A stretch of DNA of 64,000 bases from Escherichia phage vB_EcoM_EC001. How positions within the stretch are numbered: position 1 is the stretch's first letter; every line of letters begins with the position of its first letter. Location of the stretch: sequence record MN445185.1; one strand, written 5' to 3'. This document shows positions 1-64,000 of this stretch, piece by piece. The notes beneath the pieces are model-generated. The model was given only the letters and a program-made list of their open reading frames with translations. It searched no databases and was not told where the DNA came from. The position numbers were made by a program, and so were the translations under genes.

Positions 1-984
1 TATTAAGATCTTAAAACGCGTGCGGGCGCGCGCGTGATCCTTATTAAGAGATCGTGATCGGACGGAAGACCGAGATCGGGTACCCTGTGTATTTTTTACG
101 TGGTTTCCCTATCGTGTGTTCAGACCACCACTCGATGTCCAAAAACCCATAGCTTCGGTGGTCGCCTCCCTGGTCGGTAGACTCTGACAAGTCGACCCAC
201 AACACCAACCCGTCCGGGGACGGATTTTTATTCCAACGACAAGCTCCACGAAAATCCCCGCAGAGGGACTCACTGCTGTGTGACTCACCGGCTCCTGGAC
301 GCCTACGCCTCGAGCCGGTAATTTTTTGATTACGTGAGTTTGTTGTTATATGCGAATAGCGATTGACCGCGCCAATGGTCCAATCACTTTTAAACCCTGC
401 ACGCTAGGGCTCCAAGTCCTGGGACTGATACCCAGGACGCTTTTTCGAAAATACCTACCGTGGTGTCTTCGACAAAGCGCAATCTAACACTGCGTGATTT
501 ATTATGTTCTGGAAAACTTTCGCCGTGGAACAGAACCGGTGAGCGTCGGCGGGGATTCCGACAATCACCACCCATTCAGGTACTCGGTAGATAACCGACC
601 TGCCGACGGTGCTACGTCGGGCGTAGTTCGGTTTGCGAGAGTGTCGAGAAAGTCGACTGCGCACCCATGACAAAATCCGAGTTGACCGTGGCAGCGCCAG
701 AGGACTGGGCAGCGGAGAGACGTCGTTGAACTTACCTCCGATAGTTATCGCTGATTCCGCTCTGGCGTCGGGCCAAAACTGATTCGAATTCGGCGTTGCG
801 TCGAAAAGGGGTCTGCGTGTAGAACCGCAGACTTGGGGGATAACTCCAAAGTGGGGTGATCGGATCTTGACGGCTCGGAACAGACGAGAGGGGTGGGTAC
901 TCCCGTTGTGAAACGCCAGTACCTGGCTGATTAAAATTTACAGATTCTGCGTGAGGTATGATAAACCAAACGGAGAATTAAACC

Positions 985-1560
985 ATGAACTTGTATCGCA
1001 TCGGGTTTTACCGGAACGAGGTACCAGAATCGGTTTTGGTTGTCTTAGCCGAAAACGAGGAGCAGGCCAAATCCTTCTGGCCGGTTAGCGCAGAGCGTAC
1101 AGCGGTTGCGTGCTGCTACGACGGTCCAGTTGCCGCAACGGATGTCGCTGCAGGCGTAGTCCTGAAGATGGGCCGATGGGAAGATTACTCCCATCCCGGT
1201 TTGGAGTTTGTTTCCGAACCTGCCAGACATTCCTGGGAATTTCCCTCAGGCAACACCGAGACGTATTTCGGATTTCAGGTTAAACAACCTTCGACGCTCA
1301 AACTGTACCTGGTGTACAGCGACGCCGCTACCGAAGACTACGTCGATTCCGGAATCATCGTCGGGGCAACAACCCCTGCTGCGGCATTCGCACATTGGGA
1401 CGGTGATAAACCCGGAATCGTTTCGGTCTGTGAGCTACCACTTGAAGCCGGTTTGGTTACGAACATCAAGTGTGAGCAAGGCCAGGAGCTGACTTGGATC
1501 CGCCAGGATTACCTGACGGAAACGACATTCGAGTACACACCGAGGAAGGTGACCCAATGA
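985..1560 (+). CDS. hypothetical protein (MNLY N-terminal family)
   Basis: 191-aa ORF; stop overlaps next start (ATGA). N-terminal about 35 aa resembles ORF 2283..2525 (MNLY...V.VV.A..EEQA). Confidence 0.5.
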   Translation: MNLYRIGFYRNEVPESVLVVLAENEEQAKSFWPVSAERTAVACCYDGPVAATDVAAGVVLKMGRWEDYSHPGLEFVSEPARHSWEFPSGNTETYFGFQVKQPSTLKLYLVYSDAATEDYVDSGIIVGATTPAAAFAHWDGDKPGIVSVCELPLEAGLVTNIKCEQGQELTWIRQDYLTETTFEYTPRKVTQ

Positions 1561-2048
1561 CGACGATAGCGTTCGACGGAAAAGTCTTAGCTGCTGACGG
1601 TCAGCTGACCCGCGGGTCGAATATCTGCAACCTGAACACCCAGAAGTTATTCATCTGCCCTTCTGACGAGGAATGGTGGATTACTGGTGAACGGATTGTG
1701 GCGTTCGGAGTAAGCGGTGACATCACAGGACAGTTGGCCCTGCTGGAAACGGTCCGCTTGAGACCCGGCTACAAGGGGTTAACACAAAGCTCGCAGTTAC
1801 CTGCGAAGATGGATTTTACTTTCCTGATGCTTTTGGCCTCAGGAAAAGCGATAGTCGGCGGAAAACGTGAAGACGACGTGACGTTGTGGTGGAGTGAAGC
1901 CACACCACCTCTGGCAACCGGAAGCGGTTACGAGTATGCGTTGGGTGCGATGAAGATGGGCGCGAATGCGGTTCGTGCTGTTGAGATTGCGTCCGAATGC
2001 GATATCTACACCGGTGGTGAGATTAGCACTTACGAACTACGGAGGTGA
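1557..2048 (+). CDS. HslV-like Ntn-hydrolase (proteasome-type threonine peptidase)
   Basis: Internal ATG with AGGAAGG RBS. Product starts M-TTIAFDGKVLAADGQ (Thr right after Met as in HslV TTIV..GDGQ); Lys about 30 residues in; GSGYEYALGA resembles the HslV GSGG..A motif. Confidence 0.6.
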   Translation: MTTIAFDGKVLAADGQLTRGSNICNLNTQKLFICPSDEEWWITGERIVAFGVSGDITGQLALLETVRLRPGYKGLTQSSQLPAKMDFTFLMLLASGKAIVGGKREDDVTLWWSEATPPLATGSGYEYALGAMKMGANAVRAVEIASECDIYTGGEISTYELRR

Positions 2049-2140
2049 ATCATGCGGGAGTCAGAAGCACGCAAGCTTGACCCCATCAATCGCCTGCGAT
2101 AACGGGGTAGCGCATCCGTATAAACACGTTCAAGAATTCT

Positions 2141-2216
2141 AGGAAAGTGACGCAATTGGTAGCGTACCGGTCTCCAAAACCGGCTGTTTAGAGTTCGAGT
2201 CTCTACTTTCCTGCCA
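2141..2216 (+). tRNA. tRNA-Trp (anticodon CCA), CCA end encoded
   Basis: Hand-folded 76-nt cloverleaf: acceptor aggaaag/ctttcct 7 bp, D stem acgc/gcgt, anticodon stem ccggt/accgg with loop ctCCAaa, T stem tagag/ctcta, T loop ttcgagt, discriminator g, CCA. Anticodon and T arms closely match E. coli tRNA-Trp. Confidence 0.8.
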
Positions 2217-2282
2217 CATTTAGCCAACAAGGCCATGATTCAAAGCAGAATGACACCGAATGTCTAACTGCGGAGAATAATC

Positions 2283-2525
2283 ATGAACTTGTATTTGCTA
2301 GAACGAACTGACGATATCGGGTATGATGAATTTGATTCCATAATCGTGGCGGCTCCTACGGAGCAAGCCGCGTGTGCAATTCCTCCCGACCGTGGTCATT
2401 GGATGGACTGCCGCTGGTTACCGAAAGAGCGCTGGGATGAAGGGCTTACCCTGACCGTTACTCTTATCGGTACTACGCACTATCCTGCTGGGACCGTCGT
2501 TCATGAATCGTTCAATGCTGGCTAA
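2283..2525 (+). CDS. hypothetical small protein (MNLY N-terminal family)
   Basis: 80-aa ORF starting MNLYLLERTDD; N-terminus similar to ORF 985..1560; followed by hairpin gtgggcttcggcccac. Confidence 0.4.
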   Translation: MNLYLLERTDDIGYDEFDSIIVAAPTEQAACAIPPDRGHWMDCRWLPKERWDEGLTLTVTLIGTTHYPAGTVVHESFNAG

Positions 2526-3300
2526 ACAGTGGGCTTCGGCCCACTAACCCTATTCGAGCCGTGATACTTACTCAGATTGTGCGGGTTGATGTCCCGCATG
2601 AGCCGGTAGCAGCTCAGACCTACGGTAGACCAATAAATCCGTAGCAGCCAGGTACACAAAGCACCAGGTCGCTTGTACAGGATGCTGGGTATCTGACCGG
2701 TCATAACCTCATTCGATACGAGACACGTTTATGCATGAAATACTCCAGTACATCAGGATGTTGATTTCCAACATCCGGTTCTGGGTATTCAGTCATGTTT
2801 GGTTTACAGGCGATGGGTTTTCCCGTAAGGGCCCCACTTACAGACTGGCGTCTCCACGACAACCGTCCCTAGGGGACAGGCAAGCACCGGCCCATTAAGC
2901 CGCTACGCTACGCCTGTAAATCCACAATCTGATAACCGAATGGGATTGAGTTCCCAGTGTTAGGGTGACTGTGTGTCACCGTAGGCGCGGTACCTCATAC
3001 GGCCGGTACGCCACGAATGTACGTGATAGCGGGTGGTGCTTGGAGACGCTAAGACCTGACCTTACGGACAGGCTCAGAAGAAGAAGTCCATCACCTGTAT
3101 TCAGAAATGAATTTAGGTTAATTATTGGAAGTGGCGAAATCACTTACGTGATAACTTAGTAGTATGCAACGAACAATACCAGAGTGACTTTACGAGGTTA
3201 CTGTGGTATATGTCGGTGCGCCGGGCAACGTGTTGCCGCAGATAAGCCCGAGGGAGCTGAGTGCACTAACACACGCCGGGATGCACCGGCACCTTACAAC

Positions 3301-3373
3301 GGCTTTGTAGCTCAGGTAGGTAGAGCAGCCTCTTCGAGGAAGGTCGCTGGTTCGAGACCGGTCAAAGCAAGAG
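3301..3373 (+). tRNA. tRNA-like element, possibly a degenerate tRNA or pseudogene (anticodon arm does not fold canonically)
   Basis: Canonical D arm gtagctcaggtaggtagagc and T arm gctgg-ttcgaga-ccggt, acceptor 6 of 7 bp, but only 19 nt between D and T arms so no standard anticodon stem-loop. Confidence 0.35.
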
Positions 3374-3828
3374 CAGCGAAGTTAGAGGAATTAACACCCG
3401 ACTCATAATCGGATATTTCGACGGTTCGAATCCCTGCCACTTGCTCGCCCTATTTGTGTTATCCTTATCCCGAAGGCATTCGAAATAAGACGCGTATCCA
3501 CACACGGGTCAAGGATAACACGAACCACTTCCGCGGTCACCGTGTCCATTGCCGCCTACCTGCATGGGCTGTCCTCCGACACGGTGACTTCGGGCCAAAT
3601 TACAGACCAGGGCCGTTTGGGTTTTTCTTACGCATCCGTCCAGAGCCACCTCGAGCCCTGGTTTGTTCTCCCTTTTCTGTTCCTAGTTAGCCAACTAAAT
3701 CAATTAAGCCTGGTGCGTTGCCCTGGGAACAGAAAAACTTATTCGGTTACACACCGAACCCACCCACGAGGGATATGTCGTGGACTACCAATAGAAGCAG
3801 CAATAGTAGAAGTAAGAAGGAAAGCAAC

Positions 3829-4650
3829 ATGTTTACAGTTAAACGTGTGATTGATGGTGACCGCATTATTACCGAACATGAAAAAGTTCGTATCGGTGAC
3901 CGTAAGTCTCGTGTATTCCGCGAGGCATTAAAAATGCTCGAGAACGAGCGATTCGACATTGTTGTCGATGATGAAAAGTTAGCCCTTAATCCGGGGTTAA
4001 AACGCGTTGCCCCTGATGTGCCTGATCCGAACACCATGCATTTGTCTGACTACTGCAGCTGGTCGCACAGATTATATAAAAGTCAGGTTTATGCACACAC
4101 GTATTTGCGGCAGCTTTTCCCCAACCTTATTATCCCCGATTTGGAAACGGTCGAGGTGTTTAACTGCAACGCACGCGAGTTTATTAGCTACGTGCTAGAT
4201 AATAAGGGCAATGCTATCTTGGTACTGGACACAAGTTCCAGTATACCTGATGCTGTGGCTAGCATACGTGGTGAAATCATCGGTTACGGTACTCCCCCAG
4301 AGAAATTAGGCTGGTACAAACCATCTCCTGATAGCGACATGGCGATCATTGTCTACACTCAGGAAGAACTGCAACAAGTCGAATTAGAGCCTGGCCCATC
4401 TATCGAGTTCACTGATGTCCAGGAGCAGTCGCAGTGGATTAACGGTGAGTCTGTTGTTACTGTTTTAAAAGGCGCTCGCCCTGGCGACCGGTCAGTCGAT
4501 GAACTGATTGGCGCAATGTGCATCGAAGAAGAATCTGGATACGATCCTGATAACCAGATCAGTACCGGTGCGTTGTACGAACTGTTTTATAAAGGCGACG
4601 AAGTCTACGTGGTTAACTCTCACGGTAAGACTACCGACGCCCTTCGCTGA
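3829..4650 (+). CDS. hypothetical protein
   Basis: Internal ATG of track ORF 3718..4650 with AAGGAAAG RBS; 274 aa; followed by terminator. Confidence 0.6.
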   Translation: MFTVKRVIDGDRIITEHEKVRIGDRKSRVFREALKMLENERFDIVVDDEKLALNPGLKRVAPDVPDPNTMHLSDYCSWSHRLYKSQVYAHTYLRQLFPNLIIPDLETVEVFNCNAREFISYVLDNKGNAILVLDTSSSIPDAVASIRGEIIGYGTPPEKLGWYKPSPDSDMAIIVYTQEELQQVELEPGPSIEFTDVQEQSQWINGESVVTVLKGARPGDRSVDELIGAMCIEEESGYDPDNQISTGALYELFYKGDEVYVVNSHGKTTDALR

Positions 4651-4740
4651 ATTAGCTAACGCCCAGTAGCTATGTTCCTGACGATTAGCCCTCGTCTGAC
4701 CTTGTAAGACCTTGTAGATTTACATGCCAACACCAGGGAA

Positions 4741-4784
4741 GTCCTCACTCTTCGGAGTGAGGACAACTCTTTTATTTTTTTTTG
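4741..4784 (+). terminator. intrinsic terminator (hairpin gtcctcactcttcggagtgaggac plus T-run)
   Basis: Perfect GC-rich stem with TTCG loop followed by a T-run. Confidence 0.6.
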
Positions 4785-4797
4785 TATTCCAAATATA

Positions 4798-4825
4798 CAC
4801 AGATAGATATTACCTAAGTGAGATG
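4798..4825. promoter_or_regulatory. conserved promoter-like motif copy 1 (cacAGATAGATATTACCTAAGTGAGATG)
   Basis: One of 7 dispersed copies; closest match to copy at 58724; sits about 50 nt upstream of ATG 4875. Confidence 0.45.
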
Positions 4826-4874
4826 AGAAAGCCTCATCTGAATTCTCCCAACTCGACTATAAAAGGTATGCATC

Positions 4875-5825
4875 ATGTACAGACCAAGTAATCCTAGCGC
4901 TATTGAAGGATTAAACCAGGATGGCTTCAGCCTCGCAGAAGCAACCCGCATTCGACCTTTCTTACCTCGCAGATTCTTCCCTTTCGGTTCGTTATACAGA
5001 ACGAATTTCGACGCTTGGGAAGCGATACGTGCTGTAAAAGATGCACTACAGTACAAGAACTTCGAATTCCGATTTGTTTTCAAATGGGGCAACGGCGAAT
5101 TGCTCCACCACTTCGGATTCCAACAGAACGAGTTCATTGAGTATACCTCACCTACGTACCACACCAGGTTCTTAAGTATCGAATTCGTTCGCCATTTCGG
5201 CGATGCACTCTTTACGGAACGGGCTACAGATGAAAACCACGGACGTAGGCTGATGTTAACGAACGGCGCACTGCGCATCAAGATGAATCGTTTACGGGAA
5301 GCGTATAACCAGCTTATCAATCCTGAACCGGTAATGTTTCCAACTGTAGCTGATTTGAACATTACACCGCTCCAGTTACCTGTGGATGTGGATAGACCGA
5401 TTCTGGCAATCCACGCTCTCCAGGCAGGCTATGCAAACTGGTATAAAGAGCACAGTCTCCCGAACACCAGATTGAACATCGCACCGTTTGAGTTATGCCT
5501 GTTCTTAACGTTACGCAAACAACTCGAGCCAGAAAACTTAGACTTGCGTTATCTGGCTAAAACAGATAGCGGTAGTTACTACCCAACGACCTGGATGCTA
5601 GCGGCTGTACTACCCGGCGGTGAAATTATCGGTAACCCTGTCACCGATGTTCAACAGTTACCATCACCGTTAGCACCACCGAAGGATTCAATCTATCCAT
5701 ACGCTTCGTGGTACGCGAGCAGTATTGGCGTGAGATGGTTAATGTTACACGTTCCTGAAGAGGTCTATAATTTATTCCCGCATGAGCAATGGCTCCGTGC
5801 GTATGAAAATCGGTTTGGTTGGTAG
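4875..5825 (+). CDS. hypothetical protein
   Basis: 316-aa ORF between promoter-like motif and terminator. Confidence 0.65.
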   Translation: MYRPSNPSAIEGLNQDGFSLAEATRIRPFLPRRFFPFGSLYRTNFDAWEAIRAVKDALQYKNFEFRFVFKWGNGELLHHFGFQQNEFIEYTSPTYHTRFLSIEFVRHFGDALFTERATDENHGRRLMLTNGALRIKMNRLREAYNQLINPEPVMFPTVADLNITPLQLPVDVDRPILAIHALQAGYANWYKEHSLPNTRLNIAPFELCLFLTLRKQLEPENLDLRYLAKTDSGSYYPTTWMLAAVLPGGEIIGNPVTDVQQLPSPLAPPKDSIYPYASWYASSIGVRWLMLHVPEEVYNLFPHEQWLRAYENRFGW

Positions 5826-5835
5826 TCGATGCTTT

Positions 5836-5870
5836 TGAGGGAACTTCGGTTCCCTCTTTTTTTTCTTTTT
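5836..5870 (+). terminator. intrinsic terminator (gagggaacttcggttccctc plus T-run)
   Basis: Stem-loop plus long T-run; followed by conserved TTTTTTCACG...TCTTATAG module also seen at 11855..11900. Confidence 0.55.
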
Positions 5871-5907
5871 TCACGACTGCCTCAGAATCTTATAGGAGGA
5901 AGTTACC

Positions 5908-6324
5908 ATGATTACGCAGTGCTATTACCAGACGCAAGATTTATTTAAAGCATTGGAAGAAAATAAGTTACCCACGACTTTAAGACCGCAGTGCAGTTAT
6001 TCAAGAATGCTTGCAAGTGAGGTCTTTCCGGTGCTAATGCAGTTGCCTCAATTCCAACCGTGGCTCGACTCGCTAGATGTGGTAGATGTTGTGGCTATCT
6101 ACACTGGGTCAGACACACCAACAATAAATACAAGCGAGTGTTTATCCCGTAGCGAATCGTCGGCGTTAAATGAAATGCCGCAGCTAATGCCTTCTTTATT
6201 CGATTCGATGTGCGCTGCAGTTATGCAGAAACGACTACCTTATGAGGAAGTATTCGCCATTGTGTTAGACAGCATCCACGCAATGAATTATAAACACTAT
6301 AAAACCCTCGGAACCTTACACTGA
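5908..6324 (+). CDS. hypothetical protein
   Basis: 138-aa ORF with GGAGGAAG RBS. Confidence 0.55.
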   Translation: MITQCYYQTQDLFKALEENKLPTTLRPQCSYSRMLASEVFPVLMQLPQFQPWLDSLDVVDVVAIYTGSDTPTINTSECLSRSESSALNEMPQLMPSLFDSMCAAVMQKRLPYEEVFAIVLDSIHAMNYKHYKTLGTLH

Positions 6325-6391
6325 CTTTTTTACGGCAGGCACCTATCTTGTAGGGAGTCTGTGCTGTAATAGATTCCAAAGGAGATGCTCG

Positions 6392-6781
6392 ATGAAAAAC
6401 AAACTGCGTCCGCTGGACGTGATTATGGCGCATCCGGATACCCTCAAGAAAATTAAAGTGGTCAACGAACTTGACCGTGGTCTCCTGGATACAATTCAAT
6501 GGGGTTTTACTTTCCACCCCGATGAAGAGAACAACACGCGTCAATTAGATGTCTGCGACGGTGTAGAAATTGATTGGTCTTCTAACGAAGGCTTCAACGA
6601 TGTCGTCGATTATGTCAAACAAGCCACCGTTCCACCTGTGTTTCCCGTAGCGGGTTTAGCGGAACACACAATTTCTCTCCGCCGACTGGTTAACGCTCAA
6701 CCGGAAATCGTGCGTGAAGGTGAGGCGTGGACGTCAGGTATTACCCATCATCTTAAGGATGTGCTGGGTGTTGCCGGTTAA
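6392..6781 (+). CDS. hypothetical protein
   Basis: 129-aa ORF, AAGGAGA RBS, ends at bidirectional terminator. Confidence 0.55.
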   Translation: MKNKLRPLDVIMAHPDTLKKIKVVNELDRGLLDTIQWGFTFHPDEENNTRQLDVCDGVEIDWSSNEGFNDVVDYVKQATVPPVFPVAGLAEHTISLRRLVNAQPEIVREGEAWTSGITHHLKDVLGVAG

Positions 6782-6833
6782 AAAAGAAGAAGTACCTCTA
6801 CTTGCGTAGAGGTACGGAATCTTTCTTTTTTTG
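6781..6833. terminator. bidirectional intrinsic terminator
   Basis: A-run, hairpin gtacctctac-ttgc-gtagaggtac, T-run, between convergent genes. Confidence 0.6.
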
Positions 6834-7646
6834 TTACGACTTGAAGCGTCCACCGTTCATGTAGTTCCAACGGTTTCCGATGTTGTCGTTGTGGACCAGA
6901 CAACGCTGCATTTTCGGCAAGGTGTCTTCGAACATTTGACCTGCGTCCGAGTAACCTTCAATAACGTTTCTGAAGGCACCGAACTCCATACCATTTTCCA
7001 GTTTACCAGAGTCCATGTCGAAGATCATGGTGTTGTAAATATATTGCTTAACAGCCATGACTGCCAGCTCACCTACAACCGGATAGAATGCTGGTTTGAT
7101 TTCGTTCATCTCCTGGGATAGTTCGTACTTCACCACGAGTTTGGTAGAGTAAACGAACATGCCTGGGTCTTTGATACGAATGGTATTCGGACCGAGCACT
7201 TCGACTTCTGGTGAGGCGATGCGCGGCATCGCGGATTGACTATCAACCACTTGTTGAGTGGACGCCAGTACGCCAGAGGTGGCACCGTCCAGATATGAAC
7301 CTGCTGGAGGCATGGTGTACGCCTGTCCGGCAACGGGTGTTACAGAAATGTGGGCATCCAGAATAGGACGACCGCCTGTTTTGATGTCGTCGAGATAATA
7401 CACGCGACTGAAATAATCTTGCGTGTCGTTATCCCAAGGGACACCTTGCAAATCTACTTCTTGATACTGCCCCATTCTCGAGATTTCAGGGACCAGAATC
7501 TCACGAATAACACGTTGTTGGATTTCGTTATCTACAGAGCTTGCAATTCCCAGTAACTTGAGGTTTTCTGGAACAAAAGCCGCCTGTAGAATCGGGGCAG
7601 GGATATGCTGTCTGATTTTACGCAGACAGTAGTCGATAACATTCAT
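6834..7646 (-). CDS. hypothetical protein
   Basis: Track ORF 6834..7676 begins with TTG; in-frame ATG at 7646 is preceded by AGGAG at correct spacing; 270 aa. Confidence 0.65.
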   Translation of the reverse strand: MNVIDYCLRKIRQHIPAPILQAAFVPENLKLLGIASSVDNEIQQRVIREILVPEISRMGQYQEVDLQGVPWDNDTQDYFSRVYYLDDIKTGGRPILDAHISVTPVAGQAYTMPPAGSYLDGATSGVLASTQQVVDSQSAMPRIASPEVEVLGPNTIRIKDPGMFVYSTKLVVKYELSQEMNEIKPAFYPVVGELAVMAVKQYIYNTMIFDMDSGKLENGMEFGAFRNVIEGYSDAGQMFEDTLPKMQRCLVHNDNIGNRWNYMNGGRFKS

Positions 7647-7809
7647 TCTAAGGCTCCTATGAAGCTCGTAGGACAACTCATACCATCGGGTAATGCTATC
7701 CCATTACCTGACATTAAAATACGTTTTACGACCTTTATGTGCGCACCATACTCGAAGAAATTTTGCATAGATATTATCTTCGTGAATTATCCTTAAGGAG
7801 CATTTCTCG

Positions 7810-8130
7810 ATGACGCGCATGTTCTTTAATTTCTCTCCAGGGACAAATGAACAGATTGTGCCTGCGGACATGTTACTGTGCGCGATACAAGAAGTTATTT
7901 ATCCCGGCACGCATGAGTTTCCACGTGAGTGGACACGCATTGCCGAAAGTTATTTTGGCACGGAAGCGTGGTTTGTTATTTCGGCGTTGGGCCGAAACCA
8001 TCGCTATCCCTTTCATTACAAAAATGGAGTTGTGCAAACGTGGTCAGAATATACCTCGAACCAGCTGCGGTTCATTCTAGCTTCTGGGGGCCTGTCGATG
8101 CTTCCCAGTACGCTACCGCTCTGCGGATGA
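7810..8130 (+). CDS. hypothetical protein
   Basis: 106-aa ORF with TAAGGAG RBS; stop overlaps next start. Confidence 0.5.
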   Translation: MTRMFFNFSPGTNEQIVPADMLLCAIQEVIYPGTHEFPREWTRIAESYFGTEAWFVISALGRNHRYPFHYKNGVVQTWSEYTSNQLRFILASGGLSMLPSTLPLCG

Positions 8131-8690
8131 GCCAAAAAGAACGCGAGATGTTAACTGTACAACTGTTACACACTGCGCTCGAAGATATCTTTTACTCCGT
8201 TCCGGAAATGCCTAATGCACGTATGGAACCTTTGCTGGAACCTTATACTGACGCTTTTAATCTCACGATGATGTTGGTGGCTGACCAGATCATACTTCCA
8301 CCGAAAACAGTTCCTGTGGAACGTACACACGTTTCCAGTGGCGGTTTGGGTGCCCCGGTTAATAAGACGAAAGAGACCGTAGCGATTTTACGTTCTACCG
8401 AATATCTTATCGGATTGGCATTCGAAGACTGTTACAACAGTTTCCTGGACAGTATCCATGCACTTGTGGAGAATGCTGTGAAGGCCGCCAAACACCCGTT
8501 TAATCGTTATGCGACGATTAAACTGGAACCACACATAACCCGTCGTGGGCAGGTGCAATCTCTGGAGTTACAAATTGGAGAAGACATCAGATTCATCCAC
8601 TACCGCCAATGCTTCCCAAACAAACGATATCGTCCGTCTGGTACTGATCGATCACATCGCCTCGACGGCATACGTCAGGATATTGAATGA
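8127..8690 (+). CDS. hypothetical protein
   Basis: Internal ATG (MSQKEREML) of track ORF 7929..8690; upstream part of that ORF is Cys/Trp-rich and overlaps 7810..8130, so judged non-coding. Confidence 0.5.
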   Translation: MSQKEREMLTVQLLHTALEDIFYSVPEMPNARMEPLLEPYTDAFNLTMMLVADQIILPPKTVPVERTHVSSGGLGAPVNKTKETVAILRSTEYLIGLAFEDCYNSFLDSIHALVENAVKAAKHPFNRYATIKLEPHITRRGQVQSLELQIGEDIRFIHYRQCFPNKRYRPSGTDRSHRLDGIRQDIE

Positions 8691-8703
8691 CCCCAGCGAC
8701 ATC

Positions 8704-9012
8704 ATGTTCAGCATGTATGATGTTAATACGGGGTTGAAGCATATCATTCTCTGTATGCTCGAATACATGATTCCGACATTTACAGAACACGGTACGTGGG
8801 ACGTAGAAACAGTCTCACTGATTGTTAGGTGTTATCGTCCCAGAAGTCATTCGCGGGAAATCCACACCATCGCGTCACACGTTCATCGTGCTATCTGTGA
8901 GGAAATGGGCATTCCTCCAAAAGGGTATCGGTATCATTATAATCAAGCAGACAGAATTCTCCGTTTCATTCCACGTAAGGTAACAGATGTCTATGATGAC
9001 GGTTTATACTGA
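8704..9012 (+). CDS. hypothetical protein (start uncertain)
   Basis: First ATG downstream of the stop of the preceding gene within track ORF 8545..9012; true start may be upstream non-ATG. Confidence 0.4.
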   Translation: MFSMYDVNTGLKHIILCMLEYMIPTFTEHGTWDVETVSLIVRCYRPRSHSREIHTIASHVHRAICEEMGIPPKGYRYHYNQADRILRFIPRKVTDVYDDGLY

Positions 9013-9394
9013 GTTCGTGCGATTGACTTGCCGACTCACCGCACTCGTCAAAGAGAATCTCGGCATCGATTACCAGGATGCTGCGGTAGAGCTTGACGAC
9101 TATATCGAGCAAATTGTTCGGTTGCATGTTCTGCGGAAAAAATATGGCGTTATCGATAGCATGATACGTCAGTTCTTTATGGAGTATGTTCACGATAACC
9201 CAATCATTACCCCAACCACGTCGGCAAAATACTGGGCTCTTTGTCGATTTGAGTTGTTGATACGGGACACCGATTGCATCTGGCAAGCAATCGACGAGGA
9301 CATGACTTTTTTACCACAATCCGACTTTCTCCTCTGGCATGTAGGAGACGGTGTCTGGAAAATGTTAACTACAGGGGTTACTTACAATGATTGA
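8987..9394 (+). CDS. hypothetical protein
   Basis: 135-aa ORF in tightly packed operon-like array. Confidence 0.5.
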   Translation: MSMMTVYTEFVRLTCRLTALVKENLGIDYQDAAVELDDYIEQIVRLHVLRKKYGVIDSMIRQFFMEYVHDNPIITPTTSAKYWALCRFELLIRDTDCIWQAIDEDMTFLPQSDFLLWHVGDGVWKMLTTGVTYND

Positions 9395-9896
9395 GCGATC
9401 TCATTTTTATATCCCAGGCTATCAGTTATTGGCTGGGCCGTTAACGGAGTTTTCGCCAAACGATGTGCTCCGCGAAGTGAATGACGATTTGAACTCGATA
9501 ATCAATACCGCCATGAGCTTCGTGGAACGTGGAACCATTGGTAGTGAGTTAAAGTTTATGATGAACAATACCTTTGGGTTTGTTTCTCGTACACTGAATG
9601 CGCACGGCGTTGTGTTGGAAAATGAGCAAGTAATCACTTACGGCACCGCAATTCAAAACATCGGTCGTGCGTATATGACCGCCGTATCGCAGTCTCCTTA
9701 TTGGTTTACTCACTACGGTCGTTGGGTCGGTGCACAATACACAACGCGCAATCCGGCGGATGTCGAATTCTTATTAGACTATAACGGTGGTGATAAATTC
9801 CCACAGTTTGCCAGCCAGGAAGCGTACGAGCGAATCACCCCACAACTTCTGCCTGTTATCGATTTGCTTATCGGTAATCTCGGAGGTCGTGTATGA
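9387..9896 (+). CDS. hypothetical protein
   Basis: 169-aa ORF overlapping neighbours by a few nt. Confidence 0.55.
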   Translation: MIERSHFYIPGYQLLAGPLTEFSPNDVLREVNDDLNSIINTAMSFVERGTIGSELKFMMNNTFGFVSRTLNAHGVVLENEQVITYGTAIQNIGRAYMTAVSQSPYWFTHYGRWVGAQYTTRNPADVEFLLDYNGGDKFPQFASQEAYERITPQLLPVIDLLIGNLGGRV

Positions 9897-10381
9897 GCGT
9901 TCTGTTTGATGTGGCGGATATTGCGAACCAATATAGCGCGACTCGGTTTTACGAGCATGTTCGTGAAGCGGCATTGCGTGTACTGGAAGCCAGTAACCTG
10001 GAGATCGATGAAACACAGATACGTGATTTTTATCAACGTTTTGCGTTTGCATATATCATCGGTGTGAAAACTCGTGACCCTTCGACGATGGTTGATTTGT
10101 TACAGGAAGACACGCTTGAACCTCTGGGCAATTGGGAGTTGGTGTCCGATGGTCTGTCCGTTGACCAGTTCGCTAAGGAAACGTCTGTCGATACGACGTT
10201 TCTGGCAGCACAAGGTTCGCCCGAACAACATCAAGCCGCCTTCGGCGCTGCGGTAAGTTTGCTGGCCGAAGAGTTAACAAACTTAACTGGTTTTGCTGGA
10301 CTGATAGAGTCGCTGTATCCGGGGCGATATCAAACGTATGTAGGTGATAGTTTTAACGATGTGGTGTTAATCTGCGAATGA
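9893..10381 (+). CDS. hypothetical protein
   Basis: 162-aa ORF, start overlaps previous stop (ATGA). Confidence 0.55.
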   Translation: MSVLFDVADIANQYSATRFYEHVREAALRVLEASNLEIDETQIRDFYQRFAFAYIIGVKTRDPSTMVDLLQEDTLEPLGNWELVSDGLSVDQFAKETSVDTTFLAAQGSPEQHQAAFGAAVSLLAEELTNLTGFAGLIESLYPGRYQTYVGDSFNDVVLICE

Positions 10382-10809
10382 AACTGTACATGACCATAGG
10401 CGAAGTCTTCAAATATGAGTCGTTGTTGGCACGGGCCGAGATTGCTGATACTAGCGAGATCGAGCCCGCTGTCGCTTATTTGTTTCTGGCCAGTTACGCC
10501 GAATTAACGGTTCGTTCTATTGTTAATGGGCTAGGTAAGGGTAAGAACTTTCTTACTTTTATTCCCCCAGACCCTGCGTTGATACTGGAACAGTTGAGCG
10601 GGATGTGGGGTACTGAAAAGGTGCTGCCTCTAAACTGCTACAGCATGAGCAGTGGGATTAAGGATGATGTTCGGTTCTATGAAATCCTTTCCGTGATAGA
10701 ACGTGTGTGGGGCATGGCTGGCTTGACTCCAGAAGACGGAGCAAAAAAGACAAAGGTTTCACTCCTTATGAATGAAATTGGCAACGCACTCATCTGTGTT
10801 GAATGTTAA
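10378..10809 (+). CDS. hypothetical protein
   Basis: 143-aa ORF, ATGA overlap with previous gene. Confidence 0.55.
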   Translation: MKLYMTIGEVFKYESLLARAEIADTSEIEPAVAYLFLASYAELTVRSIVNGLGKGKNFLTFIPPDPALILEQLSGMWGTEKVLPLNCYSMSSGIKDDVRFYEILSVIERVWGMAGLTPEDGAKKTKVSLLMNEIGNALICVEC

Positions 10810-10818
10810 GGAGTACGA

Positions 10819-11418
10819 ATGATCTACAAGGTGATCGCCAACCACTTGATTAATGTGGACTTGGGGGTCGTGGGGTATCTTCCGGACGGTATGCGGTTTT
10901 TGGATTTGGTGGTTGACACCGTAGTCCGCCTACCGCGTATCACCGTGGAGATACCCGTAAAAGAATTGGACCAGGACGAGATGCACGAACTTATACGTGA
11001 AACGCTGACCAGCTACACGTACGAGTTTCGTTGCATGTTACCTCGCACCGACCTTACGTTCTTGCACGACTTCTTTACGTTACTGACTGACGAGTACCGT
11101 CGGTGGAAGTTTAATGTTGCAATGGAAGCCAGCACTGAATCACATTTTAACGGGCTGACACCATTGTTAGATTTAGCGTTGATGTACAAAGAGCAAGACA
11201 GCTCACACTGGGCCACGCTCAAGCACTATACGTTGGATCTAATGGCGACCGCCGTAACGGAGGCAGTTATGGTGCATTATGTTGAGCCGGTGAAGATGTT
11301 CTTAGAGGCGCATAATGGCGCTATCCGTACGTTGGTTCTCAAGGTGGACTTCCCGAAAACACCAGTGACCAATGCTTTGGATATGAGGCTGCTTATTGAT
11401 GTTCCTGAGGAGGAATAA
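10819..11418 (+). CDS. hypothetical protein
   Basis: 199-aa ORF with TAAGGAG RBS. Confidence 0.55.
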   Translation: MIYKVIANHLINVDLGVVGYLPDGMRFLDLVVDTVVRLPRITVEIPVKELDQDEMHELIRETLTSYTYEFRCMLPRTDLTFLHDFFTLLTDEYRRWKFNVAMEASTESHFNGLTPLLDLALMYKEQDSSHWATLKHYTLDLMATAVTEAVMVHYVEPVKMFLEAHNGAIRTLVLKVDFPKTPVTNALDMRLLIDVPEEE

Positions 11419-11828
11419 TGTTCGATTTACGCACACTGGTCGCTGGGCAAAAAGTTAACATTGTTTACGACACCCCTTTGAAAGGGCAAGAGACGCGTGT
11501 AATTATTCTGGCAACCGGCGTTGGCTATGAAATGGCCAAAAGCTATATGGATGTGATGGCGGAGCAGAAGAATATCTACTCATCCATCGTCTCTCAGCCA
11601 GAAGATAACGTGAACAAATACACGTATCTGATTTTCAAAGGTGTTGACGGCAAACCCAAAGTCGCTGCCGATGCCTGGATTCGTGATGTTCAGATTATCG
11701 AAAACACGAAGGTGCGTTTCACCGTCACTCTGGATAACAAACAGGAGATTGACGACCTTAAACGCGCCCTGGCTGCCAATGGTTTCAATGATGTCGATTT
11801 TGAAATCGTTGAGAGCATTGCCGGTTAA
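11418..11828 (+). CDS. hypothetical protein
   Basis: 136-aa ORF, start overlaps previous stop; followed by terminator. Confidence 0.55.
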   Translation: MFDLRTLVAGQKVNIVYDTPLKGQETRVIILATGVGYEMAKSYMDVMAEQKNIYSSIVSQPEDNVNKYTYLIFKGVDGKPKVAADAWIRDVQIIENTKVRFTVTLDNKQEIDDLKRALAANGFNDVDFEIVESIAG

Positions 11829-11834
11829 AGTAAT

Positions 11835-11869
11835 CCCACTCTTCGGAGTGGGTTATTTTTTTTTCTTTT
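11835..11869 (+). terminator. intrinsic terminator (cccactcttcggagtggg plus T-run)
   Basis: Hairpin with TTCG loop and T-run; followed by TTTTTTCACG...TCTTATAG module. Confidence 0.55.
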
Positions 11870-11919
11870 TTCACGTATCCCGCAAGTCTTATAGCTGAGT
11901 AAAAACCAAGGGGCCAGAC

Positions 11920-14211
11920 GTGGACTACAATTCACCATTTCGTCTTAGTCAAGACGAGTATCATCGCGACATTGACGTTATCGATGCGTACTACGAACAA
12001 CTGGCGCTCTACATTCATACCGTCACCAACGGGAAATATTCTTTGGAGTTCTGTCGACAGCAGGTCGAAGAAATGTTCCAACCTGGTGGTGAGTTAGTAC
12101 ACGAATTCCCCGTGTGTAAGATGTGGGTGCGCAATCAAAAGACCGGCGATCGCGAAGAAAAATACACCACGGTAGATAAACTGTTCCGTACAGTGATTGA
12201 TAAGCAGATTATTTCTGCACCGTCGCTGACCTTTTATCTGCCTGAGCACGTCAAGCGCTCTAAGCTTGCTGAATTTACCGCAGAGAACGTGCGTAAGCGT
12301 GCGGTTGTTAAGAAAGAGATGTACGCAGCAGGTGCTGCGGGTAATGAAGTTCTGCGTATTAACAAAAAGAACGAACAGAACGCTGTTAAGACGTTGAACA
12401 ACGGGATGTCGGGTGCATTCTCATCACCGTACACGGTAATCTTTAACCAGTCTTCGCACTCTGTATTGACGTCAACCTGCCGTACGGCTACATCGTTCGG
12501 TAACGCGGGCAACGAACGTCTACTGGGCGGTAATCGTCACTACGACACGCCGTCCCGTGTTATCGACCACTTACTGTCTATTGGTACACTGACTAACTTT
12601 GCTGAGTTCAAGAAGTGTATGGAACTCTATAACCTCCACTACCCAACAGTGGACGAGGTTATGGAAGTGGTTATGTACTCTGCAGAGTTTTACTTCCGTA
12701 ACGACGAAGGGCTGGAGTTCATTCGTCACTACGTCGGTAATTGTAGCCCGCTGGTACGTGCAGCGTTTGTCTACATGGGTGACTTCTACCACCTGGCGAA
12801 ATACAACGATGAATTCATGCGTGGGTTTATCGGTGCGCTGATTGCCGAGGAGATGGAAGACGAGATCACCGATTGGGATGCTGCTGAGCGCTCTATCGAC
12901 GGTGACATGCAGATCATTATCTCGCAGTTCCGTACTGATATCGTGCCGTTAGGTAAGTCGTTCTCTGACGTTAAACTCAAAGACGAAAACACGAACAAAG
13001 CGGAACCGTGGGATAAGCAGGAAAAATACAAAGAGCTGATTCGCTCAGCTGTGTATCTGCAGAAAACCATCGGTAAGTACGCGTGCTTGATTCGTAATAT
13101 CCTGACTACCAAAAACCTGCCGATTAACATTGCCAGGATGCCTGACGTGGTTCGTCGTGTCGGTGTGGTATCTGATACCGACTCCACGATGATGACTGCA
13201 CAGTGGTGGGCACAGTGGTATACCGGTCAACATTACGGTCGTGAAGCTACGCGCGTATCGGATGCGATGATTTATATTGCAACCCAGCACTTACGTCATC
13301 TGATGGCGAGCATGTCGGCGAACATTGGCGTGGCGAAAGAGCGTTTGTTCTTGTACGCAATGAAGAACGAATTTAAGTTCGACTCCTTTGCGTTAACCAC
13401 AAAAGCAAAACACTACTTCTCCATCATCACTGGTCAGGAAGGACAATTGAAGTCCGACCCTGAGTTAGAAGTTAAAGGTGTGTCTTTACGTACGTCAAAC
13501 ATACCGCCTGTGGTCATGAAAGAGTTCAAACGCACGATTAAAGAACTCTGTGAGATTGTAGCGCGCGGCGATAAGATTAAGATTCTGCCTCTGCTGGAAA
13601 AGGTTGCTGCAATTGAGCACGTTGTGGTGGACTCTATTCGTGCTGGTAAAGCAGGCTACCTGAAAACAACCAACGTCAAAGACCGTAGTGCGTACTCTGA
13701 AGATGATGAAAAGAGCTACCACTACCACCGCATGTACAACGCCATCTTTGGACCGAAGTACGGCTACCTGGACGAACCGCCTTATGATGCCGTGAAGCTT
13801 CCGGTAAACCTGGAGAACAAAACAGCCGTTAAAGAGTGGCTGGAAAACATTAAAGACCCGATGATTAAGACCACCGCAACACGGTGGTTCGAAGAAAACA
13901 ACTATCGTACCTATCGTACTCTGATACTGCCAGAGTTCCTGGTGGAAAACTTCGGTATTCCGCCGGAGCTGATTGATGCTGCAGACACACGTCGAAGCGC
14001 ATTCTCCACAGTAGAACCTTACTATCACATTCTGGAATGTCTGGGTGTGTTCATGATGGACAAGAACAGAACTCGTCTGCTTTCGGATTACTACGGCGAA
14101 TCTGTAGACTCGGTCAAGGAAGAATTAGGTAGCGGTGAGTACGTTAAGAAATCTGAACGTGATGGAGAGGAAGAAGATGGGGAAGAAGATGGGGAAGAAG
14201 CGGAGGAGTAA
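11920..14211 (+). CDS. family-B DNA polymerase, C-terminal fragment (fingers, motifs B and C, thumb); acidic C-terminal tail
   Basis: GTG start with AAGGGG RBS. Lys/Arg-rich helix then KTLNNGMSG fits motif B (K-x3-N-x3-G); VVSDTDS fits motif C (DTDS); ends EEEDGEEDGEEAEE. No exonuclease or motif A, which lie in minus-strand ORF 43654..45438. Confidence 0.6.
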   Translation: MDYNSPFRLSQDEYHRDIDVIDAYYEQLALYIHTVTNGKYSLEFCRQQVEEMFQPGGELVHEFPVCKMWVRNQKTGDREEKYTTVDKLFRTVIDKQIISAPSLTFYLPEHVKRSKLAEFTAENVRKRAVVKKEMYAAGAAGNEVLRINKKNEQNAVKTLNNGMSGAFSSPYTVIFNQSSHSVLTSTCRTATSFGNAGNERLLGGNRHYDTPSRVIDHLLSIGTLTNFAEFKKCMELYNLHYPTVDEVMEVVMYSAEFYFRNDEGLEFIRHYVGNCSPLVRAAFVYMGDFYHLAKYNDEFMRGFIGALIAEEMEDEITDWDAAERSIDGDMQIIISQFRTDIVPLGKSFSDVKLKDENTNKAEPWDKQEKYKELIRSAVYLQKTIGKYACLIRNILTTKNLPINIARMPDVVRRVGVVSDTDSTMMTAQWWAQWYTGQHYGREATRVSDAMIYIATQHLRHLMASMSANIGVAKERLFLYAMKNEFKFDSFALTTKAKHYFSIITGQEGQLKSDPELEVKGVSLRTSNIPPVVMKEFKRTIKELCEIVARGDKIKILPLLEKVAAIEHVVVDSIRAGKAGYLKTTNVKDRSAYSEDDEKSYHYHRMYNAIFGPKYGYLDEPPYDAVKLPVNLENKTAVKEWLENIKDPMIKTTATRWFEENNYRTYRTLILPEFLVENFGIPPELIDAADTRRSAFSTVEPYYHILECLGVFMMDKNRTRLLSDYYGESVDSVKEELGSGEYVKKSERDGEEEDGEEDGEEAEE

Positions 14212-14315
14212 GAATAAGTCACGATCGTGTGTACCACAAACAATAACCTTTACGTGGGTGGACCCAGCACCGGTACCGACGGCGTTACTCAATCTTTGGT
14301 TATCTTATCTAAAGG

Positions 14316-14597
14316 ATGAACATTGTGTCGAAACGAAACAGTAAAGCAAATAACTGGGGCTGGCGACAGCTCTATTTGCACAGCCAGCCTAACCTGGTAC
14401 GGCAGCATGTGTTGTCTTTGCCAACGCAGTTTCAAACACTGGCATCGTGTGAAGGTTCAGTGTCGCCACGCGACGATCGTTGGAAAACCATGAAACCGGT
14501 TGTGTCTATTGACAAGCAATTTGACAATCCTCTCGACGGTTGGTTTGCAGCAATAGGCGGTTTAAACGTGCTGGTGGAAGGGTATGTATCGAAATAG
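14316..14597 (+). CDS. hypothetical small protein
   Basis: 93-aa ORF with AAAGGA RBS. Confidence 0.35.
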   Translation: MNIVSKRNSKANNWGWRQLYLHSQPNLVRQHVLSLPTQFQTLASCEGSVSPRDDRWKTMKPVVSIDKQFDNPLDGWFAAIGGLNVLVEGYVSK

Positions 14598-14781
14598 CGG
14601 GAAGTCCACAGAGATGATAACCGCAATCCGTCGCGACCTCGAAGAACGGGGTTGCGTGGATATTGAGTTACATCAGGCAGGCGAAACGGTGCATATCACG
14701 GCATTGGATGCCAAACGGAAACGTAGTATCACTGTGTGGGGTAAACCGTACGCAAGTGATTTCATGGAGACGATAAAATGA
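14584..14781 (+). CDS. hypothetical small protein
   Basis: 65-aa ORF; stop overlaps next start (ATGA). Confidence 0.35.
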   Translation: MYRNSGKSTEMITAIRRDLEERGCVDIELHQAGETVHITALDAKRKRSITVWGKPYASDFMETIK

Positions 14782-15449
14782 GTGATGAACAAGATTTGAA
14801 GTTACCAATGTCAATACCCGAATTGACTTATCTCACCGTCAACCGAGACGATCTCATTAATCAAGTAAGCAAACGCGTAGAGAAAGCCTTTGCTCAGAGT
14901 GGTTATAGTGAAGCGATTCGTAATTTCCGTACACCACTGGCACAATCAGTTACACAACCGCATGGTAAAGGCACTCAGTTATTAGTCGCTGTTCACCCGA
15001 CCTCACCTCTGGCAAAACAGCTGCTTACTGAAATGAACTGGCACTATAAGTGTGTTGAAGAAGTTCAGTCAGCTAATATCGAATGGGCTATGTCGCACAA
15101 GTCTCGCGAAGTGGCGTTAGTCGAATACCTGCGAAAACTACCTTGGGTTGGTGATTCTGCTGTTCTCCGCGATGGCGTAGGTGGGCCGGAAGTCTGGTCA
15201 CCTAATGCGGTGATTGATGTCGATTTCGTGGTTATCGATCCGGGTAGCAATACGCATGTCGTTCGTTTTACGGATGCGAATGTCGCTTCTGTGTGTAAAC
15301 AGTTGGGTATTGCCTACTATCAATGCGGGAAGAAAAAGAAGTCGTCGAGTGTTGAAATTGAGGTGGCGTTTACTGCGGTACAAACCCTAGATCCCGCTGC
15401 GGTTGAACATGCTTTAAACTTCCTCAAGAACCACCCAGACAGCAAATAA
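14778..15449 (+). CDS. hypothetical protein
   Basis: 223-aa ORF ending at bidirectional terminator. Confidence 0.55.
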   Translation: MSDEQDLKLPMSIPELTYLTVNRDDLINQVSKRVEKAFAQSGYSEAIRNFRTPLAQSVTQPHGKGTQLLVAVHPTSPLAKQLLTEMNWHYKCVEEVQSANIEWAMSHKSREVALVEYLRKLPWVGDSAVLRDGVGGPEVWSPNAVIDVDFVVIDPGSNTHVVRFTDANVASVCKQLGIAYYQCGKKKKSSSVEIEVAFTAVQTLDPAAVEHALNFLKNHPDSK

Positions 15450-15457
15450 AAAAAGAA

Positions 15458-15483
15458 CTACACACCGAAGTGTGTAGTTTTTG
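15458..15483. terminator. bidirectional intrinsic terminator (ctacacaccgaagtgtgtag flanked by A-run and T-run)
   Basis: Between convergent genes 14778..15449 (+) and 15532..16599 (-). Confidence 0.5.
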
Positions 15484-15531
15484 TATATAGTATGAATACT
15501 CGAAAGAGTGTTCGCGAGGAGAGAGTAAGTC

Positions 15532-16599
15532 TTATTTTTCTTCTAGCTCTGTCGTCAACGGGATAATCAAATCCCGTTGGATAAAGTTATAGAAGGATTT
15601 GGTCAAACGTGTGAGGACTTTAGAGTCCACATAACGCGCCAAATCAACCAACATCGTACGTTTATGCTTTTCCATATTCCCCTGGTTGTATTGAAGACAA
15701 AACAGTGCCCAGTACCAGTTCACCATGTTCTGGTGCCAGGTGTTCTGCAGTGTTTGACCTGGTTCTCGAAAGACAATCAGTTCCAGTGCTGTGTGGCCTT
15801 CTTCATCAGGGTGTTGGAAGAACAATGGGATGTTGTTTAAGACTTGTCCCGGTAACGGGTTGGCAGCCAGTAGTTTACTACGGATGCCTTTTGCGTGCTT
15901 CACAGCTAAAGCTTGAAGCGGTGGAACAGGAATGACACGTAATGTTTCATCCGGTTCAATCTCTTTCCCAAAGGCTATCGCACGATGTATATTTACAAAG
16001 GCGATATCCATGTAGCTCGGCAACATGCGAGAGATCACATGTCGTTGGAGATACACAGGTGTGGCAATAGGTTCGGTACCGCGACTGTAGTGCTGCTGAC
16101 CTTTGACATATTGCCAAAGCAAAGCAACCAGGTTGATTTCGATCACCGTAACACCTCGGGGCCGTCCGTCACCGAACTTCCAATTGAGGTTGGTATACTC
16201 ATGGTAGAGGTAACGGGCGGGGGTGTAGTCGCGGAACGAAAGGTCTGGATTTACTGGGCGGGCTACGAGAGAGATTACCTCATCTTGGCCCTGGATAAAC
16301 TTGCTATTAAAGATTTGACCGTACTCACCAACAGACGTCAAGCGTAAGGCGTTACCGATCTGAACAAGTTTGCGACGGCAAGCCCATTCGATGTCTTCGT
16401 ACTCTGGTTCACCGGCATAGCCGATGGCAGACAACACCTGTTGCAACAAATGGCCATTACCAGCACTGCGATTAAGCTGTTCGAAGTAGTTGCGTATACG
16501 CTGGCTGTTGTTTTTTACGTGAGCCGCTAATGTTATAGCGGAGGGGTCCGTGCTGTGACCCTTTATGGCCACTTGGTTTAACTCGGCTTGGCTGAACAT
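15532..16599 (-). CDS. hypothetical protein
   Basis: Track ORF 15532..16620 starts at GTG; in-frame ATG at 16599 (MFSQAEL) is preceded by TAAGGAG; 355 aa. Confidence 0.65.
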   Translation of the reverse strand: MFSQAELNQVAIKGHSTDPSAITLAAHVKNNSQRIRNYFEQLNRSAGNGHLLQQVLSAIGYAGEPEYEDIEWACRRKLVQIGNALRLTSVGEYGQIFNSKFIQGQDEVISLVARPVNPDLSFRDYTPARYLYHEYTNLNWKFGDGRPRGVTVIEINLVALLWQYVKGQQHYSRGTEPIATPVYLQRHVISRMLPSYMDIAFVNIHRAIAFGKEIEPDETLRVIPVPPLQALAVKHAKGIRSKLLAANPLPGQVLNNIPLFFQHPDEEGHTALELIVFREPGQTLQNTWHQNMVNWYWALFCLQYNQGNMEKHKRTMLVDLARYVDSKVLTRLTKSFYNFIQRDLIIPLTTELEEK

Positions 16600-16653
16600 G
16601 GCAGACTCCTTAGATTCCACATAGGAAGTCAGTCACAGTCAAAAATATCTCAG

Positions 16654-16667
16654 ATTGATATTATCTA
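16654..16667. promoter_or_regulatory. promoter-like palindromic motif copy 2 (GATTGATATTATCT)
   Basis: In divergent intergenic region between 15532..16599 (-) and 16806..18659 (+). Confidence 0.4.
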
Positions 16668-16747
16668 TGTGACAGTTCCTGAGAAATGTCTGGACTATGT
16701 GCCTTGTAAGTAAGCGACGGCATACTTGCATTCCATGGAATTACAGG

Positions 16748-16760
16748 CAGATATTATCTC
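16748..16760. promoter_or_regulatory. promoter-like palindromic motif copy 3 (GCAGATATTATCT)
   Basis: About 45 nt upstream of ATG 16806. Confidence 0.4.
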
Positions 16761-16805
16761 TGCGAACCGAACTATGATTGCAATCACTATTAAGGAATAT
16801 TTAAA

Positions 16806-18659
16806 ATGGTAAAAATCGTTGACTCTAACAACAACGCTCAGCAGAACAACACTCAGACTCAAGACACCGCACCACTGGGCGGTCTGGGCAACGAGACTGT
16901 AAAAGTGCAAACTGCTGTGCCGGGTACTTCTACTGTCAGCCAATTCGATAACGCATTTGGCATCCGCAACATCAGCACCTATGCAATGCACTTCACCAAC
17001 CTCCTGGATGAGCTGAAGAAAAGCAACGAATACCTCAACGCATTCCGCTGGGGCACCATCGTCGGCGTGGGTAACGAAATGGGTTCCGCGGCGTATGTCG
17101 CAGGCCAATGGCAGGGCCACTGGCTGTATGGTATCATCTTCTTTGAACGCGGTCAGTCTCTGCGTCTGAAAGAAACTACCAACAACGGCCAGGAAGACTA
17201 CTACACCATCACTGAACTGTTCAACAAAGACGTGCTGGCAGTAGTACAGAAAAACATCATGGAAGCGCATGGTCTGACCAATGCGAACTTCATGATCATC
17301 AACTCCGTACCAGACCTGGGTAAAGTTCTGGATGCTGAGTGGGCACGTACACTGATGGGTCAGATGATGATGGGCATCTTCGGTCGTATCGCAGGCTACC
17401 TGGGTACGCTGAACCTGCGTAAGCATGACCGTTATCAGGCCGCAGTAATGCCGCTGGAAGATGGTGCGGTTGTTGATGCTAACGGCCACGCACAGCGTGC
17501 TGATTTCGCAATCACCGTTGAGCACAGCCCAAGCAACGTAACCGATGCCACTCCGACTCTGCTGGACACCAATCAGGTACAGGTGTATCCGCGTGTATCC
17601 GGTACCGGTTTCGTCAATATGCGTTTCACCGGTCAGAAGCCTGTCGTTAACGGCGTCTACGACCTGAAACAGCTGCAGGCTGAAATCGTAGTAAGTCTGA
17701 TCGATTCTCAAACTGAAGGTGCAATGGCACCGTATGAACGTCAACTGCTGCTGCTGGCTGCATTTGCAGAAATCGCGGCAATCGGTGGCTGGCGTGACCT
17801 GTTTGTGAAACGTCTGAACAAACAAGATCGCAAGTTCTCCCGTGTGGCAGAATACCTGTCCTGGGGTGCTGACGCTCGTCCTGATGTATCCAAAATCGAC
17901 GGTAGCCGTGAAGCTATCGAAGGTTGCCTGGATATGTTCGCACCGCGTGAAGCAGCACTGGTAGTTAGCCATCGTGCCGGTAACGGCCTGGGTGGTCTGT
18001 CTACTTTGCTGTCTGAAATTGCGGTCGGTTACGACAACTCTCTGAAACAGCTGCTCGCTATTCTGAATTCCATGTCCCCGCGTGATCAGAACGGCGAAGT
18101 TGTTGCAGCGACCAGCTTCACTGCAGTATTTGCTTCTGCACTGAAAGCACAGCTGGGCGATGCCTTCAATGGTACCATCCATTGCAGCCACATCGTGAAA
18201 GCAGCCGTACCGACTGTTTCCGGTGTTTACACCGGTACTGCACAGAAACGTAGCTTCCAGGATATGGACCTGATTTCCGTTGTTACCAAACTGGGTGATA
18301 ACGCGAACGACGTCTATAGCTACCTGAACGCACAGTCCTACAGCCACCGTGAACTGAACGAGCGTCAACAGCGTATCTACATGCTGAAACTGGCCGCTTC
18401 TCTGTTCGCATCCAAAGCACCGCAAGCTACCGGTGAATCTCTGGATATGGCTATCAACCCGATCTTCGGTAAATGCCTGCTGGACTTCGTCCGTAACAAC
18501 TGCACCTGGTCTATGACTGGTGTAAATGCCTACAACACGATGGCGACCTCTCTGTTCTTCAACAACGGTGGGGAAGACTTCACGCTGTCTGGCAACGGCC
18601 TGTCTGCAAGCGGTTCCGATTTCGGTCTGGGCGTGACTCTGAGCAACTTCAAACTGTAA
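16806..18659 (+). CDS. abundant protein with host-like codon bias; candidate phage-nucleus shell protein (chimallin-like), function unconfirmed
   Basis: 617-aa ORF with strong preference for ctg/ccg/ggt/cgt/aac codons, two promoter-like motifs upstream, TAAGGAA RBS, low-complexity N-terminal tail, immediately upstream of the RNAP beta-prime N-terminal gene. Confidence is for the CDS, not the function. Confidence 0.7.
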   Translation: MVKIVDSNNNAQQNNTQTQDTAPLGGLGNETVKVQTAVPGTSTVSQFDNAFGIRNISTYAMHFTNLLDELKKSNEYLNAFRWGTIVGVGNEMGSAAYVAGQWQGHWLYGIIFFERGQSLRLKETTNNGQEDYYTITELFNKDVLAVVQKNIMEAHGLTNANFMIINSVPDLGKVLDAEWARTLMGQMMMGIFGRIAGYLGTLNLRKHDRYQAAVMPLEDGAVVDANGHAQRADFAITVEHSPSNVTDATPTLLDTNQVQVYPRVSGTGFVNMRFTGQKPVVNGVYDLKQLQAEIVVSLIDSQTEGAMAPYERQLLLLAAFAEIAAIGGWRDLFVKRLNKQDRKFSRVAEYLSWGADARPDVSKIDGSREAIEGCLDMFAPREAALVVSHRAGNGLGGLSTLLSEIAVGYDNSLKQLLAILNSMSPRDQNGEVVAATSFTAVFASALKAQLGDAFNGTIHCSHIVKAAVPTVSGVYTGTAQKRSFQDMDLISVVTKLGDNANDVYSYLNAQSYSHRELNERQQRIYMLKLAASLFASKAPQATGESLDMAINPIFGKCLLDFVRNNCTWSMTGVNAYNTMATSLFFNNGGEDFTLSGNGLSASGSDFGLGVTLSNFKL

Positions 18660-18687
18660 TCGAATCGGTTACTGAGTAGTTAGGAAA

Positions 18688-18727
18688 CGGACGGGGGCTA
18701 ACGCCTCCGTCCTTCCCTCTTTTTTTG
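18688..18727 (+). terminator. intrinsic terminator (ggacgggggctaacgcctccgtcc plus T-run)
   Basis: GC-rich hairpin followed by T-run after 16806..18659. Confidence 0.55.
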
Positions 18728-18741
18728 TTGAGGTTGACAGT

Positions 18742-20076
18742 GTGAGAAAGGTACCAAAATTCTACGGAATATCCGGCCGGTTGGTTAGTCAGGATAACTA
18801 TTTGTCCGATTTGCAAATAGAAGCTGCTGCCAAAGGTATTAAACCACCCACTATTATTAACGATGTCGCCGTTAACGGGGATGCGATCGAGGTTGCTGAA
18901 CTTATCGATCGCATGGTACAGAACAGAATCGTTGACGAAGAACTGAACTCTGCACCGATTTGTAGTTTGGATTGTCCGGCACCGATCGCGCATCGTTACA
19001 ATCTCGGTTGTAAGTGTCCGACGTGTGGCTATGTTGTAACTGAACATCGAATTGAATCCGATGTCTGGTTACGTGCACCTGATGAAATGGGTAACTTCGT
19101 CAACCCACGATTCTGGGCAATGTTCAATGCTTTCTTTAATAGCAAGTTGAAGAAGTTTGAACGTAACAAGGTCACTATCGAACGCGGTAATGACTTGATG
19201 ATGTGGATGATTGACCCGTATTACCGTATAGAAGAACCAGACGGTAAACGCGCACATGCTGTGAAACGTGTATTGGAAGAACATGGTTTCGTTCGTGGCT
19301 TGCGCAATCTGGTTGATAACCACGTTAGTATCTTTAACATCCTTACCACGCCAGAAGCCTGGAAGGAAATCTTCGCACCTAATCGGCATAACGCCGCTGA
19401 AGGTGAACGCTTACGTTTACAATGGAAGGAGCTATTCGAAACGCAACGACACGCATTCTTCCCAAGACACTTACCGCTAATCTCCTCTAAACTTATCGTT
19501 ACTGAGGAAGGTCGTCGTGGTGTCATGGTAGACCCAGTGTTCACGGGTGCTATTGATGCGGTGAAAAATATCGCGTTGCTCTATACGCGGCGTAAAGCGA
19601 TCGAACCACGTTTTCTGATTAGTCGTGCTTTGAAAGCGAACCGTCAGTTAACGTACTTCCACATGGACTTCCGTCGTGAGTCTATGGAAGGTAAACCGGG
19701 TGACTATCGTGCGAAATTGGGTTCTACCCACATCCCGTTCGGTGGTCGTGCAACCATCTCACCTATCTCAGAACCACATGATGCCTGGAAGTTAAAAGCA
19801 CCATGGCGTTGGATGGTTGGGTTGATGTCGACCCACATCGAGAACAAACTGCTACGACGCGGTTATTCGTCACGGCAGTGTGAACGTATCGTTGCGAAAG
19901 CGGCAATGCAGTATGACCCGCTTGTAGATGAAATCTTTAAAGAACTGATTCGTGAATCCCCAGGCGGTCTTGGGATCATGGTCATACCGCTACGTAACCC
20001 AACGCTGGTACAGTTGTCTATTCAAACGCTGTACATCGATGAAGTTGTTACCGATGTTAACCAGTGTTCGCTGCGT
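18742..20076 (+). CDS. multisubunit RNA polymerase beta-prime-like subunit, N-terminal fragment, exon 1 (3-prime boundary approximate)
   Basis: GTG start. Zinc-ribbon CSLDCPAPIAHRYNLGCKCPTCG; LRNPTLVQLSIQ...CSL resembles RQPTLHRLGIQ...HPLVC just upstream of the catalytic loop. ORF continues 58 codons into the intron to stop at 20250. Confidence 0.65.
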
Positions 20077-20453
20077 ATCTCTGACCGTGTGATCAAGATG
20101 GCTAACGGTTCGAAAAGAGCCCCATCGGACGGGAAACCTCTGATGCGTATTCTCCTGAAATGCTGGGAAACCCTAAAGCGTATCTACCAGAAATGGGGAC
20201 GAAAGTCTGAAACAACAGATACGATGGCCTACGCTAAACAATACTGCTAACGGTTGTGATAATGGGTAATCAGCAGCGAAGCCTCGTGAGAGGAACGTTC
20301 AACGACTATCGCTGAAATGCGAGTAGGGGTCCCAGTGGACTTCGAAGTGGGAGAACACCTAAGGCGATAGCTATGGTGAAGATATAGTCTGTGCCTTATC
20401 GAGAGATAAGGAGGGTGTCTTAGCACACCTGCTGTATACGGAAACGGTATACG
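20077..20453 (+). ncRNA. group I self-splicing intron (no internal ORF), boundaries +/- about 10 nt
   Basis: Conserved core elements R (GTTCAACGACTA, 20297..20308) and S (AAGATATAGTC, 20379..20389) with complementary gacta/tagtc. Frame changes between flanking coding segments; beta-prime homology stops at CSLR and resumes at DKQDFDGDQ. Confidence 0.75.
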
Positions 20454-20693
20454 GTGGACAAACAGGATTTCGATGGCGACCAGTTCCAGGTACGTTTACC
20501 AGTCGATGAAACTGAGATGAAGTTGGCGCTCCAATTCCGTCCAGATAACGGCTTTATGTCTTCTACTGATGTGGACCGCGTAGAACACGGCATGGTTTTA
20601 CATAACGAGCTAATCAGTATGCAGAACCAGTTCCTTATTGAAGCAGATGAGGATGATGAAGAAGGCATTCCGTTGGAAGCGGTGATGGGCTAA
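20454..20693 (+). CDS. RNA polymerase beta-prime-like N-terminal fragment, exon 2 (catalytic DFDGDQ loop)
   Basis: Begins VDKQDFDGDQFQVRLPVDETEMKLA, matching [23 protein letters not shown]; ends 79 codons later. Confidence 0.65.
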   Translation: MDKQDFDGDQFQVRLPVDETEMKLALQFRPDNGFMSSTDVDRVEHGMVLHNELISMQNQFLIEADEDDEEGIPLEAVMG

Positions 20694-20706
20694 TAGGAGT
20701 ATTGTA

Positions 20707-21288
20707 ATGTGGCTACAAGGTAGCACGGTGTGGACGAAACAGACCGAAGGTAGCGGGGCACTCAGCGTATTCAAAGAATCGTTTTCGCTGTCTAGCCTGG
20801 CACCCGATCTCGTTGACCGTGTAAAAGAACATTGTCAGGACTTAATCTCACTGGAGCGTTTCCGTGAAACATTCAGTACCGCACGTAAATTACGTTATAG
20901 CGATGCGGTAGAGATGGTAAGACAGATCGAAGAGTTGGGTGAATTCCAGTTCGCCAATGCTGCTTTACAGCCATTCCTCGTTGCCATGCCGGAATATCGT
21001 AAGTTGTATAATGACGGTATGGCGACTGGTTATGAGAACGGCTTTTCGCGGTTGGATGTGTTCAAAGGCAATGCGTATATGCGTACCGATGACCACTTCC
21101 GCGAAGCAACATCGGGCATTTCGACGAAGTACGACGAAGATAAGATTTGGCAATGGGCTACCAATGAAGATCGTGCAGTACGACTGAGTCGAATCGATAA
21201 AGTGGATATTCAACTTAACTGGGCACGCATGTCAGCTTTCGACTGGGAAGATGGTGATCCCTGTTCGGAACTTGGCGCGACGTGTTAA
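20707..21288 (+). CDS. hypothetical protein
   Basis: 193-aa ORF followed by terminator. Confidence 0.55.
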   Translation: MWLQGSTVWTKQTEGSGALSVFKESFSLSSLAPDLVDRVKEHCQDLISLERFRETFSTARKLRYSDAVEMVRQIEELGEFQFANAALQPFLVAMPEYRKLYNDGMATGYENGFSRLDVFKGNAYMRTDDHFREATSGISTKYDEDKIWQWATNEDRAVRLSRIDKVDIQLNWARMSAFDWEDGDPCSELGATC

Positions 21289-21295
21289 AAAAGAT

Positions 21296-21318
21296 GGGGC
21301 TTCGGCCCCTCTTTTTTT
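21296..21318 (+). terminator. intrinsic terminator (ggggcttcggcccc plus T-run)
   Basis: Hairpin plus T-run. Confidence 0.6.
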
Positions 21319-21370
21319 CTTCACTGGGGGCTGTATGCAGCATCCTACCTTGAATTTGACAGGAGCTAAC

Positions 21371-21757
21371 ATGATTGCGGTAGGAACCTTATCCACACGT
21401 GGCTGGGCACGTACACCCCAGGAAAAGGCGCGTGAGCTGATGAACCATTACACCGAGTCTGGCTATAGCCAATCGGTGGTTTATCGTGGGAACATTAAAT
21501 CACTTGCGTATACGCAAGCTGTGTTTGCACAAGATCCCGACGGGATGGTTGCCCAGATTAAAATGGATTTGGAGAACCTCTACGGGAACGTATTTCCTGC
21601 TGGCGTTGAAGTTGAAACCAGCTGGGAGTTTTTAAAAGATTCAGATGTACGTTACCGCATCTTCATTAGTGTCCGTGTGCAAGAAGTTGTAGACGGTGAA
21701 TGGTACGATGTTGAGCGGTACGTGGATACCGAGTCGAGTGCGATTGAGGATATGTAA
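21371..21757 (+). CDS. hypothetical protein
   Basis: Internal ATG (MIAVGTL) of track ORF 21251..21757 with AGGAG RBS. Confidence 0.5.
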   Translation: MIAVGTLSTRGWARTPQEKARELMNHYTESGYSQSVVYRGNIKSLAYTQAVFAQDPDGMVAQIKMDLENLYGNVFPAGVEVETSWEFLKDSDVRYRIFISVRVQEVVDGEWYDVERYVDTESSAIEDM

Positions 21758-22431
21758 TGAGCCAGGAACCTACATTTAACGGTGTACCGTTAAGTCAGAT
21801 GAATGAGCAGATGCGCTTTGAGTATAACAAACTCAAAGAGATTGAAAAGGATTTGGCGGAAAGCCAGAACGTCTGTAGTGTCTTCACCGAAGCACAGTTC
21901 CGTCGACAGGGCTTACCACTGCTGTCCGGGATGCTGGATGGTACTTTTAACGAAGAGACCTGGACGGCTTACGTAGGAAGTCCATTTGTACCCCTACAGA
22001 TTGTGGACGATGCTGATAACAGCAAACTGCTATTTACCATCCCTGCTCTGTTGAACACCGGTCGCTCGTTAATCACCGTTGACGGCGAACCCTCCCTCTC
22101 CGATGAGACTGAGTACATCCGTCGTCAGGTTGATGTGATTGCAACCGTCGGTGAAACCCAGATGTACAAGATGATCGATTACACCTTAACCGGGATCGAA
22201 AATATGTCTCTGGCTGAAAATTCAGTTCGTGCGAAGTACATTATTGACTTGCTGAACTGGATTTTCCGACGCTACGGCGTGGGCGGTCAATTGCCGTATC
22301 CGGAAGGGTTGGTTGAATACGTCGATAAAATTACTGGCGGTAAAAACACAGCGACAGCTGCAGAGACCTCGGTGCAAGCCCCAGCTCAAACGCAGCCAAT
22401 CGTAGGGATCGGTGATGGAGAAGATTACTAA
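21757..22431 (+). CDS. hypothetical protein
   Basis: 224-aa ORF, start overlaps previous stop. Confidence 0.55.
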   Translation: MSQEPTFNGVPLSQMNEQMRFEYNKLKEIEKDLAESQNVCSVFTEAQFRRQGLPLLSGMLDGTFNEETWTAYVGSPFVPLQIVDDADNSKLLFTIPALLNTGRSLITVDGEPSLSDETEYIRRQVDVIATVGETQMYKMIDYTLTGIENMSLAENSVRAKYIIDLLNWIFRRYGVGGQLPYPEGLVEYVDKITGGKNTATAAETSVQAPAQTQPIVGIGDGEDY

Positions 22432-23563
22432 ACCTCCTAAAAAACCAGAAGGTGTTAAGCGCCTTTTGAACACTAACGATATCCATTTGTTGCATAAACG
22501 TGTGCCCACTTGGCACATCGTGGATGTGATACGTGAGGTACTCATTAGCTGCGAAAATACGCTTGACGCCTTTTATATAGCAGGGGATTTATTTGATGAT
22601 TCCCGACATCTTCGCCAGGAAGATTCTCAAGAAGCTGTGGGCTTCTTGACGTGGTTGCTCCAGTGGTCTAAGGCCACTAATACCGCAGTTCGCATCGTTG
22701 AGGGAACACCGTCCCATGACCACGGCCAGTCCAAAATAGTTGAGTCGCTGAACATCAGTATAGGCGCAGACTGTTTGTATTTGGCAGGGATCGGGATATT
22801 TTACGATCCGGCTCTCGATGCGATGGTAGGTTGGGTGCAGGACGAATATAAAGCTGCTGGCGTCGATGAAATTAATGCTGCTGCCACTGAGGCAGAAATG
22901 GCAGAACTGATGGCGACACGAGGCTTGGAGAAGTTAGACTTTATCTTCATGCACGGCTGCTTCCAGTTTCAACTCCCTGTCGAGTCCCCTCGTTCTTTCC
23001 ACGAGGAGTTCTGGTTGCCGAGAGTCAAGCACCTGATATTTATCGGGCACGACCATCGACCTAAAGAATTAGACAAGATAAGAGTTGTAGGTAGTCCTGA
23101 GCGACTATCTCAAGGTGAAGAGGAGGACAAAGGCGTAGCTCTTGTCGATTTCACCGATACGGTTGCCAGGGACTATTTCCTGGTTAACCCACGCGCGTGC
23201 CCGCAGAAAAAGATTCGGGCACAGGAAGACTTTGATGCGCAGTTAGCAGCTTGTCTTTCTGCATTAGAATACATCGACAATCATCCCTCGTCCGCTATTG
23301 GGCGATTTGAAGTCGAGTATTACGCAGGTTCACCGATGGCCGAATACGTCAGTCGGTGGAAAAAAGAATACACGTTCCACATATCTGGAGAACGTGTGCG
23401 CTCCTCTGAAGAAGAGGAGTTGTTAGTGAAGAGTTTTTCGAACGAAGCCCCAGTGTACGAAAAACCTACTCCTGAGAACTTCGAACGGTTGGTTCTCGAA
23501 GAGCTAACATCAGTGAAGTACGACCCTGATGTTGTTACTGCAATCATTAGGAAAATAGAATGA
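22415..23563 (+). CDS. calcineurin-like metallophosphoesterase (SbcD/Mre11-type nuclease or phosphatase)
   Basis: Ordered motifs TNDIHL (D-x-H), IAGDLFD (GD-x2-D), VEGTPSHD (GNH[DE]-like), FIFMHG, IFIGHDH (GH-x-H). Confidence 0.6.
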   Translation: MEKITKPPKKPEGVKRLLNTNDIHLLHKRVPTWHIVDVIREVLISCENTLDAFYIAGDLFDDSRHLRQEDSQEAVGFLTWLLQWSKATNTAVRIVEGTPSHDHGQSKIVESLNISIGADCLYLAGIGIFYDPALDAMVGWVQDEYKAAGVDEINAAATEAEMAELMATRGLEKLDFIFMHGCFQFQLPVESPRSFHEEFWLPRVKHLIFIGHDHRPKELDKIRVVGSPERLSQGEEEDKGVALVDFTDTVARDYFLVNPRACPQKKIRAQEDFDAQLAACLSALEYIDNHPSSAIGRFEVEYYAGSPMAEYVSRWKKEYTFHISGERVRSSEEEELLVKSFSNEAPVYEKPTPENFERLVLEELTSVKYDPDVVTAIIRKIE

Positions 23564-24396
23564 ATCCAATCAGTGTTGATCGCACTTTCGGGTTCTATTC
23601 AGTGTCAATCGCCAGTTCGCTGGCGTTTGAAGGTCTGCTGCATACCGGCGAATACGCCGACTGGAAAGGCGAATTGCCTATCCATTCCTATCAGGAAATA
23701 TACCTGAATCTCCGGACATTGTTCCGTAACGCCTTCTATGCGTTTGAAGAGAATAGAGAACGGTTAACACCCGACGTGATGCTAACATCGATTGAAGAAG
23801 ATATTAATAATCTTACGGCTACCGCGAGAGCGGTAGCCCCTTCGGTGTTATGCGTTCCGTACCTTTGTAGCTATCGTAGCGCTAACAAAGTGTTTCCCGA
23901 AGCCTCGTTCAAAAACATTGCAGGCGGTCAGGATAAGATGACGCCAAACCAGCTGCACTATAATGCACTGGAACACGACACCTTAAAAATGTACGGTGAG
24001 AAACACGAAAATGACTTCCGTCAATTCGATGTTTTCCCAGAGGGTAGCCGCGACACACTGTTACTGACCCACATGCCAGCTGATCTCCTGGCACGTAAAG
24101 ATTTCCCTAAACTGGGTTTGTTGGAATCGCACACCGGTAAAGTGAAAACACAACTGGAGTGGTACACCAAACTTAACGGGAAACCCCAACATATTCCGTT
24201 TAACAAAGCGTTCCTGACGTTGTTTGGCGACGGGATAATGTTTTCACCCCTCGATCGCAAAACGCGTGGGGTGGTGTTAAAAACCGCAGAGAAGTACAGC
24301 TGGAAACAGGATACCACAATGGACCGTATTTATAACTGTCTAAAACTGGTGAATGAGCCATTTGTAATTGAACTGCTCCGCAGGCTTATGAAGTAA
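23560..24396 (+). CDS. hypothetical protein
   Basis: 278-aa ORF, ATGA overlap with previous gene. Confidence 0.55.
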   Translation: MNPISVDRTFGFYSVSIASSLAFEGLLHTGEYADWKGELPIHSYQEIYLNLRTLFRNAFYAFEENRERLTPDVMLTSIEEDINNLTATARAVAPSVLCVPYLCSYRSANKVFPEASFKNIAGGQDKMTPNQLHYNALEHDTLKMYGEKHENDFRQFDVFPEGSRDTLLLTHMPADLLARKDFPKLGLLESHTGKVKTQLEWYTKLNGKPQHIPFNKAFLTLFGDGIMFSPLDRKTRGVVLKTAEKYSWKQDTTMDRIYNCLKLVNEPFVIELLRRLMK

Positions 24397-24461
24397 GTTA
24401 AAATTTACGTTAGTGGGACATCATGTGTGAACCACTAGACTGCTTTTCCGAAAAGGATGAA

Positions 24462-25115
24462 ATGATGATTAACCAAGAAATTTTCAAAGACAAATGGCTT
24501 TACCCGCAGACCGAACCGGATCAGCAAAACCGTACGCGTAAACTCAACATCGAACCGAATGATTTCAACGGTGATGTTGAAACTATGAAGTTTAGCTACT
24601 CCTTTGGTAAGGGCGAAGGTCTCTATTTCTCTGCGCCGATTACGGTTTGCCGTACCATTATCGAAGCTCTGCAGGATTGTCTGCGTAAGAGCGAAAAGAG
24701 TATGCTGAAGTTTACTAACGAAAACGGCAACAAACCGCCCGTTAGTCTGATTGTTGGCCGTGAAGACAACCTGGTACCGTTCATCGCTATTGCCGGTGAA
24801 ATCCAGGGCGTTGGTGCCCGCCAGAAGAAGTTCTACTTCTCCTACCCGAAAGGTTTCCGTATTTTCCGCGACGGCCAGCAGGTTTCTGATTTAGAACTTG
24901 CTGAGCGCTGTGCACGTGCGTTTATCACTAACTTCGAGAAGTTCTTACAGAACCTGGAAGAGAAATATAAGCCGCGTGAATTCCAGCAAGGTGGTGGTAG
25001 CTTCGGTCGTGGCGGATACGGCGGTGGCCAGGGTGGCGGTCAGCGTAGCGGCGGTTATCAACAGCAACAATCTGCACCTCCAGCAACCACTGATTCTTAC
25101 GACGAATTCCTCTAA
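24462..25115 (+). CDS. abundant protein with SSB-like C-terminal tail (Gly/Gln-rich linker plus acidic tip); possible ssDNA-binding protein or SSB-tail mimic
   Basis: Host-like codon usage; ends GGGSFGRGGYGGGQGGGQRSGGYQQQQSAPPATTDSYDEFL, resembling the E. coli SSB tail (shared QQSAP, acidic aromatic terminus). Start chosen at ATG after AAGGA; track ORF starts 24423. Confidence 0.5.
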   Translation: MMINQEIFKDKWLYPQTEPDQQNRTRKLNIEPNDFNGDVETMKFSYSFGKGEGLYFSAPITVCRTIIEALQDCLRKSEKSMLKFTNENGNKPPVSLIVGREDNLVPFIAIAGEIQGVGARQKKFYFSYPKGFRIFRDGQQVSDLELAERCARAFITNFEKFLQNLEEKYKPREFQQGGGSFGRGGYGGGQGGGQRSGGYQQQQSAPPATTDSYDEFL

Positions 25116-25200
25116 GAAACAAAATAAAAAATACGCCCAAGGGAAACCTTGGGCTATTAACGCTTATGCGTGGTCCTGCAACACACACTGTAAGAAGATT

Positions 25201-25221
25201 GAGATAGATATTATCTCAGTG
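25201..25221. promoter_or_regulatory. promoter-like palindromic motif copy 4 (GAGATAGATATTATCTCAGTG)
   Basis: About 30 nt upstream of ATG 25251. Confidence 0.45.
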
Positions 25222-25250
25222 CAATCGACTATTCGCGGAGTTCAACTATA

Positions 25251-26885
25251 ATGAAAATTACGAAGATTAAAGACCGGATGACAATCGAGCATCACGGTCA
25301 AGAGGTCTCATTTATTGGCTTACGTTATCGGAAGGATAACAACGCACCCGACTACATCACTGTTAAAGGTAAACAGATTGCACGCGACAACATTCTCTTC
25401 ATGGAATTACAACGCGTGTGGGATTATTTAACGCCAGACGAACAAGATGAACTGTTCATGGCGTATCTGATGCTGGACGAGCTGGCAAACGAATCGACGG
25501 AAACGCAGCGTAAGCACATGCCGAAGATTGTGCAGACGATTGCGAAGTTCCACAAGGCCGAAGTGTATCGTAAGCTGTATCCCATCGATAAGCTGTGGAT
25601 TCCGCAGAACATGGAAGATACGCACGATGAAATGAACAGTAATTATCCGGAAGCGATGACGTACATTCGTCCGGACTATTACGAGTTGTTGATACTGGTC
25701 CTGATGATTAAACCGTATATTCCGGTGTTCCTTACCATGGGGACGTTCCCGATAGGTAAGAACTTGCCAATCGAAACACATCGGAAAATGGTGTACAATC
25801 TGACATACTGTCTGGAGATGCTTCAAGACACAGAAGTCATGTCTTTACCTGCTATTCCGAAACTGCGTGGGTTCCTACAGACAGTGATGGAAAAGGTAGA
25901 AAAAGAACTGGCAAACAAAGGTACGAACAGCACCAGTTTGTCGGTACTGGCTACGGTGCGGGGCTATGGCACGGATATGATGGAAGATTATATCCTGGCG
26001 TATGCTATTATTAAATTGTTGGCTGTCCGTGAAGTCGGTGGTGAATTACCGGTTGAAATCATGGTTAACAACAATATCGTCACCGGCATGTATTTTCTGG
26101 TTAAACAAGAGATTGAAACAGGTTTTGCAAACAAAATCTCTAACCAGCCGGTGCTGTTGAAAGCGCATCCAGAAAGTGTGGTATTCAATGGCGAAAAGGG
26201 CAAGATAAACGCCATGGATTTGGTGCAGGCACGTTCTCCTGCCCAGATGAAAGAATACGTCCGTACCGAGTACGTATTTAAAGAATACCGCTCTTTCTTG
26301 AAAACAATGCGTCTGGATAATGCCGCTCCAGCAGATGTTAAGTTATTGATTGATTCGCAACTGGCAACACACGACGGTCCTGTCTATACATTGCACGAAT
26401 GGTTAGTCGCATTAGCACTCCATCGTAGCGCGCATTATAAGACGTATACTGAATGTGGACCAGAAGCGTTTCGCTACGGTATGGCGTTGGCGCAGGCAAC
26501 TTATCTCAATTATGGAATGTATGACGTTGCGCAACTGTTAAGTTGCAATATGGTGCGTTCTGAGATGTCTGCCGGTTATGCAGCCGATCCAATTCGATCT
26601 GAACTCAAAGCAGATTTAGATAGATATTATCTTCAGGAGTATCGCAACCCGCGTAATCTCGAACCGCAATCTACACCACGGGAATCACTGACCTTGTTAC
26701 ACAAGGATCACATCAACCCGTATCTGTTCCATCTCAGGGCTACACCAGAAGCAGCTGCGCTGCTGAAGTGTGAGACGGATCAGCCAAACTATATACCTCA
26801 CTTGTCACTGCACAATAGCCTGGCGGAGTTTATGGTGTTGAATGCACGTCGCAAGTTAGAAGAAGTTGAATGGTTTAATTCTTAA
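25251..26885 (+). CDS. hypothetical protein
   Basis: 544-aa ORF downstream of promoter-like motif. Confidence 0.65.
   Translation: MKITKIKDRMTIEHHGQEVSFIGLRYRKDNNAPDYITVKGKQIARDNILFMELQRVWDYLTPDEQDELFMAYLMLDELANESTETQRKHMPKIVQTIAKFHKAEVYRKLYPIDKLWIPQNMEDTHDEMNSNYPEAMTYIRPDYYELLILVLMIKPYIPVFLTMGTFPIGKNLPIETHRKMVYNLTYCLEMLQDTEVMSLPAIPKLRGFLQTVMEKVEKELANKGTNSTSLSVLATVRGYGTDMMEDYILAYAIIKLLAVREVGGELPVEIMVNNNIVTGMYFLVKQEIETGFANKISNQPVLLKAHPESVVFNGEKGKINAMDLVQARSPAQMKEYVRTEYVFKEYRSFLKTMRLDNAAPADVKLLIDSQLATHDGPVYTLHEWLVALALHRSAHYKTYTECGPEAFRYGMALAQATYLNYGMYDVAQLLSCNMVRSEMSAGYAADPIRSELKADLDRYYLQEYRNPRNLEPQSTPRESLTLLHKDHINPYLFHLRATPEAAALLKCETDQPNYIPHLSLHNSLAEFMVLNARRKLEEVEWFNS
26612..26636. promoter_or_regulatory. 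promoter-like motif copy 5, internal to the 3-prime end of CDS 25251..26885
   Basis: AGATTTAGATAGATATTATCTTCAGG about 260 nt upstream of the next gene. Confidence 0.35.
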
Positions 26886-26897
26886 GGAGTATTTAAA

Positions 26898-28598
26898 ATG
26901 CAGCTTGTAAATCTACTGATGTATCCGGTCTACGATGTTCCAGAGCAAGTTCGTCGCCGCATCGGCTTTAACGCATCGACGGGTGCACTGGATGACTTAG
27001 CAGCAGCGGTTGAACTGGGCGGGGAAAAAGCTGTGGGAACACAGCAGTATCAAGAAGCGTTATCTGCCATCGTGGGCTTCGATGGCACCCAGAATGGTTT
27101 TGAGCGTCCATTCATCAACGTGTCCGATGATGACAATCGTCCTGTACAGTTCCAATGGGAATCACGTGATACCGGTATCTTTAACTTCGTGGCGGTGTTT
27201 ATTGCTAAACCTCTGAATGCAACACGCACTCAGGAAACGCAATACATCGTCTCCGGTTATACCAGTCAGGCAGAAACCAGCCTGGGTAGCCTGCTGCCGG
27301 ACGATATGGTGTTGTACATTAACGACATCTACGGCTTACAGGCAACGTATACACACGATGCCCTGGGCGGCAAAACATTGAACCCAGACTCATTCCGTCT
27401 ACTGGATAACTACGTTTTATCGAAAGCGCTGTCTGTTGAAGGTCAAACAGAAAGTACGGTAGATATCATTTCGATCGCGAAAGCAGCGGACATGGTAAAA
27501 CGTATTGAAATGAATAGCGGTGAGAAGTTCGTCCCAACGAGCGACTCTGTGCTATCCGCAACCAGTAGCTCTGCACCACAGTTGATGGTATCCCAACTCC
27601 AGCGTCCAGAAAACTACGTATCTGCAATCAGTAATGCGTATCTGGCAAGCTCTGGGGTAGATACCGAACTCGGTAGCGTGGAAAGCTTCTTTGCAGGTAA
27701 TAACTCCATCGGCGTTGAATCTGAATTGAAGCAGCGTGGTGTTATCCGTAACTACAGCAACCACGAACTGATTGCTGCGATGCGTCAAGCACTCCAGAAC
27801 GGGATGTCTGATGTATCTGGCGGTTGGAAAGCAACCAGTAAGGCGACGTTCCGTTTGGCTGATTTGCGTAATGCGATTGTCAACCCAATGCGGTTGGATG
27901 AATGTATCCGTGAATCGCTGGCGCTGGCAAGTCGCCGTGGGTTGGGTGCAGGGCTGGTTAACCAAACCGACCACTGGATTGGACGTAATGGCTTCTCCAC
28001 GCAGGGTAGTCTAGTTGCGTATGATCTGGCTATGTCTATCGGGCCGATTATGTCACGTAACCTGATTGGTGAAGTGAGCTTTGTCTTTGATAACCGCAAC
28101 ACAGATATCATGATAGAGCCTACGCTGGAAGTTATTCCTAACTCAGTCAGCAGCATCACGCACCATCAGTTACCTGCTGCATTAGGTCGTCGTTTCTTGC
28201 AGAACATGAAAGAAGCGATGGTTCAGGTTACTAAACATAACCATATTCGCTGCCACATGCTGGTCACCGCATTGTTGGGGACCGTTACTCGTATTGAAAT
28301 CCGTGTCGACGACGAACCGCTGGAATATTACACCTACGCGTCGTTTATGCAATTCCGTCTCCATACCGGCAACACCACCGATCTCAAATACGTTGGTGAG
28401 CTGGCACAGAACACCGCAACGCTGCTGAAAGCCGTGGAAGAAGGTTATACAGAATTCGAGAAAGGCCAAGGCCGGGGTCGAATGCTATCTAACATTCCAA
28501 CTAACACAGGTGGCTTAGATCCTCTTGGAGGTCTTGACCTGGGTGGTGGCTTAGGCGGTATAGGCGGAAACGGACTCGGCAACGGTCTCATTGATTAA
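26898..28598 (+). CDS. hypothetical protein with glycine-rich repetitive C-terminal tail
   Basis: 566-aa ORF, TAAGGAG RBS; tail GGLDPLGGLDLGGGLGGIGGNGLGNGLID. Confidence 0.65.
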   Translation: MQLVNLLMYPVYDVPEQVRRRIGFNASTGALDDLAAAVELGGEKAVGTQQYQEALSAIVGFDGTQNGFERPFINVSDDDNRPVQFQWESRDTGIFNFVAVFIAKPLNATRTQETQYIVSGYTSQAETSLGSLLPDDMVLYINDIYGLQATYTHDALGGKTLNPDSFRLLDNYVLSKALSVEGQTESTVDIISIAKAADMVKRIEMNSGEKFVPTSDSVLSATSSSAPQLMVSQLQRPENYVSAISNAYLASSGVDTELGSVESFFAGNNSIGVESELKQRGVIRNYSNHELIAAMRQALQNGMSDVSGGWKATSKATFRLADLRNAIVNPMRLDECIRESLALASRRGLGAGLVNQTDHWIGRNGFSTQGSLVAYDLAMSIGPIMSRNLIGEVSFVFDNRNTDIMIEPTLEVIPNSVSSITHHQLPAALGRRFLQNMKEAMVQVTKHNHIRCHMLVTALLGTVTRIEIRVDDEPLEYYTYASFMQFRLHTGNTTDLKYVGELAQNTATLLKAVEEGYTEFEKGQGRGRMLSNIPTNTGGLDPLGGLDLGGGLGGIGGNGLGNGLID

Positions 28599-28610
28599 GG
28601 ATTATTAACC

Positions 28611-29978
28611 ATGAAATTGATTGAATTCTACCGTTCGTTTCTGACCTCGCTCGGATACGGATTCGAAGGTGACATGCTGACTATCGATGATGGTCATCCG
28701 GCAATGTTCACCTACAACAAAGTGAAGCGCCGCTTGGTGCTTCCAACTGCAGCGATGATTAAGCGTGGGTTGGAAGATGACGAAGGTAGTGAATGTCATG
28801 CGTTCCACCCACTGTGTGAATCGGTACTGGCTGGCGAATCTGGAACGATTCGTTTCCTGAAGAAAGCCATCAGCGCGAACCTCTTCCTGAAAAGCTTCGA
28901 GTTAATCGATGCGATTTTGGAAACAGCAGCCGAAGGAAAAAATATCCGTCTGGCATCGTACAAGAAGTTTTTAAGCGATGTGGTTTGTGCTGACCTGAAA
29001 GATCCAACGATGGATAAGAAACTGGTTCAGAGCTGGCACGCAGTGAAGAACTACGTTTACGGGTTGCTGGAAGAAGATAAAAAGACAAAGATCACCAGTA
29101 TCTTCATCTCCAGCGATATGACCATTGAAGGTATCAAATATATCCGTGTGGCGAACTACAAACACATGTTTGAAGAAGAGTCACTGGATGGTACGGCAAC
29201 ATTCTTCGGTGCCAAGCTCCAGCGTAAGCAGGATAAGGTTATTATCTTTAACCTGCTAACTGCAGTGTTTGGTTGGTATCCTTCGGTTACGGGTTCTAAC
29301 GATCCGCGTCCGTACTTCGGTTCTTTGGCACGCGGTTGGGCACAATACGTGACCAACTACAATCAAGTGGTTCGTGGTCTGCGTGACCACACTCCACTGC
29401 GTCCGTTAGAAGAAGAATGGATTGGCCAACTGGATAACATGAGCGTTTATGATAACGTTATCCAAACTCTGCCGTATAATACCGGCCCACGTAACGATCA
29501 GGCAACAGACACCACCGCAACGGATTTCCGTATCGGGCGTACACCTGCCGGCACAAAGCCGGTCGTTGCTTTAGCTTCTCAACAAGCTCCGCAGGAAAAT
29601 CTTGATCTCAACGATCCGGTAAACTATTTCCGTGCGAAGAAAGCGCAACAGGCGTCTTCAGCTAATAGCTTCAATGCGTTAGCACCGAAGATTCAGGAAG
29701 CGCTGCGTGAGAACAACGGCCATTTACCGAAAGGGACAATTAAAGAACTGTCTCTCGGTGAAGCGCTGCGTGGTAATGCGGTGACGAAAGAAAGTGGTCT
29801 GGGTTCTGGTTTGCTGGGAAGTAGTAATAATCTCTTGGGGGGTAGCACGCAGTTGGGCGGCGGTAGCACCAACCTCTTAGGAGGGAGTAGTGACGTGTTA
29901 GGTGGTCTGGGTGGTTTAGGTGGCGGAAGTAGCAGCAGTTTAGGCAACCTACCATTCTCATCAGCTAATTTACGTTAA
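28611..29978 (+). CDS. hypothetical protein with glycine/serine-rich repetitive C-terminal tail
   Basis: 455-aa ORF; tail SGLGSGLLGSSNNLLGGSTQLGGGSTNLLGGSSDVLGGLGGLGGGSSSS. Confidence 0.65.
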   Translation: MKLIEFYRSFLTSLGYGFEGDMLTIDDGHPAMFTYNKVKRRLVLPTAAMIKRGLEDDEGSECHAFHPLCESVLAGESGTIRFLKKAISANLFLKSFELIDAILETAAEGKNIRLASYKKFLSDVVCADLKDPTMDKKLVQSWHAVKNYVYGLLEEDKKTKITSIFISSDMTIEGIKYIRVANYKHMFEEESLDGTATFFGAKLQRKQDKVIIFNLLTAVFGWYPSVTGSNDPRPYFGSLARGWAQYVTNYNQVVRGLRDHTPLRPLEEEWIGQLDNMSVYDNVIQTLPYNTGPRNDQATDTTATDFRIGRTPAGTKPVVALASQQAPQENLDLNDPVNYFRAKKAQQASSANSFNALAPKIQEALRENNGHLPKGTIKELSLGEALRGNAVTKESGLGSGLLGSSNNLLGGSTQLGGGSTNLLGGSSDVLGGLGGLGGGSSSSLGNLPFSSANLR

Positions 29979-29989
29979 GCGTTAGAAAG

Positions 29990-30016
29990 AAGGGACTGGG
30001 CGTCCCTTCTTTTTTT
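29990..30016. terminator. intrinsic terminator (aagggactgggcgtccctt plus T-run)
   Basis: Between convergent genes 28611..29978 (+) and 30016..30339 (-). Confidence 0.5.
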
Positions 30017-30339
30017 CAAGATTCTACGATAGTCGATAAGATGTTACTTACCACACCGACACTAGGAACCAATAAGGTCCTTATCTCTGGCGTGAAATCA
30101 AACGGAGTAGAAATTCCGTTCATTAACATCATCGGATAAATAATACTATTATCGTACTGTTTGAGACGACAGTACGCGTAGAAACTGTGTACCTCTGGGT
30201 AGGCATATTTTGGGTCAACAACTTCTTCTGTAGTATCTGGGTGTTTGCGAAGGAAGTCTGTATAGTCATGCAACACCTTATACTTGGTCGAATCAGGCGA
30301 AGGTATTATTTCGGATAAGGTAGCAAATTTATCTAGCAT
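30016..30339 (-). CDS. hypothetical protein
   Basis: 107-aa ORF; TAAGGAG 5 nt upstream of ATG on minus strand. Confidence 0.6.
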   Translation of the reverse strand: MLDKFATLSEIIPSPDSTKYKVLHDYTDFLRKHPDTTEEVVDPKYAYPEVHSFYAYCRLKQYDNSIIYPMMLMNGISTPFDFTPEIRTLLVPSVGVVSNILSTIVES

Positions 30340-30360
30340 CGTCTCTCCTTAAAATAAAAC

Positions 30361-30383
30361 AGATAGATATTATCTTACCGAGG
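30361..30383. promoter_or_regulatory. promoter-like palindromic motif copy 6 (AGATAGATATTATCTTACCGAGG)
   Basis: Single copy between divergent genes 30016..30339 (-) and 30406..32643 (+). Confidence 0.45.
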
Positions 30384-30405
30384 TAACCAAAAGGAGCATT
30401 TACGA

Positions 30406-32643
30406 ATGAAAACACCAGTCGAACTCATGTCAAGCGTTGCTGACCGTGAGGTGAATATCACTGGCGTATCTGGGGCACGTGCCTCAATGGTGGGTGGACA
30501 TATGAAGTCGGCGGTACCACTGGACAATCCAGATCCGACTATCCATTTTACCGGCGCTGATGTGAACTACCACGATTATTGTTTTAACGATATCGTGGAA
30601 GACAGTGGTACCGTGTGCAGTTACACAACCAAAGAAGGTGTTACTCGTGCAGCTGTTTTTGCACGCTATGGTCGTGAAGGGGATCACGATCCGCTCCAAC
30701 ATGTTATCTTCTTCACGCGCGCAGATTTAACCAACCAGCGCAAAGTGATGATTGATGTAATCGATATCAAGTATTACACCAACCACGATAACATTTTCTC
30801 GTCTAAGAAAGAGGCTACTGGGAAACTTCAGGCGTTGCTGCGCGGACAGACGCAGCACCTGGAAAAAGATGAAATGCTTACCGTACTGCCGGCACAGAAA
30901 GACGGTGAGTTTGTCGATGGGGTCAACCTGCACACTGTGACAATGTCGCACCCGGACATTATCGAGGACTCGTACACCATCTCCGAAACTGCAGCGAAGG
31001 CGATGCACGCTTATGGTTTGCGTGCAATCGACTTTACCTTGCGCGACGACGAGTACCTGCTTGATACGTATGGGACAACGGGTATTGATGGCGTTCGTCG
31101 GCCACAGTACCTGCCCAATAAAGGACAGGCAATTCGCGATGATGGGTTGGTTATAGCCGCGCGTCGTTTCGATAAGCTGTGGGCGGCTATTGACTCGCAC
31201 GTGGGCGAAACACAACATATCTCTCCACACTTCGACCGTTGTGAGTATGTTGATGCTGACCCTGAGCATTACAAAGCGCGTCAGGCCGGCGACTTTGAAA
31301 AGATGGAACGTACCGGTTCTCGTGTCGTTGATATTCAGGTATGGCGGGACGAAACCAAATGCGATCGTGGTGTTAACAATATCGCATGTACCGAAGAGAA
31401 CAAACGCGAGTTAGATCACTACGCGAACGCTTTGAAACGTTTTTACAATGATATCGTGCGGTTCTATTTTGCGATGTCCAAAGACAAGAACATTGTCTGG
31501 TCACCGAAAGCGTTTGAGATCCTTGACAAGGCGTTCTGTTCTGAGACGTATGAAGTCTATAACGACTTCCGTGAAGAGATTGGTCGTGAATACGATGAAG
31601 CCATGCGTAAAGGTGAGTATAACCGTTCTGCTGATAAGAACGTGTTGAACAAACTGGCGCAGCCGGTTCAGCGTGGTCTCTGGGACCCAATTGGTAGCTA
31701 CACGATACGCATCGTGGTACGTTATCCAATCCCAGTTACCGTCTCATCGAAAATCACCGACCGTTCAGGTACAAAAGGTATCGTGGGTGCAGTGCGGCCT
31801 GATGAAGAAATGCCGATTAACGAGTTCGGAGAACGTGTGCATGTCATTCGTTCCATGAACGCCGTAATTCGTCGTTCGACTTATGCTGCGCTGTTCCACA
31901 TGTATTGGTCTGCTGCATCCGAGCAGTTGAAGATGCGGTTGAAACCATTACTTGCCGCCAACCAGGTTGACGAAGCCTGGGAAATCCTGATGGACTATAT
32001 CGATCGCTATAACCCACGCTGGACATTCTATCTCAATGCCAGTCACCCGGATACTGGGTCACGTCTGGAACTCTTTAAAGAGATTTACGACTTCACGATT
32101 CGTATCTGGCTTCCCCACGAATTGAATGCTACCCAGGTAGAAATCTGCCGTGCTCTAGGCGAGTATGCACCACGCAAGTCTAAGCTACTGATTACTAACT
32201 ATCAGGGTGAGAAAGAGTGGACGAAGAACCAGTTCTACGTCGGCATGGTAGAGACTCTGCGCCTGGATAAAACCGGTCGTGAGTTCTCCAGTATCTCGTC
32301 GATGTACACGAACTATTTGGGTTGTATTGATGCATCCAACCAAGGACGTGGTTCATATCCGATTAACCTGAAAGGGTTGAAGTGGGGTGGTCCTTCCGAG
32401 CAGCGTCTTACCGACGGCTTTGGTCCGGGCAACTTCCCCGAAACTCATGACCGCGCTAATAACCCTGCGGTACACCGTGCGATCGTAACGGGGTTGTATA
32501 ACTCGCCAACACCAACCAATCCGGGGGTGCTGGTCGATCGTAAGAAACTGCCAATGGGAGATTCGCAGATTGACAGGATGATACGTAACATCCATCGCTG
32601 TGAAGGTTTTGAATTAGTGCGTCCAATTCGGGAGGATAAATAA
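30406..32643 (+). CDS. multisubunit RNA polymerase beta-like subunit, C-terminal half
   Basis: GARASMVGGHMKSAVPL resembles GANMQRQAVPTL; IIEDSYTISE resembles NFEDSILVSE; DRSGTKGIVGAVRPDEEMPINEFGERVHVIRSMNAVIRRSTYAALFHMY resembles GRHGNKGVIS..PVEDMPY..G.PVDIVLNPLGVPSRMN.GQI.E.HLG. Confidence 0.65.
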   Translation: MKTPVELMSSVADREVNITGVSGARASMVGGHMKSAVPLDNPDPTIHFTGADVNYHDYCFNDIVEDSGTVCSYTTKEGVTRAAVFARYGREGDHDPLQHVIFFTRADLTNQRKVMIDVIDIKYYTNHDNIFSSKKEATGKLQALLRGQTQHLEKDEMLTVLPAQKDGEFVDGVNLHTVTMSHPDIIEDSYTISETAAKAMHAYGLRAIDFTLRDDEYLLDTYGTTGIDGVRRPQYLPNKGQAIRDDGLVIAARRFDKLWAAIDSHVGETQHISPHFDRCEYVDADPEHYKARQAGDFEKMERTGSRVVDIQVWRDETKCDRGVNNIACTEENKRELDHYANALKRFYNDIVRFYFAMSKDKNIVWSPKAFEILDKAFCSETYEVYNDFREEIGREYDEAMRKGEYNRSADKNVLNKLAQPVQRGLWDPIGSYTIRIVVRYPIPVTVSSKITDRSGTKGIVGAVRPDEEMPINEFGERVHVIRSMNAVIRRSTYAALFHMYWSAASEQLKMRLKPLLAANQVDEAWEILMDYIDRYNPRWTFYLNASHPDTGSRLELFKEIYDFTIRIWLPHELNATQVEICRALGEYAPRKSKLLITNYQGEKEWTKNQFYVGMVETLRLDKTGREFSSISSMYTNYLGCIDASNQGRGSYPINLKGLKWGGPSEQRLTDGFGPGNFPETHDRANNPAVHRAIVTGLYNSPTPTNPGVLVDRKKLPMGDSQIDRMIRNIHRCEGFELVRPIREDK

Positions 32644-34748
32644 TGGCGGGTCGTTCTGTACACGTGCGTGATTTGCGTATGCTTAACTCTGATCAGGTGT
32701 GGAAACTACGCGGGCGTTATTACGTGACATTCGACGATGGTAAGTCGTTGGAAATGTCTAGTCGCCACATCAAACTCAGCTGGCCGTATTGGGGTGTGTC
32801 GCGTCTGTATCCGCAGGTGCCCACTCCATCGACCATGGCGTATCGTCCAGGTCAGGTAGCAACAGATGACCTGCATCTGGACTTTATGTCGGAAGCAGCG
32901 GTACTGGCCCGTAAAGCAGGTGTCGACCTTGCTGAAACGCGTTATATCCTGAGTCAACATGTCTACGCCGATGCGTTCAACATGACAGTGAAGAACCTGC
33001 TGTCCTATTGCACGACAATCGACTTTGATACGATGATGGAGATCTACGACCATCCGAACTTCGAACTCATCCGTCAGTGGGAAGTGCAATATCCTACTGG
33101 CTACGATGAAGATGGTCGGGATATGGTTGAAGAAGCGTACAAGCTTATCGAGAAAATCTTCAAAGACCCTGCGCTACGGTATAACCCGGTCGTGATGTCG
33201 GTACTGGATGGTACTGTGAAGATGAACCAGGTACTGCAAGCCTTCGTGCGTGGTAAAACGTCAGAAATTGACTCACGTGTATACACCAATCAGGTGTGGG
33301 AAGGCTTCTTTACCGGAATGCATTCGGTTATTTCGCGTTTGAAAGAATCTGGTGCAACTTCACGTTCCCACTTGTACAACACTGACAAGATTGCCGAAGC
33401 AGAATACGCCTCACGTAAACTGCAGCTGGCAGCAAACGTACTGATGTATTTCACGTACGACGACTGCGGTACAACTCACGCACACCGCTACACGTTTAAG
33501 GATACGCAGCTGGATGAGCGTGCCTATAAAGCGATGGTGGGGATGCGTTATCGTTTAGAAGGTGATAATGGTCCGTGGTTGAGATTTGAGAAAGGTGGAT
33601 ACGCAGACCTGGTTGGCAAACCGCTGGTCTTCCGTAGTGCCATGACCTGTAAAGAGATGGCGAATCAGTCCATCTGTGCGACCTGTATGGGGGATTTGAT
33701 TTATAACCTCTCTGAAGGTACGTCACCAGGTCATCTGGCATCCACGTCCATCTCGGAAAAGGGTACACAGGGAATTCTCTCTACCAAGCACCTTGACTTC
33801 TTGCGTTATCTGCTCAACCTGGTACTCACCCCACGTATGCGTGAGTATATGACCGAATACAAACATAACTCTCTGAAAGGGTTGTGCTTGCTGCCAAAAC
33901 CACAGCGTGGGAATTGGTCAGAATACGAGTTGGTTGTTACCGACAAAGTTTATTCGGAGCTGAGCCAGATTGCGTATCATGAAGATCTCGATGCAATTGA
34001 TGAAACGGCATTACCAGAAATCACCGACTTAACTTTCCAACGTCGTTTAGAAGATGGGCAGATAATCGCTGCGGATTCTATCGATGTGCGAATGGGTGTT
34101 TGTGGGAACTTCTCTAAACCGTTCCTGCACTACTTCTTGAAACAACGAGCGAACATTCGTATCGAGAAGAAGACGGTTCAGATTCCTTTGAAAGGATGGA
34201 ACCCGAAACACCCGGTCCTGGTCTACACCAACCGTTCTGAATCGATGGCGGAGTTCGTAGCCGGCTTAGAAACCAAGCTCCGTTCGATTGCTGCCGATAA
34301 GAACGAAGACATTGTGGAAATCATCAACACAGCCTCGACTGTGAAGCTGAACAAGAAACAAGGTCGTGTGAAACCGGTGACGTTGGTTGAAATGGGTGGT
34401 GCTACAGAGAAACAGTGTACTTATGCGTTGATGGACACGTTTAAGTATATCCAGCGTAAGCTGAGTGGTATACCGATGACGCACATTGCGATTATGTTGG
34501 CGATATCTCGTGTAGAGTCGCCAACCAATCCGTTCCCGGCAGTAGGATTTGACAGTGAGGATTCTACTAATGCCACCGGGAAACGGTTTGTCGATCACAA
34601 CACGCTCATTAGTTTGCGCTCGGCAATTCCGATGTTGTTGTTTGAAGGACAGCAGGGGAATATCGATCGCGTTGGTTTTTATACCGAGTACAAAATCCCG
34701 GCATCGTTGTACGATGACCTAGGAGCCGCTGTGGTAATTGAGTTGTAA
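32643..34748 (+). CDS. multisubunit RNA polymerase beta-prime-like subunit, C-terminal fragment (bridge helix and trigger-loop region)
   Basis: ATG overlaps the beta stop by 1 nt. ISRLKESGATSRSHL resembles the bridge helix ALKTANSGYLTRRL; ASTSISEKGTQGILSTKHLDF resembles SIGEPGTQLTMRTFH. Confidence 0.55.
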   Translation: MAGRSVHVRDLRMLNSDQVWKLRGRYYVTFDDGKSLEMSSRHIKLSWPYWGVSRLYPQVPTPSTMAYRPGQVATDDLHLDFMSEAAVLARKAGVDLAETRYILSQHVYADAFNMTVKNLLSYCTTIDFDTMMEIYDHPNFELIRQWEVQYPTGYDEDGRDMVEEAYKLIEKIFKDPALRYNPVVMSVLDGTVKMNQVLQAFVRGKTSEIDSRVYTNQVWEGFFTGMHSVISRLKESGATSRSHLYNTDKIAEAEYASRKLQLAANVLMYFTYDDCGTTHAHRYTFKDTQLDERAYKAMVGMRYRLEGDNGPWLRFEKGGYADLVGKPLVFRSAMTCKEMANQSICATCMGDLIYNLSEGTSPGHLASTSISEKGTQGILSTKHLDFLRYLLNLVLTPRMREYMTEYKHNSLKGLCLLPKPQRGNWSEYELVVTDKVYSELSQIAYHEDLDAIDETALPEITDLTFQRRLEDGQIIAADSIDVRMGVCGNFSKPFLHYFLKQRANIRIEKKTVQIPLKGWNPKHPVLVYTNRSESMAEFVAGLETKLRSIAADKNEDIVEIINTASTVKLNKKQGRVKPVTLVEMGGATEKQCTYALMDTFKYIQRKLSGIPMTHIAIMLAISRVESPTNPFPAVGFDSEDSTNATGKRFVDHNTLISLRSAIPMLLFEGQQGNIDRVGFYTEYKIPASLYDDLGAAVVIEL

Positions 34749-34751
34749 ACC

Positions 34752-34777
34752 GAGGGGCCTTGCGCCCCTCTTTTTTT
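34752..34777 (+). terminator. intrinsic terminator (gaggggccttgcgcccctc plus T-run)
   Basis: Hairpin plus T-run after the RNAP genes. Confidence 0.55.
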
Positions 34778-34794
34778 GTGCGAAGAGGGGCAGC

Positions 34795-37539
34795 ATGGTA
34801 GAAATTCAAATGACTTACACGAGTATGGGGGTACGGGTTGAAGTCCCTATCCGCCAGGCTGAAAGGGCCATACTCGCGTGGGCCGAAGAGAATATGCACG
34901 CCCCAAAGATGGGCAAGCAACATGGACGAATAACTACGGAACGCGGTGACGCGTACTACGCCCACATTCCGTCTTTAAGGACGTTCATTTTCCATAAAGT
35001 GTTCGCTGAGAAGATTAAACATATCCTCCAACGAGCAGCAATTGAATATGCTTTTCAGTACAAGCTTACAGAGCACCATCCTGAGCGAGGAACACCTTAC
35101 TGCTGTACATTTGATAACTACGGCTTCTCGATGGTAGAAAGCGATCCGGAGTCGCGTTTCTACTATCAGAACGAGGTTGTGGATGCAGCGTCCGATCCAA
35201 ACCGACCACAGACAATCTTTGCCATTCAGACAGGGAGAGGAAAATGCTGTGCTCATGGTACGCGTGTGCGTGTACCGGGTGGTTGGAAGAACATTGAGGA
35301 TATACAGCTAGGTGATTACGTTACGGGGCGTGACGGAAAACCAGCAATGGTCTCTGGAGTGTTCCCACAGGGTGTGGTTGACCTGTATCAGGTGACGTTT
35401 TGGGATGGTAGGAGTGTTGACGTATGTGGCGAGCACTTGTGGCAAAGCTACTACGTTAATACCACCGAGAATCGTCGCTGGGGTGTACGTGATACCCTAG
35501 AGATGAAACGTTTAATTTCGATGCCTAATCCACGGGTATACATCCCATTACCAGAACCAGAGGAAATGCCAGCTAAGGATTTTGTCATTCATCCGTATTT
35601 ACTCGGTATCCTCTTGGGTGATGGCTCCCTATCGATGCCTGGTGTTTTATACACCAAAGGCGATGTGGAGATTCGTGACCGTGTTGCTGAGGTCATGCCC
35701 GCTGGACATGCAATCCATGATTCATCGTACAGCGATGGGATAACGAAGTGCATCTCTTGTCCCGGCGGTGTTAACCTTGTCCGCAGAGAGCTTGAGCGGT
35801 TAGGGTTAATTGGCTGCAGGTCTTGGGAAAAGTTCATACCTGGAGATTACTTCGAAACGTCCATCGAACAACGGTGGGAGTTGTTGCGTGGCTTGATGGA
35901 TACTGACGGTACTGTGGATAAGGATGGTGGTACGCCTTCTTTCTGTTCCACCAGTAAAGAATTGGCTTTAGGTGTTCAGGAACTTGTGCGGTCTTTAGGA
36001 GGGATTGCAACACTACGCGAGAAACGTCCGTTCTTCACACACAACGGCGAACGTCGTGAAGGTCGTTTGGCTTATAACGTCTCCATCCGCCACAAAACAC
36101 CATCGAAACTGTTCCACCTTCCAAGGAAGAAAGAACTGTGTCGTGATAACGGACAATACACCGATATACTGAAACTCCGTGTTAAGTCTATCGAACCCAT
36201 TGGTCGTGATCTTGCCACGTGTATTCGTGTCGAGAACGACGATGCGTTGTTTGTGGTGGACAAGTGGATCGTTACGCACAACACCAAGACCTGTATGAAG
36301 TCGATGGTTAAACGGGGAACCCGTACCGCATTGATTCACCGTCCGTCGTACGTTCCCAAATGGCTGTTTGACGTCTGTGATGATGAAACAGGACTTCGTA
36401 TACTTCGTGACGAGGTGTTAGTTTGTACAGGCGTACAGGCGATTTACGACGCGCTGGAGATGGGTAAGTCGGGAGAGCTAGATAGTCGTGGTATTAAGGT
36501 AATAATCCTCCCCACGGTCTCTCTACAGCGTTTCCTGAAGGAGTACATTAACACTGCTGCGACTAACCCTGTGGACCTGGATACGTTTTATGATGTTCTG
36601 GGTGTGGGTCTGGTGGCGATGGATGAGGTGCACGAGCATTTTCACCTCGTTTACATGGCTGGTATAATGTTGAACCCTCCGGCATCGATAGAGATGTCTG
36701 CAACCCTTAAGCCGGGTAGCAGTAAAGCCTTTATCGCGGAGCGGTATTTAGAACGTTTCCCAATGGAGTACCGAATCAGTATTCCAATCATTCCGGTGGT
36801 TGACGTGAAGGCGTTGTACTATCGACTGGATGATAAGAAGTTTGCGTGGTGGGCGTCGAAGATGACGCCGTATAACCACAAGCTCTTCGAAGGGAAGCTG
36901 ATTAAAGAGAACTTGCATTTAGAATACGCGAACATGATCTGGGATGTGGTTGAGAAATCGTTCCTTAAACGGTATCAACCTGGCCAAAAATGTTTGATAC
37001 TCTTTGCTACGGTAGCGATGTGTGAGTTCTTTACCGAGTATGTGAAAGATAAGTTATCGCGTGACCCTGTATTCCATCCGTTGATGGTGGCGAAATATAA
37101 TGCAGGCGATTCGTATGACGACTTTATCCAAGCAGACTTCTCTATCTCCACACCGGGGAAAGCGGGGACTGCGGTCGATAAACCTGGGTTGGTACACATG
37201 TACATTTCAACCCCGGTAGAAGACCAGCAACTGAACGAACAGATGGCCGGTCGTCCACGTAAGATTCTCCACAACGAATGGGGTGAAATAGACCCAACGG
37301 TGTGGTTATTCCATGCGTATAACGTACCGAAGCATTGCAATTACCTGAATGCCCGCCAGAAATCACTCAAGGATGTCGTATTGTCGTTCCGTATCGCGAC
37401 ATCCCCCTACGTTGTAAGGAAATCACATGCTCACTCCGCCGCGTCCAGCAGAGCCGCTGCCACCCTACATCGGAATGACTTTAGCAAGTTTTCTCGAAAA
37501 CGTTCTAAAGGCGTATCCCGGCGTAGAAGACGTCGCTAA
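34795..37539 (+). CDS. SF2 (DExH-box) helicase interrupted by an intein in the Walker A motif; 3-prime end uncertain
   Basis: Start at ATG with GAGGGG RBS (track ORF 34738). Extein motifs: P-loop GRGK-[intein]-TKT, DEVHEH, SAT, QMAGRPRK. Basic C-terminal tail overlaps the next ORF. Confidence 0.65.
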   Translation: MVEIQMTYTSMGVRVEVPIRQAERAILAWAEENMHAPKMGKQHGRITTERGDAYYAHIPSLRTFIFHKVFAEKIKHILQRAAIEYAFQYKLTEHHPERGTPYCCTFDNYGFSMVESDPESRFYYQNEVVDAASDPNRPQTIFAIQTGRGKCCAHGTRVRVPGGWKNIEDIQLGDYVTGRDGKPAMVSGVFPQGVVDLYQVTFWDGRSVDVCGEHLWQSYYVNTTENRRWGVRDTLEMKRLISMPNPRVYIPLPEPEEMPAKDFVIHPYLLGILLGDGSLSMPGVLYTKGDVEIRDRVAEVMPAGHAIHDSSYSDGITKCISCPGGVNLVRRELERLGLIGCRSWEKFIPGDYFETSIEQRWELLRGLMDTDGTVDKDGGTPSFCSTSKELALGVQELVRSLGGIATLREKRPFFTHNGERREGRLAYNVSIRHKTPSKLFHLPRKKELCRDNGQYTDILKLRVKSIEPIGRDLATCIRVENDDALFVVDKWIVTHNTKTCMKSMVKRGTRTALIHRPSYVPKWLFDVCDDETGLRILRDEVLVCTGVQAIYDALEMGKSGELDSRGIKVIILPTVSLQRFLKEYINTAATNPVDLDTFYDVLGVGLVAMDEVHEHFHLVYMAGIMLNPPASIEMSATLKPGSSKAFIAERYLERFPMEYRISIPIIPVVDVKALYYRLDDKKFAWWASKMTPYNHKLFEGKLIKENLHLEYANMIWDVVEKSFLKRYQPGQKCLILFATVAMCEFFTEYVKDKLSRDPVFHPLMVAKYNAGDSYDDFIQADFSISTPGKAGTAVDKPGLVHMYISTPVEDQQLNEQMAGRPRKILHNEWGEIDPTVWLFHAYNVPKHCNYLNARQKSLKDVVLSFRIATSPYVVRKSHAHSAASSRAAATLHRNDFSKFSRKRSKGVSRRRRRR
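35245..36282 (+). mobile_element. intein (346 aa) with double-motif LAGLIDADG homing endonuclease
   Basis: Begins CCAHGTRVRVPGG...IEDIQLGDYV directly after P-loop GK; contains LLGILLGDGSL and LRGLMDTDGTV; ends VVDKWIVTHN followed by Thr. Predicted spliced P-loop is GRGKTKT. Confidence 0.7.
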
Positions 37540-37810
37540 GAAACTCTGCACCGACGCCACTATCAACCAAGCGTTTCATTACTACATGGTCACTGAACAT
37601 TACAGTGGCCTGTTCCTTAACCAACGCGGGTTGACGTATTACGTCACCCGCACGTCAAGTATCCGTAACACTTCGTCGTACGAGCTTTATACGTACGTGT
37701 TGTGGAATGAGAACCCGGCCGGTAGTGTCGATCAGAATCCAAAGATGGCTTATCGTCTTTACTCTGAAAAATGGCACGATTGGGTGACTGTTCCACACGA
37801 TGCAAGTTAA
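37475..37810 (+). CDS. hypothetical protein (start uncertain)
   Basis: Internal ATG (MTLASFLEN) of track ORF 37427..37810, which overlaps the helicase 3-prime end. Confidence 0.4.
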   Translation: MTLASFLENVLKAYPGVEDVAKKLCTDATINQAFHYYMVTEHYSGLFLNQRGLTYYVTRTSSIRNTSSYELYTYVLWNENPAGSVDQNPKMAYRLYSEKWHDWVTVPHDAS

Positions 37811-37870
37811 TCACGTTTTGGGTGTATATTGTGTATACACCCAACCCCTAATTTCAAAAGGATTATTACG

Positions 37871-38491
37871 ATGAGTCGTCGCAAAAAGAAACCCGCTTAT
37901 AACCCACGTAAAGACGCCCGCGATTTCGTCAAGGCGATGATGCAGTCTGTGTTGAAAAAACAAGCTGTGTTTATCGAAAGTACCGAATTCCTGTCAGGCA
38001 GAATTGATCGGGAGCGTGAAGTAACTGAAGCCATTACGCACGAAGAGCTGAAAGCCTTTACGTTGAAAGCGCTGGATGAAGCACAGGCGGCTTTCCTTGG
38101 CATGTGTCAGCAAGGCAAAGAGCTGTTCGGTAAACTGATTGTTGAGGCAGATGCTAAGGCTGTGCCGGTGTTTGACATGCTGAACGATAACAGCAAAACG
38201 TGGAAAGAAATCAAAGACCAGTTCCACGTCGACCACACCGAACTGTCCCTGATTGACCAGCGGGCAAACATGCTTGCGATGGATATTCAGGGCACCAGTA
38301 TCGAAATCTTCTCCACGTATAACGCGAAAGTGAAGTTCGTGAAGCAGGCGCTGAATAACGGGCATACCGTGGAACAAGCCGAAGTTCTGTTGGCTGAAGC
38401 TCTGGCTAATAATTCGAAGGAACTCCCTAAAAACGCCATCGTCGATCACAACGACGTTGTAGTAGAAACCGAGGAAGCGGCACATGTCTGA
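37871..38491 (+). CDS. hypothetical protein
   Basis: Internal ATG (MSRRKKKPAYN) of track ORF 37829..38491 with AAAGGA RBS. Confidence 0.55.
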   Translation: MSRRKKKPAYNPRKDARDFVKAMMQSVLKKQAVFIESTEFLSGRIDREREVTEAITHEELKAFTLKALDEAQAAFLGMCQQGKELFGKLIVEADAKAVPVFDMLNDNSKTWKEIKDQFHVDHTELSLIDQRANMLAMDIQGTSIEIFSTYNAKVKFVKQALNNGHTVEQAEVLLAEALANNSKELPKNAIVDHNDVVVETEEAAHV

Positions 38492-40454
38492 GATCCAAGA
38501 TCAGCGTCCGGGTAATGCCCGTCGCCCTAATCCCGACCAGCCAGCCCCTGTGGCGGCTGCTACCCAACAAGAGATGATTCTTCCGACCGTGCCTGATGAC
38601 GCGACCTCGGATGCAATCATCATGGCTATTAAACAAGCCAATCCCGATTTTTCTTTTGCCCGTGCAGAAGAAGTTTATCACCAACACTATCATCGTCCGG
38701 AGCCTAAGCTTGAGCGTCCGACGTTTGTAGAAGAGGCGTTGCCTGAACCTGCTGCACCTGTACCACCGGCACCTCAGACTTTTGCTGAACAGGTGCAGGA
38801 GCACCTACATCGTGCCCCGGAACCGGTAGTAGAGAAAGCGCCTACGGTAGAACCTGCTCCGCAGCCAAAAGCTCCGGAAGCGGTTGCACCGGCACAGCCG
38901 GCTGTAAAAGAAATGGAAGATGCAGCACCGAAGGTTCCGGAACAACAACAGATGCGTGAGATTGACTTCGGTAATACCCATTTAGCTGAAACCGCCGAAA
39001 TGGGTGAAGATGAAGCCGATCGTATTCTGACACAGTCGAAGATGTTGATTGGTCTGAAACAAGACCCTAACATCATTGCAGACTCCCTGCAAAAGTTCCT
39101 CGGTAATATTAAACGTTCACCGAAAGACGGCCGGCTGCTATTCGAAAGCCCTGAACAGCAACAGGTTTACGACGACATCTATCGTGCTTTGAACATGACC
39201 CCGCCACGTCTACAGGACGGCGTACCGGCATTCGCGGGTGCACTGGACCGTGGTGATACCGCTTGGGAACAGCGTGTGATGTTGCCGGACGGCAAGGCAT
39301 CTGGTGCTATTGCACCGCGTGACAATATGCACACTGGCGCGCTGGCTGCCTTACGTCGTGTACGTAAGTCGGGTATTCCGAACATGGTTTGGTTGCCGGC
39401 CACAGGTATCTACGTGGGCTTCCGCGCACCGCACGAACGTGACCTTTGTGACTTCGACATGCGTCTAACGCTGGAAACTGCGACCATCGGTATGCAGACC
39501 TACGGATTGATGCTGTCGTCGTCTTCTGGCGTGTACATGCGCCACATGGTTGAATTCGCACTTCAGTTTGTTACCGAAGCAACCATCGATTGTGCGGGTA
39601 ACGATCTGCGTACGGTGCTGTTGGATACCATTGATCTGGCTGACTACTGGCTGGTTATTCTGGGTCCGTTGCAGGCGAAGTGGCCGTCTGGTATTCCATG
39701 GACGCTGATGTGTGGCGAAGACGGTTGCAACCAGCAGGAAGATGTGAAGCTGAACATCGCGCGTTGTATCCGTTTCGGTTCCGGACTGTTTAGCGACCTG
39801 CAGAAACAACTGTGGGCACGTCAACGCGGTACTGAGCGTCCAGTGATTTCTATTGCAGAACAGCGCGAATATATCGCGGCGCATCAGGTTGATCCGTCCT
39901 CGGTATTTGAATACCACGACGTGCGTGTTGAATTTGGCCGTTCCACCCTGGGTAGCTTCTTTGACTCCACCGAGAAGTGGATTGAAGACGTTAACGCGTC
40001 AACTACGGCAGCGCTGTCTGAATTTGCTACCGAGCGTGAACGTGAATCCCATATGCGTTTAACTGCGGAAGCCCGTCGCTTAACGCGTTACGCTCACATG
40101 GTGAAGTCTATCACTGTTAATGAGCAACGTGAAGTAAACGGTGAAATGCAGGTTATCCCACAAACTGAAACCGACACAGCGAAAATCGTTGAGATGCTGG
40201 AAGAGCTGTCTTCCGACCGTATCTACGTTGGTCAGTTTGAAAACGCGATTGCTGAATACAACGAACGTACACGTTTAGCGGTATTCGGTTACATGGGTAA
40301 ACGCTGCCCGGCGTGTGGTAAAACACACGGCGAGAAAGACGGTCTGTATCGCGGTATTGTTACCATCAGTCCGGACAGGGTTTTTTTCGTGCTCTCTCGA
40401 GTGGTGTCCGAGATTCAGAAATTCTTGCTGGATCAATACGCCGATATTGGCTAG
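38484..40454 (+). CDS. hypothetical protein with proline-rich PAPE-repeat N-terminal region and single CxxC near the C-terminus
   Basis: 656-aa ORF, host-like codon usage; low-complexity Pro/Ala/Glu-rich N-terminal segment (about residues 80-140) with repeated PAP/PEP units; later CPACGKTHG. Confidence 0.6.
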   Translation: MSEIQDQRPGNARRPNPDQPAPVAAATQQEMILPTVPDDATSDAIIMAIKQANPDFSFARAEEVYHQHYHRPEPKLERPTFVEEALPEPAAPVPPAPQTFAEQVQEHLHRAPEPVVEKAPTVEPAPQPKAPEAVAPAQPAVKEMEDAAPKVPEQQQMREIDFGNTHLAETAEMGEDEADRILTQSKMLIGLKQDPNIIADSLQKFLGNIKRSPKDGRLLFESPEQQQVYDDIYRALNMTPPRLQDGVPAFAGALDRGDTAWEQRVMLPDGKASGAIAPRDNMHTGALAALRRVRKSGIPNMVWLPATGIYVGFRAPHERDLCDFDMRLTLETATIGMQTYGLMLSSSSGVYMRHMVEFALQFVTEATIDCAGNDLRTVLLDTIDLADYWLVILGPLQAKWPSGIPWTLMCGEDGCNQQEDVKLNIARCIRFGSGLFSDLQKQLWARQRGTERPVISIAEQREYIAAHQVDPSSVFEYHDVRVEFGRSTLGSFFDSTEKWIEDVNASTTAALSEFATERERESHMRLTAEARRLTRYAHMVKSITVNEQREVNGEMQVIPQTETDTAKIVEMLEELSSDRIYVGQFENAIAEYNERTRLAVFGYMGKRCPACGKTHGEKDGLYRGIVTISPDRVFFVLSRVVSEIQKFLLDQYADIG

Positions 40455-40498
40455 ACCAGGAAGACGTTCCGTCCGAGCAAATCATTACAACGCTCAAG

Positions 40499-40870
40499 AT
40501 GGATACCACCTCTCTCTTCAAGCAGCGTAGCACACGTCCTATTACGTATCAGGAAGCCCATAACGAGCTTCTGGAAGCGTATGACCGTACACTGGCTCTT
40601 AATACCGGCGACCATCAGGTAGGGTTGTCGGATTTTGAAAACCCGGTATACGGTAGTCTTTACGATATCTGGTACGCCACTTACTTACGTGAAGAGGTCG
40701 GTGAAAACTACCGGATGTCGATAGACGAGTTCCTCGACCGTCCCCGCTGGCAGATACTGCTGATGCTCGACAATATCCGTCGTCGCAAAGCGATTATCGC
40801 CAAAGCCGGCGAACAGGTGGCAGGTGAACGTGCGCTAAAGGAGCTGGAGAAAGATCTGACGGGACATTAA
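40499..40870 (+). CDS. hypothetical protein
   Basis: 123-aa ORF followed by terminator. Confidence 0.5.
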   Translation: MDTTSLFKQRSTRPITYQEAHNELLEAYDRTLALNTGDHQVGLSDFENPVYGSLYDIWYATYLREEVGENYRMSIDEFLDRPRWQILLMLDNIRRRKAIIAKAGEQVAGERALKELEKDLTGH

Positions 40871-40879
40871 TAGAAATTC

Positions 40880-40908
40880 GGGGCTTCGGCCCCGTTTTCT
40901 TTTTTTTA
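40880..40908 (+). terminator. intrinsic terminator (ggggcttcggcccc plus T-run)
   Basis: Hairpin plus long T-run. Confidence 0.6.
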
Positions 40909-40923
40909 TTCGCCTTGGTATGA

Positions 40924-41808
40924 ATGCCCTTTTCACTATGGAACAGAGCCATGATTGATATTTATACCGACTATGCGGCTGTATTGACAGTCAACCGTCA
41001 CGAAGGTCGTGCAGCACCGATGCTAGATTTAGTGACGCTCGGTATGGATTACGGTTACGATGTGGCGTTATCCGATGTTTATAGCAACCCGTTGTCTGAC
41101 CCCGCGGACGAAACTGTCCGTCTGGAATCCATTATCGTGAAGGTAGCGGTTGGATTAGGCAACCGCCTCGGTATCGGACTTAATCCACAAATCGTCTTCC
41201 AGAAACCGAAAGAAACCGTACGTATCCTTCACGGTGTGTTGGAAGCCTTCGAGGAGTTCGAAGACAGTGATGCCCTTTACGGGATTGTCTCCTCTGGTGA
41301 GACACCAGAGTATATCCTGGAGAACATGTGTCGTTATGTTTACGGTGACGAAAACCTGCACTTCGAAGACCTGATTACTGTTGTCAGCCCACGCGTGCTT
41401 ACCGTGATGGAGAACTTCTTAGCAGCAGAGTCGTTGGAAAGCCAGAAACGAAACGGCGACGACGAGCGTCAACAGCGTATCGTCGCTTACTTGCGGTTGT
41501 TCCCTGAGAACCCGTCAGCGTTTGTCTTTATGAATCTGCCTGCTGAGCCAGACTTAACGGTGGTGCAGCAGTCGTTAGAGTTTCGCGTAGAGGACATTAG
41601 CGAAATTGATTTGCTGACGATGTATGCGGTGGGCTTATCGATTATTCCTCATGCGGAGTTTGATGGGGCTTACGGTGACTTAGAAAAGAACCTTGCCCTG
41701 TTGAACGTCGACAACGTCCCGCCTGGAGAAATCTTGCGGAAAGGATTGGAAGCGTTGAAAGTCATATACGCTAGTGGGGACGCGGAGGTAGATGATGAAC
41801 AAGATTGA
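40924..41808 (+). CDS. hypothetical protein (start may be 40951)
   Basis: 294-aa ORF; alternative in-frame ATG at 40951. Confidence 0.5.
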   Translation: MPFSLWNRAMIDIYTDYAAVLTVNRHEGRAAPMLDLVTLGMDYGYDVALSDVYSNPLSDPADETVRLESIIVKVAVGLGNRLGIGLNPQIVFQKPKETVRILHGVLEAFEEFEDSDALYGIVSSGETPEYILENMCRYVYGDENLHFEDLITVVSPRVLTVMENFLAAESLESQKRNGDDERQQRIVAYLRLFPENPSAFVFMNLPAEPDLTVVQQSLEFRVEDISEIDLLTMYAVGLSIIPHAEFDGAYGDLEKNLALLNVDNVPPGEILRKGLEALKVIYASGDAEVDDEQD

Positions 41809-43090
41809 CTATCTGGTCGCTGCGTGTAAAGCAGAAGCTTGGCGTAGACTGGTGTGGCGTATTGCGGTTTTCAACGTGGCAATCTTTAATGAAAAAGGTG
41901 AGCCACCTGAGCAATACGACCTGAACTATATTGACGGCTTGCCCCACTACTGGGAAAACGAAGAAATTAAATGGGTGCCGATTGAAGGGTGCAAAAAAGA
42001 TGAAGAGCTGTTCGTGCCAGAAGAGCAGTTTGAATTGCGTCCTGAGATGTACCCAGGTTTAGCTGGTCCCATTCCGACTACCGTGGGTCGCTATGTCTTT
42101 AACTGGATTGCTATCTATTACGCTTTCGGTACCCGTCTCCCGTATCTGGCAGAGTCTCGTGACCCACTAGCCTACCGTAAAGAGATGTATGAGCGTTGTG
42201 TGGAATATGATGACAGCGATCCAGACAACGAAGACGCGATTCGACCGTACATGATAGGACGCTTTGTAGGGGGTCTACACGAGCTTGCTCCGTTGTGTCG
42301 TGGGATTGCCCCAACAGGAACTATTAGAAGCCTTACAACGCATCCTGACGCGTATAAGGTACGAGATGCGTTGCTGTTGAAGCACAAAGACGAACTGGAT
42401 AACCCTGCGGTTATCGTTATGATTGAAAAAGCTCTCGATGAACTTGATAAAGAGTGGTTGAGTGGCGACCAGTCCGTTGAGTTCTACAGCTCTCCTAAAG
42501 CGCGTATGCGTCGCCGTAAGCTGATGCTGATGTACGGTATTCAGACCGCTTTTAAAGAAGGTGCAGATTTTACCTTAATCCCAACGAGCCTGATGGAAGT
42601 TGATCAGACCGGGATGAAGTATCTGGTAGAGAAATTCAATGATACGCGAGAAGGTTCCTTCATGCGTGGTGCAGAAACTGCCAAGGGCGGGGAGCAAGTA
42701 CGTATCATCCAGATGATCTTCCAGAACCACAAAATCGTGCCTGGTGATTGCGGGACAAAACTGACACATGCAGTTGTAATTAACCAGTATAACTACAAGC
42801 GTTATGTTGGCATGAACGCGATGGTTAACGGTAAAGTTACCCAACTCACCGAAGAGTATTTGAAAACGCAATTTGGTAAAGTTGTTCGACTCCGCCGACC
42901 CATCTTATGTCAGCAAGGTCACGTAGACTGTTGTGCGGCGTGCTCCTCTGCACACAAAGCAGAAGAGCCACGGGCAATCGCTGCGGATATCTCTTCCGGC
43001 TTCTCGAACGTTATGACCACTGCAATGGGTGCGATGCACGGTCGTGAAACCGTGGTTAAAGAGTACATCCCTAAATTCCACATCACCTAA
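41792..43090 (+). CDS. hypothetical protein
   Basis: 432-aa ORF overlapping previous gene end. Confidence 0.55.
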   Translation: MMNKIDYLVAACKAEAWRRLVWRIAVFNVAIFNEKGEPPEQYDLNYIDGLPHYWENEEIKWVPIEGCKKDEELFVPEEQFELRPEMYPGLAGPIPTTVGRYVFNWIAIYYAFGTRLPYLAESRDPLAYRKEMYERCVEYDDSDPDNEDAIRPYMIGRFVGGLHELAPLCRGIAPTGTIRSLTTHPDAYKVRDALLLKHKDELDNPAVIVMIEKALDELDKEWLSGDQSVEFYSSPKARMRRRKLMLMYGIQTAFKEGADFTLIPTSLMEVDQTGMKYLVEKFNDTREGSFMRGAETAKGGEQVRIIQMIFQNHKIVPGDCGTKLTHAVVINQYNYKRYVGMNAMVNGKVTQLTEEYLKTQFGKVVRLRRPILCQQGHVDCCAACSSAHKAEEPRAIAADISSGFSNVMTTAMGAMHGRETVVKEYIPKFHIT

Positions 43091-43103
43091 GGATTGTTTC
43101 CTC

Positions 43104-43604
43104 ATGACTAAGAAAGACACTACTACCCTTGACCCGCGTACAGAAGGCGTGGTCCGTGATAGCGCTTCTTACAGCAACGACGACCAATATCGTGTTAAAC
43201 TGATCACCACGATGCTCGATGAAGCAGGTAACAATGCCGGTCCACGCAAAGCATCTGGTACCCAGGCTGAGAAAGATGCGTATAATAAGCTGCATCACTC
43301 TTTCCGTGAGCTGTTTAAACTGCGCGGTCAGGCCTTCCTGGACGGTTTCTACGCCTTCGTAGAAGCGGCTAATAAGCATCGTAACGGTATTTTCTACGCA
43401 CCGGCTGCTAATAACCGTATCAGTGAGAACTTCCCGAATCGCGACGAGCGTGAAGTCTTCGTTATCTTTATTAACATGCTGATTCGTTACGCACGTTGCG
43501 CCGACAAAGGCCGTTTCCGTGATACCAACGATGTTGACCGTCTGGCTCGTCGCTTGAACGACCCGGACCTGCGTTCGCTGGTTATGCACGCCTTTGGCGG
43601 TTAA
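43104..43604 (+). CDS. hypothetical protein (host-like codon usage)
   Basis: Internal ATG (MTKKDTTT) of track ORF 43029..43604 with AAGGA RBS; 166 aa. Confidence 0.6.
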   Translation: MTKKDTTTLDPRTEGVVRDSASYSNDDQYRVKLITTMLDEAGNNAGPRKASGTQAEKDAYNKLHHSFRELFKLRGQAFLDGFYAFVEAANKHRNGIFYAPAANNRISENFPNRDEREVFVIFINMLIRYARCADKGRFRDTNDVDRLARRLNDPDLRSLVMHAFGG

Positions 43605-43613
43605 ATAAAAGTA

Positions 43614-43650
43614 CCTCTCTACCCTAGGGTAGAGAGGCCTTTCTTTTTTT
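43614..43650. terminator. bidirectional intrinsic terminator (cctctctaccctagggtagagagg flanked by A-run and T-run)
   Basis: Between convergent genes 43104..43604 (+) and 43654..45438 (-). Confidence 0.55.
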
Positions 43651-43653
43651 GTT

Positions 43654-45438
43654 TTAGAACCCGCAGATGTACTCCATAGGCTCTGTCACTACTTCCCCTT
43701 GCTTACGTAAGAACGTAGACAGGACAGTGTCTTTGTCCGGTAAGCAGAAGAAGTCTGTCGCTATTTCCATGGCATTAACTCGCCCAGCAGTTAAGTTGAC
43801 GCCCGTGCGACGTCGAATCTCTTCACTAACCCCATTGATGGACAGTAGTTCGATGAGTGTGGTCTCACGAGACTGGTTCATCATGTTTGTGGCCGAAGGG
43901 TAGGCCTGGGTTAAGTCCGCATCCGCAGTTTGTCCACGGAACGCAGAGTAATATTCGTCAATCTCCTCCAGAATGTTATTCAGACCGTTCTCAGCATTCA
44001 TACATGCTGTCAGGGTAACAATCCAACCGTCTGTACCGATAACCTCTTCATCGTAATCGTTACGCATTGCAGACCCTACGGAACCGATGACGTATCCTTT
44101 GTCATACAGATAATAGGTAAAGGCCACACAGATACGTTTTGGTAACGACGGGAAGATATCGTACATCGAGAAACCTGCCAGAATGGATATTGCTGAAGAC
44201 AAGTCGTTCGTCTTCTTATCCAACAACACGATTAACAAGTTATCCATCATGTTGTATACGGCATATTCGGCAGGGTAGTCCCGTTGTGCTTTTATGTGCC
44301 ATTGCAGGTTATCTTCATACGGCAGTCCAGGAATGTCGAGTTTGTGTAAACCGAGTTCGGTGTACAGTATGGCAGATAACTTGTACGAAGGACGTTGCCC
44401 TTCGTGGACACGCAACGAACGGAATAACACCATGGCATCCACACAGTAGAAAGACGCAGTACAGTAGAGTACGTGCCACTGTTGAGACGGTGCTTTGGTG
44501 AGTGACTTGGATTCCGTCTTTTTGTTCGCCTGGTCTTCTTTAAACCACAGACGACGGTATTTCTCCGGAACATCCGGATGGTTAAAGACGCCCAGTGGAT
44601 CGATACCTTCTTTCTGCAAGGTTTCCAACATGCGTGAAATATCGAACTGGTGGTTCCATGCGACCAGCAAATCAGGAAGACGTGGATGAATTTCTTCGAA
44701 CATCCTGACGATGCACTGCCCTGCCGTAGCGCAGGTATAGGTGAATATTTTATAACCGCTGATAATGTCTTTGGTCTTTGTCACCTTTTCGCCAGTCTTT
44801 TTGTCTTTCTCATCGAATTCGATTTTGCTTAAGAGTTCCTGCGCTTTTTTGAGAATGACTTCTTCCGCGTTTTTACCGATGCGGTCCATGTAGTTCTTAG
44901 CACCAAAGAAATGGATTTCGTCGTCTAAGATAAACGACACGATCCACGGTTCCTTCGTGCCGTCCATTTCGTTGGTCTCCACGTCGTATACGCAAAGACG
45001 GTTAGGGCTGATGTTGTTCGGCCAGCGCTTTAAGTATTTCTGTTTAATCCAGCTGGTAATCGGTAAGTCGGCCCAATAAACGTACGGGCTAGTACAGACT
45101 CGGCGCAGGTTCTTTTTCGGGTCAGGGAAACGTGCACCTAAACCCATCTGCAACGTCTTCGCCATCTGCGCATCAGTAGTCCAGAGTTCTTGACATTTTC
45201 CTTTTTCTTCGAACTCTTTTTTCTCCTGGTGGTTACGATATTCTTCACGGGTAACGTACACCGGACGCTTTAAATTCTCACGCATTACCAAGCGCGGGAT
45301 AAGCCTGCCATCCTTAGTATGGATGACCTCTTTGATGAGGACAAAGTCATTTTCTTTTTCTTCGTCCGTCGCATAAGCGACGTGCTTGCACTCTTTAGCG
45401 ATGACATCCTCGGGTGCGTAATAGGTATTGATTTCCAT
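43654..45438 (-). CDS. family-B DNA polymerase, N-terminal fragment (3-prime to 5-prime exonuclease domain plus palm motif A)
   Basis: Exo I LCVYDVETNEMDG (D-x-E), Exo II WNHQFDISRML, Exo III YAVYNMMDNLL (Y-x3-D), motif A DLTQAYPSA (D-x2-SLYPS-like). ORF stops about 80 aa after motif A; motifs B and C are in 11920..14211. Confidence 0.65.
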   Translation of the reverse strand: MEINTYYAPEDVIAKECKHVAYATDEEKENDFVLIKEVIHTKDGRLIPRLVMRENLKRPVYVTREEYRNHQEKKEFEEKGKCQELWTTDAQMAKTLQMGLGARFPDPKKNLRRVCTSPYVYWADLPITSWIKQKYLKRWPNNISPNRLCVYDVETNEMDGTKEPWIVSFILDDEIHFFGAKNYMDRIGKNAEEVILKKAQELLSKIEFDEKDKKTGEKVTKTKDIISGYKIFTYTCATAGQCIVRMFEEIHPRLPDLLVAWNHQFDISRMLETLQKEGIDPLGVFNHPDVPEKYRRLWFKEDQANKKTESKSLTKAPSQQWHVLYCTASFYCVDAMVLFRSLRVHEGQRPSYKLSAILYTELGLHKLDIPGLPYEDNLQWHIKAQRDYPAEYAVYNMMDNLLIVLLDKKTNDLSSAISILAGFSMYDIFPSLPKRICVAFTYYLYDKGYVIGSVGSAMRNDYDEEVIGTDGWIVTLTACMNAENGLNNILEEIDEYYSAFRGQTADADLTQAYPSATNMMNQSRETTLIELLSINGVSEEIRRRTGVNLTAGRVNAMEIATDFFCLPDKDTVLSTFLRKQGEVVTEPMEYICGF

Positions 45439-45508
45439 GGTCTACTCTCAAATATGGTGTCTGCTATACTGATTTGTGGGTAACGTATTTTCTAAAAGGA
45501 ACGTCTAA

Positions 45509-46861
45509 ATGGGACACTGGCAAAAGCACATAACCTCGTTGGCCGACGCGAAAGCCGTGGCCTCGGAATCCATCGGATTCCAAGATAAAAAGAAACTCGC
45601 CTCTTTGGCGGAAGTGGTACGTAAGTTCCGTGATGCGGGCGACTTCTCGCCAGCGGGTTATCAGAGTTCTGGTATTGCTGCCTGGGTCTTTGACAACAAC
45701 GGTATTACAGTCCTGCCTCGTAACGGGTCCGACTTAGGTGTGGCGGACGTTGTGTTTGCGGGTGTGGAGCCGCCGAAGCTCGACGCGAACAACCCAATCA
45801 TCGCCGACCTGCAACGCAAGATGGTGCAGGGTAACATCGACCTGGATGTCTACAGTAAGTTCTTAAAAGAGAACGAGCTGAACGGCGAGTTCGACGATAA
45901 AAATGCGAAGCTTTCAGGCGAACTCAGCAAGGTGCCGTCCCCACTTTGGCTGACCCCGAAACTACTGACCGGTATCGAGTTAACGGATTTAGAAGTCGCG
46001 GCGATAATTCTGCATGAAGTCGGCCACGTCTATTACTATTTCCGTACCTTGATGCGTACGGTGGTAACGAACCTGATTGCGGATGCTGCAGCGAACCGCA
46101 TGATGCAAACCGAAGACCCGACAGTGCGTTTAAAAGTCGTAAAAGACGTTGAACGTATGCTGAACACCAAAGTGAATCAGCCGGAAACTATCTGCAAAGA
46201 GATGTCTAAAGAGAACATCTACATGCATCTGGTGACAGACATTCTGCTTGAGCGTCCGTTTGTTACCGGTTCGGAAGGGTTCGCTAACCGTACCTGGGAA
46301 CGTGCTGCGGATGACTTCGCAGCTCGCTTTGGTGCAGCCCCGTACCTGGCGTCAGCCTTGTACAAAATCGAAACGTCCCAATTCTATCTCTGCCGGAACG
46401 CGTCGTACATGAACTACGGTGTGCATCTGATGCTGGAAATGCTTAACGTTTCGCTGCTGATTGTGGCTTCGACTAATCCAGTTGGCCTGTTCTTCACGAC
46501 TATCTCGGTGGCGTTCGGTCTGATTGTGAACGACCCACGCAACACCATCTACGATCCGCCGCAGGAACGTTTTGAGACGATGCGTCGTAACTTAGTGGAG
46601 GAGCTGAACACCTTAAAAGGCAGCACCACGAAAGAAGCGAACGAACACCGTAAACGTATTCTGCAGGGCATTGCGTCTATCGACGAATTACTGAAAACCG
46701 TGAAAGACAAAGACAACGTCTTTAGCTTCATCATGAAAACGCTGACCCCTGGCGGTCGCCGTGAGCGTGCTGGGGTGGATTATCAGCGTACGATGGAGCG
46801 CTATCTTTCTAATGACCTGCGTGTGGCTTCTGCGAAGCTTAGTCAGGCGACTTCTTCCTAA
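45509..46861 (+). CDS. putative membrane-associated zinc metallopeptidase (HExxH)
   Basis: 450-aa ORF with IILHEVGHVYYY and hydrophobic segment NVSLLIVASTNPVGLFFTTISVAFGLIV. Confidence 0.5.
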   Translation: MGHWQKHITSLADAKAVASESIGFQDKKKLASLAEVVRKFRDAGDFSPAGYQSSGIAAWVFDNNGITVLPRNGSDLGVADVVFAGVEPPKLDANNPIIADLQRKMVQGNIDLDVYSKFLKENELNGEFDDKNAKLSGELSKVPSPLWLTPKLLTGIELTDLEVAAIILHEVGHVYYYFRTLMRTVVTNLIADAAANRMMQTEDPTVRLKVVKDVERMLNTKVNQPETICKEMSKENIYMHLVTDILLERPFVTGSEGFANRTWERAADDFAARFGAAPYLASALYKIETSQFYLCRNASYMNYGVHLMLEMLNVSLLIVASTNPVGLFFTTISVAFGLIVNDPRNTIYDPPQERFETMRRNLVEELNTLKGSTTKEANEHRKRILQGIASIDELLKTVKDKDNVFSFIMKTLTPGGRRERAGVDYQRTMERYLSNDLRVASAKLSQATSS

Positions 46862-46876
46862 GTAAGGGTACTTAAC

Positions 46877-47320
46877 ATGACGCATAAAGTTTCTTTAAAT
46901 AACCTGGTACTGGATTTCAAACGTACCAACGAAGGGAAAGGTGTACACGCCCAGCGTGCTTTGACCGGCCTGGTTGCTTTCTCACTGGCGTATAACGCGG
47001 TACTGGCTGATAATGGTCAATATGGCGCTGCAGAGGCCGCTGGGACGTTTTTACGTCCGGTAATGCGTAATATCGTCTCTGACGTTAACGAGCTGTACTG
47101 TGTTGATTTGGGCGTGATTGAGGACATGACCGTGGGTCTGTACTGCAATCGTTACTGCAACGTGTATGGCGGCGCTAAAGCTCTGGAAAGTTTCTCAGTT
47201 CGTGAGATTTTCAACCAGGCACTCGGGGAAGATATCTGGGAAACCGTTGGTCTGTGGATTAGCCGCTTTATGGAAGTGGTTGGTTTCTACATGGCAGAAC
47301 TGAAAGGGCAAATTTCATGA
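46877..47320 (+). CDS. hypothetical protein
   Basis: 147-aa ORF; stop overlaps next start. Confidence 0.5.
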   Translation: MTHKVSLNNLVLDFKRTNEGKGVHAQRALTGLVAFSLAYNAVLADNGQYGAAEAAGTFLRPVMRNIVSDVNELYCVDLGVIEDMTVGLYCNRYCNVYGGAKALESFSVREIFNQALGEDIWETVGLWISRFMEVVGFYMAELKGQIS

Positions 47321-49050
47321 GCATGGAAATGACAGGTAACGCCACCCACCCCAAATGGCGTTTGGGGGAGATCGGTGAAGTCCTGCGTTCACGTATGGCC
47401 GAGCGTATTGATTCTGTCAACCAGCTCAATCTGTACATGCAACGCAACGAAGCCGACCTAATCTACGGCTCTCGACTGATTCTGCAAATTGACGCGATTC
47501 TTGACGAAGTGCGTCGCGCAGGTCTGTCGAAAGATGTCGCTGTCGCTGTTGAATCTTCTCGCCCAGGTACAATTCCCGAAGCCGTTCGCAAAATCCTGAC
47601 TTCGAACTATACCCGCACGCACCAGAAAGAGACTATTGTTGCGCTCGAATCCTGGGCAAATGCAGGTAAAGTGGGATTGGTTGTGCTGATCATGACCGCG
47701 ATTATCAAAATCATCGGTTGGATTATCAGCAACGGTAACGGGTTTGCTGGTAATGGCGAATTCGATGGCGAAGGTTACGCTGAGAAAGTCGGCGAAAAAG
47801 CAGAGAGTTTCTCCCAGACCGAAAATACTATCATCGGTCAGCTGAAAATCAGCGCAGTGAAAGATGCATACATCGAAGCCTCTAAGGGTCTGAAAGGTCG
47901 TGACCTGGAAAACCTGAACTTGGCTATCGCGATGGCCGACGAAGTGTTTACGAACATGAACGCGGAAGAGTATCTGAACGACTTGAGCAGCGCGCTGGGT
48001 CGTTCGCCGTTCACTGAGTTGTTCAAAGGTTACACTAAGAAACGTCAGTCAAGCCAGCAGGTTATTCACGATCTGTTAGATACCCTGTTACAACACAACG
48101 TGACGTACGGTATCTACCCGATTGAAGTGGGTAAGAAAGCCTGGCAGGCGTTACCGAAGTCTGCTCGCGAAGCCGGTGTGCGTATTCCGAACCTGTTGAA
48201 CTTCCATCAGATGTCGAATGTTGCCAGCGAACTTATCGGTTACTTTGGCTCGCTCCAGAGTGCCTTTAAAGCGATGATTGACCCAAGCGTCGCCGAAGGT
48301 TTTAAGAATCAGCAAGGTTCAACCACCACGCACAACGGTAAGCAGGTTAACAAAGCAGCACACGACACCGCGCTTATTTTCGGTCAGGCGTTAGCGCAGC
48401 TGAACACCACGATGAACTTCATCATCAGCGACGTTTCCCGCAAAGGATTCGAATACGCCACTGCACCTTTGGTCGTTATCCCAGAAAACAAAGTTCGTGG
48501 TTTAGTGGGTTATGATGATGGTGTGGACTTCGTGCCTGGTAAGGTATTGGTCAACGCACAAGCATCTGCGTTCTTGGGACGCGAGTGCTTAGAGCAAATG
48601 CGCCAGGCAGGCACGTTATCGGTTGGTGACGAACGTGAGTTGCTGGCTGTAGTGGTAACGTTAGGTAAACAAGGCTTTACCAACGACACCGCTGCGACTA
48701 ACCTGAATCGTTACAGTGCGCTGGATAAGGCGGTTAACAACACGATTAAAGTGTTGGAGCAGTTCCAGAAAGCAACCAAGGATAACGTTGAATACGTTAA
48801 CCTGATTAGCGAAGTCATCATGAATGAGCTTAATCAGCCTTCTGGCCTGCGTACCGATGGTCGTGAACTCTCGATGGTGTTATTCTCCCCAGACGGGGAT
48901 GAAGACCTCTTCGTCGGCTTGCGACGTAACCTGTCGTTGGTGCGTCGTTGTTGCAGTGCTGCCGCTACATTGCAGACGATACTGAACCTGGCCAAACGTA
49001 ACCCGTTGGTGAAAGGCAATAATCGCAAAAACATGCTTGACGGCGAATAA
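47317..49050 (+). CDS. hypothetical protein with one predicted transmembrane helix
   Basis: 577-aa ORF; hydrophobic stretch GLVVLIMTAIIKIIGWII. Confidence 0.55.
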   Translation: MSMEMTGNATHPKWRLGEIGEVLRSRMAERIDSVNQLNLYMQRNEADLIYGSRLILQIDAILDEVRRAGLSKDVAVAVESSRPGTIPEAVRKILTSNYTRTHQKETIVALESWANAGKVGLVVLIMTAIIKIIGWIISNGNGFAGNGEFDGEGYAEKVGEKAESFSQTENTIIGQLKISAVKDAYIEASKGLKGRDLENLNLAIAMADEVFTNMNAEEYLNDLSSALGRSPFTELFKGYTKKRQSSQQVIHDLLDTLLQHNVTYGIYPIEVGKKAWQALPKSAREAGVRIPNLLNFHQMSNVASELIGYFGSLQSAFKAMIDPSVAEGFKNQQGSTTTHNGKQVNKAAHDTALIFGQALAQLNTTMNFIISDVSRKGFEYATAPLVVIPENKVRGLVGYDDGVDFVPGKVLVNAQASAFLGRECLEQMRQAGTLSVGDERELLAVVVTLGKQGFTNDTAATNLNRYSALDKAVNNTIKVLEQFQKATKDNVEYVNLISEVIMNELNQPSGLRTDGRELSMVLFSPDGDEDLFVGLRRNLSLVRRCCSAAATLQTILNLAKRNPLVKGNNRKNMLDGE

Positions 49051-49057
49051 AATAAAA

Positions 49058-49096
49058 GGCTACCCTCTCCTTCGGGAGAGGGTAGTGCTTTTTTTA
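49058..49096. terminator. bidirectional intrinsic terminator (ggctaccctctccttcgggagagggtag plus T-run)
   Basis: Between convergent genes 47317..49050 (+) and 49094..52054 (-). Confidence 0.55.
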
Positions 49097-52054
49097 TTCT
49101 TTTTCGGTATCGTGACGGTTGTACGACAGTACGATGTCATCTTTCAAACCGATGTCGCCATTGGCTTCAATATCGAGCTTCTTACCAATTGTAGCTCGCG
49201 CTGCTTCGGTAATGACAGTGAACAGCCGCAGGTCTTTATCTGGCCCCATATCGTCGAGTTCAACACCGATAATGGCATCGTTAAGCGTATTGCGTAACGC
49301 ATTACCGATCTCGGTTGCTGAAACGGTCAGATGTGTTGACAGATAGTCGTTAATGACTTGCGAAGTCCGTTTCCGGATTTGTGCCAGAAGCTCGCTGTTT
49401 GCACGGTTCGCTGCAGTGAGGTAATATTTGACAGTGAACTGGTTTTCAGCAGGCAACGGTGACACAACCCCGTCTTCGGTACGTACGTCGATATAACCCA
49501 TCGTGGTGATAGGAACAAAGAAGCCTTCAGTTTGCTCCAACAGCAGCGGTTTCAGATTAGGCAGTACCACCGTAACATAGTTGATGATGTTGTCAATTAC
49601 GCTATCAAGGTACGTTTTAACCGCCTTCGAGGTTGCGAACTTATAACGGGCATCAAAGACAGCCATTTCACTACGGAACTTAATACTGCGCGGTTTCGCA
49701 ATAATAGGCTGACCGTTCCCGTCGAAGATTTGCTCCCCAACGTGGTGTGCGATTTCTTGTTCACCGGTGGCCGGGTCTATTTTCGGATCGCCTTTACGAT
49801 GCAGGTACGTGATTTGCAACGGTGGAACAGCATTAGGGTCGTACGTATACTCAGGCGTTACACCGTCGTCTTTGGTTTTAATAACATCCTTTTCCCAATA
49901 CGCCAGAACGTCCTTCTGGTAGTATTCGTAGTTTATGCTGTCCGTTACTGCACGTGCTTTTCGCCAGTAATAGGACATGGCTTTACCCAGCTCGATTTTG
50001 AAAATCTCATGAGTAATCCCAATACCATCGCGCGCAGGTGGTACAATCATTGTATCCATTTCAGCGCGTTCGTAATTACCGGGGTAGTAACCCGTACAGC
50101 CGTAGAACACGTTATACTCGGTTAACAACGGTACCGGAGTATCCACGTCCGCTTCGGTGGTGATTCGGGTGTTGTTGATAATCAGCTCATCGTTACGGTC
50201 AACATCGAGATTGGTTTTCAACAAGAATTCCCATACACGCTCCGAACCTTGACGACCCACTAAGGTGCCGTTGATGTACGCCAACTTACCGTCTGCGTTA
50301 CGCGGCGAGAAGGAAATCTGCGCAAAGACTTGGTCATCACTTAACGCCTGGTACGGCGGTTCTGACTTAGTCACAGTGCGCAGGATATAACCTTCGCTCG
50401 TTTTCTCAATCTGATAATCTGCAGTGACAACACTCAGCTCCGTTGTCACGTTGGTGCTAACGAAACGTTTTGAGTTCAACTGCGGTTTATCGAGTTGGTA
50501 AATACGAACATCGCAAGATTTGTTGTTAATGTCCACCACGTAATGGAACGGCGTGAACAGGTAACGGTTAGTGTTACCCGCGTTAACCAAATCTTCTTTA
50601 CGCATGGTCTTCGCAAGAATGGTCATCTCCGCATCGATTTGCAGACTGGTATCCGTAAAGCGATACAGCGTATCTGGCTCAATTGTCAAACGGTTGCCGT
50701 TAATACGGACCGTCGGCAGTTTCACCAGTTCATCCCAGCTAAAGTACAGCGGGGCGGTGATGGTCCCGATAGGGGAACTCACTTTAGATAACGTGGATTC
50801 CGGCATCGGCGCGGTCAGGAAGTAAGTACGCCCAGTTACGTAATCGTTCGGCTTAGACAAGGTCAGGCCGTAATCCGATACCGTGGCTTCTAACTGCTTC
50901 TCTGTTACTGGCAGTTTGCGAATCCCCACTGCATTGTTTACCACACGGTCACGCAACTCATCAAACGAAAGTTGTGTACGCCCCCCAGTGGCGTAACTGC
51001 CTTCTTCCGCAACCAACATTTTGATGGAGAATGATTTCAACGGGTTGATGTATCCCGCATCGTATTCACCGTTCAAGTCTCGCAATGAGAAGGTGTACTC
51101 GTCCGCCGGAAATGCAGAAACGTCGAGGTCGAGTGGGCCGATGGTCGTATATACGTCCATGCGGATTTCACCACTTACCAGGTTCTTCGCCATGTAGATA
51201 GACGGTATCGTACAGCGAATGGACTGGTTAACGACTTGAATCAGCGCCGTAGGTGTGTTTGGATCGTAAACGTCACGACTGTGCGTGTGGTGGATTTCTG
51301 TCCAGGTGTTTGAATTGGACGGTTTATTCCACACCCGTGCGTAGAAGAACTTGTTGGTGAACGTGCGCGTCATCACAAACGTGTTCTGCCCCAACAACGT
51401 ATCGTTCTCGTCCTTTACACTGTACTGCATCACCGGAATACGGATAGCCAGTATCTGCGACGGTGTGCTAGGAACACTTGTCAGTTCCCAGTCCAACGCG
51501 TTAGTGGTTACGGGCGATATCGGTGACTGGGTTTCGGTAATCCACAAGACCTGGAAGGCTGGATTATCAACGGTACCATACGGCAGCACTCGAATTTCGA
51601 TGGGATACTGAATGGCAAAGTTGTAACCTGAAACAGTAAAGACGGTATCCCGTGGAATCACGACTTTACGAATACCTGCCACGTTTAACGGCATCGCCTT
51701 CGCTAATAGAGAGTCGACATCTAGAAGCAGCAGTAAGGTCGCTTGTGATGGCTGGGCAAAAACATCGACATAATCCACGTCAGACATGTGGCGGAACAGA
51801 TCATCGTGAGTTTGTGCCATAGAGGGGAACATTTTCGGAATGGTGTCCCGATCGCCCTGGATAATCGTGTGGCCCATCGTAATTCCGACTTCGGTCATGT
51901 AGACCACCGGGTCGGTCGGGTCACGTAGCAGGATTTGCCCGTCGGCGTCCTGCACGTCTTGGAGCTGGTTCAGCATTAATGACTGCATTGCTGATGGGTT
52001 ATGTGCCATCAGCAGCAAGTCTTTCGATAATGCGTCGTACGTTTTCGTAGTCAT
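49094..52054 (-). CDS. large hypothetical protein (986 aa), possibly virion structural
   Basis: Long ORF with upstream gene 52054..53316 overlapping at its start; no enzymatic motif seen; structural role is a guess from size and context. Confidence 0.6.
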   Translation of the reverse strand: MTTKTYDALSKDLLLMAHNPSAMQSLMLNQLQDVQDADGQILLRDPTDPVVYMTEVGITMGHTIIQGDRDTIPKMFPSMAQTHDDLFRHMSDVDYVDVFAQPSQATLLLLLDVDSLLAKAMPLNVAGIRKVVIPRDTVFTVSGYNFAIQYPIEIRVLPYGTVDNPAFQVLWITETQSPISPVTTNALDWELTSVPSTPSQILAIRIPVMQYSVKDENDTLLGQNTFVMTRTFTNKFFYARVWNKPSNSNTWTEIHHTHSRDVYDPNTPTALIQVVNQSIRCTIPSIYMAKNLVSGEIRMDVYTTIGPLDLDVSAFPADEYTFSLRDLNGEYDAGYINPLKSFSIKMLVAEEGSYATGGRTQLSFDELRDRVVNNAVGIRKLPVTEKQLEATVSDYGLTLSKPNDYVTGRTYFLTAPMPESTLSKVSSPIGTITAPLYFSWDELVKLPTVRINGNRLTIEPDTLYRFTDTSLQIDAEMTILAKTMRKEDLVNAGNTNRYLFTPFHYVVDINNKSCDVRIYQLDKPQLNSKRFVSTNVTTELSVVTADYQIEKTSEGYILRTVTKSEPPYQALSDDQVFAQISFSPRNADGKLAYINGTLVGRQGSERVWEFLLKTNLDVDRNDELIINNTRITTEADVDTPVPLLTEYNVFYGCTGYYPGNYERAEMDTMIVPPARDGIGITHEIFKIELGKAMSYYWRKARAVTDSINYEYYQKDVLAYWEKDVIKTKDDGVTPEYTYDPNAVPPLQITYLHRKGDPKIDPATGEQEIAHHVGEQIFDGNGQPIIAKPRSIKFRSEMAVFDARYKFATSKAVKTYLDSVIDNIINYVTVVLPNLKPLLLEQTEGFFVPITTMGYIDVRTEDGVVSPLPAENQFTVKYYLTAANRANSELLAQIRKRTSQVINDYLSTHLTVSATEIGNALRNTLNDAIIGVELDDMGPDKDLRLFTVITEAARATIGKKLDIEANGDIGLKDDIVLSYNRHDTEKE

Positions 52055-53316
52055 TACAGTAAGCCCGCTCGTTTAAGGATGAATTGGTAATCTGCCTGAT
52101 AAACATACCAGGTCAGTTTACGACGCAGGGAGTCGATGTGCGGATAGCCGTAGTAGTTGAACAGCGGTAGTAGCTGTGGTGCAATCGGCACAAGCTGGTC
52201 TTCAGCAATCGGGATAAAGTTGCCCGCTGCAACACTCCCTGGTTGCGGCATCATATCCGGGTTAAACATAGACACCGTCAAGTTGAACATCTCCATGTAC
52301 AATGGGTCATCGAAGCGCGCCCCGATGCATTGCCAGTTGAGGTTAATTGTGGTGTCGTCATTTAATTGAGGCTTGGTGTTATCGACATTCGCCATTTGAC
52401 CGGCGTTATCGTTCATCGGCCAACAAACACACGCTGTCCAGAAACGGGTAATGTTTCCGAGCGCGTCGTATTTAAACCCGTACATCCTTGACTGGTAGTC
52501 GATACGACGTTGGATGGAGTTACGCATCTTCGGTTTGAACTTACCCATTTTAATGCCGGACATATACTCCAGCCACACGCCCATCATTCGCATGATTGGG
52601 TTGCCGTATGGGTTGTTCAGCGACATCGACATGCTGTACTGGTTATTGATTTCATGTGTGGAGTCAACCATACCCCATTGTTCGCGCATTAAACCTTCTT
52701 CAGACATCCAGTTATCGACAGACTGGTCAGGCATCCCCGAGAGGCTCAGCATCTGCGTACTCAGCAATGGTATGAATGCCTGAAGATTGTCAAACATAAT
52801 GTCCTTCATGAATGGCGTGCCCAAACGGTTCTTTCTTCGCCCATCTTCCATCGGTGAATCAGAGAACCCCAATTCAAAATCTGGGTCTAACGCTGCCAGA
52901 ATGGAATAGTCGAGTGACGATTTCGGCTGAGAAGCCATGTTCGACATCTTGCGCGAGTTGGCAATGTTGTCAAAGCACAAGTTGAAGTCAGGGCGGGTAA
53001 TGAAGGTTAGGCCACCGTACTCACGGTTAACAGGCGTCGGGTTCGACGCCATCATATGGTTGAACCCCATGTAGGGGTTGGTCACACGCTGCGCAGCCAG
53101 ACCCAAACCTAACGTAAGACGGATACGGTCATTCCAACCCGATAACTCATCATTAACGTTGTACGCCGTGGTGGGTTTCGCATCGGACAGTCGACGGTCA
53201 AAGTAGTCGGCGACCGATGGTACTGCATCGATATTATTCGGGTTTTGATACGAATTGTCGTAGTCGGTATTCGGGTCATACCCCGGATCGTTCTTATCGG
53301 TCTCGTTACTCATCAT
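52054..53316 (-). CDS. hypothetical protein (420 aa), possibly virion structural
   Basis: Minus-strand ORF co-oriented with 49094..52054; start 22 nt from divergent + gene 53339. Confidence 0.6.
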   Translation of the reverse strand: MMSNETDKNDPGYDPNTDYDNSYQNPNNIDAVPSVADYFDRRLSDAKPTTAYNVNDELSGWNDRIRLTLGLGLAAQRVTNPYMGFNHMMASNPTPVNREYGGLTFITRPDFNLCFDNIANSRKMSNMASQPKSSLDYSILAALDPDFELGFSDSPMEDGRRKNRLGTPFMKDIMFDNLQAFIPLLSTQMLSLSGMPDQSVDNWMSEEGLMREQWGMVDSTHEINNQYSMSMSLNNPYGNPIMRMMGVWLEYMSGIKMGKFKPKMRNSIQRRIDYQSRMYGFKYDALGNITRFWTACVCWPMNDNAGQMANVDNTKPQLNDDTTINLNWQCIGARFDDPLYMEMFNLTVSMFNPDMMPQPGSVAAGNFIPIAEDQLVPIAPQLLPLFNYYGYPHIDSLRRKLTWYVYQADYQFILKRAGLL

Positions 53317-53338
53317 TAACTCCGGAGTTTAGTTAAAA

Positions 53339-54457
53339 ATGGCAGAAAAAACATTTGAGACATCGCTCGTCTCCTTTCTTTCTAAGTTTCCCATGCTGCT
53401 TCGCCAGCGGGCGGAATCGACGGAAGAATTCAACTCTGTGCTGTACAACGAGCACACCACGCTGGTTGAACAAAGTCTGTTGGGCTTAGATTACCTGCCA
53501 GGTATTCTGGAGAAAATCCAAATCCTGCTCGCGGGCAACCAACTTACCGCCATCTCAATTCTGGTAGGTGTTCCTGAGGTTGATATCCTTGGTACGCTTG
53601 ACCAGGTTAGCACCCGTCGTAATGCCCTCGATGCGGCTGCACGTTCGGGTTCTCGCTTAGCGTCTTTCGCAATCGGCGAGTCCTCCCGTCACACGCTGCC
53701 GTCATACGATAAAATCGGGCTTGCGGTCGGTGAATCCCGTCGCCAGAAATCCGATAACAAAGTAGCGACTGAATCATCCGCAGGTTCTGTGCTGCCGAAC
53801 AACACGCTGAAGCTCCTGCACGATCAGGAAGGTCTGTCCAACGGTAAAGTGTTCTCTGTTACCTTCGAACGCGACGGTAATAAAGTCGAGCTGCCGATGC
53901 GTCTGCGTCTTGATGTGAAGTCTCTGCCAACCGATGAAATGAAGACGCTGATTGCGTTCAGCGATCAAACCAAAACCTTCTGGGAACGTGTGCTGCGGGC
54001 GAAGGTCGGTTCTCTCAGCTACGCGAAAGATATCGCGCTGTGTAATGACCTCATTGAAGAATACCGTAAGAACCGCTTCCGTGATAAGTCCGGTTATTAC
54101 CGTAAGATGATGGAAAAGAAAAACGCCAACTGGCTGTCTGGCCTGCTGACGCTGAGCCCATCCATCAACAACGCGTCTTCGGTTATGGTGGTTTCTCAAG
54201 AAACTATCGACGATCTGACTGCTCAGCTGGGCGGAGACTTCGATGATTACAATATCCGCCAGCGTGTGTTCAAAGACACCCTGACTGTTTACTACGTGGT
54301 TGTCGACCAGACCTGGAACCGTGTAACCATTTATACGCGTGGTCAGACCGGGTCTCAGGAACTCGACAAATCAGACTTTAGCAAGGCGAAGTCCGGTAGC
54401 GGCGATGTAAACAAAATCATCGATGCCTATCGCGTCGGCGCGAATCCGGTACTGTAA
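53339..54457 (+). CDS. hypothetical protein (host-like codon usage)
   Basis: 372-aa ORF biased to ctg/ccg/cgt codons. Confidence 0.65.
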   Translation: MAEKTFETSLVSFLSKFPMLLRQRAESTEEFNSVLYNEHTTLVEQSLLGLDYLPGILEKIQILLAGNQLTAISILVGVPEVDILGTLDQVSTRRNALDAAARSGSRLASFAIGESSRHTLPSYDKIGLAVGESRRQKSDNKVATESSAGSVLPNNTLKLLHDQEGLSNGKVFSVTFERDGNKVELPMRLRLDVKSLPTDEMKTLIAFSDQTKTFWERVLRAKVGSLSYAKDIALCNDLIEEYRKNRFRDKSGYYRKMMEKKNANWLSGLLTLSPSINNASSVMVVSQETIDDLTAQLGGDFDDYNIRQRVFKDTLTVYYVVVDQTWNRVTIYTRGQTGSQELDKSDFSKAKSGSGDVNKIIDAYRVGANPVL

Positions 54458-54467
54458 GGGGAAAAGA

Positions 54468-55400
54468 ATGCCGATTCCGAATATGTTGGCGATGTTGCTG
54501 CCGAGCTTCGAAGCCACCAACTTAAAAAATCAACTGTCATCTAACTGCGACTCGATTGCTGCGTTAGAGCCACAGTTCCAGAACCTCCAGGAACTGGTAG
54601 GAAGTATCCAGGGTAAGCCATTTAAAGCGAAGCCTGTTGCAGACCTTTCTACTGAAATCGTTAAGTACCTGCATAGCTCCGGTTTGGAAGTTAAAGGGTT
54701 ACGTAACGCAAGTATGCTGGAGTACGTCATCGCGTCTATGCAGAACGTACAGGCGCTGCGACCTTTCCTGGAGCAGTGTATCGACCGTGACATCGGGAAA
54801 ACGTTGGTGACATCATCTCTAACGTTCAACAAACAAACCGTGTTGCAGTTGCTGGATATGATCGAATTCTTCGTCGGTTACGCTAGCACCCTGATTAACT
54901 ACATCACGGCCGAAGAGATTGCCGCTGTACAAGACTCGAACATTGCAGTGAAGGGAATCGGTCCGAAAGACCTTCAGTATCTGCAAACCCGTAAGACGTC
55001 TTTCTGTATTGCGGTGCGCGTCCTGGCAACCCCCATTACCAAACTGAAAGCAGACTACGCTGAGATACCCGAAGCGGTGTTTGACGAAGAGACATATAGC
55101 CAATTGGTTCAGCAGTTCGGTTCGAACACCACTGACCCGCTGGGTATGTCCTCCGTTCCGTTCCCGCTGTCGATCGTCTACCGCGTGCGTCTGAATATTG
55201 CAGAATGGCAAATGGATCGTTATGACGAGTGCGTGGAAGCCGCGAAAGCGACTGAGCTGCGTATTCTGTTGTACAAGAAACAACAGGCTGCCGGTGAAGG
55301 GGACGTGCACATTGAGAAACTCATCGAAGCACACGAAAAGCGCTTGATGGAACTCAAGTACAAACGTGAACGTCTGGAGAAAAAATACGGTCTGGTCTAA
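54468..55400 (+). CDS. hypothetical protein
   Basis: Internal ATG (MPIPNML) of track ORF 54423..55400 with GGGGAAAAGA RBS. Confidence 0.55.
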   Translation: MPIPNMLAMLLPSFEATNLKNQLSSNCDSIAALEPQFQNLQELVGSIQGKPFKAKPVADLSTEIVKYLHSSGLEVKGLRNASMLEYVIASMQNVQALRPFLEQCIDRDIGKTLVTSSLTFNKQTVLQLLDMIEFFVGYASTLINYITAEEIAAVQDSNIAVKGIGPKDLQYLQTRKTSFCIAVRVLATPITKLKADYAEIPEAVFDEETYSQLVQQFGSNTTDPLGMSSVPFPLSIVYRVRLNIAEWQMDRYDECVEAAKATELRILLYKKQQAAGEGDVHIEKLIEAHEKRLMELKYKRERLEKKYGLV

Positions 55401-55423
55401 GACCGTATTATCAGGAGAGTCTC

Positions 55424-55981
55424 ATGTTTGACAATGACCAGAATTTTAACCTCGCCGAGAAGTTGATTAAAAACTACATGGCGAAACTGACCCAAAACCC
55501 CGTGCTGGTTCATGACGACGAACTGATACATGAAACCCTGGAAGCTGCAGCCGTTGTGCTGCCGTATTTCCGCATGATGGGCGCTGACTCTGTCCAACAA
55601 GTATTATATGACGAATATCCGCAGGTCGGTTTTACGTTTAATACGTTTTATAACGAATCTGCATCGTTCATACTTGACGGTAAACGCCGTACAGTGTCAA
55701 CAGGACAGTGGTCCGTTCTTCTGGTATCGTACATGAACGATATCCACTCTACTAAGCAAGTAGAGCGAACCGGTTCCCTGGGCTCACGACTTCTTGCTGC
55801 GGCTTACGGTCGTAGTGGGCAAGTTCGCCGTATGGGAACTGCGCATCAGACGTACACGCCTGACCGGCGTCTATTATCTTATGCAGACCACGAACTGCTG
55901 GCACGTTGGTTGACACGTCCGAACGGGTTATCCGATATGATCTCGTCGTTAGCAGTGTTTTTAAAAATCGCACGTCCCTAA
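55424..55981 (+). CDS. hypothetical protein
   Basis: 185-aa ORF with AGGAGAG RBS. Confidence 0.5.
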   Translation: MFDNDQNFNLAEKLIKNYMAKLTQNPVLVHDDELIHETLEAAAVVLPYFRMMGADSVQQVLYDEYPQVGFTFNTFYNESASFILDGKRRTVSTGQWSVLLVSYMNDIHSTKQVERTGSLGSRLLAAAYGRSGQVRRMGTAHQTYTPDRRLLSYADHELLARWLTRPNGLSDMISSLAVFLKIARP

Positions 55982-56037
55982 GGGGGCCCCTTATCTAGGG
56001 GCGTGTAATTGGGTTATAACCAAAGGAACCGAAACAA

Positions 56038-57315
56038 ATGGCAAACTTTGTAAAAAGTAAACTCGCCCGCGAGTCCGTTGAAGCTACCGGCGACGTAATC
56101 GACGGTCTGAGCAACGTTGAACCGGCAGAAGAGAACATCGACGTTCAGCTGGCAGAAGTTGCGTCTATCGACGGTCAGCTGGAACAGCTCGATGGTGACC
56201 AGGAAACCCTGGCTGCTGATACCGAGCGTACCGAAGCTGCTATCGACGCTGCTGACGAAAAAATCGAAAACGGTGAAGAGATGCCTGAAGAAGCCATCGC
56301 TCACACCGAAGTGGCGCAGGAATCTATCCGTAAGCGTTGGGCTATCGATCGTACCAAACTGGCACGCGAATCTTATCGCCGCGGCCGTGGCATGACCAAA
56401 GCAGCTCAGGAAGGCTGGAAAGAAACCCTGAAAGATCTGTTCAAGCGCTTCGTTGAACTGTGTAAAGCAGTTATCGCGAAAGCGAAAGAGCTGAAGCTGA
56501 AATACATCAACGTTGGTAAGTCTGCACAGAAACGTGCGAAAGCTTACCAAGAGATGCTGCGTAAGCTCGGTAAGCAGAAGAAAGAAAACATCTCTGGCGG
56601 CTTTATTAGCAAACTGTCTATCGAAGGCGACTTCGATGTGGCCAACTCCATCGCTATCGCGAAAGAGCTGACCGGCGGTAAAGCGAAAGATGCTATCAAC
56701 AAGCTGTCCTCTCAGGCGGCTGACTCTGCCGTAGCGATCACCAAAACTGCAGAAGGTACTGCAACGGCTGCTAAAGGCGCCGTTGATGTTGCCCTGTTCG
56801 GTACCGCTGCTAAGAAACTGCGCACCCTGCCGCAGTTCGAAGATGGCGAAGGCGGTCAGAAAGTTCTGGCACTGCCAGGCAACGCCTATGTGCAGATCGG
56901 TAGCAAAACTCTGGCCGGCGGCCAGGAGTACACTGCGGTGGCGTTCCTGTCAACTGGCGACTCTACCGACACGAAAGAGATTGCTACCCCGGCAATTACC
57001 GCACTGGCGTCTGCAGCAACCGCTCTTGATGCGATCGGTAAAGGTTTCGAGAAAGTGCTGCAGGACTTCCGCTCCTATGACGCCGAAGTTGAGAAACTGG
57101 AGCAGGCTGCTAGCAAAGCTGCTGCTGCCCTGGATAAATCCAACGACGAAGGCGAGTGGGAAGCACTGCGTAATGCACGTACTGCAGCCGACCAGGCTGT
57201 GCGTAACTACCAGACTCTGAACCGTGCCGTGGCGCATGTTGGTAACACTGTTATCAGCGGCCTGAACGGTTACATCGGTGCTGGTATCGGCGCGTACGAA
57301 AAGTCTAAAGCTTAA
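56038..57315 (+). CDS. abundant paralog A with acidic N-terminal propeptide-like region; possibly virion or internal protein
   Basis: 425-aa ORF, host-like codon usage; first 15 aa identical to 57393..58652; shared VAQESIRKRW and C-terminal GLNGYIGAGIGAYEKSKA. Confidence 0.7.
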   Translation: MANFVKSKLARESVEATGDVIDGLSNVEPAEENIDVQLAEVASIDGQLEQLDGDQETLAADTERTEAAIDAADEKIENGEEMPEEAIAHTEVAQESIRKRWAIDRTKLARESYRRGRGMTKAAQEGWKETLKDLFKRFVELCKAVIAKAKELKLKYINVGKSAQKRAKAYQEMLRKLGKQKKENISGGFISKLSIEGDFDVANSIAIAKELTGGKAKDAINKLSSQAADSAVAITKTAEGTATAAKGAVDVALFGTAAKKLRTLPQFEDGEGGQKVLALPGNAYVQIGSKTLAGGQEYTAVAFLSTGDSTDTKEIATPAITALASAATALDAIGKGFEKVLQDFRSYDAEVEKLEQAASKAAAALDKSNDEGEWEALRNARTAADQAVRNYQTLNRAVAHVGNTVISGLNGYIGAGIGAYEKSKA

Positions 57316-57392
57316 TCCGCTTTACGTACCAAACGTCGGTTGACAAATCATTAATGGCGGTACACGGCGTACCGCCTAGAGGATAGAAAAAG

Positions 57393-58652
57393 ATGGCAAA
57401 CTTTGTAAAAAGTAAACTCGCTCGTGAATCTGTCGAAGGCGCAGGCACTGTCGTTCCAGATGGTATCGAGCTGCCGGCTGAGTCCGTGGAAGGTACTCTG
57501 GCTGACATCGAGCATGACACCAAACCGATCGACCAGCTGGACGCAGAAGCAGACGTGCTGGCAGAAGACGGTGACGAAACTGATGCACAGCTGGATGCAG
57601 TTGATGCTGCTGAAGCTGCCGCTGACGGTGAAGGTGAAGATGGCGAAGAGCCAATGGAAGTGGAAGAAGATATGCCTGACGATGCTGCTGAGCAGCTGGA
57701 CGTTGCGCAGGAATCTATCCGTAAACGTTGGGCATTCGACCACCGCGTAAGCGTTGCGCAGGAATCTTACGGTGCACGTAAGCGTCGTCAGGTTGCTCGT
57801 GAAAGCCTGTGGGAAGATATCAAAGCCTTCCTGAAGCGCATCTACGAGTGGCTGAAAGAGCAGGGCCGTAAAATCAAAGATCGCTGGCTCAAGTTCAGCA
57901 ACCAGGGTAAATCCATTCAGGCGCGTGCTAAGAAATATGACGCTGCGCTGTCTGGCCTGGGCAAGCAGAAGAAAGACACCGTTTCCGGTGGCTTCATCAA
58001 GAACCTGACCTCTAACGGCAAGTTCCTGGGTGACAACCTGCAGGTGCTGAAAGAGCTGCTGGCTAACATCGGTGGCGTTTACAGCATGCAAGAAGACGTC
58101 GTTCGTGAAGCAACTGTAATGGTAACTTCTATTGAGTCTGGCAAACACGTTGGCGGTTTCGCTGCAGCGGTTAATAAAGCAGTTTCTGGTAAGTCCGGCG
58201 ATCTGCAGCTGCTGGGCAACCAGATCGGTAAAGCTGACGTTAAAGTCAACGGTGACGACCTGGAAGCATCCTTCACTGTTATCGATGCAGAAGGCAGCGT
58301 AGAGCAGTCCGTAGCGACTCCTTCTCTGACCACCCTGAGTGGTCTGGTGGCGTTCTTCAATCAGCTGGGTAAAGCTGTGGAAGAAAACGTGAAAGCGTAC
58401 CACAAGAACAACCAGGCGCAAGAGAAGTACGAGCAGGCTATTGACAAGCTGCTGAAGCGTATCGACAGCGTGAAGATCGACGACAACGCCGAGCTGACCA
58501 ACAACGTACGTGTTGCTCGCCGTGCTATCACCATCGCGAACCAGTTCGTTTCCTGGACCGAACGTTGCGTTGCAACTGGCCAGAAAAACCTGATCGCCGG
58601 TGTTAACGGCTACATCAGCGCCGGTATCGGTGCTTATGAAAAGGCTAAGTAA
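57393..58652 (+). CDS. abundant paralog B (tandem duplicate of 56038..57315)
   Basis: 419-aa ORF; same N-terminus, AQE motifs and C-terminal GVNGYISAGIGAYEKAK; followed by terminator. Confidence 0.7.
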   Translation: MANFVKSKLARESVEGAGTVVPDGIELPAESVEGTLADIEHDTKPIDQLDAEADVLAEDGDETDAQLDAVDAAEAAADGEGEDGEEPMEVEEDMPDDAAEQLDVAQESIRKRWAFDHRVSVAQESYGARKRRQVARESLWEDIKAFLKRIYEWLKEQGRKIKDRWLKFSNQGKSIQARAKKYDAALSGLGKQKKDTVSGGFIKNLTSNGKFLGDNLQVLKELLANIGGVYSMQEDVVREATVMVTSIESGKHVGGFAAAVNKAVSGKSGDLQLLGNQIGKADVKVNGDDLEASFTVIDAEGSVEQSVATPSLTTLSGLVAFFNQLGKAVEENVKAYHKNNQAQEKYEQAIDKLLKRIDSVKIDDNAELTNNVRVARRAITIANQFVSWTERCVATGQKNLIAGVNGYISAGIGAYEKAK

Positions 58653-58663
58653 TTAGTCTGGCG

Positions 58664-58703
58664 AATCCCCCACTTCGGTGGGGGATTTACCCTTTCTTTT
58701 TTT
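58664..58703 (+). terminator. intrinsic terminator (aatcccccacttcggtgggggatt plus T-run)
   Basis: Hairpin with TTCG loop then T-run. Confidence 0.6.
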
Positions 58704-58723
58704 GTCTCGGATTAGAAAAGATT

Positions 58724-58750
58724 TCAGATATATATTACCTAGGTGAGATT
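58724..58750. promoter_or_regulatory. promoter-like motif copy 7 (CAGATATATATTACCTAGGTGAGATTG)
   Basis: Nearly identical to copy 1 over TATTACCTA(A/G)GTGAGAT; about 40 nt upstream of ATG 58789. Confidence 0.45.
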
Positions 58751-58788
58751 GCATTGGTAATCTTTTAACCGACTATCACTTAAGGAAT

Positions 58789-59550
58789 ATGAAAATGAAA
58801 ACTATCAATCTGCTCACTCTGGCTAATGGCTCTATCGAACGTAACGAAGACGACGGTGCTATCCTGCAAGCAACCAACGGCTTTAAAGTTATACTGTCCC
58901 CAATTCAATTCACAGGCTTACAAGTCTGGCTGCGCGAAATCAACAAACGCAAACTGCCGCGTCGTATGGCGGTTGGCGACCTGCTCTTTACACTGGATAA
59001 CGTTGACGGTGTTAAACCGGAACTGTACGAAGTTCAGTACAAAGCCGCAGTCGATACACTGCGACTGAAGAAAGGGGAAGAAATCAAATTCATTCCGGTG
59101 ACCTATAATGGTAACACTTACCTGCAGATGGAAGACACTCCGTTCGCTGCGCACGTCACTGACACTGCTGTTGAACTGGTCATTGCCATTGGTCTGGTTG
59201 CGACTCCGGCGGTACTGGAAGTCAGCGAAGATCCACTGCAGGATTTCGGTACGCTGTTCGAAACCATACTGGGTGGCACGAAGCTCGGGAACATCACCAA
59301 GGTCATCCGCCGTATTCCGATTCGGAATGCGCAGCCGAAAGTGATGACGCTGGCAGAAAGCATGACGGAACACCCGGAGCTGACTGCTGAAGAAATTCAG
59401 GCGCAAGAAGAAGCAATTGAAGAAGAACGTCAGAACGCCCAGCGTGAAGCCATGAAGCCGTTCCGTGGTTTCCTGGATGCTATCTTCGACTGTGCGAACT
59501 CGCTGATGAAACCGGTTGAAGTGAAAACCGCTGAAGAACCAGCAGCGTAA
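58789..59550 (+). CDS. hypothetical protein (start may be second ATG at 58795)
   Basis: 253-aa ORF with TAAGGAA RBS. Confidence 0.6.
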   Translation: MKMKTINLLTLANGSIERNEDDGAILQATNGFKVILSPIQFTGLQVWLREINKRKLPRRMAVGDLLFTLDNVDGVKPELYEVQYKAAVDTLRLKKGEEIKFIPVTYNGNTYLQMEDTPFAAHVTDTAVELVIAIGLVATPAVLEVSEDPLQDFGTLFETILGGTKLGNITKVIRRIPIRNAQPKVMTLAESMTEHPELTAEEIQAQEEAIEEERQNAQREAMKPFRGFLDAIFDCANSLMKPVEVKTAEEPAA

Positions 59551-59608
59551 ATATTACGTTAGCCCGAAACCGTATGTAATCGACCATTAATCTTAAGGAG
59601 TATTTATA

Positions 59609-60154
59609 ATGAAACGTGTCAATCTTAAAGATATTATTAGCGTAAGTAACGATAAATCATCACCCCTTTGGGATGAGGTTACTACGCTGCAATTTAGTAC
59701 CAGTGTCATGACAATTCCACGTCCAGTTATGATTGGTCTAGGTGTGTTTATTTTAGAATGTGACCGTCGCTCAGCAGGCACGCACATTCTAACGTACGGT
59801 GGGTACGAGTTTGTCGTCGAAAGCGAACTTAACAAACATTGCTCAGAGGGCATCATCGGTCTTTGGAAATACTTAATCGATGCGGGATTGTCCGACATGT
59901 CTAAAGTCTGTAGTCACGATTACGGTAAGTTGGAGCATTTTGTTCGTCGTAACGGTGAGCGTGTTCCGGTGACGATTGATGGTTACCAGACCAAAATGGT
60001 CACCGCGCCTTACAGCGCTGAGGGGATACGTGCAACGCTTTACATTCGCCAGACGCTCGTACGCGATGACCTGTTAGACGAAGCAGAGCAAACTCTACAT
60101 GGTCGTGTTGTGAACCTCGCACCGTCTTACGACGCGCAGCGTATGGTTCAATGA
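59609..60154 (+). CDS. hypothetical protein
   Basis: 181-aa ORF, TAAGGAG RBS, followed by terminator. Confidence 0.55.
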   Translation: MKRVNLKDIISVSNDKSSPLWDEVTTLQFSTSVMTIPRPVMIGLGVFILECDRRSAGTHILTYGGYEFVVESELNKHCSEGIIGLWKYLIDAGLSDMSKVCSHDYGKLEHFVRRNGERVPVTIDGYQTKMVTAPYSAEGIRATLYIRQTLVRDDLLDEAEQTLHGRVVNLAPSYDAQRMVQ

Positions 60155-60160
60155 TTTAAT

Positions 60161-60190
60161 AAGGTGGCCTAACAAGCCACCTTCTTTTTT
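60161..60190 (+). terminator. intrinsic terminator (aaggtggcctaacaagccacctt plus T-run)
   Basis: Hairpin plus T-run. Confidence 0.55.
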
Positions 60191-60198
60191 GGGATTGT

Positions 60199-60573
60199 GT
60201 GATGACTGATAAATTTAAATTTGAGATGACGCCAGAAACCGCAAACGTAGAACCGCAGATTCGCCTCCGTGTACGAGATGACGAATACTGTCTAGCGATA
60301 GTTGAAGAAGACCTGGCAGAGGCCTTGTTGCTGCTCGGCGACAGAGAATGGCTTGGCACGCTAACTATTAGGCTTAAGAGGCCGTTGGTTGGTAGTGGGA
60401 TGTTTGCAGGTTGCTGTACGAACAGTCTGTTGGTCGATGTGGATGCCAGAACGGTATCACTGTCGGTGATTCTGGACTATCCGGTGACATTCTCGTATAG
60501 CCGTCTTGAATTTAGTCGCCATTTACGCCACGCAATGAAAGAATTATCTAAAGCCCGTAGGAGCAAACCGTGA
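60199..60573 (+). CDS. hypothetical protein
   Basis: 124-aa ORF; stop overlaps DHFR GTG start. Confidence 0.5.
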   Translation: MMTDKFKFEMTPETANVEPQIRLRVRDDEYCLAIVEEDLAEALLLLGDREWLGTLTIRLKRPLVGSGMFAGCCTNSLLVDVDARTVSLSVILDYPVTFSYSRLEFSRHLRHAMKELSKARRSKP

Positions 60574-61121
60574 AACTCTCTATTATCGTCGCGATGGACC
60601 GCAACAATGCCATCGGTAAAAACAATGAACTGCCGTGGCGTCTGCCTGCCGACCTGGCTAACTTTAAGGCAATTACCACAGGGAAGAACGTTATCATGGG
60701 TAGTAGGACCTGGGAATCGTTAGGTTGTCGTCCTTTGCCTAACCGCGGCAACTTAATTGTTACTCGTAACCCAGAAGGGTACATCAATGGCCGGGAAGAA
60801 CACACGGACATGCGTTTGGTGACGTTTCACACGAGTATTGATTTAGCCATCAAAGCTCTGGAACGTATCGAGAAAGATACCGGAAAAGAGCAAGAGGTGA
60901 TGATTATTGGTGGCGCATCAGTTTATCAACAAACCCTCGCTCGTGCGGATCGTATTTATCTATCGCGTATTGACATCGCTGTTGAAGGTGCCGATGCTTT
61001 CTTCCCAGAAATTGACAGAGATGTTTTTCAAGTCGATTACACCATGACCCATTTACCCGACGGCCAGAAACACACGCACCGTTGGACGTATCAAATTTTA
61101 AATCGTATCGCTGGAGTTTAA
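60570..61121 (+). CDS. frd: dihydrofolate reductase
   Basis: GTG start with GTAGGAG RBS. MKLSIIVAMDRNNAIGKNNELPWRLPADLANFKAITTGKNVIMGSRTWESLG and VMIIGGASVYQQ match DHFR signature regions. Confidence 0.85.
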   Translation: MKLSIIVAMDRNNAIGKNNELPWRLPADLANFKAITTGKNVIMGSRTWESLGCRPLPNRGNLIVTRNPEGYINGREEHTDMRLVTFHTSIDLAIKALERIEKDTGKEQEVMIIGGASVYQQTLARADRIYLSRIDIAVEGADAFFPEIDRDVFQVDYTMTHLPDGQKHTHRWTYQILNRIAGV

Positions 61122-61122
61122 A

Positions 61123-61452
61123 GTGGAAAAGAAATCTGTTAAAGGTTACGTGATGGAAGTAACCCCAAAAGCGGCTGAACTGGCGAGAGAATATACCGGA
61201 TGTATCGTGCCACTGACCTCAATCGTGGTGTGTGAGGGTTCCTTCTATCTCATCTTCGGCAGTAATGAGCCGGTCTATGCGTACATCGATGACCCTGATC
61301 AAGTTACAGCCCTCTCTATTGCGATGGGTAAAATGGTATCAGACAAGATGATTGAATTCGTTGTCGGGAAAACGATGGACATTATCCGCAATCCGGTTGG
61401 ACACAGCGGAATAAAATGTAAGAAGTGGCAGCTAGCTTGGCTGGCACATTAA
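61123..61452 (+). CDS. hypothetical protein
   Basis: 109-aa ORF from GTG with GGAG RBS. Confidence 0.45.
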   Translation: MEKKSVKGYVMEVTPKAAELAREYTGCIVPLTSIVVCEGSFYLIFGSNEPVYAYIDDPDQVTALSIAMGKMVSDKMIEFVVGKTMDIIRNPVGHSGIKCKKWQLAWLAH

Positions 61453-61479
61453 ACGGTTATCTTCTTAAGGAGTATTAAA

Positions 61480-62070
61480 ATGCTTAGTGAACGTGCGCCC
61501 CGTTTAGAAGCGGCGGTATTGAAAATTGAACGTGTGAATATCAAATTGTTATCGAACGATGTTGGTCGGGCATCGTACAGTGACTTATGGAGTATCCCCG
61601 CACCACCGCGTACGTTGGTGGTGAACTGGTTAACGAATCGTTTGGGCTCATGCGATGTTAAAGCCAAGGATGTCGTACTAACGCTACCTGACGGCAAAAC
61701 AACTACCGGCGATGTGTTGATTGCCAGTGGTTCTAAATTGCGTATGGGCGATATTCGCTTGGGTGAGTCCTATCTTCCGGACGGTATGCGACCTATGCCG
61801 ATTGGCGAGGTAGAAAACCGAATTCTGGAAAAAGAAAGAGTGCTGGCGTTCATACGCCGCCCGCCGGATAGCACGGTGTCGTTTAAGCAACGTAAACCGG
61901 CTGCAGACAACACACCCGTTGTCGAGTGGCTCGAAAAGTATTTTGGCGAATATGGCATCAGTCCTGATGAGGTCATTCTCATCAACGGCCACGCCATGAT
62001 GCCGTTTAAGCCCAGCCCGTATTACACGATGGGACAACTGCGCGCTTCCTTCAAAGGGAAAGCACGCTAA
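61480..62070 (+). CDS. hypothetical protein
   Basis: 196-aa ORF, TAAGGAG RBS, followed by terminator. Confidence 0.55.
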   Translation: MLSERAPRLEAAVLKIERVNIKLLSNDVGRASYSDLWSIPAPPRTLVVNWLTNRLGSCDVKAKDVVLTLPDGKTTTGDVLIASGSKLRMGDIRLGESYLPDGMRPMPIGEVENRILEKERVLAFIRRPPDSTVSFKQRKPAADNTPVVEWLEKYFGEYGISPDEVILINGHAMMPFKPSPYYTMGQLRASFKGKAR

Positions 62071-62074
62071 AGTG

Positions 62075-62103
62075 TGGGGGACTTCGGTCCCCTTTCTTTT
62101 TTT
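62075..62103 (+). terminator. intrinsic terminator (ggggacttcggtcccc plus T-run)
   Basis: Hairpin plus T-run. Confidence 0.55.
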
Positions 62104-62144
62104 GCGTTTTAGGCCAGTGATATGACTACAACGAGGGACAGCTA

Positions 62145-63647
62145 ATGCAACAGTATTTTGAAATTCCATCGTTGGACAAGACCATGCGCAAAGCTGTGGT
62201 CGACGGCGTCGTAGAACGTGTGCTAAACGAATCTGGTATTGAACGTGCCAGTGTTGTTTTCACGGATAGCTTCAACACCGCCCATCAGCCAGGCTCTACG
62301 CTCGGCGATGAGACACCGGTGGACTATTCAGCACCGAACCGTGTCTACGTCGAAGTGGAAGAAGAACGTGATGAACGCGCACGCATTAACCGTCAAGTTG
62401 GGTTAGCGGCAGAGATTCCATTCTTCCATAACCCCGAAGACCAAGTACGCGCCGCTCCTGTCCGCGTAATGTATAACGTGACTATCACGCTACGGCGTGT
62501 CGGCCCATCGCGTGACGAATTGTTACGTTGGGCGAACCGCCTGGATTCACTTATCGACATGGGTCGCTATTCAACCATGACGGAATCCGAAGCGTACTAC
62601 TTGATTCCAAAACCTGCGCTTAAGCTATTGAACGAATGCTATATCGCCGCAGGGACCCGTGTGCCGAAATACGATGACTTTAAAGATTATCTAAAGGCGC
62701 ACTTCACACCCGACGTTTTCACCACAGGTAATGTTGCCGGTGGTCAGAATGTCTTAGCGGTACGCTACGCACCAACCCGTATCGAGACGGTTTACGATGT
62801 TATCTCTCCTACCTGGGATAACGACGAAAACCGTTACGAGACCAGCTTCGTTATACGCTTCTCATATCAGCGACCCGAAGAGGTGGTGATTACCTACCCG
62901 TACATTATCAACCAGACACCGTTGCCTGATGAATGGTGGCCTGAGATAGACCCACCGTTTGTGAGTAATGAAGAGGGTGTGCAACGTCACCAACAGCAAA
63001 AGAACCTCGACGGCACTTGGTGGATTAATGAATCTCGCCAGTTCTTACGCCTACCGTATCTGCTGTCACCGACAGAACAGTTTGAACGTACACACTCGCC
63101 GCTAAAAGCAAAGCTTCTGCATGTGTTCGGCACCGATGTAGCCTTCGGTGAAGAAAACATGATCGACCCTGAGGTTTGTAGTATCGATGATTTACCGTAT
63201 GTCTGGAATGCCGACGTGGTTCCTTATATCGAACACTGTCGCACGATAGACCCGACAGGTCAGACTGGCATTATCCGTATGGAATTGTTCGAGAATGGTC
63301 AAATCATTGAACCACGTTTCTACCATTGGGAAAACGGCGTCTTCTCGCTACGTAACCGTGAAGTTCATGTCGAGAAAGCGTACTACTTAACAGAGTCGGC
63401 AATACACGACTGGCGTAATATGGACTTATGGCCACTGCATCTTTATCCAAAAGCGGCAAAAGTGCTTATTGAGTGGTTATTCCCAGATTGGGATTGCCCG
63501 GATTGGTGGTGGGATAAACCTGTGTTACCACCAAGTGTGATTGATGAAATCACGAAGTTCTATCGCCGTGTCCTGTTGACGCAATTTAATACCACGATTA
63601 TAGCCATCAGAGGAGCCGATAATGCTCAAGGCGAACAAGAGGGGTGA
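62145..63647 (+). CDS. hypothetical protein
   Basis: 500-aa ORF. Confidence 0.6.
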   Translation: MQQYFEIPSLDKTMRKAVVDGVVERVLNESGIERASVVFTDSFNTAHQPGSTLGDETPVDYSAPNRVYVEVEEERDERARINRQVGLAAEIPFFHNPEDQVRAAPVRVMYNVTITLRRVGPSRDELLRWANRLDSLIDMGRYSTMTESEAYYLIPKPALKLLNECYIAAGTRVPKYDDFKDYLKAHFTPDVFTTGNVAGGQNVLAVRYAPTRIETVYDVISPTWDNDENRYETSFVIRFSYQRPEEVVITYPYIINQTPLPDEWWPEIDPPFVSNEEGVQRHQQQKNLDGTWWINESRQFLRLPYLLSPTEQFERTHSPLKAKLLHVFGTDVAFGEENMIDPEVCSIDDLPYVWNADVVPYIEHCRTIDPTGQTGIIRMELFENGQIIEPRFYHWENGVFSLRNREVHVEKAYYLTESAIHDWRNMDLWPLHLYPKAAKVLIEWLFPDWDCPDWWWDKPVLPPSVIDEITKFYRRVLLTQFNTTIIAIRGADNAQGEQEG

Positions 63648-64000
63648 TACTAAATTCGTTCCTGTTGAACCTGAAATTCCGATTATCAATAAACCGCAGG
63701 ACGGGGTGAAAGAAGCCAGCAACTTGGTAACGATTCCAACCCGCACCACGGTAACGGACTTCGACAGGATTCCGAAACAGTATCTCCTGCAATACAACGA
63801 AGGTTCTGAATGGCCGGTTGATTTTTATCACGCGTTGTCGGGTCGCAACGATCCGAAGACGATGTTCGATACTCAGAATGACAGCCCTACGCAACAGCTG
63901 CTTAAGATTGTTAATCTGTCATTACGTGTTAACGCACCGCTCGACCGTACGCAGGACGAACAACGTAAGACTTTCGAACTGACCGGGACGTCGACCCTGG
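63622..64000 (+). CDS. hypothetical protein, 5-prime partial (runs off window end)
   Basis: ATG at 63622 with AGGAG RBS; open frame (MLKANKRGDTKFVPVEPE...) to the last base; not in the ORF track because no stop is reached. Confidence 0.45.
   Translation, partial: MLKANKRGDTKFVPVEPEIPIINKPQDGVKEASNLVTIPTRTTVTDFDRIPKQYLLQYNEGSEWPVDFYHALSGRNDPKTMFDTQNDSPTQQLLKIVNLSLRVNAPLDRTQDEQRKTFELTGTSTL

Follow-up and report, generated by a model that had tools for sequence, protein, structure and literature searches.

The first 980 nucleotides of the DNA analysed here (the window, a 64,000-nt stretch of Escherichia phage vB_EcoM_EC001, MN445185.1) quite probably form the right-hand 55% of a conserved, gene-free locus of ~1.8 kb, in which a DNA element at the left edge is followed by rightward RNA genes on the + strand. 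Comparative analysis indicates that + strand RNA structure has been conserved over most of 97-941, and that the largest predicted RNA constitutes a new, well-supported family, for which a covariance model is ready. Our best guess is that the locus holds a stand-alone phage RNA adjoining a Dam-marked origin or packaging element. We put forward only tentatively the fuller reading, in which 506-941 would be a trans-acting, stand-alone RNA of an undescribed class found in at least five groups of Enterobacterales giant phages, and the A/T- and GATC-rich element a Dam-marked replication origin or packaging start.

Among the nucleus-forming jumbo phages that infect enteric bacteria, SPN3US serves as the genetic model; formation of a phage nucleus has been shown for both SPN3US and Asesino (PMC13282480). 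In the literature searched, no mapped origin, mapped packaging site or functional non-coding RNA beyond tRNAs was found for SPN3US-like phages. Here a single, sharply delimited DNA candidate for an origin or packaging site lies together with a new RNA family, and both the RNA and the DNA element are directly testable. If the reading is true, the RNA family would include nucleus-forming phages among its carriers.

The window is the record start of an SPN3US-like jumbo phage; it is 98.3% identical to E. coli phage Lh1B, and there are 36 related records. An earlier note, made from the letters of the window, had called the first 980 nt a leader. This description does not hold, since the gene-free stretch extends 790 bp to the left of window position 1 (1,774 bp in all in SPLA5c, where the site is internal to the record) and the window edge only marks where the record was made to start, by database convention. 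Upstream of the edge we found more conserved non-coding sequence and an A/T element of ~105 bp, rather than the gene end with one terminator that the earlier note had considered. Base pair 1 of the relatives was set by alignment to SPN3US, and the genomes are permuted (PMC5690319). We therefore rejected the record starts near this site as a sign of a physical end, because bp 1 was copied from SPN3US. The locus is kept in Seoulvirus, Erskinevirus, Machinavirus, Wellingtonvirus, the ChrisDB/Caitlin group and one Enterobacter lineage; DNA identity in other genera is 67-79%, and the annotation there consists of none or tiny ORFs.

That no plausible gene lies in the first 980 nt was borne out. The longest ORFs touching this region encode 58 aa on the + strand and 72 aa on the - strand, and all 13 related records that contain the whole stretch in one alignment piece carry zero annotated features there. 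Indels that are not a multiple of three number 6-15 per lineage pair, and there is no common reading frame, indicating that the stretch is not coding. It could nevertheless hide small or decayed protein genes, as small ORFs are annotated in some relatives (for example, Huxley gp278 and phiEaH2) and the - strand is open across most of the RNA core in many lineages; these annotated ORFs, however, are not conserved, and the frame-breaking indels and the absence of any ORF above 72 aa also stand against this.

The large RNA and its candidate start comprise the following features.

480-509, + strand: conserved blocks CAATCTAACACT ... TTTATTATGTTC, candidate promoter and start (TATG, G506) of the large RNA
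506-675, + strand: 5' domain of the large RNA, with hairpins 506-536, 538-569 and 591-610 (double changes in helices 18, 20 and 23)
674-941, + strand: multi-helix core of the large structured RNA (covariance model R1, covariation and strand test)

The blocks at 480-509 are invariant among the aligned Seoulvirus and Erskinevirus lineages and also occur in ChrisDB, Caitlin, L022 and the Enterobacter record; Machinavirus has them in part, without the TATG, and in Wellington, L019 and L020 they could not be recognised. The position of the TATG suggests G506 as the start site, and the RNA likely spans 506 to ~935 (~430 nt, with a core of ~270 nt), as judged from the sequence. The 5' domain, which carries a conserved CACCCATTCAGGTAC at 569-583, is long in Seoulvirus and Erskinevirus, whereas Machinavirus and the ChrisDB group have a short version. 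Within the core, helix P1 pairs CCGU at 686-689 with a GCGG-type strand at ~869-872 and closes a multi-helix junction. Further elements are a conserved 9-nt loop, GAACUUACC, at 728-736, hairpins at 786-805 and 811-832, a Shine-Dalgarno-like GGGGUGAUC at ~855-865, a near-invariant block, GGCUCGGAACAGACGAGAGGGG, at 872-893 and a 3' hairpin at 904-915 with a GNRA tetraloop. A small ORF following the Shine-Dalgarno-like run was considered and dismissed, given a 1-nt insertion in the SPN3US group and reading frames that disagree.

Covariance model R1 scored 255.8 bits at the core, which is present as a single copy in the window. In a MAFFT alignment of the core from 12 lineages, which was not fitted to any structure, 90.6% of the cells in 66 pairs could pair, compared with 36-51% when the partners were slid, and 24 pairs showed double changes compared with 5-9; the covariation score was reached by 0 of 500 shuffles. 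When 14 lineages were aligned to the model, 92.7% of cells were paired and 32 pairs had double changes. The upstream part (36-692; six sequences from five lineages) behaved similarly: 89.1% of cells were paired, compared with 38-46% in the controls, and double changes occurred in 31 pairs, compared with 3-11. Over all these alignments, slid partners gave 35-51% paired cells. The counts were made on the alignments from which the structures had been derived, a circularity that is reduced, though not removed, by the slid and shuffled controls and by the lineages that were held out. Held-out L019 and L020 scored 105-108 bits, with helices preserved through unrelated sequence, and a held-out Enterobacter lineage scored 142-147 bits.

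We then considered the strand on which the structure acts. Hairpins of this kind could operate in DNA, as cruciforms or single-strand origins, and the palindromes of the A/T element could indeed be cruciforms. Pairing in the core, however, needs G-U pairs, which become A-C on the other strand: with 109 G-U cells, 90.6% were paired on the + strand and 77.1% on the - strand, and the GNRA tetraloop is likewise confined to the + strand. We consider it highly improbable that the conservation reflects hairpins acting in DNA, or hidden genes as discussed above, and prefer a structured + strand RNA.

A cmscan of 1-1000 against Rfam 15 at E<=10 gave no matches, including to GOLLD, ROOL, RNase P, tmRNA, group I/II introns, riboswitches and T-box. 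A scan of L001, positions 4500-11000, at E<=1 returned only tRNAs and two chance plastid matches, located elsewhere. A search for the large RNA in 100,044 bacterial and archaeal genomes gave zero matches, and the literature searched contained no description of it. It is restricted to jumbo phages of Enterobacterales, with one copy per genome. Metagenome matches L027 and L029 were dismissed as chance. GOLLD and ROOL are large, ornate RNAs of phages and prophages that often lie beside tRNA genes, and both are Rfam families. The RNA described here resembles them as a large, multi-helix, non-coding phage RNA near tRNA genes (tRNA-Trp lies 1.2 kb downstream, and a tRNA-like gene at 3301-3370); it differs in being smaller, in lacking an Rfam match at E<=10 and in its restriction to Enterobacterales jumbo phages. 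In Wellington and Kwan a 615-bp cassette encoding an HNH endonuclease splits the gene of the large RNA, and the intact RNA may therefore not be essential.

Possible contacts of the RNA with the ribosome were also assessed. The loop GAACUUACC is an exact complement of 23S GGUAAGUUC, a candidate that we rejected as chance level, since 31% of shuffled rRNAs yield a 9-mer that is just as conserved; likewise, the invariant loop CGGAAAGAC is identical to 23S sequence at the peptidyl-transferase ring, again at chance level in the shuffled-rRNA control (31%). A complement of 9-12 nt to the 3' tail of 16S rRNA is present in 9 of 14 lineages and absent from the other 5, a borderline result that 1.7% of shuffled tails reach. 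If this match at the edge of significance is real, it would suggest the ribosome as the partner of the large RNA.

The region between the left-edge DNA element and the large RNA contains two short units, and a further promoter-like motif precedes the first gene.

92-118, + strand: promoter-like motif TTTTTTACGTGG-N-CGTGTG, of the class TTTTAC[AG]-N12-15-T[AG]TG, placed here in all lineages
118-232, + strand: first short structured unit, ending in terminator-like T1 (stem 210-223, T-run 225-229; conserved helices and fold z-score)
257-328, + strand: hairpin 257-282 and terminator-like T2 (stem 287-294/312-319, T-run 322-327; sequence and helices 8-10)
321-352, + strand: second promoter-like motif, TTTTTTGATTACGTGAG-N-TATATG (alignments A1 and A6)
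350-446, + strand: second short unit, with hairpin 395-409 and terminator-like T3 (stem 416-438, T-run 441-445; helices 15 and 16)
438-479, + strand: hairpin 2, in which the T-run strand CUUUUUCGA pairs with UCGACAAAG (covariation)
937-984, + strand: promoter-like motif TTTACAGATTCTGCGTGAGGTATG (937-960) and ribosome-binding site GGAG (972-975) of the first gene, ATG at 985 (motif class and sequence)

The promoter-like class occurs in Lh1B in 10 copies on the + strand and 2 on the - strand, compared with ~4 expected on both strands combined, and 7 of the 10 + strand copies precede an annotated start by less than 100 nt. The second motif includes a block, TATGCGAATAG, that is conserved in alignments A1 and A6. 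Another genome-wide motif, TAGATATTATCT, was not found in 1-980. In phiKZ late promoters, TATG overlaps the start site (PMC7598289). The present class similarly has T(A/G)TG at its end and is located 25-60 nt before start codons; it differs in adding an upstream TTTTAC at fixed spacing.

The form of an intrinsic terminator, a G+C-rich hairpin followed directly by a T-run, is seen at 210-232, 287-328 and 416-446, and the first 4000 nt hold 11 terminator-like sites compared with 4.0 expected. The stems of T1, T2 and T3 are followed by ATTTTTATT, AATTTTTT and GCTTTTT, respectively. The earlier note had recognised the first and third of these hairpins, correctly, and had missed the second. Its suggestion of small-RNA loci came close, in that the hairpins are conserved terminator-like elements within a larger region of conserved RNA structure. 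Double changes were found in the helices at 123-163 and 165-223, and folding z-scores were -3.9 for 80-450 and -3.2 in another calculation. As with intrinsic terminators generally, a G+C-rich stem precedes the T-run, and the stems vary between lineages as the elements keep their place; at the place of T2, for instance, Erskinevirus has a different stem, CGCCCC...GGGGCG, with a T-run. T3 is found in nearly all lineages, and CTTTTTCGA comes after it in 11 of the 12 aligned, the exception being Wellington because of its HNH insertion. Unlike in an ordinary intrinsic terminator, the T-run of T3 pairs with downstream sequence in the conserved hairpin 2, which has 15 pairs with compensatory changes across 12 lineages and whose helix 17 is 98% paired. 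Such pairing appears to fit read-through better than clean termination.

Taken together, these features suggest an arrangement in which phage-type promoter-like motifs (TTTTAC-N-TRTG) precede two short + strand units ending in conserved hairpin and T-run elements that may act as terminators, which would be followed by the large multi-helix RNA and then by the first protein gene with its own promoter-like motif. The short units and the large RNA may be separate transcripts of the phage RNA polymerase, with their ends, and whether there are one or several, judged from motifs only.

We also weighed whether the structured RNA is instead a long cis-acting 5' leader, akin to a riboswitch or attenuator, for an operon of an HslV-like peptidase and tRNA-Trp, both of which are frequent downstream neighbours. 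The RNA lies immediately upstream of the first gene on the same strand, no canonical terminator was found between the two, and T3 with hairpin 2 resembles an attenuator arrangement. However, the promoter-like motif at 937-960, which is conserved and belongs to the genome-wide class, is placed between the RNA and the start codon. The next gene also varies by lineage, being a 191-aa gene here, HslV-like in SPN3US and others elsewhere. Moreover, at 270-430 nt and with a five-way junction, the RNA is far above known leaders in size, and it matches no Rfam cis-regulatory family. We therefore consider a cis-acting leader unlikely, and favour a free-standing large RNA, probably with a protein partner.

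At the left edge of the window lie the following features, none of them assigned to a strand.

1-16: right end of the ~105-bp, ~95% A/T element, which lies mostly left of the window (full element in SPLA5c, Lh1B and SPN3US)
7-77: GATC cluster of five sites (starts 7, 36, 50, 56 and 74), the right half of a two-sided cluster
16-35: alternating CG box ACGCGTGCGGGCGCGCGCGT, right copy of a direct repeat, able to form an 8-pair hairpin
31-61: conserved right-flank motif CGCGTGATCCTTATTAAGAGATCGTGATCGG, in a flank invariant in alignments A1 and A6

The A/T element includes the palindrome TTAAGATCTTAA at 3-14. No other 100 bp of the 240-kb Lh1B genome is as rich in A/T (95%, compared with 74% for the next best), and the element and its covarying inner palindromes are conserved in all lineages examined. 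Two direct copies of the CG box, spaced 145 bp apart, bracket it, and GATCCTTATTA of the right flank is exact in most lineages. The five GATC sites and the CG run that the earlier note had pointed out are there as described. The repeated units it had reported were confirmed in that TATTAAGA is found at 1-8 and 42-49, but there are only two copies, and they diverge afterwards (TC and GATC). The GATC sites form the densest cluster of the window: GATC occurs 141 times in 64,000 nt (2.2 per kb, observed/expected 0.57), so that ~0.18 would be expected per 80 nt against the 5 observed in the first 80. With its left-hand continuation, this cluster is the densest in the whole Lh1B genome. Most lineages have 4-8 GATC sites within 340 bp around the A/T element, and ChrisDB and Caitlin 2-3; background densities of 1.5-4.6 per kb in the loci compared, and 2.0 per kb over the Lh1B genome, correspond to ~0.5-1.6 per 340 bp. 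The close relative Lh1B encodes a Dam-family methylase at 99759-100577 (PF02086, 2.9e-49; TIGR00571, 238.8 bits against a cut-off of 114.85), and its family suggests GATC specificity. We infer that the A/T-GATC element may act as a site in the DNA that is read by way of adenine methylation, carried out by the phage's own Dam-family enzyme, with a replication origin as the first-ranked role and a packaging start as the second. A likeness of the element to plasmids was rejected, the only match being a 222-kb Enterobacter 'plasmid' which itself belongs among the relatives of these phages.

An origin formed by the A/T element and positions 1-80 would be compatible with the RNA reading: the A/T tract would unwind between GC clamps, GATC methylation would time firing, and the flanking promoters would prime. 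Known precedents are the GATC-rich oriC and P1 oriR, with methylation timing, and the origins of T7 and T4 (oriF/oriG), in which a promoter adjoins an A/T tract and yields primer transcripts. As in oriC, T7 and T4 oriF/oriG, we see a unique A/T tract, GATC clustering and adjacent promoter-like motifs, which flank the element on both sides. The site is the maximum of the genome for both A/T and GATC, its inner palindrome is maintained by compensatory changes, and the phage has a methylase of its own; moreover, no origin is known for these phages, and a 2026 review mentions none. The resemblance ends with the initiator, since neither iterons nor initiator boxes such as DnaA boxes appeared in the repeat search (two-copy families only) and no recognisable initiator gene is adjacent. 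Neighbouring proteins have no recognisable function: the conserved upstream proteins of 377 aa and 169 aa gave no Pfam match and no PDB sequence match, and their PHROG families are functionally unassigned (pLDDT 55.8 for the AlphaFold model of the 169-aa protein). The few GATC sites in ChrisDB and Caitlin also weigh against an origin. The earlier note had suggested that the region could be origin-like, and this may hold, as the element is conserved and unique in the genome. GC skew lends it no support: over the whole Lh1B genome, cumulative skew mirrors gene orientation with no origin-type turn at the site, and the minimum at the record start is trivial. An origin is thus possible, though doubtful.

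The GATC clusters that flank a central tract, although weak in ChrisDB and Caitlin, also recall a packaging start of the P1 type, which terminase would recognise and whose cutting would be gated by adenine methylation. P1 pac spans 161 bp and is under Dam control; its seven TGATCA/G hexamers form two clusters, between which lie an IHF site and the site of cutting (PMC10028697). The two share GATC-containing repeats in two clusters and a Dam-family methylase encoded by the phage itself, some sites here read TGATCC or TGATCG, and the large terminase gene lies 3.4 kb upstream. In contrast to pac, the centre here is a ~105-bp A/T tract with CG clamps, the site is outside any terminase gene, and the consensus is matched in part, other sites being AGATCT, GGATCG and AGATCG. 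T4-like headful cutting without a sequence requirement is thought to apply to these phages (PMC5694885), for which neither a small terminase nor physical ends are known, and the record starts here derive from the SPN3US alignment rather than from mapped ends (PMC5690319). A packaging start is therefore less probable than an origin, and improbable in itself.

Two observations concern the records. Several relatives carry spurious small ORFs annotated over the large RNA, and records that start in the middle of the locus keep it hidden.

The first 3 kb of the window matched 36 phage records, the closest being E. coli phage vB_EcoM_Lh1B (98.3%), followed by the Salmonella phages JN03, SPLA5c and SPN3US, all of them Seoulvirus members and 240-kb jumbo phages. 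The Lh1B record and the window share position 1. Since base pair 1 in the relatives was set by alignment to SPN3US (PMC5690319), and these genomes are regarded as permuted and headful-packaged (PMC5690319; PMC5694885), the record start is a convention, and the label 'leader' that the earlier note gave to 1-980 is an artefact of it. In SPLA5c, where the site is internal in the record, the gene-free stretch measures 1,774 bp. It is bordered on one side by a functionally uncharacterised 169-aa gene (3.4 kb downstream of the large terminase gene) and on the other by the first + strand gene; window 1-984 is its right-hand 55%. The left half, outside the window (SPLA5c, L001 5213-5900), also carries conserved motifs and hairpins: TTTTTAACCA is present twice, the hairpin GTAACCGACACACACTGTCGGTTAC shows a compensatory change in pEa29 (GTATCC...GGATAC), and TCCCCCTTAGGGGA is found against a variant CCCCTCCAGGGG. 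The absence of a gene from 1-980 was borne out, the longest ORF being 58 aa on + and 72 aa on -, with nothing annotated over the stretch in the 13 relatives that hold it in one piece. The Lh1B record (OK428535.1) contains 879 N, and the alignment of several SPFM records to this locus breaks up into 19-40 short pieces, a sign that their sequence there may be of poor quality.

Other genera retain this non-coding stretch at 67-79% DNA identity (SPAsTU; Erwinia phages pEa_SNUABM_29, phiEaH2, Asesino and Huxley; Salmonella phage pSal-SNUABM-04), as long invariant blocks with variable segments between. Pattern scans of viral, metagenome, phage and plasmid collections yielded ~15 distinct sequences, the most divergent pairs being ~45% identical. 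In a MAFFT alignment of 12 lineages, fitted to no structure, the consensus fold of the core (window 676-941) comprised 66 pairs in 12 helices. Paired cells amounted to 90.6%, compared to 36-51% with partners slid by 1-3 columns; 24 pairs had changed on both sides, compared to 5-9 in the slid controls, and the covariation score was reached by 0 of 500 shuffles. A covariance model built from this alignment found exactly one copy per genome (window 674-941, 255.8 bits). It also recovered lineages outside model building, namely L019 and L020 at 105-108 bits, in which helices P2 and P3 are maintained through unrelated sequence, and an Enterobacter lineage at 142-147 bits. Extension to 14 lineages gave 92.7% pairing and 32 pairs with double changes. 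The RNA is on the + strand: 109 cells are G-U, and on the opposite strand only 77.1% of cells pair. The core is not coding; any two lineages differ by 6-15 indels of a length not divisible by three, and they have no reading frame in common. The core is organized as follows.

Elements of the core (+ strand)
P1: long-range helix of CCGU with GCGG, closing a five-way junction
Inside the junction: long arm tipped by a hairpin whose 9-nt loop, GAACUUACC (728-736), is conserved; also three more hairpins
After P1: near-invariant hairpin CUCG-GAAAGA-CGAG, within a 28-nt block almost unchanged in most lineages
3' end: hairpin with a GNRA tetraloop (GUGA, GGGA, GAGA or GCGA)

Window 36-692 also behaves as structure: among six sequences from five lineages, 89.1% of cells were paired (38-46% in controls) and 31 pairs showed double changes (3-11 in controls). 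The hairpins with T-runs noticed earlier are present at 210-232 (T1) and 416-446 (T3), and a third lies at 287-328 (T2). The suggestion of small-RNA loci was correct within its limits, but overlooked the chief feature of the stretch, the large RNA.

Elements on either side of the core
416-438: terminator T3, among the best-supported upstream elements
438-479: hairpin 2, in which the T-run of T3 is paired with UCGACAAAG, supported in 12 lineages
506-536, 538-569 and 591-610: further best-supported hairpins
Upstream of the large RNA: CCTAACACT-N-TATG
92-118 and 937-960: copies of the TTTTAC-class motif
321-352: variant of the TTTTAC-class motif

Because Machinavirus and the ChrisDB group are missing ~400 nt of the upstream part, only T3, hairpin 2 and the core are universal. 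A further widespread block, CCTAACACT...TATG, is not recognisable in Wellington, L019 and L020, and occurs in Machinavirus without TATG.

The motif TTTTAC[AG]-N12-15-T[AG]TG occurs in Lh1B 10 times on + and twice on -, with ~4 expected on both strands together, and an annotated start follows <100 nt after 7 of the 10 + strand copies. In its TATG end the motif resembles phiKZ late promoters (PMC7598289). The positions of these promoter-like motifs suggest four units, which would run from 118 to T1/T2, from 350 to T3, from 506 to ~935, and as an mRNA from ~960. The RNA might alternatively be a simple leader of the next gene; the promoter-like motif between the two, and the fact that the next gene differs across lineages, argue against this. 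A putative second class of phage promoter is the 12-nt motif TAGATATTATCT, present at 4804, 7768, 16655, 16748, 25205, 26621 and 30364 (+), with 21 matches at up to 2 mismatches (3.3 expected). Each copy is preceded by AAA..ATTT.AGA, and most are followed within a few tens of nt by an RBS and ATG. The motif is absent from 1-980.

A search of Rfam 15 (E<=10) gave no match to the RNA, the invariant core had none in 100,044 representative bacterial and archaeal genomes, and the literature searched, a 2026 jumbo-phage review included, does not mention it. GOLLD and ROOL are large phage-borne RNAs near tRNA genes; they are the nearest analogues by context, but the RNA described here is a member of neither. 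In 9 of 14 lineages a run of 9-12 nt complementary to the 16S 3' tail occupies the same position, and only 1.7% of shuffled tails equalled this; we regard it as a lead and not a finding. An exact 9-nt complement to 23S and a 9-nt identity to the A2058 region were at chance level and were set aside as functional clues.

The left edge of the window belongs to a DNA element. Five GATC sites do lie in the first 80 nt (starts 7, 36, 50, 56 and 74), compared to an expected ~0.18 per 80 nt, and form the densest cluster in the window. GATC is depleted overall (141 sites, observed/expected 0.57), as one of several palindromic tetramers strongly avoided in the whole window (CTAG 0.17, GGCC 0.53, TATA 0.55). 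The reported direct repeat (TATTAAGA at 1-8 and 42-49, two copies) and the CG run at 16-35, able to form an 8-pair hairpin, were likewise found. In the relatives, ~105 bp of near-pure A/T with a central palindrome lies directly left of position 1. When the complete Lh1B genome is treated as a circle, no other 100 bp comes near this in A/T content (95%, next best 74%), and the surrounding 350 bp are the GATC-richest (7 sites; genome mean 2.0 per kb). The tract sits between two direct copies of the CG box spaced 145 bp apart, with the GATC clusters outside both. The layout recurs in every lineage examined.

Layout of the element, in order
Left part: A/T-rich motif AAAAATTCTTTTTAAAACA..ACTTA, hairpin, GATC sites, CG box, TTTCCTACAGGATCTTTTAAAAGA
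After TTTCCTACAGGATCTTTTAAAAGA: A/T tract, CG box, GTGATCCTTATTA(A/C)GAG with further GATC sites

The inner palindrome is kept as a palindrome despite sequence change (ATACCTTTAGGTAT, ATCCCGTAGGGAT, ATATCTTTAGATAT, AACTCTTTGAGTT). GATC positions move between lineages while their clustering is kept, at 4-8 per 340 bp in most and only 2-3 in ChrisDB and Caitlin. Lh1B has a gene for a Dam-family methylase (PF02086 at 2.9e-49; TIGR00571 at 238.8 bits, cut-off 114.85), and the clustered sites could therefore be methylated even without host Dam access to phage DNA.

Our first, low-confidence candidate is a replication origin. It would fit the unique A/T tract, the clustered GATC sites and the promoter-like motifs to either side, although a repeat search found no iterons and the cumulative GC skew of Lh1B, a check proposed earlier, only mirrors gene orientation. 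Two GATC clusters around a central tract, together with the phage's own Dam-family enzyme, would also fit a P1-type pac site (PMC10028697); this we hold to be still more doubtful, as the hexamer consensus is matched only in part and packaging of these phages is thought to be T4-like (PMC5694885). Searches with two conserved upstream proteins gave no clue to the role of the element, and 'origin-like' remains a testable idea for the left edge.

The RNA gene can be interrupted. In Wellington and Kwan it contains, 10 nt upstream of the invariant block, a 615-bp cassette that encodes an HNH endonuclease (Erwinia phage Wellington, L039 3163-3777), and both halves are still conserved. The left border of the cassette matched the Rfam int-alpA RNA just short of the threshold (31 bits, threshold 35.8). 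A 222-kb circular 'plasmid' of Enterobacter ludwigii (NZ_CP134650.1 84193-90317) has the gene order of these phages, an A/T element of ~190 bp surrounded by about 12 GATC sites, and the RNA (146.9 bits); it was submitted as a plasmid but is related to these phages. The same lineage includes four IMG/VR contigs of 151-225 kb.

Window 985-1560 holds a 191-aa gene with no match in Pfam or PHROG, absent from SPN3US. It looks like an insertion at the start codon, because in SPN3US an HslV-like peptidase gene directly follows the RNA behind the same leader, GGTATGATAAACCAAACGGAGAATTAAA. A tRNA-like gene at 3301-3370 (+), in a gene-poor stretch (~2704-3829), was recognised by the Rfam tRNA model at 33.6 bits (threshold 29) but not reported by ARAGORN; SPN3US has 'tRNA-OTHER' annotated at the matching place, and SPLA5c has two tandem tRNA-like matches (L001 9574-9717).

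Follow-up and report, generated by a model that had tools for sequence, protein, structure and literature searches.

A putative PPH-family proteasome homologue with a conserved N-terminal threonine site at the left end of an SPN3US-like jumbo phage genome

The analysed stretch of Escherichia phage vB_EcoM_EC001 DNA (MN445185.1; 64,000 nucleotides, hereafter the window) is the left end of an SPN3US-like jumbo phage of the genus Seoulvirus. Its first 20 kb are 98.5% identical to positions 1-20000 of Escherichia phage vB_EcoM_Lh1B, and the level of identity to the SPFM, SPLA, and JN03 phages is 97-98%. The gene considered here is located at positions 1557-2048 of the plus strand, has an ATG start, and encodes a putative PPH-type proteasome-like N-terminal-threonine hydrolase of 163 aa (163 codons plus stop). 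The sequence opens MTTIAFDGKVLAADGQLTRGSN, the product begins with MTTIAF, and the opening part of the translation is MTTIAFDGKVLAADGQLTRGSNICNLNTQK. The ATG overlaps the stop codon of the upstream ORF (ATGA), and a Shine–Dalgarno-like run, GAGGAAGG, can be noted 8-15 nt 5' of the start. A search with the family HMM found no second copy of PPH in the genome. The ORF is a genuine gene, far beyond chance, because it matches PHROG 1040 ("peptidase HslV family") with an E-value of 1.5e-37, 22 SPN3US-like records contain identical or near-identical copies of it, and a tblastn search revealed homologues in 286 phage records. The SPFM and SPLA records list an identical protein as "putative peptidase of the HslV family protein", and the RefSeq entry of SPN3US names it "peptidase HslV family". 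The annotation of the gene is thus already public in GenBank, and the PPH family has had a name and a description since 2021.

The upstream ORF (985-1560, plus strand) encodes a 191-aa protein, which is an orphan of the SPN3US-like phages; only close homologues were found for it, and no Pfam or PHROG family matches it. Directly downstream of PPH, a tRNA-Trp gene with the CCA anticodon is located at 2141-2216 (plus strand; ARAGORN, 63.6 bits with Rfam), as had been noted in the preliminary description. It is followed by the gene of an 80-aa "MNLY" protein (2283-2525, plus strand) belonging to PHROG 5444 (E-value 5.9e-36). Homologues of the 80-aa protein include Asesino gp4, a Machina protein, ORF 004 of pSal-SNUABM-04, and pEaSNUABM8_00005 of pEa_SNUABM_8; across the Erwinia and Salmonella jumbo phages, they are encoded close to PPH and possess an invariant terminal SFNAG motif. 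The 191-aa and 80-aa proteins had been proposed to be paralogs. Both indeed start with MNLY and have a common N-terminal module, "MNLY...VVxAxxEExA", but paralogy is weakly supported, as the profile of the 80-aa family aligns with the 191-aa protein only up to residue 35 of the latter (hhalign probability 74%, E-value 2.7e-5), and pairwise tests between the two proteins were borderline or null. In the SPFM5, 7, 8, 9, 12, 14, 15, and 20 records, the PPH, 191-aa, and 80-aa genes are fragmentary, with high identity over only 10-35% of their length. Possibly, these fragments are the result of frameshifts from assembly errors rather than real pseudogenes.

Several other elements of the window can be mentioned. 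A second tRNA-like element at positions 3301-3370 (plus strand) scores 33.6 bits with the Rfam tRNA model (gathering score 29, E-value 2e-4), and ARAGORN called no tRNA at this site. Its acceptor stem is topped by a G-A mismatch and its anticodon arm is irregular, so that the element may be a decaying tRNA; in Erwinia phage pEa_SNUABM_29, a tRNA-Tyr gene is located about 1.2 kb past tRNA-Trp. Regions 1-985 and 2525-3775 contain no convincing ORF, and 11 terminator-like hairpins are found in the first 4000 nt of the window vs. 4.0 +/- 2.1 expected from shuffled sequences. The 914-aa ORF at 34795-37539 (plus strand), the large terminase subunit according to the SPLA5c annotation, contains an intein-like insert with a Hint domain (aa 151-202) and a LAGLIDADG homing endonuclease domain (aa 361-411, E-value 3.2e-10). 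Two genes are annotated as DNA polymerase in SPLA5c; the one corresponding to window positions 12073-14211 (plus strand) matches the "divergent family B DNA polymerase" of Pfam (PF20286, E-value 5e-271), and the one at 43654-45438 (minus strand) has no Pfam match.

Phages with PPH homologues detected by tblastn infect Salmonella, Erwinia, Klebsiella, Pseudomonas, Escherichia, Aeromonas, Vibrio, Rhizobium, and other bacteria. Jumbo phages with homologues are SPN3US-like, Erwinia, and EL-like ones, but phages with genomes of 41-50 kb possess them too (Guernseyvirinae, for example Kagunavirus Sciku, and Jedunavirus); further ones belong to Aeromonas and Vibrio phages and to Rhodobacter phage RcXuper. 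An exhaustive profile search against sequences clustered at 50% identity yielded 14,883 clusters at E <= 0.001, 10,277 at <= 1e-10, and 974 at <= 1e-30; the best matches are mostly 136-160 residues long and align from residue 1.

The surroundings of PPH differ between these phages. In Seoulvirus, Machinavirus, and related phages, it is located at the extreme left end of the genome beside tRNA genes. In Jedunavirus, it lies in an oppositely oriented, moron-like insert of three genes among the tail genes; in Kagunavirus Sciku, it closes the cluster of early small genes before the lysis cassette; and in RcXuper, it adjoins polynucleotide kinase, RNA ligase, and NAD-salvage genes. The order of PPH, tRNA-Trp, and the 80-aa gene is kept in pEa_SNUABM_29, and this is the sole conserved arrangement, limited to the jumbo clade. 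No conserved partner neighbour of PPH was found among Jedunavirus, Kagunavirus, RcXuper, and pEa_SNUABM_29, where the adjacent genes are mutually unrelated. PPH occupies changing neighbourhoods of the accessory type.

The relationship of the PPH protein to known enzymes is revealed only by profiles and structure, and single-sequence searches are unusable for this purpose. With the single sequence, the Pfam Proteasome model (PF00227) gives 12.9 bits, which is under its gathering score of 22.4; phmmer against the PDB produced no usable match, and the pairwise phmmer comparison with E. coli HslV was not significant (E-value 1.7). The profile of the PPH family, in turn, matches the proteasome beta5 subunit (E-value 2.5e-13) and HslV (6e-12) in the PDB; the hhalign probability for E. 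coli HslV is 97.3%, and HslV is marginally the best structural match of the predicted fold. Despite the missed Pfam gathering score, membership in the proteasome superfamily is clear at the level of profile and fold. The HslV-like label of the preliminary description turned out to be too specific, since proteasome beta5 and HslV are equally close to the profile.

Catalysis in the proteasome family relies on a free N-terminal Thr together with Lys33 and Asp17, and methionine aminopeptidase removes Met before Thr. The equivalents of these residues were traced in 192 diverse PPH relatives (median length 150 aa, minimum 136), to which all conservation counts below refer. Thr2 (codon at 1560-1562), the predicted N-terminal nucleophile after removal of Met1, is Thr in 190 relatives and Ser in the remaining two. 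The MTT start is present in 182 of the 192 sequences, and therefore PPH has no propeptide. Asp14 (1596-1598) corresponds to proteasome Asp/Glu17 and is aligned to D17 of both beta5 and HslV (Asp in 190 relatives, Glu in 2), and Lys30 (1644-1646), which is aligned to K33, is invariant (192/192). So is Gly54 (1716-1718), which is aligned with the oxyanion-hole Gly47 of beta5. In the Gly122-Ser123-Gly124 loop (1920-1928), where Ser123 is the equivalent of Ser129, both glycines are found in all 192 relatives, and the middle position is occupied by Ser in 171 of them and by Thr in 16. The segment Asp149-Ile-Tyr-Thr152-Gly-Gly (2001-2018) contains the equivalents of Asp166, Ser169, and Gly170 and is aligned to RDAYSGG of beta5; position 149 is Asp in 176 relatives and Asn in 13, position 152 is Thr in 122 and Ser in 70, and Gly153 is retained in 182. 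All these codons are on the plus strand.

Most of the motifs listed earlier from the sequence are found in the protein: Thr2-Thr3 directly after Met, Lys30, and GSGYEYALGA at residues 122-131, and the N-terminal Thr, the Lys, and the GSG loop are nearly invariant in the relatives. The motif reported as GDGQ is actually A-A-D-G-Q (residues 12-16), GDGQ being the version of E. coli HslV.

In the AlphaFold2 (AF2) model, helices are formed only by residues 56-66, 125-133, and 138-148, with none between 66 and 125, and the model ends in a strand (157-160). Residues 67-86 (1755-1814, plus strand) form a loop, modelled with lower confidence (pLDDT 73-76), in place of HslV helix H2 and the pore segment; in the hhalign alignment with HslV, a gap is located opposite HslV residues about 70-95. 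An AF2 run on a linker-joined trimer gave a pTM of 0.56, and its five models disagree strongly (mean pLDDT 40-73). Taken together, the profiles, the conservation counts, and the predicted monomer structure support an Ntn-hydrolase fold of the proteasome/HslV type in which the Thr1/Lys/GSG active site is conserved.

A proteasome-like homologue of about 140 residues was described by Fuchs et al. (2021) in Caudovirales phages and their hosts. This PPH was placed in group I with HslV and the beta-proteobacteria proteasome homologue (BPH), and the loss of H2 was given as a hallmark of PPH and RPC, the latter being set apart by a C-terminal extension. The window protein shares with PPH its compactness and the lack of a propeptide and of the C-terminal S12/H5; the second helix of the H1/H2 pair is likewise absent, and the Thr1/Asp17/Lys33 triad and oxyanion Gly47 are kept. 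Like the published PPHs, its homologues are borne by tailed phages of Proteobacteria and by prophages. Its 163 aa exceed the length of a typical PPH by about 15-20 residues; the extra length falls in a hairpin at about 34-46 and in residues around 100-110, and both insertions are common to other jumbo-phage PPH copies and are lineage-specific. Judged by the published traits of the family, whose representative is WP_042125023.1 (KEGG OC.1434257), the protein is a PPH-family proteasome homologue and not an HslV orthologue.

PPH is the smallest branch of the superfamily formed by proteasome beta subunits, HslV, and BPH. Thr1, Asp17, Lys33, Gly47, Ser129, Asp166, and Ser169 of the 20S beta subunits (PF00227) align one-to-one with PPH, which differs from them in having no propeptide and no alpha-type partner and in being about 40 residues shorter. 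BPH (PDB 5ovs/5ovu) is reported to form heptameric double rings; its helices H1-H4 are retained and its pore loop is long and acidic, whereas PPH is devoid of H2. As for HslV, its N-terminal Thr is exposed by Met removal, and the MTT start of the window protein suggests the same processing.

It could be supposed that the phage protein is a surrogate HslV, whose HslV-like rings would dock the host HslU hexamer and redirect the host unfoldase to a peptidase specified by the phage. The hosts (Salmonella/E. coli) do encode HslU, the protein is homologous to HslV and finds in it, by a small margin, its closest structural counterpart, and the (M)TT start without a propeptide is as in E. coli HslV. 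However, the sequence misses the curated HslV equivalogs by far, with 16.3 bits vs. the cut-off of 157.75 for TIGR03692 and 16.1 vs. 137 for NF003964/PRK05456, and the pairwise comparison with E. coli HslV mentioned above also fails. The HslU-tail pocket of HslV consists of Phe54 and Phe57 of H1, Ala79 and Lys80 of H2, and Gln114, and mutations of the pore loop adjoining H2 can deregulate HslV. In the window protein, H2 is gone together with the pore motif and the Ala79 and Lys80 contacts, so that the full pocket is not present, and Phe54 and Phe57 align with variable hydrophobic residues. No hslU gene adjoins PPH. Canonical docking of host or phage HslU by PPH would be unlikely, because H2 and the adjoining pore segment are absent. 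Of the HslV-like Ntn-hydrolase proposed in the preliminary description, the fold and the Thr1/Lys/GSG site stand, while the HslV identity does not agree with the failed curated models and the missing H2. The suggested use of host HslU is weakened, because the missing H2 contributes contacts of the HslU-tail pocket, and we consider the surrogate HslV unlikely.

The absence of a helix that is used in ring-type assemblies also leads to a second alternative, in which PPH would not be a general protease. Like connectase, it could be a protein ligase or transpeptidase specific for a certain sequence; alternatively, it could be an amidase with a small molecule or a conjugate as its substrate. The superfamily does include connectase, a monomeric ligase, and Fuchs et al. 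anticipate that the new homologues will show quaternary structures and functions without precedent. Nevertheless, this function seems improbable for PPH, and proteolysis is assumed here from the conservation of the active site alone.

The question of an ATPase partner was considered first for the window and then for related genomes. None of the 62 ORFs of the window matches an AAA+ family (Pfam, E <= 0.01), in agreement with the earlier statement that it encodes no AAA+ unfoldase. SPLA5c carries a PPH 100% identical to that of the window, and its complete genome was searched as well. No HslU was found in it by phmmer with E. coli HslU, RAY gp116, and the SPLA3 HslU-like protein as queries; apart from chance matches, a Walker-A scan of the whole genome picked out thymidylate kinase and an SbcC-like protein alone, and no unfoldase is annotated. 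The earlier remark that no HslU partner is visible holds for the window and for SPLA5c, but relatives carry an HslU-like ATPase of 580-586 aa, whose gene begins far beyond the window at a distance of about 105 kb from the left end. The full-length gene is present in SPLA3, phage 1252, and MET_P1_082_240, whose PPH proteins are 97-99% identical to that of the window, as well as in SPAsTU, pEa_SNUABM_29, and Machina-, ChrisDB-, Huxley-, Caitlin-, and Parshik-like phages. In the extracted locus pieces, it is located at 3001-4761 in both SPLA3 (L017) and SPAsTU (L016) and at 5001-6743 in pEa_SNUABM_4 (L015).

This ATPase matches Pfam AAA and AAA_2, has an enlarged I-domain, and retains intact Walker A (GPTGTGKT), Walker B (FLDEFDK), and GARRL motifs. 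The sequence stops about 25 residues short of the C-terminal tail with which E. coli HslU docks HslV. Protein gp116 of Erwinia phage RAY ("HslVU family"), which was considered as a possible PPH paralogue with a localisation that might be carried over to PPH, was rejected: it is a 569-aa HslU homologue (E-value 3e-64 to E. coli HslU), and it localises to the phage nucleus. The genes beside the phage ATPase were also considered as hidden proteasome homologues and rejected. They are paralogues of 148-243 aa similar to the Peptidase_S80/phiKZ-type prohead-protease family (PHROG 7478; Pfam PF20034, up to 36 bits), located at 4842-5324 of the SPLA3 piece, 2504-2989 and 4977-5423 of the SPAsTU piece, 6736-7942 of the pEa_SNUABM_4 piece, and 21778-22263 of piece L007. 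An AAA+/S80-peptidase pairing at this locus is a possibility suggested by the gene arrangement.

The HslU-like ATPase would be the natural partner if the phages encoded a split HslUV-like system, with PPH as its peptidase half and the ATPase about 105 kb into the genome; many PPH-carrying relatives do possess this HslU homologue with its motifs intact. However, the two genes are never adjacent, and their distribution does not follow such a scheme. SPLA5c has lost the ATPase gene by deletion, Lh1B retains a 75-aa remnant of it (3001-3228 of locus piece L018), and JN03 and SPLA1a show no more than a 68-aa N-terminal match. PPH was found without a detected ATPase in SPN3US-like isolates, Asesino, phiEaH2, and Stratton, and the converse was observed in Wellington, Kwan, Phobos, CR5, EarlPhillipIV, Derbicus, and the RAY group. 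In Jedunavirus VLCpiM12a and Kagunavirus Sciku, no HslU-like gene is present in the surroundings of PPH, the part of these genomes that was examined. The distribution of the ATPase shows no coupling to PPH, and it was gained or lost independently. The missing docking tail, the S80-like paralogues as conserved neighbours of the ATPase, and the localisation of the RAY copy also speak against the split system, which appears very unlikely. A non-catalytic decoy or poison subunit, which would co-assemble with HslV or titrate HslU and so disturb host HslVU, is hardly credible, being suggested only by the homology to HslV and by the notion that the phage must reshape host proteostasis.

All these alternatives rank below an ATPase-independent threonine hydrolase. 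In our opinion, the window gene probably encodes an accessory threonine hydrolase or peptidase of the PPH family that acts without docking HslU. Host methionine aminopeptidase would remove Met1, which it can do when Thr comes second, as in E. coli HslV, and the freed amino group and hydroxyl of Thr2 would serve as the nucleophile. Asp14 and Lys30 would complete the triad; Gly54 is aligned with the oxyanion-hole glycine, and Ser123, Asp149, and Thr152 would support the site. PPH may then cleave peptide bonds in unfolded proteins or in specific protein or peptide substrates of the infected cell. It presumably does so without docking an unfoldase of the HslU type, and probably as a homo-oligomer; proteasome-type subunits are normally active only as assembled rings. 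Such an enzyme would be a dispensable accessory function, which may contribute to host takeover or counter-defence. A literature search that also covered SPN3US found no experimental work on PPH or on phage HslV-like proteins, and no paper on PPH beyond the bioinformatic description of 2021.

A more far-reaching version can be put forward only tentatively. PPH might be an ATPase-independent viral threonine protease (or a specific ligase/transpeptidase) with an assembly that the loss of H2 has made unlike the rings of HslV, BPH, and 20S proteasomes, and phages might employ it to destroy or process particular host or defence proteins. The tail-less HslU-like ATPase would then be a separate system, perhaps functioning with S80-type peptidases.

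The PPH family is very large, is recovered mainly from phages and metagenomes, and has a strictly conserved proteasome-type active site. The analysis places several constraints on its function. PPH should not be treated as HslV; part of the canonical HslU docking site is absent, and the tail-less HslU-like ATPase of the sister phages can be lost without the loss of PPH. SPN3US is genetically tractable, so that a first function for a proteasome homologue of viruses could realistically be sought there. If the more far-reaching reading is true, no viral protein of the proteasome superfamily would have had its function defined before PPH.

Follow-up and report, generated by a model that had tools for sequence, protein, structure and literature searches.

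The 1.3 kb between the gp2-like and gp4-like genes of Escherichia phage vB_EcoM_EC001 are poor in ORFs, which raises the question of what the phage keeps there. A first-pass annotation of the window (the whole stretch of 64,000 nucleotides from sequence record MN445185.1 analyzed here) had proposed that this segment may hold decayed tRNA genes or an unrecognized structured RNA, and had named Rfam scans and a comparison with related genomes as checks. The features identified using these and other analyses are listed in Table 1.

The segment is the remainder of a tRNA array

The ORF-poor 1.3-kb stretch is what remains of a tRNA array after deletion of most of its tRNAs. The window belongs to an SPN3US-like (Seoulvirus) jumbo phage with 96 to 98% identity to SPN3US and vB_EcoM_Lh1B, and the host phage clade is that of the SPN3US-like, nucleus-forming jumbo phages. 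In all relatives, a gp2-like CDS follows tRNA-Trp, and the distance from this upstream CDS to the first tRNA is a constant ~770 to 800 nt; in many phage records, the locus is found 2 to 4 kb from coordinate 1. The hairpin behind the gp2-like CDS is unchanged in all three Seoulvirus lineages aligned. At the equivalent spot, relatives from four genera have 6 to 15 intact tRNAs, and those between the same flanking genes are for Tyr, Glu, Asp, Ile, Gln, His, Ser, Met, and Asn. tRNA-Tyr, Glu, Asp, Ile, Gln, and Asn are deleted from the window, SPAsTU has six tRNAs that the window lacks, and the deletions map between ACAATGG direct repeats.

The proposal of decayed tRNA genes was therefore correct in part: array tRNAs were deleted, and the T stem of a tRNA(CAU) is chimeric and mismatched. 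However, the tRNA-like element at 3301 to 3369 is under selection, and RNA that is conserved, covaries, and is unrelated to tRNA makes up most of the segment. The SPN3US lineage represents a natural experiment in which the tRNAs are gone and the RNA framework is almost unchanged and, thus, the function of the structured RNA is separable from tRNA supply.

Table 1. Features of the locus in window coordinates
Feature	Position	Strand	Basis and remarks
tRNA-Trp(CCA)	2141..2216	+	ARAGORN; Rfam tRNA model, 63.6 bits; sole intact tRNA at the locus
gp2-like small CDS, 80 aa	2283..2525	+	PHROG 5444; upstream edge of the segment
Perfect hairpin GUGGGC-UUCG-GCCCAC	2529..2544	+	Read off the sequence; directly 3' of the gp2 stop codon
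Module 0, multi-helix RNA domain 5' of the small ORF	2577..2704	+	RNAalifold
Conserved motif CUCAUUCGAUACGAG (consensus CUYAYUMGRUR)	2708..2722	+	8 nt upstream of the ORF start
Small conserved ORF, 55 aa, MHEILQYIRMLISNIRFWVFSHVWFTGDGFSRKGPTYRLASPRQPSLGDRQAPAH	2731..2898	+	PHROG 26199
Module A, structured RNA	~2865..3098	+	~235 nt; 48 pairs, 92.4% of cells paired
A+T-rich linker with conserved TATG at 3163-3166	3099..3175	+	Alignment
Module B1 hairpin, 13-14 bp, AUACCAGAGUGAC...GUUACUGUGGUAU	3176..3209	+	Covariation
Module B2	3209..3293	+	Invariant TATG (3209-3212), 8-9 bp closing stem, invariant ACC (3291-3293)
tRNA-like element 1	3301..3369	+	6-bp acceptor stem plus G-A opposition, canonical D and T arms, 3-nt loop
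Damaged tRNA(CAU) (tRNA2)	3371..3449	+	Anticodon arm intact; inner acceptor pairs lost
Modules C1 and C2, long hairpins, array trailer	C1 3456-3521, C2 3535-3589	+	Alignment, fold
Modules C3-C5, hairpins	3603..3783	+	Alignment, fold
gp4-like gene	ATG at 3829		Preceded by an A-rich leader and a Shine-Dalgarno sequence

Most of the segment is a conserved structured RNA

Most of the segment is a plus-strand structured RNA that is conserved across genera and was previously undescribed. The many stem-loops noted in the first-pass annotation are genuine: the minimum free energy z-scores on the plus strand are -4.1 for 2526 to 3300 and -6.05 for 3448 to 3828, no shuffled sequence folded as well, and the hairpins covary across genera. 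The minus strand also folds well (z-score, -6.45). Positions 2526 to 3300 are 98.7% identical to SPN3US, compared to 95.8% for the wider region. The comparison with related genomes, in which the covariation tests drew on related sequences from only four or five lineages, established that the modules are conserved and covarying across genera and are present beside intact tRNA arrays in other genera. A conserved structured RNA of 520 to 780 nt lies directly upstream of the tRNA array in four of four genera (Seoulvirus, Machinavirus, Erskinevirus, and Wellingtonvirus). Pattern scans of the IMG/VR and JGI metagenomes returned the same clade only, while a protein profile search for wider distribution gave 8 clusters. 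All of the modules are missing from the Petsuvirus phages OBP and Sureiya, although both share the gp2-like gene and have a tRNA array.

Modules 0, A, B, and C matched no Rfam 15 family, and the GOLLD and ROOL models gave no hit in the window at E≤10 or in four relatives at E≤1. Specifically, no known riboswitch, ribozyme, or group I intron class of Rfam 15 was detected over these modules or in relatives, and the Rfam tRNA model did not match them even at E 10. Matches to an L17 leader (22 bits), CRISPR-DR56, and mir-1677 in the window were at chance level. The suggestion of an unrecognized structured RNA therefore holds for the modules, which covary and are absent from Rfam 15, but the segment also contains a conserved ORF and a broken tRNA.

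On the plus strand, neither sigma-70 promoters nor intrinsic terminators were found above chance, as expected because the phage uses its own RNA polymerases. AGCCAAC, ACAATGG, and TATATATG were also rejected as motifs for promoters or processing throughout the genome because none of them is enriched in the window.

A small ORF lies between two RNA domains

Module 0 consists of the P1 hairpin (2577-2601), a P2 closing helix (2602-2607 with ~2694-2704), the P3 hairpin (2620-2644), and P4/P5, and it contains the conserved single strand ACACAAAGCAC at 2654 to 2664. Based on RNAalifold with eight sequences from four genera, 20 of its 33 pairs are compensatory. Because G-U cells outnumber A-C cells 30:1, Module 0 is assigned to the plus strand.

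The ORF downstream of Module 0 partly contradicts the statement that the segment has no convincing protein gene. Its frame is open in 18 of 18 related loci, with 55 to 69 codons, and there are further variants in the protein database. The small ORF matches PHROG 26199 with an E value of 6.3e-5, as does Machina gp9 with 1e-49, and the two proteins match each other in BLASTP (E 6e-9). The statement holds for the other ORFs annotated by close relatives, which are not conserved as frames; neither are a minus-strand ORF at 2522..2704 and a plus-strand ORF at 2965..3159, which were rejected as real genes. In AlphaFold, residues 2 to 26 of the small protein form a helix (pLDDT, 84 to 89), and the protein is predicted to consist of one N-terminal helix and a basic, disordered tail. 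Several relatives carry a Shine-Dalgarno-like AGGUGA at the conserved motif upstream of the ORF, while the ORF in the window is without a Shine-Dalgarno sequence. Diversity at codon positions 1, 2, and 3 (0.47, 0.36, and 0.50) displays weak periodicity, and the C-terminal half is poorly conserved and overlaps RNA helices. Because of the missing Shine-Dalgarno sequence, the weak periodicity, and the poorly conserved C-terminal half, the small ORF may be translated inefficiently, if at all.

The UAA stop codon (2896-2898) is located inside the loop of helix H4 of Module A. This module comprises H1 (2865-2877), the nested helices H2-H4 (2878-2915), H5 (2941-2956), H6 (2964-2980), a variable H7 (2984-3012), and a long irregular hairpin, H8/H9 (3029-3098), with the invariant internal loops GGAGRCG and AAGA. 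The single strand ACAAUCUGA at 2924 to 2932 is conserved, and two GNRA-capped hairpins upstream (2822-2831 and 2842-2853) may be part of the module. Identity across Seoulvirus, Machinavirus, Erskinevirus, and Wellingtonvirus is 70 to 80%. Among 17 sequences, 92.4% of cells are paired and 17 pairs are compensatory, compared to 30 to 43% and 3 to 5, respectively, in slid controls, and 0 of 500 shuffles matched the observed values. Two variants (L062 and L064) have compensatory changes at otherwise invariant H3/H4 pairs. The ratio of G-U to A-C cells is 46:24. Hairpin loops contain 2-nt indels, and whole hairpins are swapped between lineages; because of these changes, Module A is best read as noncoding. 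In Erskinevirus, 8 nt separate the end of Module A from tRNA-Gly, so that 5' processing of the tRNA would set the 3' end of Module A there.

Several alternative assignments for Module A were rejected. Minimal RNase P RNA, a group I intron remnant, T-box, tmRNA, SRP, and 6S RNA had no Rfam match, and on inspection, resemblances to AAGUCC and S elements had the wrong strand order or no pairing partner. H7, with the core CGGUACCUCAUACGGCCGG, resembles the consensus of the L17 ribosomal-protein leader (RF03132), but the score is 22 bits versus 34.9 (E 3.7); moreover, none of 5,426 E. coli genomes contained a similar sequence, there is no such leader at rpoA-rplQ in E. coli, and H7 is replaced by unrelated hairpins in other lineages. 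Read-through or frameshifting from the small ORF into Module A was rejected based on the 2-nt indels and the lack of a conserved downstream frame. The only candidates for helices that would link Modules 0 and A over a long range, or for pseudoknots in Module A, were short and rich in wobble pairs. The complementarity of AAGCAC and GUGCUU is broken in pSal04 and Asesino without compensation, and no inter-module helix or pseudoknot was supported.

Module B and Module C flank the tRNA positions

Module B1 has 14 pairs, 2 of them compensatory, and two invariant G-U pairs in seven sequences from two genera. The closing stem of Module B2 (3211-3219 with 3283-3291) covaries, and the octamer TATGTCGG (3209-3216) does not vary among Seoulvirus, Machinavirus, and an uncultured Wellington-like phage. 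In relatives, the B2 domain stops 5 to 8 nt before tRNA-Tyr. The late promoters of phiKZ have the form T(-3)ATG(+1), with each of the four bases needed in vitro (PMC7598289). The TATG in the linker has this form and could act as a promoter, and the TATG at 3209 to 3212 is likewise a candidate late promoter; we note that TATG is only a 4-mer and that the longer TATATATG is depleted across the window.

On the other side of the tRNA positions, 14 of the 31 pairs in C1/C2 are compensatory (eight sequences), and the C2 loop contains the conserved UGCCGCCUACCUGCAUGGGCUG. Among the C3-C5 hairpins, that at 3603 to 3665 is present only in the SPN3US-type and pEa29 Seoulvirus lineages and is absent from SPAsTU. 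The others map to 3675 to 3734, 3742 to 3758, and 3764 to 3783, the last of which has a conserved GGGAWAWG loop. By eye, the C5 stem covaries (CCACGA/UCGUGG, CCGUGU/ACACGG, and CCGCGA/UCGCGG).

A tRNA-like element without an anticodon loop is under selection

As described in the first-pass annotation, a tRNA-like element with canonical D and T arms and a short anticodon region begins at about 3301. The Rfam tRNA model (RF00005) matches 3301 to 3370 on the plus strand with 33.6 bits, above the gathering score of 29, and the alignment fills one of five central anticodon-loop positions. ARAGORN made no call here, even with relaxed thresholds. The element reads GGCUUUG UA GCUC AGGUAGGUA GAGC A GCCUC-UUC-GAGGA AGGUC GCUGG UUCGAGA CCGGU CAAAGC A, and its T arm carries the GTTCGA loop. 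Element 1 has neither the 7-nt anticodon loop and U33 of a canonical tRNA nor a conserved anticodon. The loop is UUC in the window, UUU in SPN3US, and AUC in Proteus phage 7, and across relatives it has 3, 4, 5, 6, 7, or 8 nt or inserts of ~25 to 60 nt. In contrast to this variability, the acceptor (6 bp) and T (5 bp) stems are 100% paired in 13 divergent phages, in which 8 of these 11 pairs are compensatory, and the ratio of G-U to A-C cells is 12:0. The acceptor/T half is under purifying selection, and the anticodon region is free to vary. Because the stems are fully paired and largely compensatory and the anticodon region alone varies, element 1 is not a decaying gene. No CCA is encoded at its 3' end; rather, it runs straight into the AAGAGC of the next element. 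It is always located 1 to 2 nt upstream of tRNA(CAU) and persists even in phages from which almost all true tRNAs are gone.

The second T-loop noticed at about 3423 was confirmed: GGTTCGAATCC at 3423 to 3433 belongs to the tRNA(CAU) homologue tRNA2. The anticodon arm of this homologue (CCCGA-CUCAUAA-UCGGA, anticodon CAU) is almost invariant across the clade, with 11 of 13 sequences identical. Across the clade, tRNA2 differs from every other tRNA of the same arrays in its 8-bp acceptor stem and in the lack of an encoded CCA. Homologues in relatives score 30.6 to 45.6 bits with the Rfam tRNA model, which did not report tRNA2 in the window at E≤10. In the window, three of five T-stem pairs form, and the stem is chimeric, with an SPN3US-type 5' strand (GACGG) and a phage 1252-type 3' strand (CCCTGCC). 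The form of this stem is polymorphic among close relatives, and no database phage is identical to the window over the tRNA2 stretch. Compared to canonical tRNAs, tRNA2 is a homologue of the tRNA-Met/Ile2(CAU) genes called in relatives, and element 1 scores above the Rfam cutoff and shows the acceptor, D, and T arms; unlike canonical tRNAs, element 1 is without an anticodon loop, and the T stem of tRNA2 is broken in the window.

DISCUSSION

We think it probable, if far from certain, that the segment is the conserved RNA framework of a tRNA-array locus from which the decoding tRNAs were deleted and that it comprises two transcription units. Promoters, RNA ends, and stability at the locus are all predictions from the sequence. 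The most likely arrangement would be two transcripts, one of them an RNA that encodes the small protein and has ornate folded ends, and the other an array transcript that is cut at tRNA-shaped marks. Unit 1 would span ~2577 to 3098 (~520 nt) and include Module 0, the small ORF, and Module A, so that a protein with a helix and a basic tail would be encoded between ornate 5' and 3' domains, with the stop codon in an RNA loop. Most likely, the folded ends would stabilize the RNA and control translation; alternatively, unit 1 may be a dual-function RNA that possibly forms a ribonucleoprotein (RNP) with its own product. Unit 2 would start at the invariant TATG at 3209 to 3212, where the first base of the transcript would also be the first of the B2 stem, making B2 a protective 5'-terminal domain. 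It would then pass the tRNA positions and end in the C1/C2 hairpins, and host RNase P and 3'-end processing enzymes would cut it at the tRNA-shaped structures. Element 1 would be a processing mark that sets the 5' end of tRNA(CAU) and frees the flanking structured RNAs. For recognition in processing, the element would need only its acceptor/T minihelix; thus, it would survive without an anticodon.

A very different reading, in which the segment is neutral debris of decayed tRNAs and junk DNA after collapse of the array, with the hairpins as fossil tRNA arms, is very unlikely. It would account for the six SPAsTU tRNAs missing from the window, the position of the deletions between ACAATGG direct repeats, and the broken, polymorphic T stem of tRNA(CAU). 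However, the modules are not tRNA derived, with no match to the Rfam tRNA model at E 10, covary strongly, and sit beside intact arrays in other genera; the stretch is better conserved than its surroundings (98.7% versus 95.8%), and the stems of element 1 are fully paired in all 13 phages. Covariation largely refutes the debris reading. That the conservation reflects unrecognized protein genes beyond the small ORF, frameshifted or oddly started, is highly improbable. Relatives do annotate such genes (SPN3US_0003 on the minus strand, and 2522..2704 on the minus strand and 2971..3159 on the plus strand in Lh1B), but these frames are lost even among 96%-identical phages, stem substitutions are compensatory, and Module A has 2-nt indels and swapped hairpins. 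Moreover, the segment gave no Pfam or PHROG match other than that of ORF 2731-2898, in a scan that left out the other short ORFs. We give equally little credence to the idea that the inverted repeats act as DNA, for instance by serving as a replication origin, for packaging, or for protein binding close to where the genome conventionally starts. The location 2 to 4 kb from coordinate 1 in many records and the well-folding minus strand (z-score, -6.45) would fit a function in DNA, but G-U pairs are tolerated while their minus-strand equivalent, A-C, is nearly absent (30:1 and 12:0), the structures always point the same way as the tRNAs, and multi-way junctions and conserved unpaired loops are typical RNA features.

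Two other readings accept the RNA but give it different roles. It is possible, although we doubt it, that a large ornate RNA of a new class, acting in trans, is built from Module 0, the ORF region, Module A, and perhaps Module B, and that the ORF is secondary or the RNA has a dual function. The 520 to 780 nt directly upstream of the tRNA island in every genus, as a constant unit of ~770 to 800 nt, the GNRA-capped hairpins and invariant internal loops, and retention of the RNA after tRNA loss are consistent with this possibility, and GOLLD and ROOL RNAs are often near tRNA islands, with tRNAs sometimes inside GOLLD (bioRxiv 10.1101/2024.12.08.627333). However, no GOLLD or ROOL model matched, the middle of the RNA is crossed by a conserved open frame, helices linking one module to another were not found, Modules A and B have TATG promoter-like motifs between them, and the family is limited to one phage clade. 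Rather unlikely is that element 1, instead of being a processing mark, is a decoy or mimic that titrates a host factor or a tRNA-targeting defense enzyme recognizing the acceptor, T arm, or elbow. Selection does fall on the acceptor/T minihelix and the D arm (type A), i.e., the elbow and not the anticodon, the element is kept where nearly all true tRNAs were lost, and a role in countering host tRNA cleavage has been suggested for the tRNAs of jumbo phages (review PMC13282480). Yet the element is always fused 1 to 2 nt upstream of tRNA(CAU), which fits co-processing, and no CCA is encoded after it. In addition, known anticodon nucleases need the anticodon loop, which counts against a decoy.

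Several known systems resemble parts of the framework with two transcription units. In T4, species 1 and 2 (rnaC/rnaD) are stable non-tRNA RNAs within the phage tRNA cluster that are freed by tRNA-processing enzymes, and T4 tRNAs are made as tandem pairs (dimeric precursors) with almost no spacer. Unlike the T4 stable RNAs, the elements described here are larger, and the phages and sequences are unrelated; unlike in the dimeric precursors, one member of the tandem pair is no decoding tRNA. In mascRNA (MALAT1 3' end, RF01684) and in mitochondrial tRNA punctuation, a non-decoding tRNA fold is cut by RNase P and RNase Z and defines the ends of neighboring RNAs. Those systems are eukaryotic or organellar, and cleavage at the phage element is a prediction; the mascRNA model gave only sub-threshold matches, on true tRNAs of relatives only. 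YrlA (Y RNA-like, RF02553), from Salmonella and relatives, is also a bacterial or phage RNA with a non-decoding tRNA-like domain, but matches to it were weak, sub-threshold, and in relatives only (29 bits versus a cutoff of 69), and the locus contains no Rsr gene.

The closest analogues are GOLLD (RF01998) and ROOL (RF03087), long, elaborate noncoding phage/prophage RNAs without known function (bioRxiv 10.1101/2024.12.08.627333; PMC5737381) that assemble into RNA-only cages. As with these, a phage-encoded structured RNA lies beside a tRNA island, here upstream of the array in all four genera. In contrast, the locus matches neither in sequence nor in structure, is from Gram-negative nucleus-forming jumbo phages, has a smaller core (Module A, ~235 nt; Module 0, ~130 nt), and contains a conserved 55-codon ORF between its domains. 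Tentatively, and with more doubt than confidence, we suggest that nucleus-forming SPN3US-like phages may encode a large, multi-domain ornate RNA of a new class that acts in trans, as an RNA-only assembly or as an RNP with the 55-aa protein it encodes, with the tRNA mimic as a processing handle or decoy. Such an RNA would measure ~520 nt (up to ~780 nt if Module B is included), would be linked to the tRNA island, and would have been kept after tRNA loss.

Phage tRNA islands repeatedly adjoin large structured RNAs, i.e., GOLLD, ROOL, and the T4 stable RNAs, and this locus adds an unrelated example. Element 1 is well suited for testing whether bacteria use tRNA-shaped processing marks or tRNA mimicry, and the phages can be grown and manipulated (SPN3US in Salmonella and Asesino in Erwinia). 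We note that ~60 phage genome annotations are wrong or blank at this locus, with spurious ORFs, omission of the small ORF, and mislabeling of the mimic, which has been annotated as 'tRNA-OTHER', 'tRNA-Asp', 'tRNA-Ile(aat)', and 'tRNA-Pro(cgg)'.

Putative structured RNAs between the gp2-like and gp4-like genes

The segment at 2530-3830, between the gp2-like coding sequence (2283-2525) and the gp4-like gene, is 96-98% identical to the Salmonella phage SPN3US and the Escherichia phage vB_EcoM_Lh1B, both Seoulvirus, which are nucleus-forming jumbo phages, and in parts 70-80% identical to the Machinavirus, Erskinevirus, and Wellingtonvirus jumbo phages of Erwinia and Salmonella. The features described in the first-pass annotation are real, apart from the claim that the segment lacks a protein gene, which overlooked a 55-codon ORF. 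The many stem-loops that it mentioned are matched by folding far above that of dinucleotide shuffles (z of −4.1 for 2526-3300 and −6.05 for 3448-3828). Its tRNA-like element (element 1, 3301-3369) matches the Rfam tRNA model at 3301-3370 with 33.6 bits (cutoff, 29) and has an anticodon loop of three bases, while its second T-loop, GGTTCGAATCC at 3423-3433, is that of an adjacent damaged tRNA(CAU). In ARAGORN, tRNA-Trp (2141-2216) was the sole call in the whole window. Two readings had been offered: an unrecognized structured RNA, which holds for Modules 0, A, B, and C, and tRNA decay, which holds for the tRNAs lost from the locus and fails for element 1.

Features of the segment in window coordinates
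Feature	Position	Strand	Description
Module 0	2577-2704	+	upstream of small ORF; hairpin and three-way junction
Small ORF	2731-2898	+	55 codons, ATG start; PHROG 26199
Module A	~2865-3098	+	48 pairs, 8 helices
Module B	3176-3293	+	14-bp hairpin, then domain with 8-9 bp closing stem and invariant ACC
tRNA(CAU)	3371-3449	+	CUCAUAA (CAU) anticodon arm intact
Module C	3456-3783	+	after last tRNA; two long covarying hairpins and several others
ORFs annotated as hypothetical proteins in close relatives	2522-2704, 2971-3159, 3312-3549	−, +, −	two in Lh1B; SPN3US_0003

On comparative evidence drawn from four or five lineages, the conserved content of the segment is non-tRNA and comprises four covarying blocks common to several genera. 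For Module 0, RNAalifold on eight sequences from all four genera gave 33 pairs, 20 of them compensatory. The Module A alignment contains 17 distinct sequences, for which a structure was written; paired cells amounted to 92.4% versus 30-43% with the partners slid, and compensatory pairs to 17 versus 3-5 in the slid controls, values reached by 0 of 500 shuffles. Two variants recovered later (L062 and L064) alter otherwise invariant pairs of helices H3 and H4 in a compensatory manner (AGC/GCU to UGC/GCA; CCGG/CCGG to UCGG/CCGA). Because the hairpin loops of Module A carry 2-nt indels between sequences and helix H7 is swapped for unrelated hairpins in different lineages, Module A is not coding. 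If the RNA were on the other strand, A-C oppositions would be expected; G-U pairs are common and A-C oppositions nearly absent (30:1 in Module 0, 12:0 in element 1), which fixes the + strand and counts against a role at the DNA level. Tertiary contacts and inter-module helices were looked for, and none were supported. None of the four modules matched any of 4,227 Rfam families (E ≤ 10 for the window, E ≤ 1 for four relatives).

The H7 hairpin of the window (GGCGCGGUACCUCAUACGGCCGGUACGCC, 2984-3012) recurs nearly identically in at least three genera. Its carriers are scattered lineages (the SPN3US type, pSal04, Asesino, L062/L064, and two uncultured phages), and their sister phages have unrelated hairpins at the same site. 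This pattern suggests recombinational exchange of an RNA subdomain.

Coding potential

In each of the 18 loci examined, the small ORF stays open over 55-69 codons; it begins with ATG and ends at an invariant UAA, placed in the 9-nt loop that closes helix H4 of Module A. Its proteins share the pattern R.W.L..YWL[TS]G.G..R...QAPAH and match, besides the PHROG, Machina gp9 (E = 6e-9). Diversity per codon position is 0.47/0.36/0.50, with a modest excess of synonymous changes. In the AlphaFold prediction, residues 2-26 at the N terminus form the single helix (pLDDT 84-89), followed by a basic tail that is disordered; it is the sequence for this tail that overlaps RNA helices, including GNRA-capped hairpins. 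We consider translation probable; counting against it are the lack of a Shine-Dalgarno sequence in this phage and weak conservation. The three ORFs annotated in close relatives are probably annotation artifacts, since their frames are unconserved and they overlap covarying helices or the tRNA-like pair.

Loss of the tRNA array and retention of element 1

In every relative a tRNA array sits between the same two genes, one gp2-like (80 aa, following tRNA-Trp) and the other gp4-like. The SPAsTU array encodes Tyr, Glu, Asp, Ile, Gln, and Asn; Erwinia phage arrays have up to 15 tRNAs, among which lie genes for TerB, TAXI-family solute-receptor, ParB-like, and HNH proteins. HNH-type endonuclease genes and other ORFs within the arrays (L064 5069-5533; L066 3939-4460; L028 1451-1990; L003 2822-3358) are consistent with rapid tRNA gain and loss. 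All tRNAs of these arrays are lost from the window and other SPN3US-type phages. By BLAST against SPAsTU, the losses amount to two deletions, one of ~1 kb at 3294/3295 and one of tRNA-Asn at ~3450. A 258-bp remnant with ACAATGG direct repeats on both sides is kept in Proteus phage 7 and phage 1252 and is missing from the window. Deleted here, between two ACAATGG direct repeats, is an ~85-nt cloverleaf-like element conserved in relatives (L002 ~2700-2785; L004 3457-3543; L005 3538-3621; L003 3822-3905). Its 7-bp terminal stem (GGGAGCG/CGUUCCC) precedes CCA, it contains three hairpins, of which one bears a GGAA cap, and no tRNA finder called it.

In all four genera, element 1 lies 1-2 nt upstream of tRNA(CAU), just ahead of the terminal tRNA-Asn. 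Across 13 phages, every pair of its 6-bp acceptor stem and 5-bp T stem is kept, with compensatory changes at 8 of these 11 pairs. The anticodon region has a loop of 3, 4, 5, 6, 7, or 8 nt or inserts of ~25-60 nt, and because of this variability gene finders give discordant labels ("OTHER," Asp, Pro(cgg), Ile(aat), "???"). As judged by these alignments, the pattern is one of selection on the acceptor/T half alone, not of decay.

In relatives, tRNA(CAU) is a recognizable tRNA (30.6-45.6 bits, Rfam tRNA model). Across the clade its acceptor stem is 8 bp long, frequently with a single bulge, and leads into G-CC (L006 4830-4905; L010 3874-3949; L008 4292-4391; L013 4967-5066; L014 4219-4318), whereas all other array tRNAs encode CCA; in ChrisDB, pEa_SNUABM_9, and pEa_SNUABM_4 it carries a variable arm of ~27 nt. 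The T stem of the window version, found in no other sequenced phage, has a 5' strand like that of SPN3US opposite a 3' strand like that of phage 1252, and three of five pairs form. In the window, tRNA(CAU) is most likely non-functional.

A possible working of the locus

Literature searches found no transcript data for the locus, and we infer its promoters, RNA ends, and function. Late promoters of phiKZ have the sequence T(−3)ATG(+1), all four bases of which are needed in vitro (PMC7598289). The sequence TATGTCGG at 3209-3216, invariant across lineages, contains a TATG, and with its G the stem of the second Module B domain (B2) begins. An array transcript may start at this putative promoter and extend across the tRNA positions, with the Module C hairpins at its 3' end; given the position of the G, it would open with a closed 5' domain. 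In relatives, Module B ends 5-8 nt upstream of tRNA-Tyr. More conserved TATG motifs after Module A in all lineages suggest an independent unit of ~520 nt farther upstream, made up of Module 0, the small ORF, and Module A. In Erskinevirus, tRNA-Gly begins 8 nt after the Module A end, so that tRNA processing would set the Module A 3' end there.

Because element 1 keeps exactly the parts recognized by RNase P and 3'-end enzymes, the best-supported reading is that it would serve as a processing mark for the adjacent tRNA(CAU) and the flanking RNAs; that it acts as a decoy is the main alternative.

Parallels and distribution

One parallel to the modules comes from phage T4, whose tRNA cluster includes stable RNAs. 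The nearest are GOLLD and ROOL, large ornate phage RNAs of unknown function that form RNA cages and are "often near tRNA islands" (bioRxiv 10.1101/2024.12.08.627333). None of the modules matched a GOLLD or ROOL model, which places them outside these families, and they differ in size, host phage, and the embedded ORF. On these grounds, we file them among the structured RNAs that accompany phage tRNA islands and as members of no described family.

The distribution of the RNA family is limited to a single jumbo-phage clade; close relatives were the only matches when viral and metagenome collections were scanned by pattern and a protein profile was searched. In the Petsuvirus phages OBP and Sureiya, the gp2-like gene and a tRNA array are present and all four modules are absent. 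Unannotated gaps of ~1 kb directly after their arrays (L067 7883-8921; L068 7409-8508) are unrelated to the modules in sequence.

The gp4-like protein (3829-4650) aligns to PHROG 17697 positions 75-344, so that homologues in other phages are ~74 aa longer N-terminally; upstream (3718-3828), an in-frame ATG at 3775 lies within the covarying hairpin C5 (3764-3783) and is unconserved. Just 5' of tRNA-Trp, an ORF at 1554-2045 (+) matches the HslV-family peptidase PHROG 1040 (E = 1e-37), with a Pfam Proteasome match below threshold. A group I catalytic intron lies at 20090-20411 (+) (Rfam RF00028, full-length model, 69.4 bits; cutoff, 50).

Follow-up and report, generated by a model that had tools for sequence, protein, structure and literature searches.

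Intrinsic terminators abutting candidate phiKZ-type middle promoters at two repeated intergenic modules of an SPN3US-like jumbo phage

This study addressed whether an extended sequence that recurs behind two terminators of Escherichia phage vB_EcoM_EC001 (MN445185.1) marks a promoter class of its own. The stretch of DNA analyzed, hereafter the window, comprises 64,000 nucleotides. Its region 5000-13000 exhibited 96-98.7% identity over the full length to jumbo phages of the SPN3US group (Seoulvirus), and its DNA polymerase gene was 100% identical to the counterpart in vB_EcoM_Lh1B, with equal coordinates. The window is that of an SPN3US-like jumbo phage, from a Salmonella/E. coli phage group, and a relative of phiKZ. 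Phages related to phiKZ form a nucleus-like compartment and are transcribed independently of the host RNA polymerase (RNAP); they encode two multisubunit RNA polymerases of their own, of which the virion enzyme (vRNAP) serves the early genes and the non-virion enzyme (nvRNAP) the later ones. The complete 240-kb SPN3US genome, joined from five pieces, was used for comparison. The genes and terminators at the two sites are as follows.

4875-5825, plus strand: open reading frame before the first module, with its stop codon 12 nt before the hairpin
5837-5856, plus strand: intrinsic terminator hairpin GAGGGAAC-UUCG-GUUCCCUC (terminator scan; -14.1 kcal/mol, z -4.5)
5857-5871, plus strand: T8-C-T6 tract, the terminator U-tract and also the A/T-rich flank upstream of the putative promoter box
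5908-6324, plus strand: 138-aa gene starting at ATG 5908 (phrog_9322, function not assigned)
11418-11828, plus strand: SH3DP-domain gene (PF20287, an SH3-fold domain associated with phage DNA polymerases)
11835-11852, plus strand: intrinsic terminator hairpin CCCACUC-UUCG-GAGUGGG following gene 11418-11828 (-14.8 kcal/mol, z -5.9)
11853-11871, plus strand: TTA-T9-C-T6, U-tract and T-rich flank, read from the sequence
11920-14211, plus strand: divergent family B DNA polymerase gene starting at GTG 11920 (PF20286, E 4e-284)

The initial annotation had described the same extended sequence downstream of the terminators at 5836 and 11835, and the repetition proved exact. The 19-mer TTTTTTTTCTTTTTTCACG was found at 5857-5875 and 11857-11875 and nowhere else in the window, where no further copy appeared even when 3 mismatches were allowed; 0.09 occurrences were expected in shuffled sequences, and none of the 100 shuffles reached 2 copies. 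The two 19-mers lie exactly 6000 nt apart (5857 and 11857), which we take as a coincidence. The second element, TCTTATAG, occurred exactly only at 5888-5895 and 11887-11894 in the window. With one mismatch, however, it was found 26 times against 35 expected, and because this is no enrichment the 8-mer alone is unremarkable. The spacings were less regular than proposed: the gap between the two elements is 12 nt at the first site and 11 nt at the second rather than about 15 nt, and the distance from TCTTATAG to the start codon is 12 nt for ATG 5908 and 25 nt for GTG 11920 rather than about 20 nt. The related sequence reported ahead of 6392 is present as TCTTGTAGGGAG at 6346-6357, upstream of ATG 6392.

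A motif search across the complete SPN3US genome returned the literal module at only two places, both orthologous to those in the window. The 19-mer plus TCTTATAG was rejected as the definition of a promoter class, being limited to two sites in the window and in SPN3US. In its literal form, the motif thus showed the outcome, confinement to these two sites, that the initial annotation had named as speaking against its proposal, and we therefore searched for what in the module is general. A recent duplication of one intergenic region was also rejected as the origin of the repeat: the two sites are unlike in hairpin, spacer, and leader, and separate orthologues of each are present in other genera.

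The first half of the module is accounted for by termination. Both copies are placed directly after a UUCG-loop terminator hairpin, and both sites display a stable GC-rich hairpin, a T8 or T9 run, and a position after a stop codon; no shuffle of the 5837-5856 hairpin folded as well as the native sequence. The T-run is an ordinary terminator U-tract. In its GC-rich stem, UUCG tetraloop, and run of 8-9 U, this half of the module matches rho-independent terminators, yet a terminator covers only the T-run and leaves T[C/T]ACG-N14-TATA unaccounted for. At the polymerase locus, the SH3-fold gene (PF20287) is separate from the polymerase gene (PF20286), and the proposed terminator-promoter junction sits between them.

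To identify the general part, all 141 intergenic regions of SPN3US were listed in gene orientation. Many of them contained a T-rich stretch ending in TTACG, followed exactly 14 nt on by TATG, TGTG, or TATA. When TTACG-Nk-TRTR was counted in SPN3US, k=14 yielded 34 sites and every other k from 8 to 21 yielded 3-11; in intergenic DNA, the corresponding counts were 20 at k=14 and 0-5 at other values, and in the window alone, they were 10 at k=14 and 0-5 elsewhere. A position weight matrix (PWM) trained on the 20 intergenic SPN3US sites revealed enrichment of T from -30 to -23, the box from -22 to -18, and T-R-T-G from -3 to +1, with little information between. Scanning SPN3US with this matrix produced 31 matches of at least 14 bits, compared with 2.85 in Markov-1 random genomes. 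Twenty-seven of the 31 were intergenic, intergenic DNA being 6.4% of the genome, and most had a start codon in the same orientation 13-77 nt downstream. Eight intergenic matches lay outside the training set, with about 0.18 expected by chance, and carried variant boxes (TCACG, TTACA, TTGCG, and ATACG); the orthologue of the polymerase site was among them (14.8 bits, rank 29 genome-wide). A two-block scan with a variable spacer found 32 matches with N14 (28 intergenic) and 4 with N15 (2 intergenic).

About half of the family sites are not preceded by a terminator, and those lacking a hairpin carry AAAAT or AAAT before TTACG in place of the T-run. The annotated genes behind the sites include those for DNA polymerase, a DprA-like protein, thymidylate kinase, an SMC/SbcC-like protein, an exoribonuclease, and MazG. 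These are replication and nucleotide-metabolism genes, and the set thus fits genes of the replication phase. The informative parts of the module are T[C/T]ACG and TATA(G), which are variant forms of the two boxes of TTACG-N14-TRTG, a bipartite motif that recurs about 30 times in the genome. The elements assigned on this basis are listed here.

5871-5875, plus strand: TCACG, putative upstream promoter box, a variant of the consensus TTACG
5876-5890, plus strand: 15-nt spacer, one base over the 14 of the family
5891-5895, plus strand: TATA(G), putative start-site box, predicted 5' end A5894 or G5895
5894-5899, plus strand: AGGAGG, Shine-Dalgarno sequence of gene 5908-6324, overlapped by the TATA(G) box
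6330-6352, plus strand: TTACG-N14-TGTA(G), canonical family member, 40 nt upstream of ATG 6392 and containing TCTTGTAGGGAG
11871-11875, plus strand: TCACG, putative upstream promoter box, predicted -22 to -18
11876-11889, plus strand: 14-nt spacer of fixed length, its sequence varying between genera
11890-11894, plus strand: TATA(G), putative start-site box, predicted 5' end A11893 or G11894, 26-27 nt upstream of GTG 11920

At both module sites the upstream box reads TCACG, one mismatch from the TTACG of the approximately 30 sites in the same genome, and a TCACG box is also found at other members of the family, such as window position 37811. The two module sites are ordinary, slightly off-consensus members of the motif set, with C for T at -21 and A for G at +1. 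The polymerase site (11871-11893) is a good member. The 5871-5894 site, which scored 16.7 bits in the two-block scan and is one of the 2 intergenic N15 cases, is off-register, a weaker family member whose status and predicted activity are less certain. The SPN3US orthologue of the 6330-6352 site scored 19.2 bits. Further starts of this type are predicted in the window at 16537, 24427, 37833, and 59576. The proposal that the repeats mark a different promoter class therefore holds as a prediction of terminator-promoter junctions, but the T8CT6 run and TCTTATAG are not what defines the class.

Orthologous sites in other phages revealed which parts of the junction are maintained. At the polymerase site, the hairpin, TTTCTTTTTTCACGT, and GTCTTATAGC were unchanged in five Seoulvirus and Erskinevirus phages, with a spacer that varies. 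TCACG was invariant at this site in Seoulvirus, Erskinevirus, and Machinavirus, and the Derbicusvirus phages Phobos and CR5 carried TTACG and TTTAG at the same position. The TTACG of Derbicusvirus shows that the two forms of the box can replace each other at an orthologous position. In Huxley (Machinavirus), Phobos, and CR5, a hairpin of different sequence was retained, together with T[C/T]ACG, a diverged 14-nt spacer, and T[A/T]TAG. Thus, genera beyond Seoulvirus (four in our count; Erskinevirus, Machinavirus, and Derbicusvirus are those named here) maintain T[C/T]ACG-N14-T[A/T]TAG behind a hairpin that changes in sequence, and the spacer length of 14 nt was kept in all 8 phages aligned.

At the first site, TTCACG and the N15 spacer were retained in the Seoulvirus relatives, and phiEaH2 carries TTACG-N14-TATAG at this position. 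The sequence TATAGGAGG (5891-5899) was invariant in 5 phages; it shares positions with the ribosome-binding site, however, so that its invariance does not count as separate support for a promoter. Among 8 orthologous pairs of sites from SPN3US and phiEaH2, in which the boxes had guided the choice on the SPN3US side and the phiEaH2 side was independent, 69 of 72 box positions were identical, compared with 61 of 112 spacer positions (Fisher p = 1.6e-10). The spacing peak of phiEaH2 itself was weaker, with 5 occurrences of TTACG-N14-TRTG in 100 kb against 0-2 at other spacings.

The closest known counterpart is the middle promoter of phiKZ, for which the consensus 5'-AAanTTACc-3', centred at about -24, has been described, some examples also having TATG in the right position at the start site (PMC4666361). 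The mapped middle promoter P78M, upstream of phiKZ gene 78, reads AAAATTACC-N14-TATG in the phiKZ genome, and its TTACC-N14-TATG is equal in geometry to TTACG-N14-TRTG. Measured against the N14 of P78M, the box-to-start distance is N14 at the polymerase site and N15 at the 5871 site. The two systems also share an A/T-rich flank, the TTAC core, a nucleus-forming jumbo phage with two phage RNA polymerases as their setting, and replication-phase genes downstream. The phiKZ middle-promoter consensus is reportedly credited to Ceyssens 2014 as well. The base after TTAC differs, however, being G here and C in phiKZ, and TRTG at the start site belongs to the present consensus, whereas phiKZ shows such an element at some promoters only. 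The consensus of the present family, known from sequence, is much sharper than that of phiKZ and is accompanied by a genome-wide spacing peak. When simple patterns were applied to 150 kb of phiKZ, no genome-wide spacing peak for TTAC-N-TATG was observed, which is consistent with the weak middle consensus of that phage; the published consensus and P78M are thus what links the family to phiKZ. Upstream of the phiKZ polymerase gene, at a distance of 129 nt (record position 40449), TTACA-N14-TGTA is present together with a hairpin and a T-rich run.

Other late and middle transcription signals of jumbo phages resemble the family in part. The late promoters of phiKZ consist of TATG with G as +1 and are recognized by the nvRNAP (PMC4666361); the final base of T-R-T-R was accordingly taken as the predicted start. 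They share the start-site element T-A/G-T-G/A at -3 to +1 but, unlike the sites described here, have no conserved upstream box. Adding a middle box to a phiKZ late promoter lowered nvRNAP transcription 3-fold, and middle promoters are not transcribed in vitro by the purified enzyme (PMC4666361). In phiKZ, the middle motif accompanied 33 primary 5' ends recovered by ONT-cappable-seq (PMC10914365). The AR9 late promoter AACA-N6-TA/G is likewise a short bipartite element ending at the start site and is used by a jumbo-phage nvRNAP; it differs in that its upstream element lies at -11, has another sequence, and needs uracil in the template strand. Our search of the literature on the SPN3US group returned no promoter, start-site, or time-course study, only a statement that the early motif is predictable in every such phage.

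The initial annotation had also set the repeats apart from a palindromic motif of the window, and this distinction was borne out. Matches to AGATAGATATTATCT with at most 2 mismatches were absent from 5836-5905 and 11835-11920, and the module was accordingly rejected as a degenerate form of the early motif. On the plus strand of the window, such matches were located at 4804, 7768, 16655, 16748, 25205, 26621, 30364, and 58729, the one at 26621 falling within a coding region. The palindromic motif, (c)AGATAGATATTATCTnnGTGA, is of the extended AT-rich type expected for the early promoters of the virion RNAP in phiKZ relatives. Early vRNAP promoters (here cAGATAGATATTATCTnnGTGA) are likewise phage-specific, intergenic, and sometimes placed after terminators; they differ in consisting of one extended AT-rich near-palindrome around -10. 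Upstream of several SPN3US genes (e.g., ACQ60_gp141 and gp167, at approximately 109900 and 92550), an early-type promoter is followed 15-30 nt on by TTACG-N14-TATG. Such tandem early and middle promoters could provide continuous expression, as described for AR9.

Further elements were observed upstream of genes. A conserved leader element, (A)ATCGACTAT(T/C)A, occurs downstream of early promoters and ahead of the ribosome-binding site, for example at approximately 4860, 25240, and 58780 in the window, and in many SPN3US early leaders; TCGACTA was 6.8-fold enriched in upstream regions. An extended ribosome-binding context, CTTAAGGAG(T/C)AT, was found genome-wide in SPN3US, where CTTAAGG was 11-fold enriched upstream of genes. 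The sequences AGTATGA and ACTATGA occur without a TTACG box before SPN3US virion genes (e.g., the tail sheath gene ACQ60_gp010, gp096, and gp004), and TATGAG, TATGAC, and ACTATG were 4-6-fold enriched upstream of SPN3US genes. By eye and by k-mer counts, AGTATGA and ACTATGA look like phiKZ-type late TATG promoters.

Members of the bipartite family were also found in two further settings. In the gene-poor left end of the window (1-3400), there are five sites of the middle type, from which starts are predicted at 118, 352, 960, 3166, and 3212. This end also holds a tRNA-Trp (2141-2216) and a second tRNA-like element (3301-3370; Rfam 33.6 bits, no call by ARAGORN). The sites with predicted starts at 3166 and 3212 lie 90-135 nt upstream of the latter element, an arrangement that recalls the tRNA of 201phi2-1 driven by a middle promoter. 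At SPN3US record position 173097 (ACQ60_gp074) and phiEaH2 record position 96485, the annotated reading frame of both phages begins with the ATG of a TTACG-N14-TATG site. This arrangement implies either a leaderless or 5'-truncated mRNA or a wrongly annotated start codon.

Taken together, the best explanation is probably that at each site an intrinsic terminator directly adjoins a middle promoter of the phiKZ type. We weighed this against the reading that the sequence behind the terminator is a conserved 5' leader with translation signals and contains no promoter, in which case the downstream genes would be expressed by partial read-through from early promoters. An early-type promoter does lie upstream at 4804, the T-run is a normal U-tract, and TATAGGAGG overlaps the Shine-Dalgarno sequence, but read-through would leave unaccounted for both the exact 14-nt distance that separates T[C/T]ACG and T-R-T-R at some 30 intergenic positions and the conservation of boxes and spacing while the spacer drifts. 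It would also not explain the half of the family that has no preceding terminator, and we consider it unlikely. An endoribonuclease that cuts read-through transcripts at TRT^R could create apparent middle 5' ends, and a study of RNAP localization listed such processing as a possible origin of these ends in phiKZ (PMC10612078), where the question arises because the nvRNAP ignores middle promoters in vitro. In the present family, however, the motif often starts inside the U-tract of a strong terminator, so that little RNA would span it, and a spacer of fixed length and free sequence suits protein-DNA recognition better. Folding of the predicted 5' leaders revealed no excess structure (z 0.6 and 0.0), which also counts against processing; an RNA structure or operator in the leaders found no support in the same values. 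The 33 middle-motif 5' ends of phiKZ came from a method that enriches primary transcripts (PMC10914365). On all these points together, processing appears very improbable.

The uniqueness of the literal module to two sites raised a further reading, in which TCACG and (G/A)TCTTATAG(C/G) form a private sub-class read by a dedicated regulator, such as an operator controlling polymerase expression. The invariance of GTCTTATAGC in five Seoulvirus and Erskinevirus phages, which exceeds what the family needs at -7 to -4, is in its favor, but the polymerase locus is more conserved overall (82% compared with 74-78% at other loci). Phobos and CR5 carry TTACG and TTTAG at this site, the TCT is not conserved at the 5888 site (TAATATAGG and GTTATAGG), and TCACG is not private to the two modules, as its presence at window 37811 demonstrates. 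A private sub-class is thus quite improbable. Reading TTCACG as a -35 and TATAGG as a -10 hexamer of a host sigma-70 promoter has next to no probability: each hexamer matches at 4 of 6 positions, a superficial likeness, but the spacer of 14-15 nt falls outside 16-18 nt, and phages of the phiKZ group are transcribed without the host RNAP. This reading was rejected, as a consensus scan returned no site at either locus and 18 sites overall, compared with 22.5 in shuffled sequences.

If each site is indeed a terminator abutting a middle promoter, the GC hairpin with its UUCG loop and U-tract would end the upstream transcript independently of any factor, and the end of the T-tract would run into the upstream box of the adjoining phage-specific promoter. 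This promoter would comprise an A/T-rich flank, T[T/C]ACG at approximately -22 to -18, a sequence-free 14-nt spacer, and T-R-T-R, whose last base is the predicted first nucleotide of the transcript (G at most sites and A at these two). Transcription would thereby resume just ahead of the 138-aa gene (start codon at 5908) and of the DNA polymerase gene (start codon at 11920), with predicted leaders of 14 and 27 nt, respectively. By analogy with phiKZ, we infer middle timing, and the enzyme involved is presumably the phage nvRNAP together with a factor reading the TTACG box.

A more specific proposal is offered tentatively, as possible rather than probable: the SPN3US-group promoter would be defined by an A/T-rich flank, TTACG spanning -22 to -18, a spacer of exactly 14 nt, and a TRTG start, an architecture that implies a dedicated box-reading factor. 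If this proposal is true, the factor would be a middle-specific sigma-like subunit or a DNA-binding protein that recruits the nvRNAP. To our knowledge, no nucleus-forming jumbo phage has so far yielded such a factor, and the approximately 30 near-consensus sites, combined with an amber-mutant genetic system, would allow it to be found, with the sites supplying defined templates and bait DNA for the search. The matter bears on the question, raised in phiKZ, of which enzyme or factor transcribes the middle genes.

For the two module sites themselves, the result is modest. The wider family has the same architecture as the phiKZ middle promoters in a far cleaner form that is kept in several genera, and it may therefore provide a sequence definition for predicting transcription units in these phages. 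The junctions may also serve as compact terminator-promoter cassettes for engineering phages of the SPN3US group.
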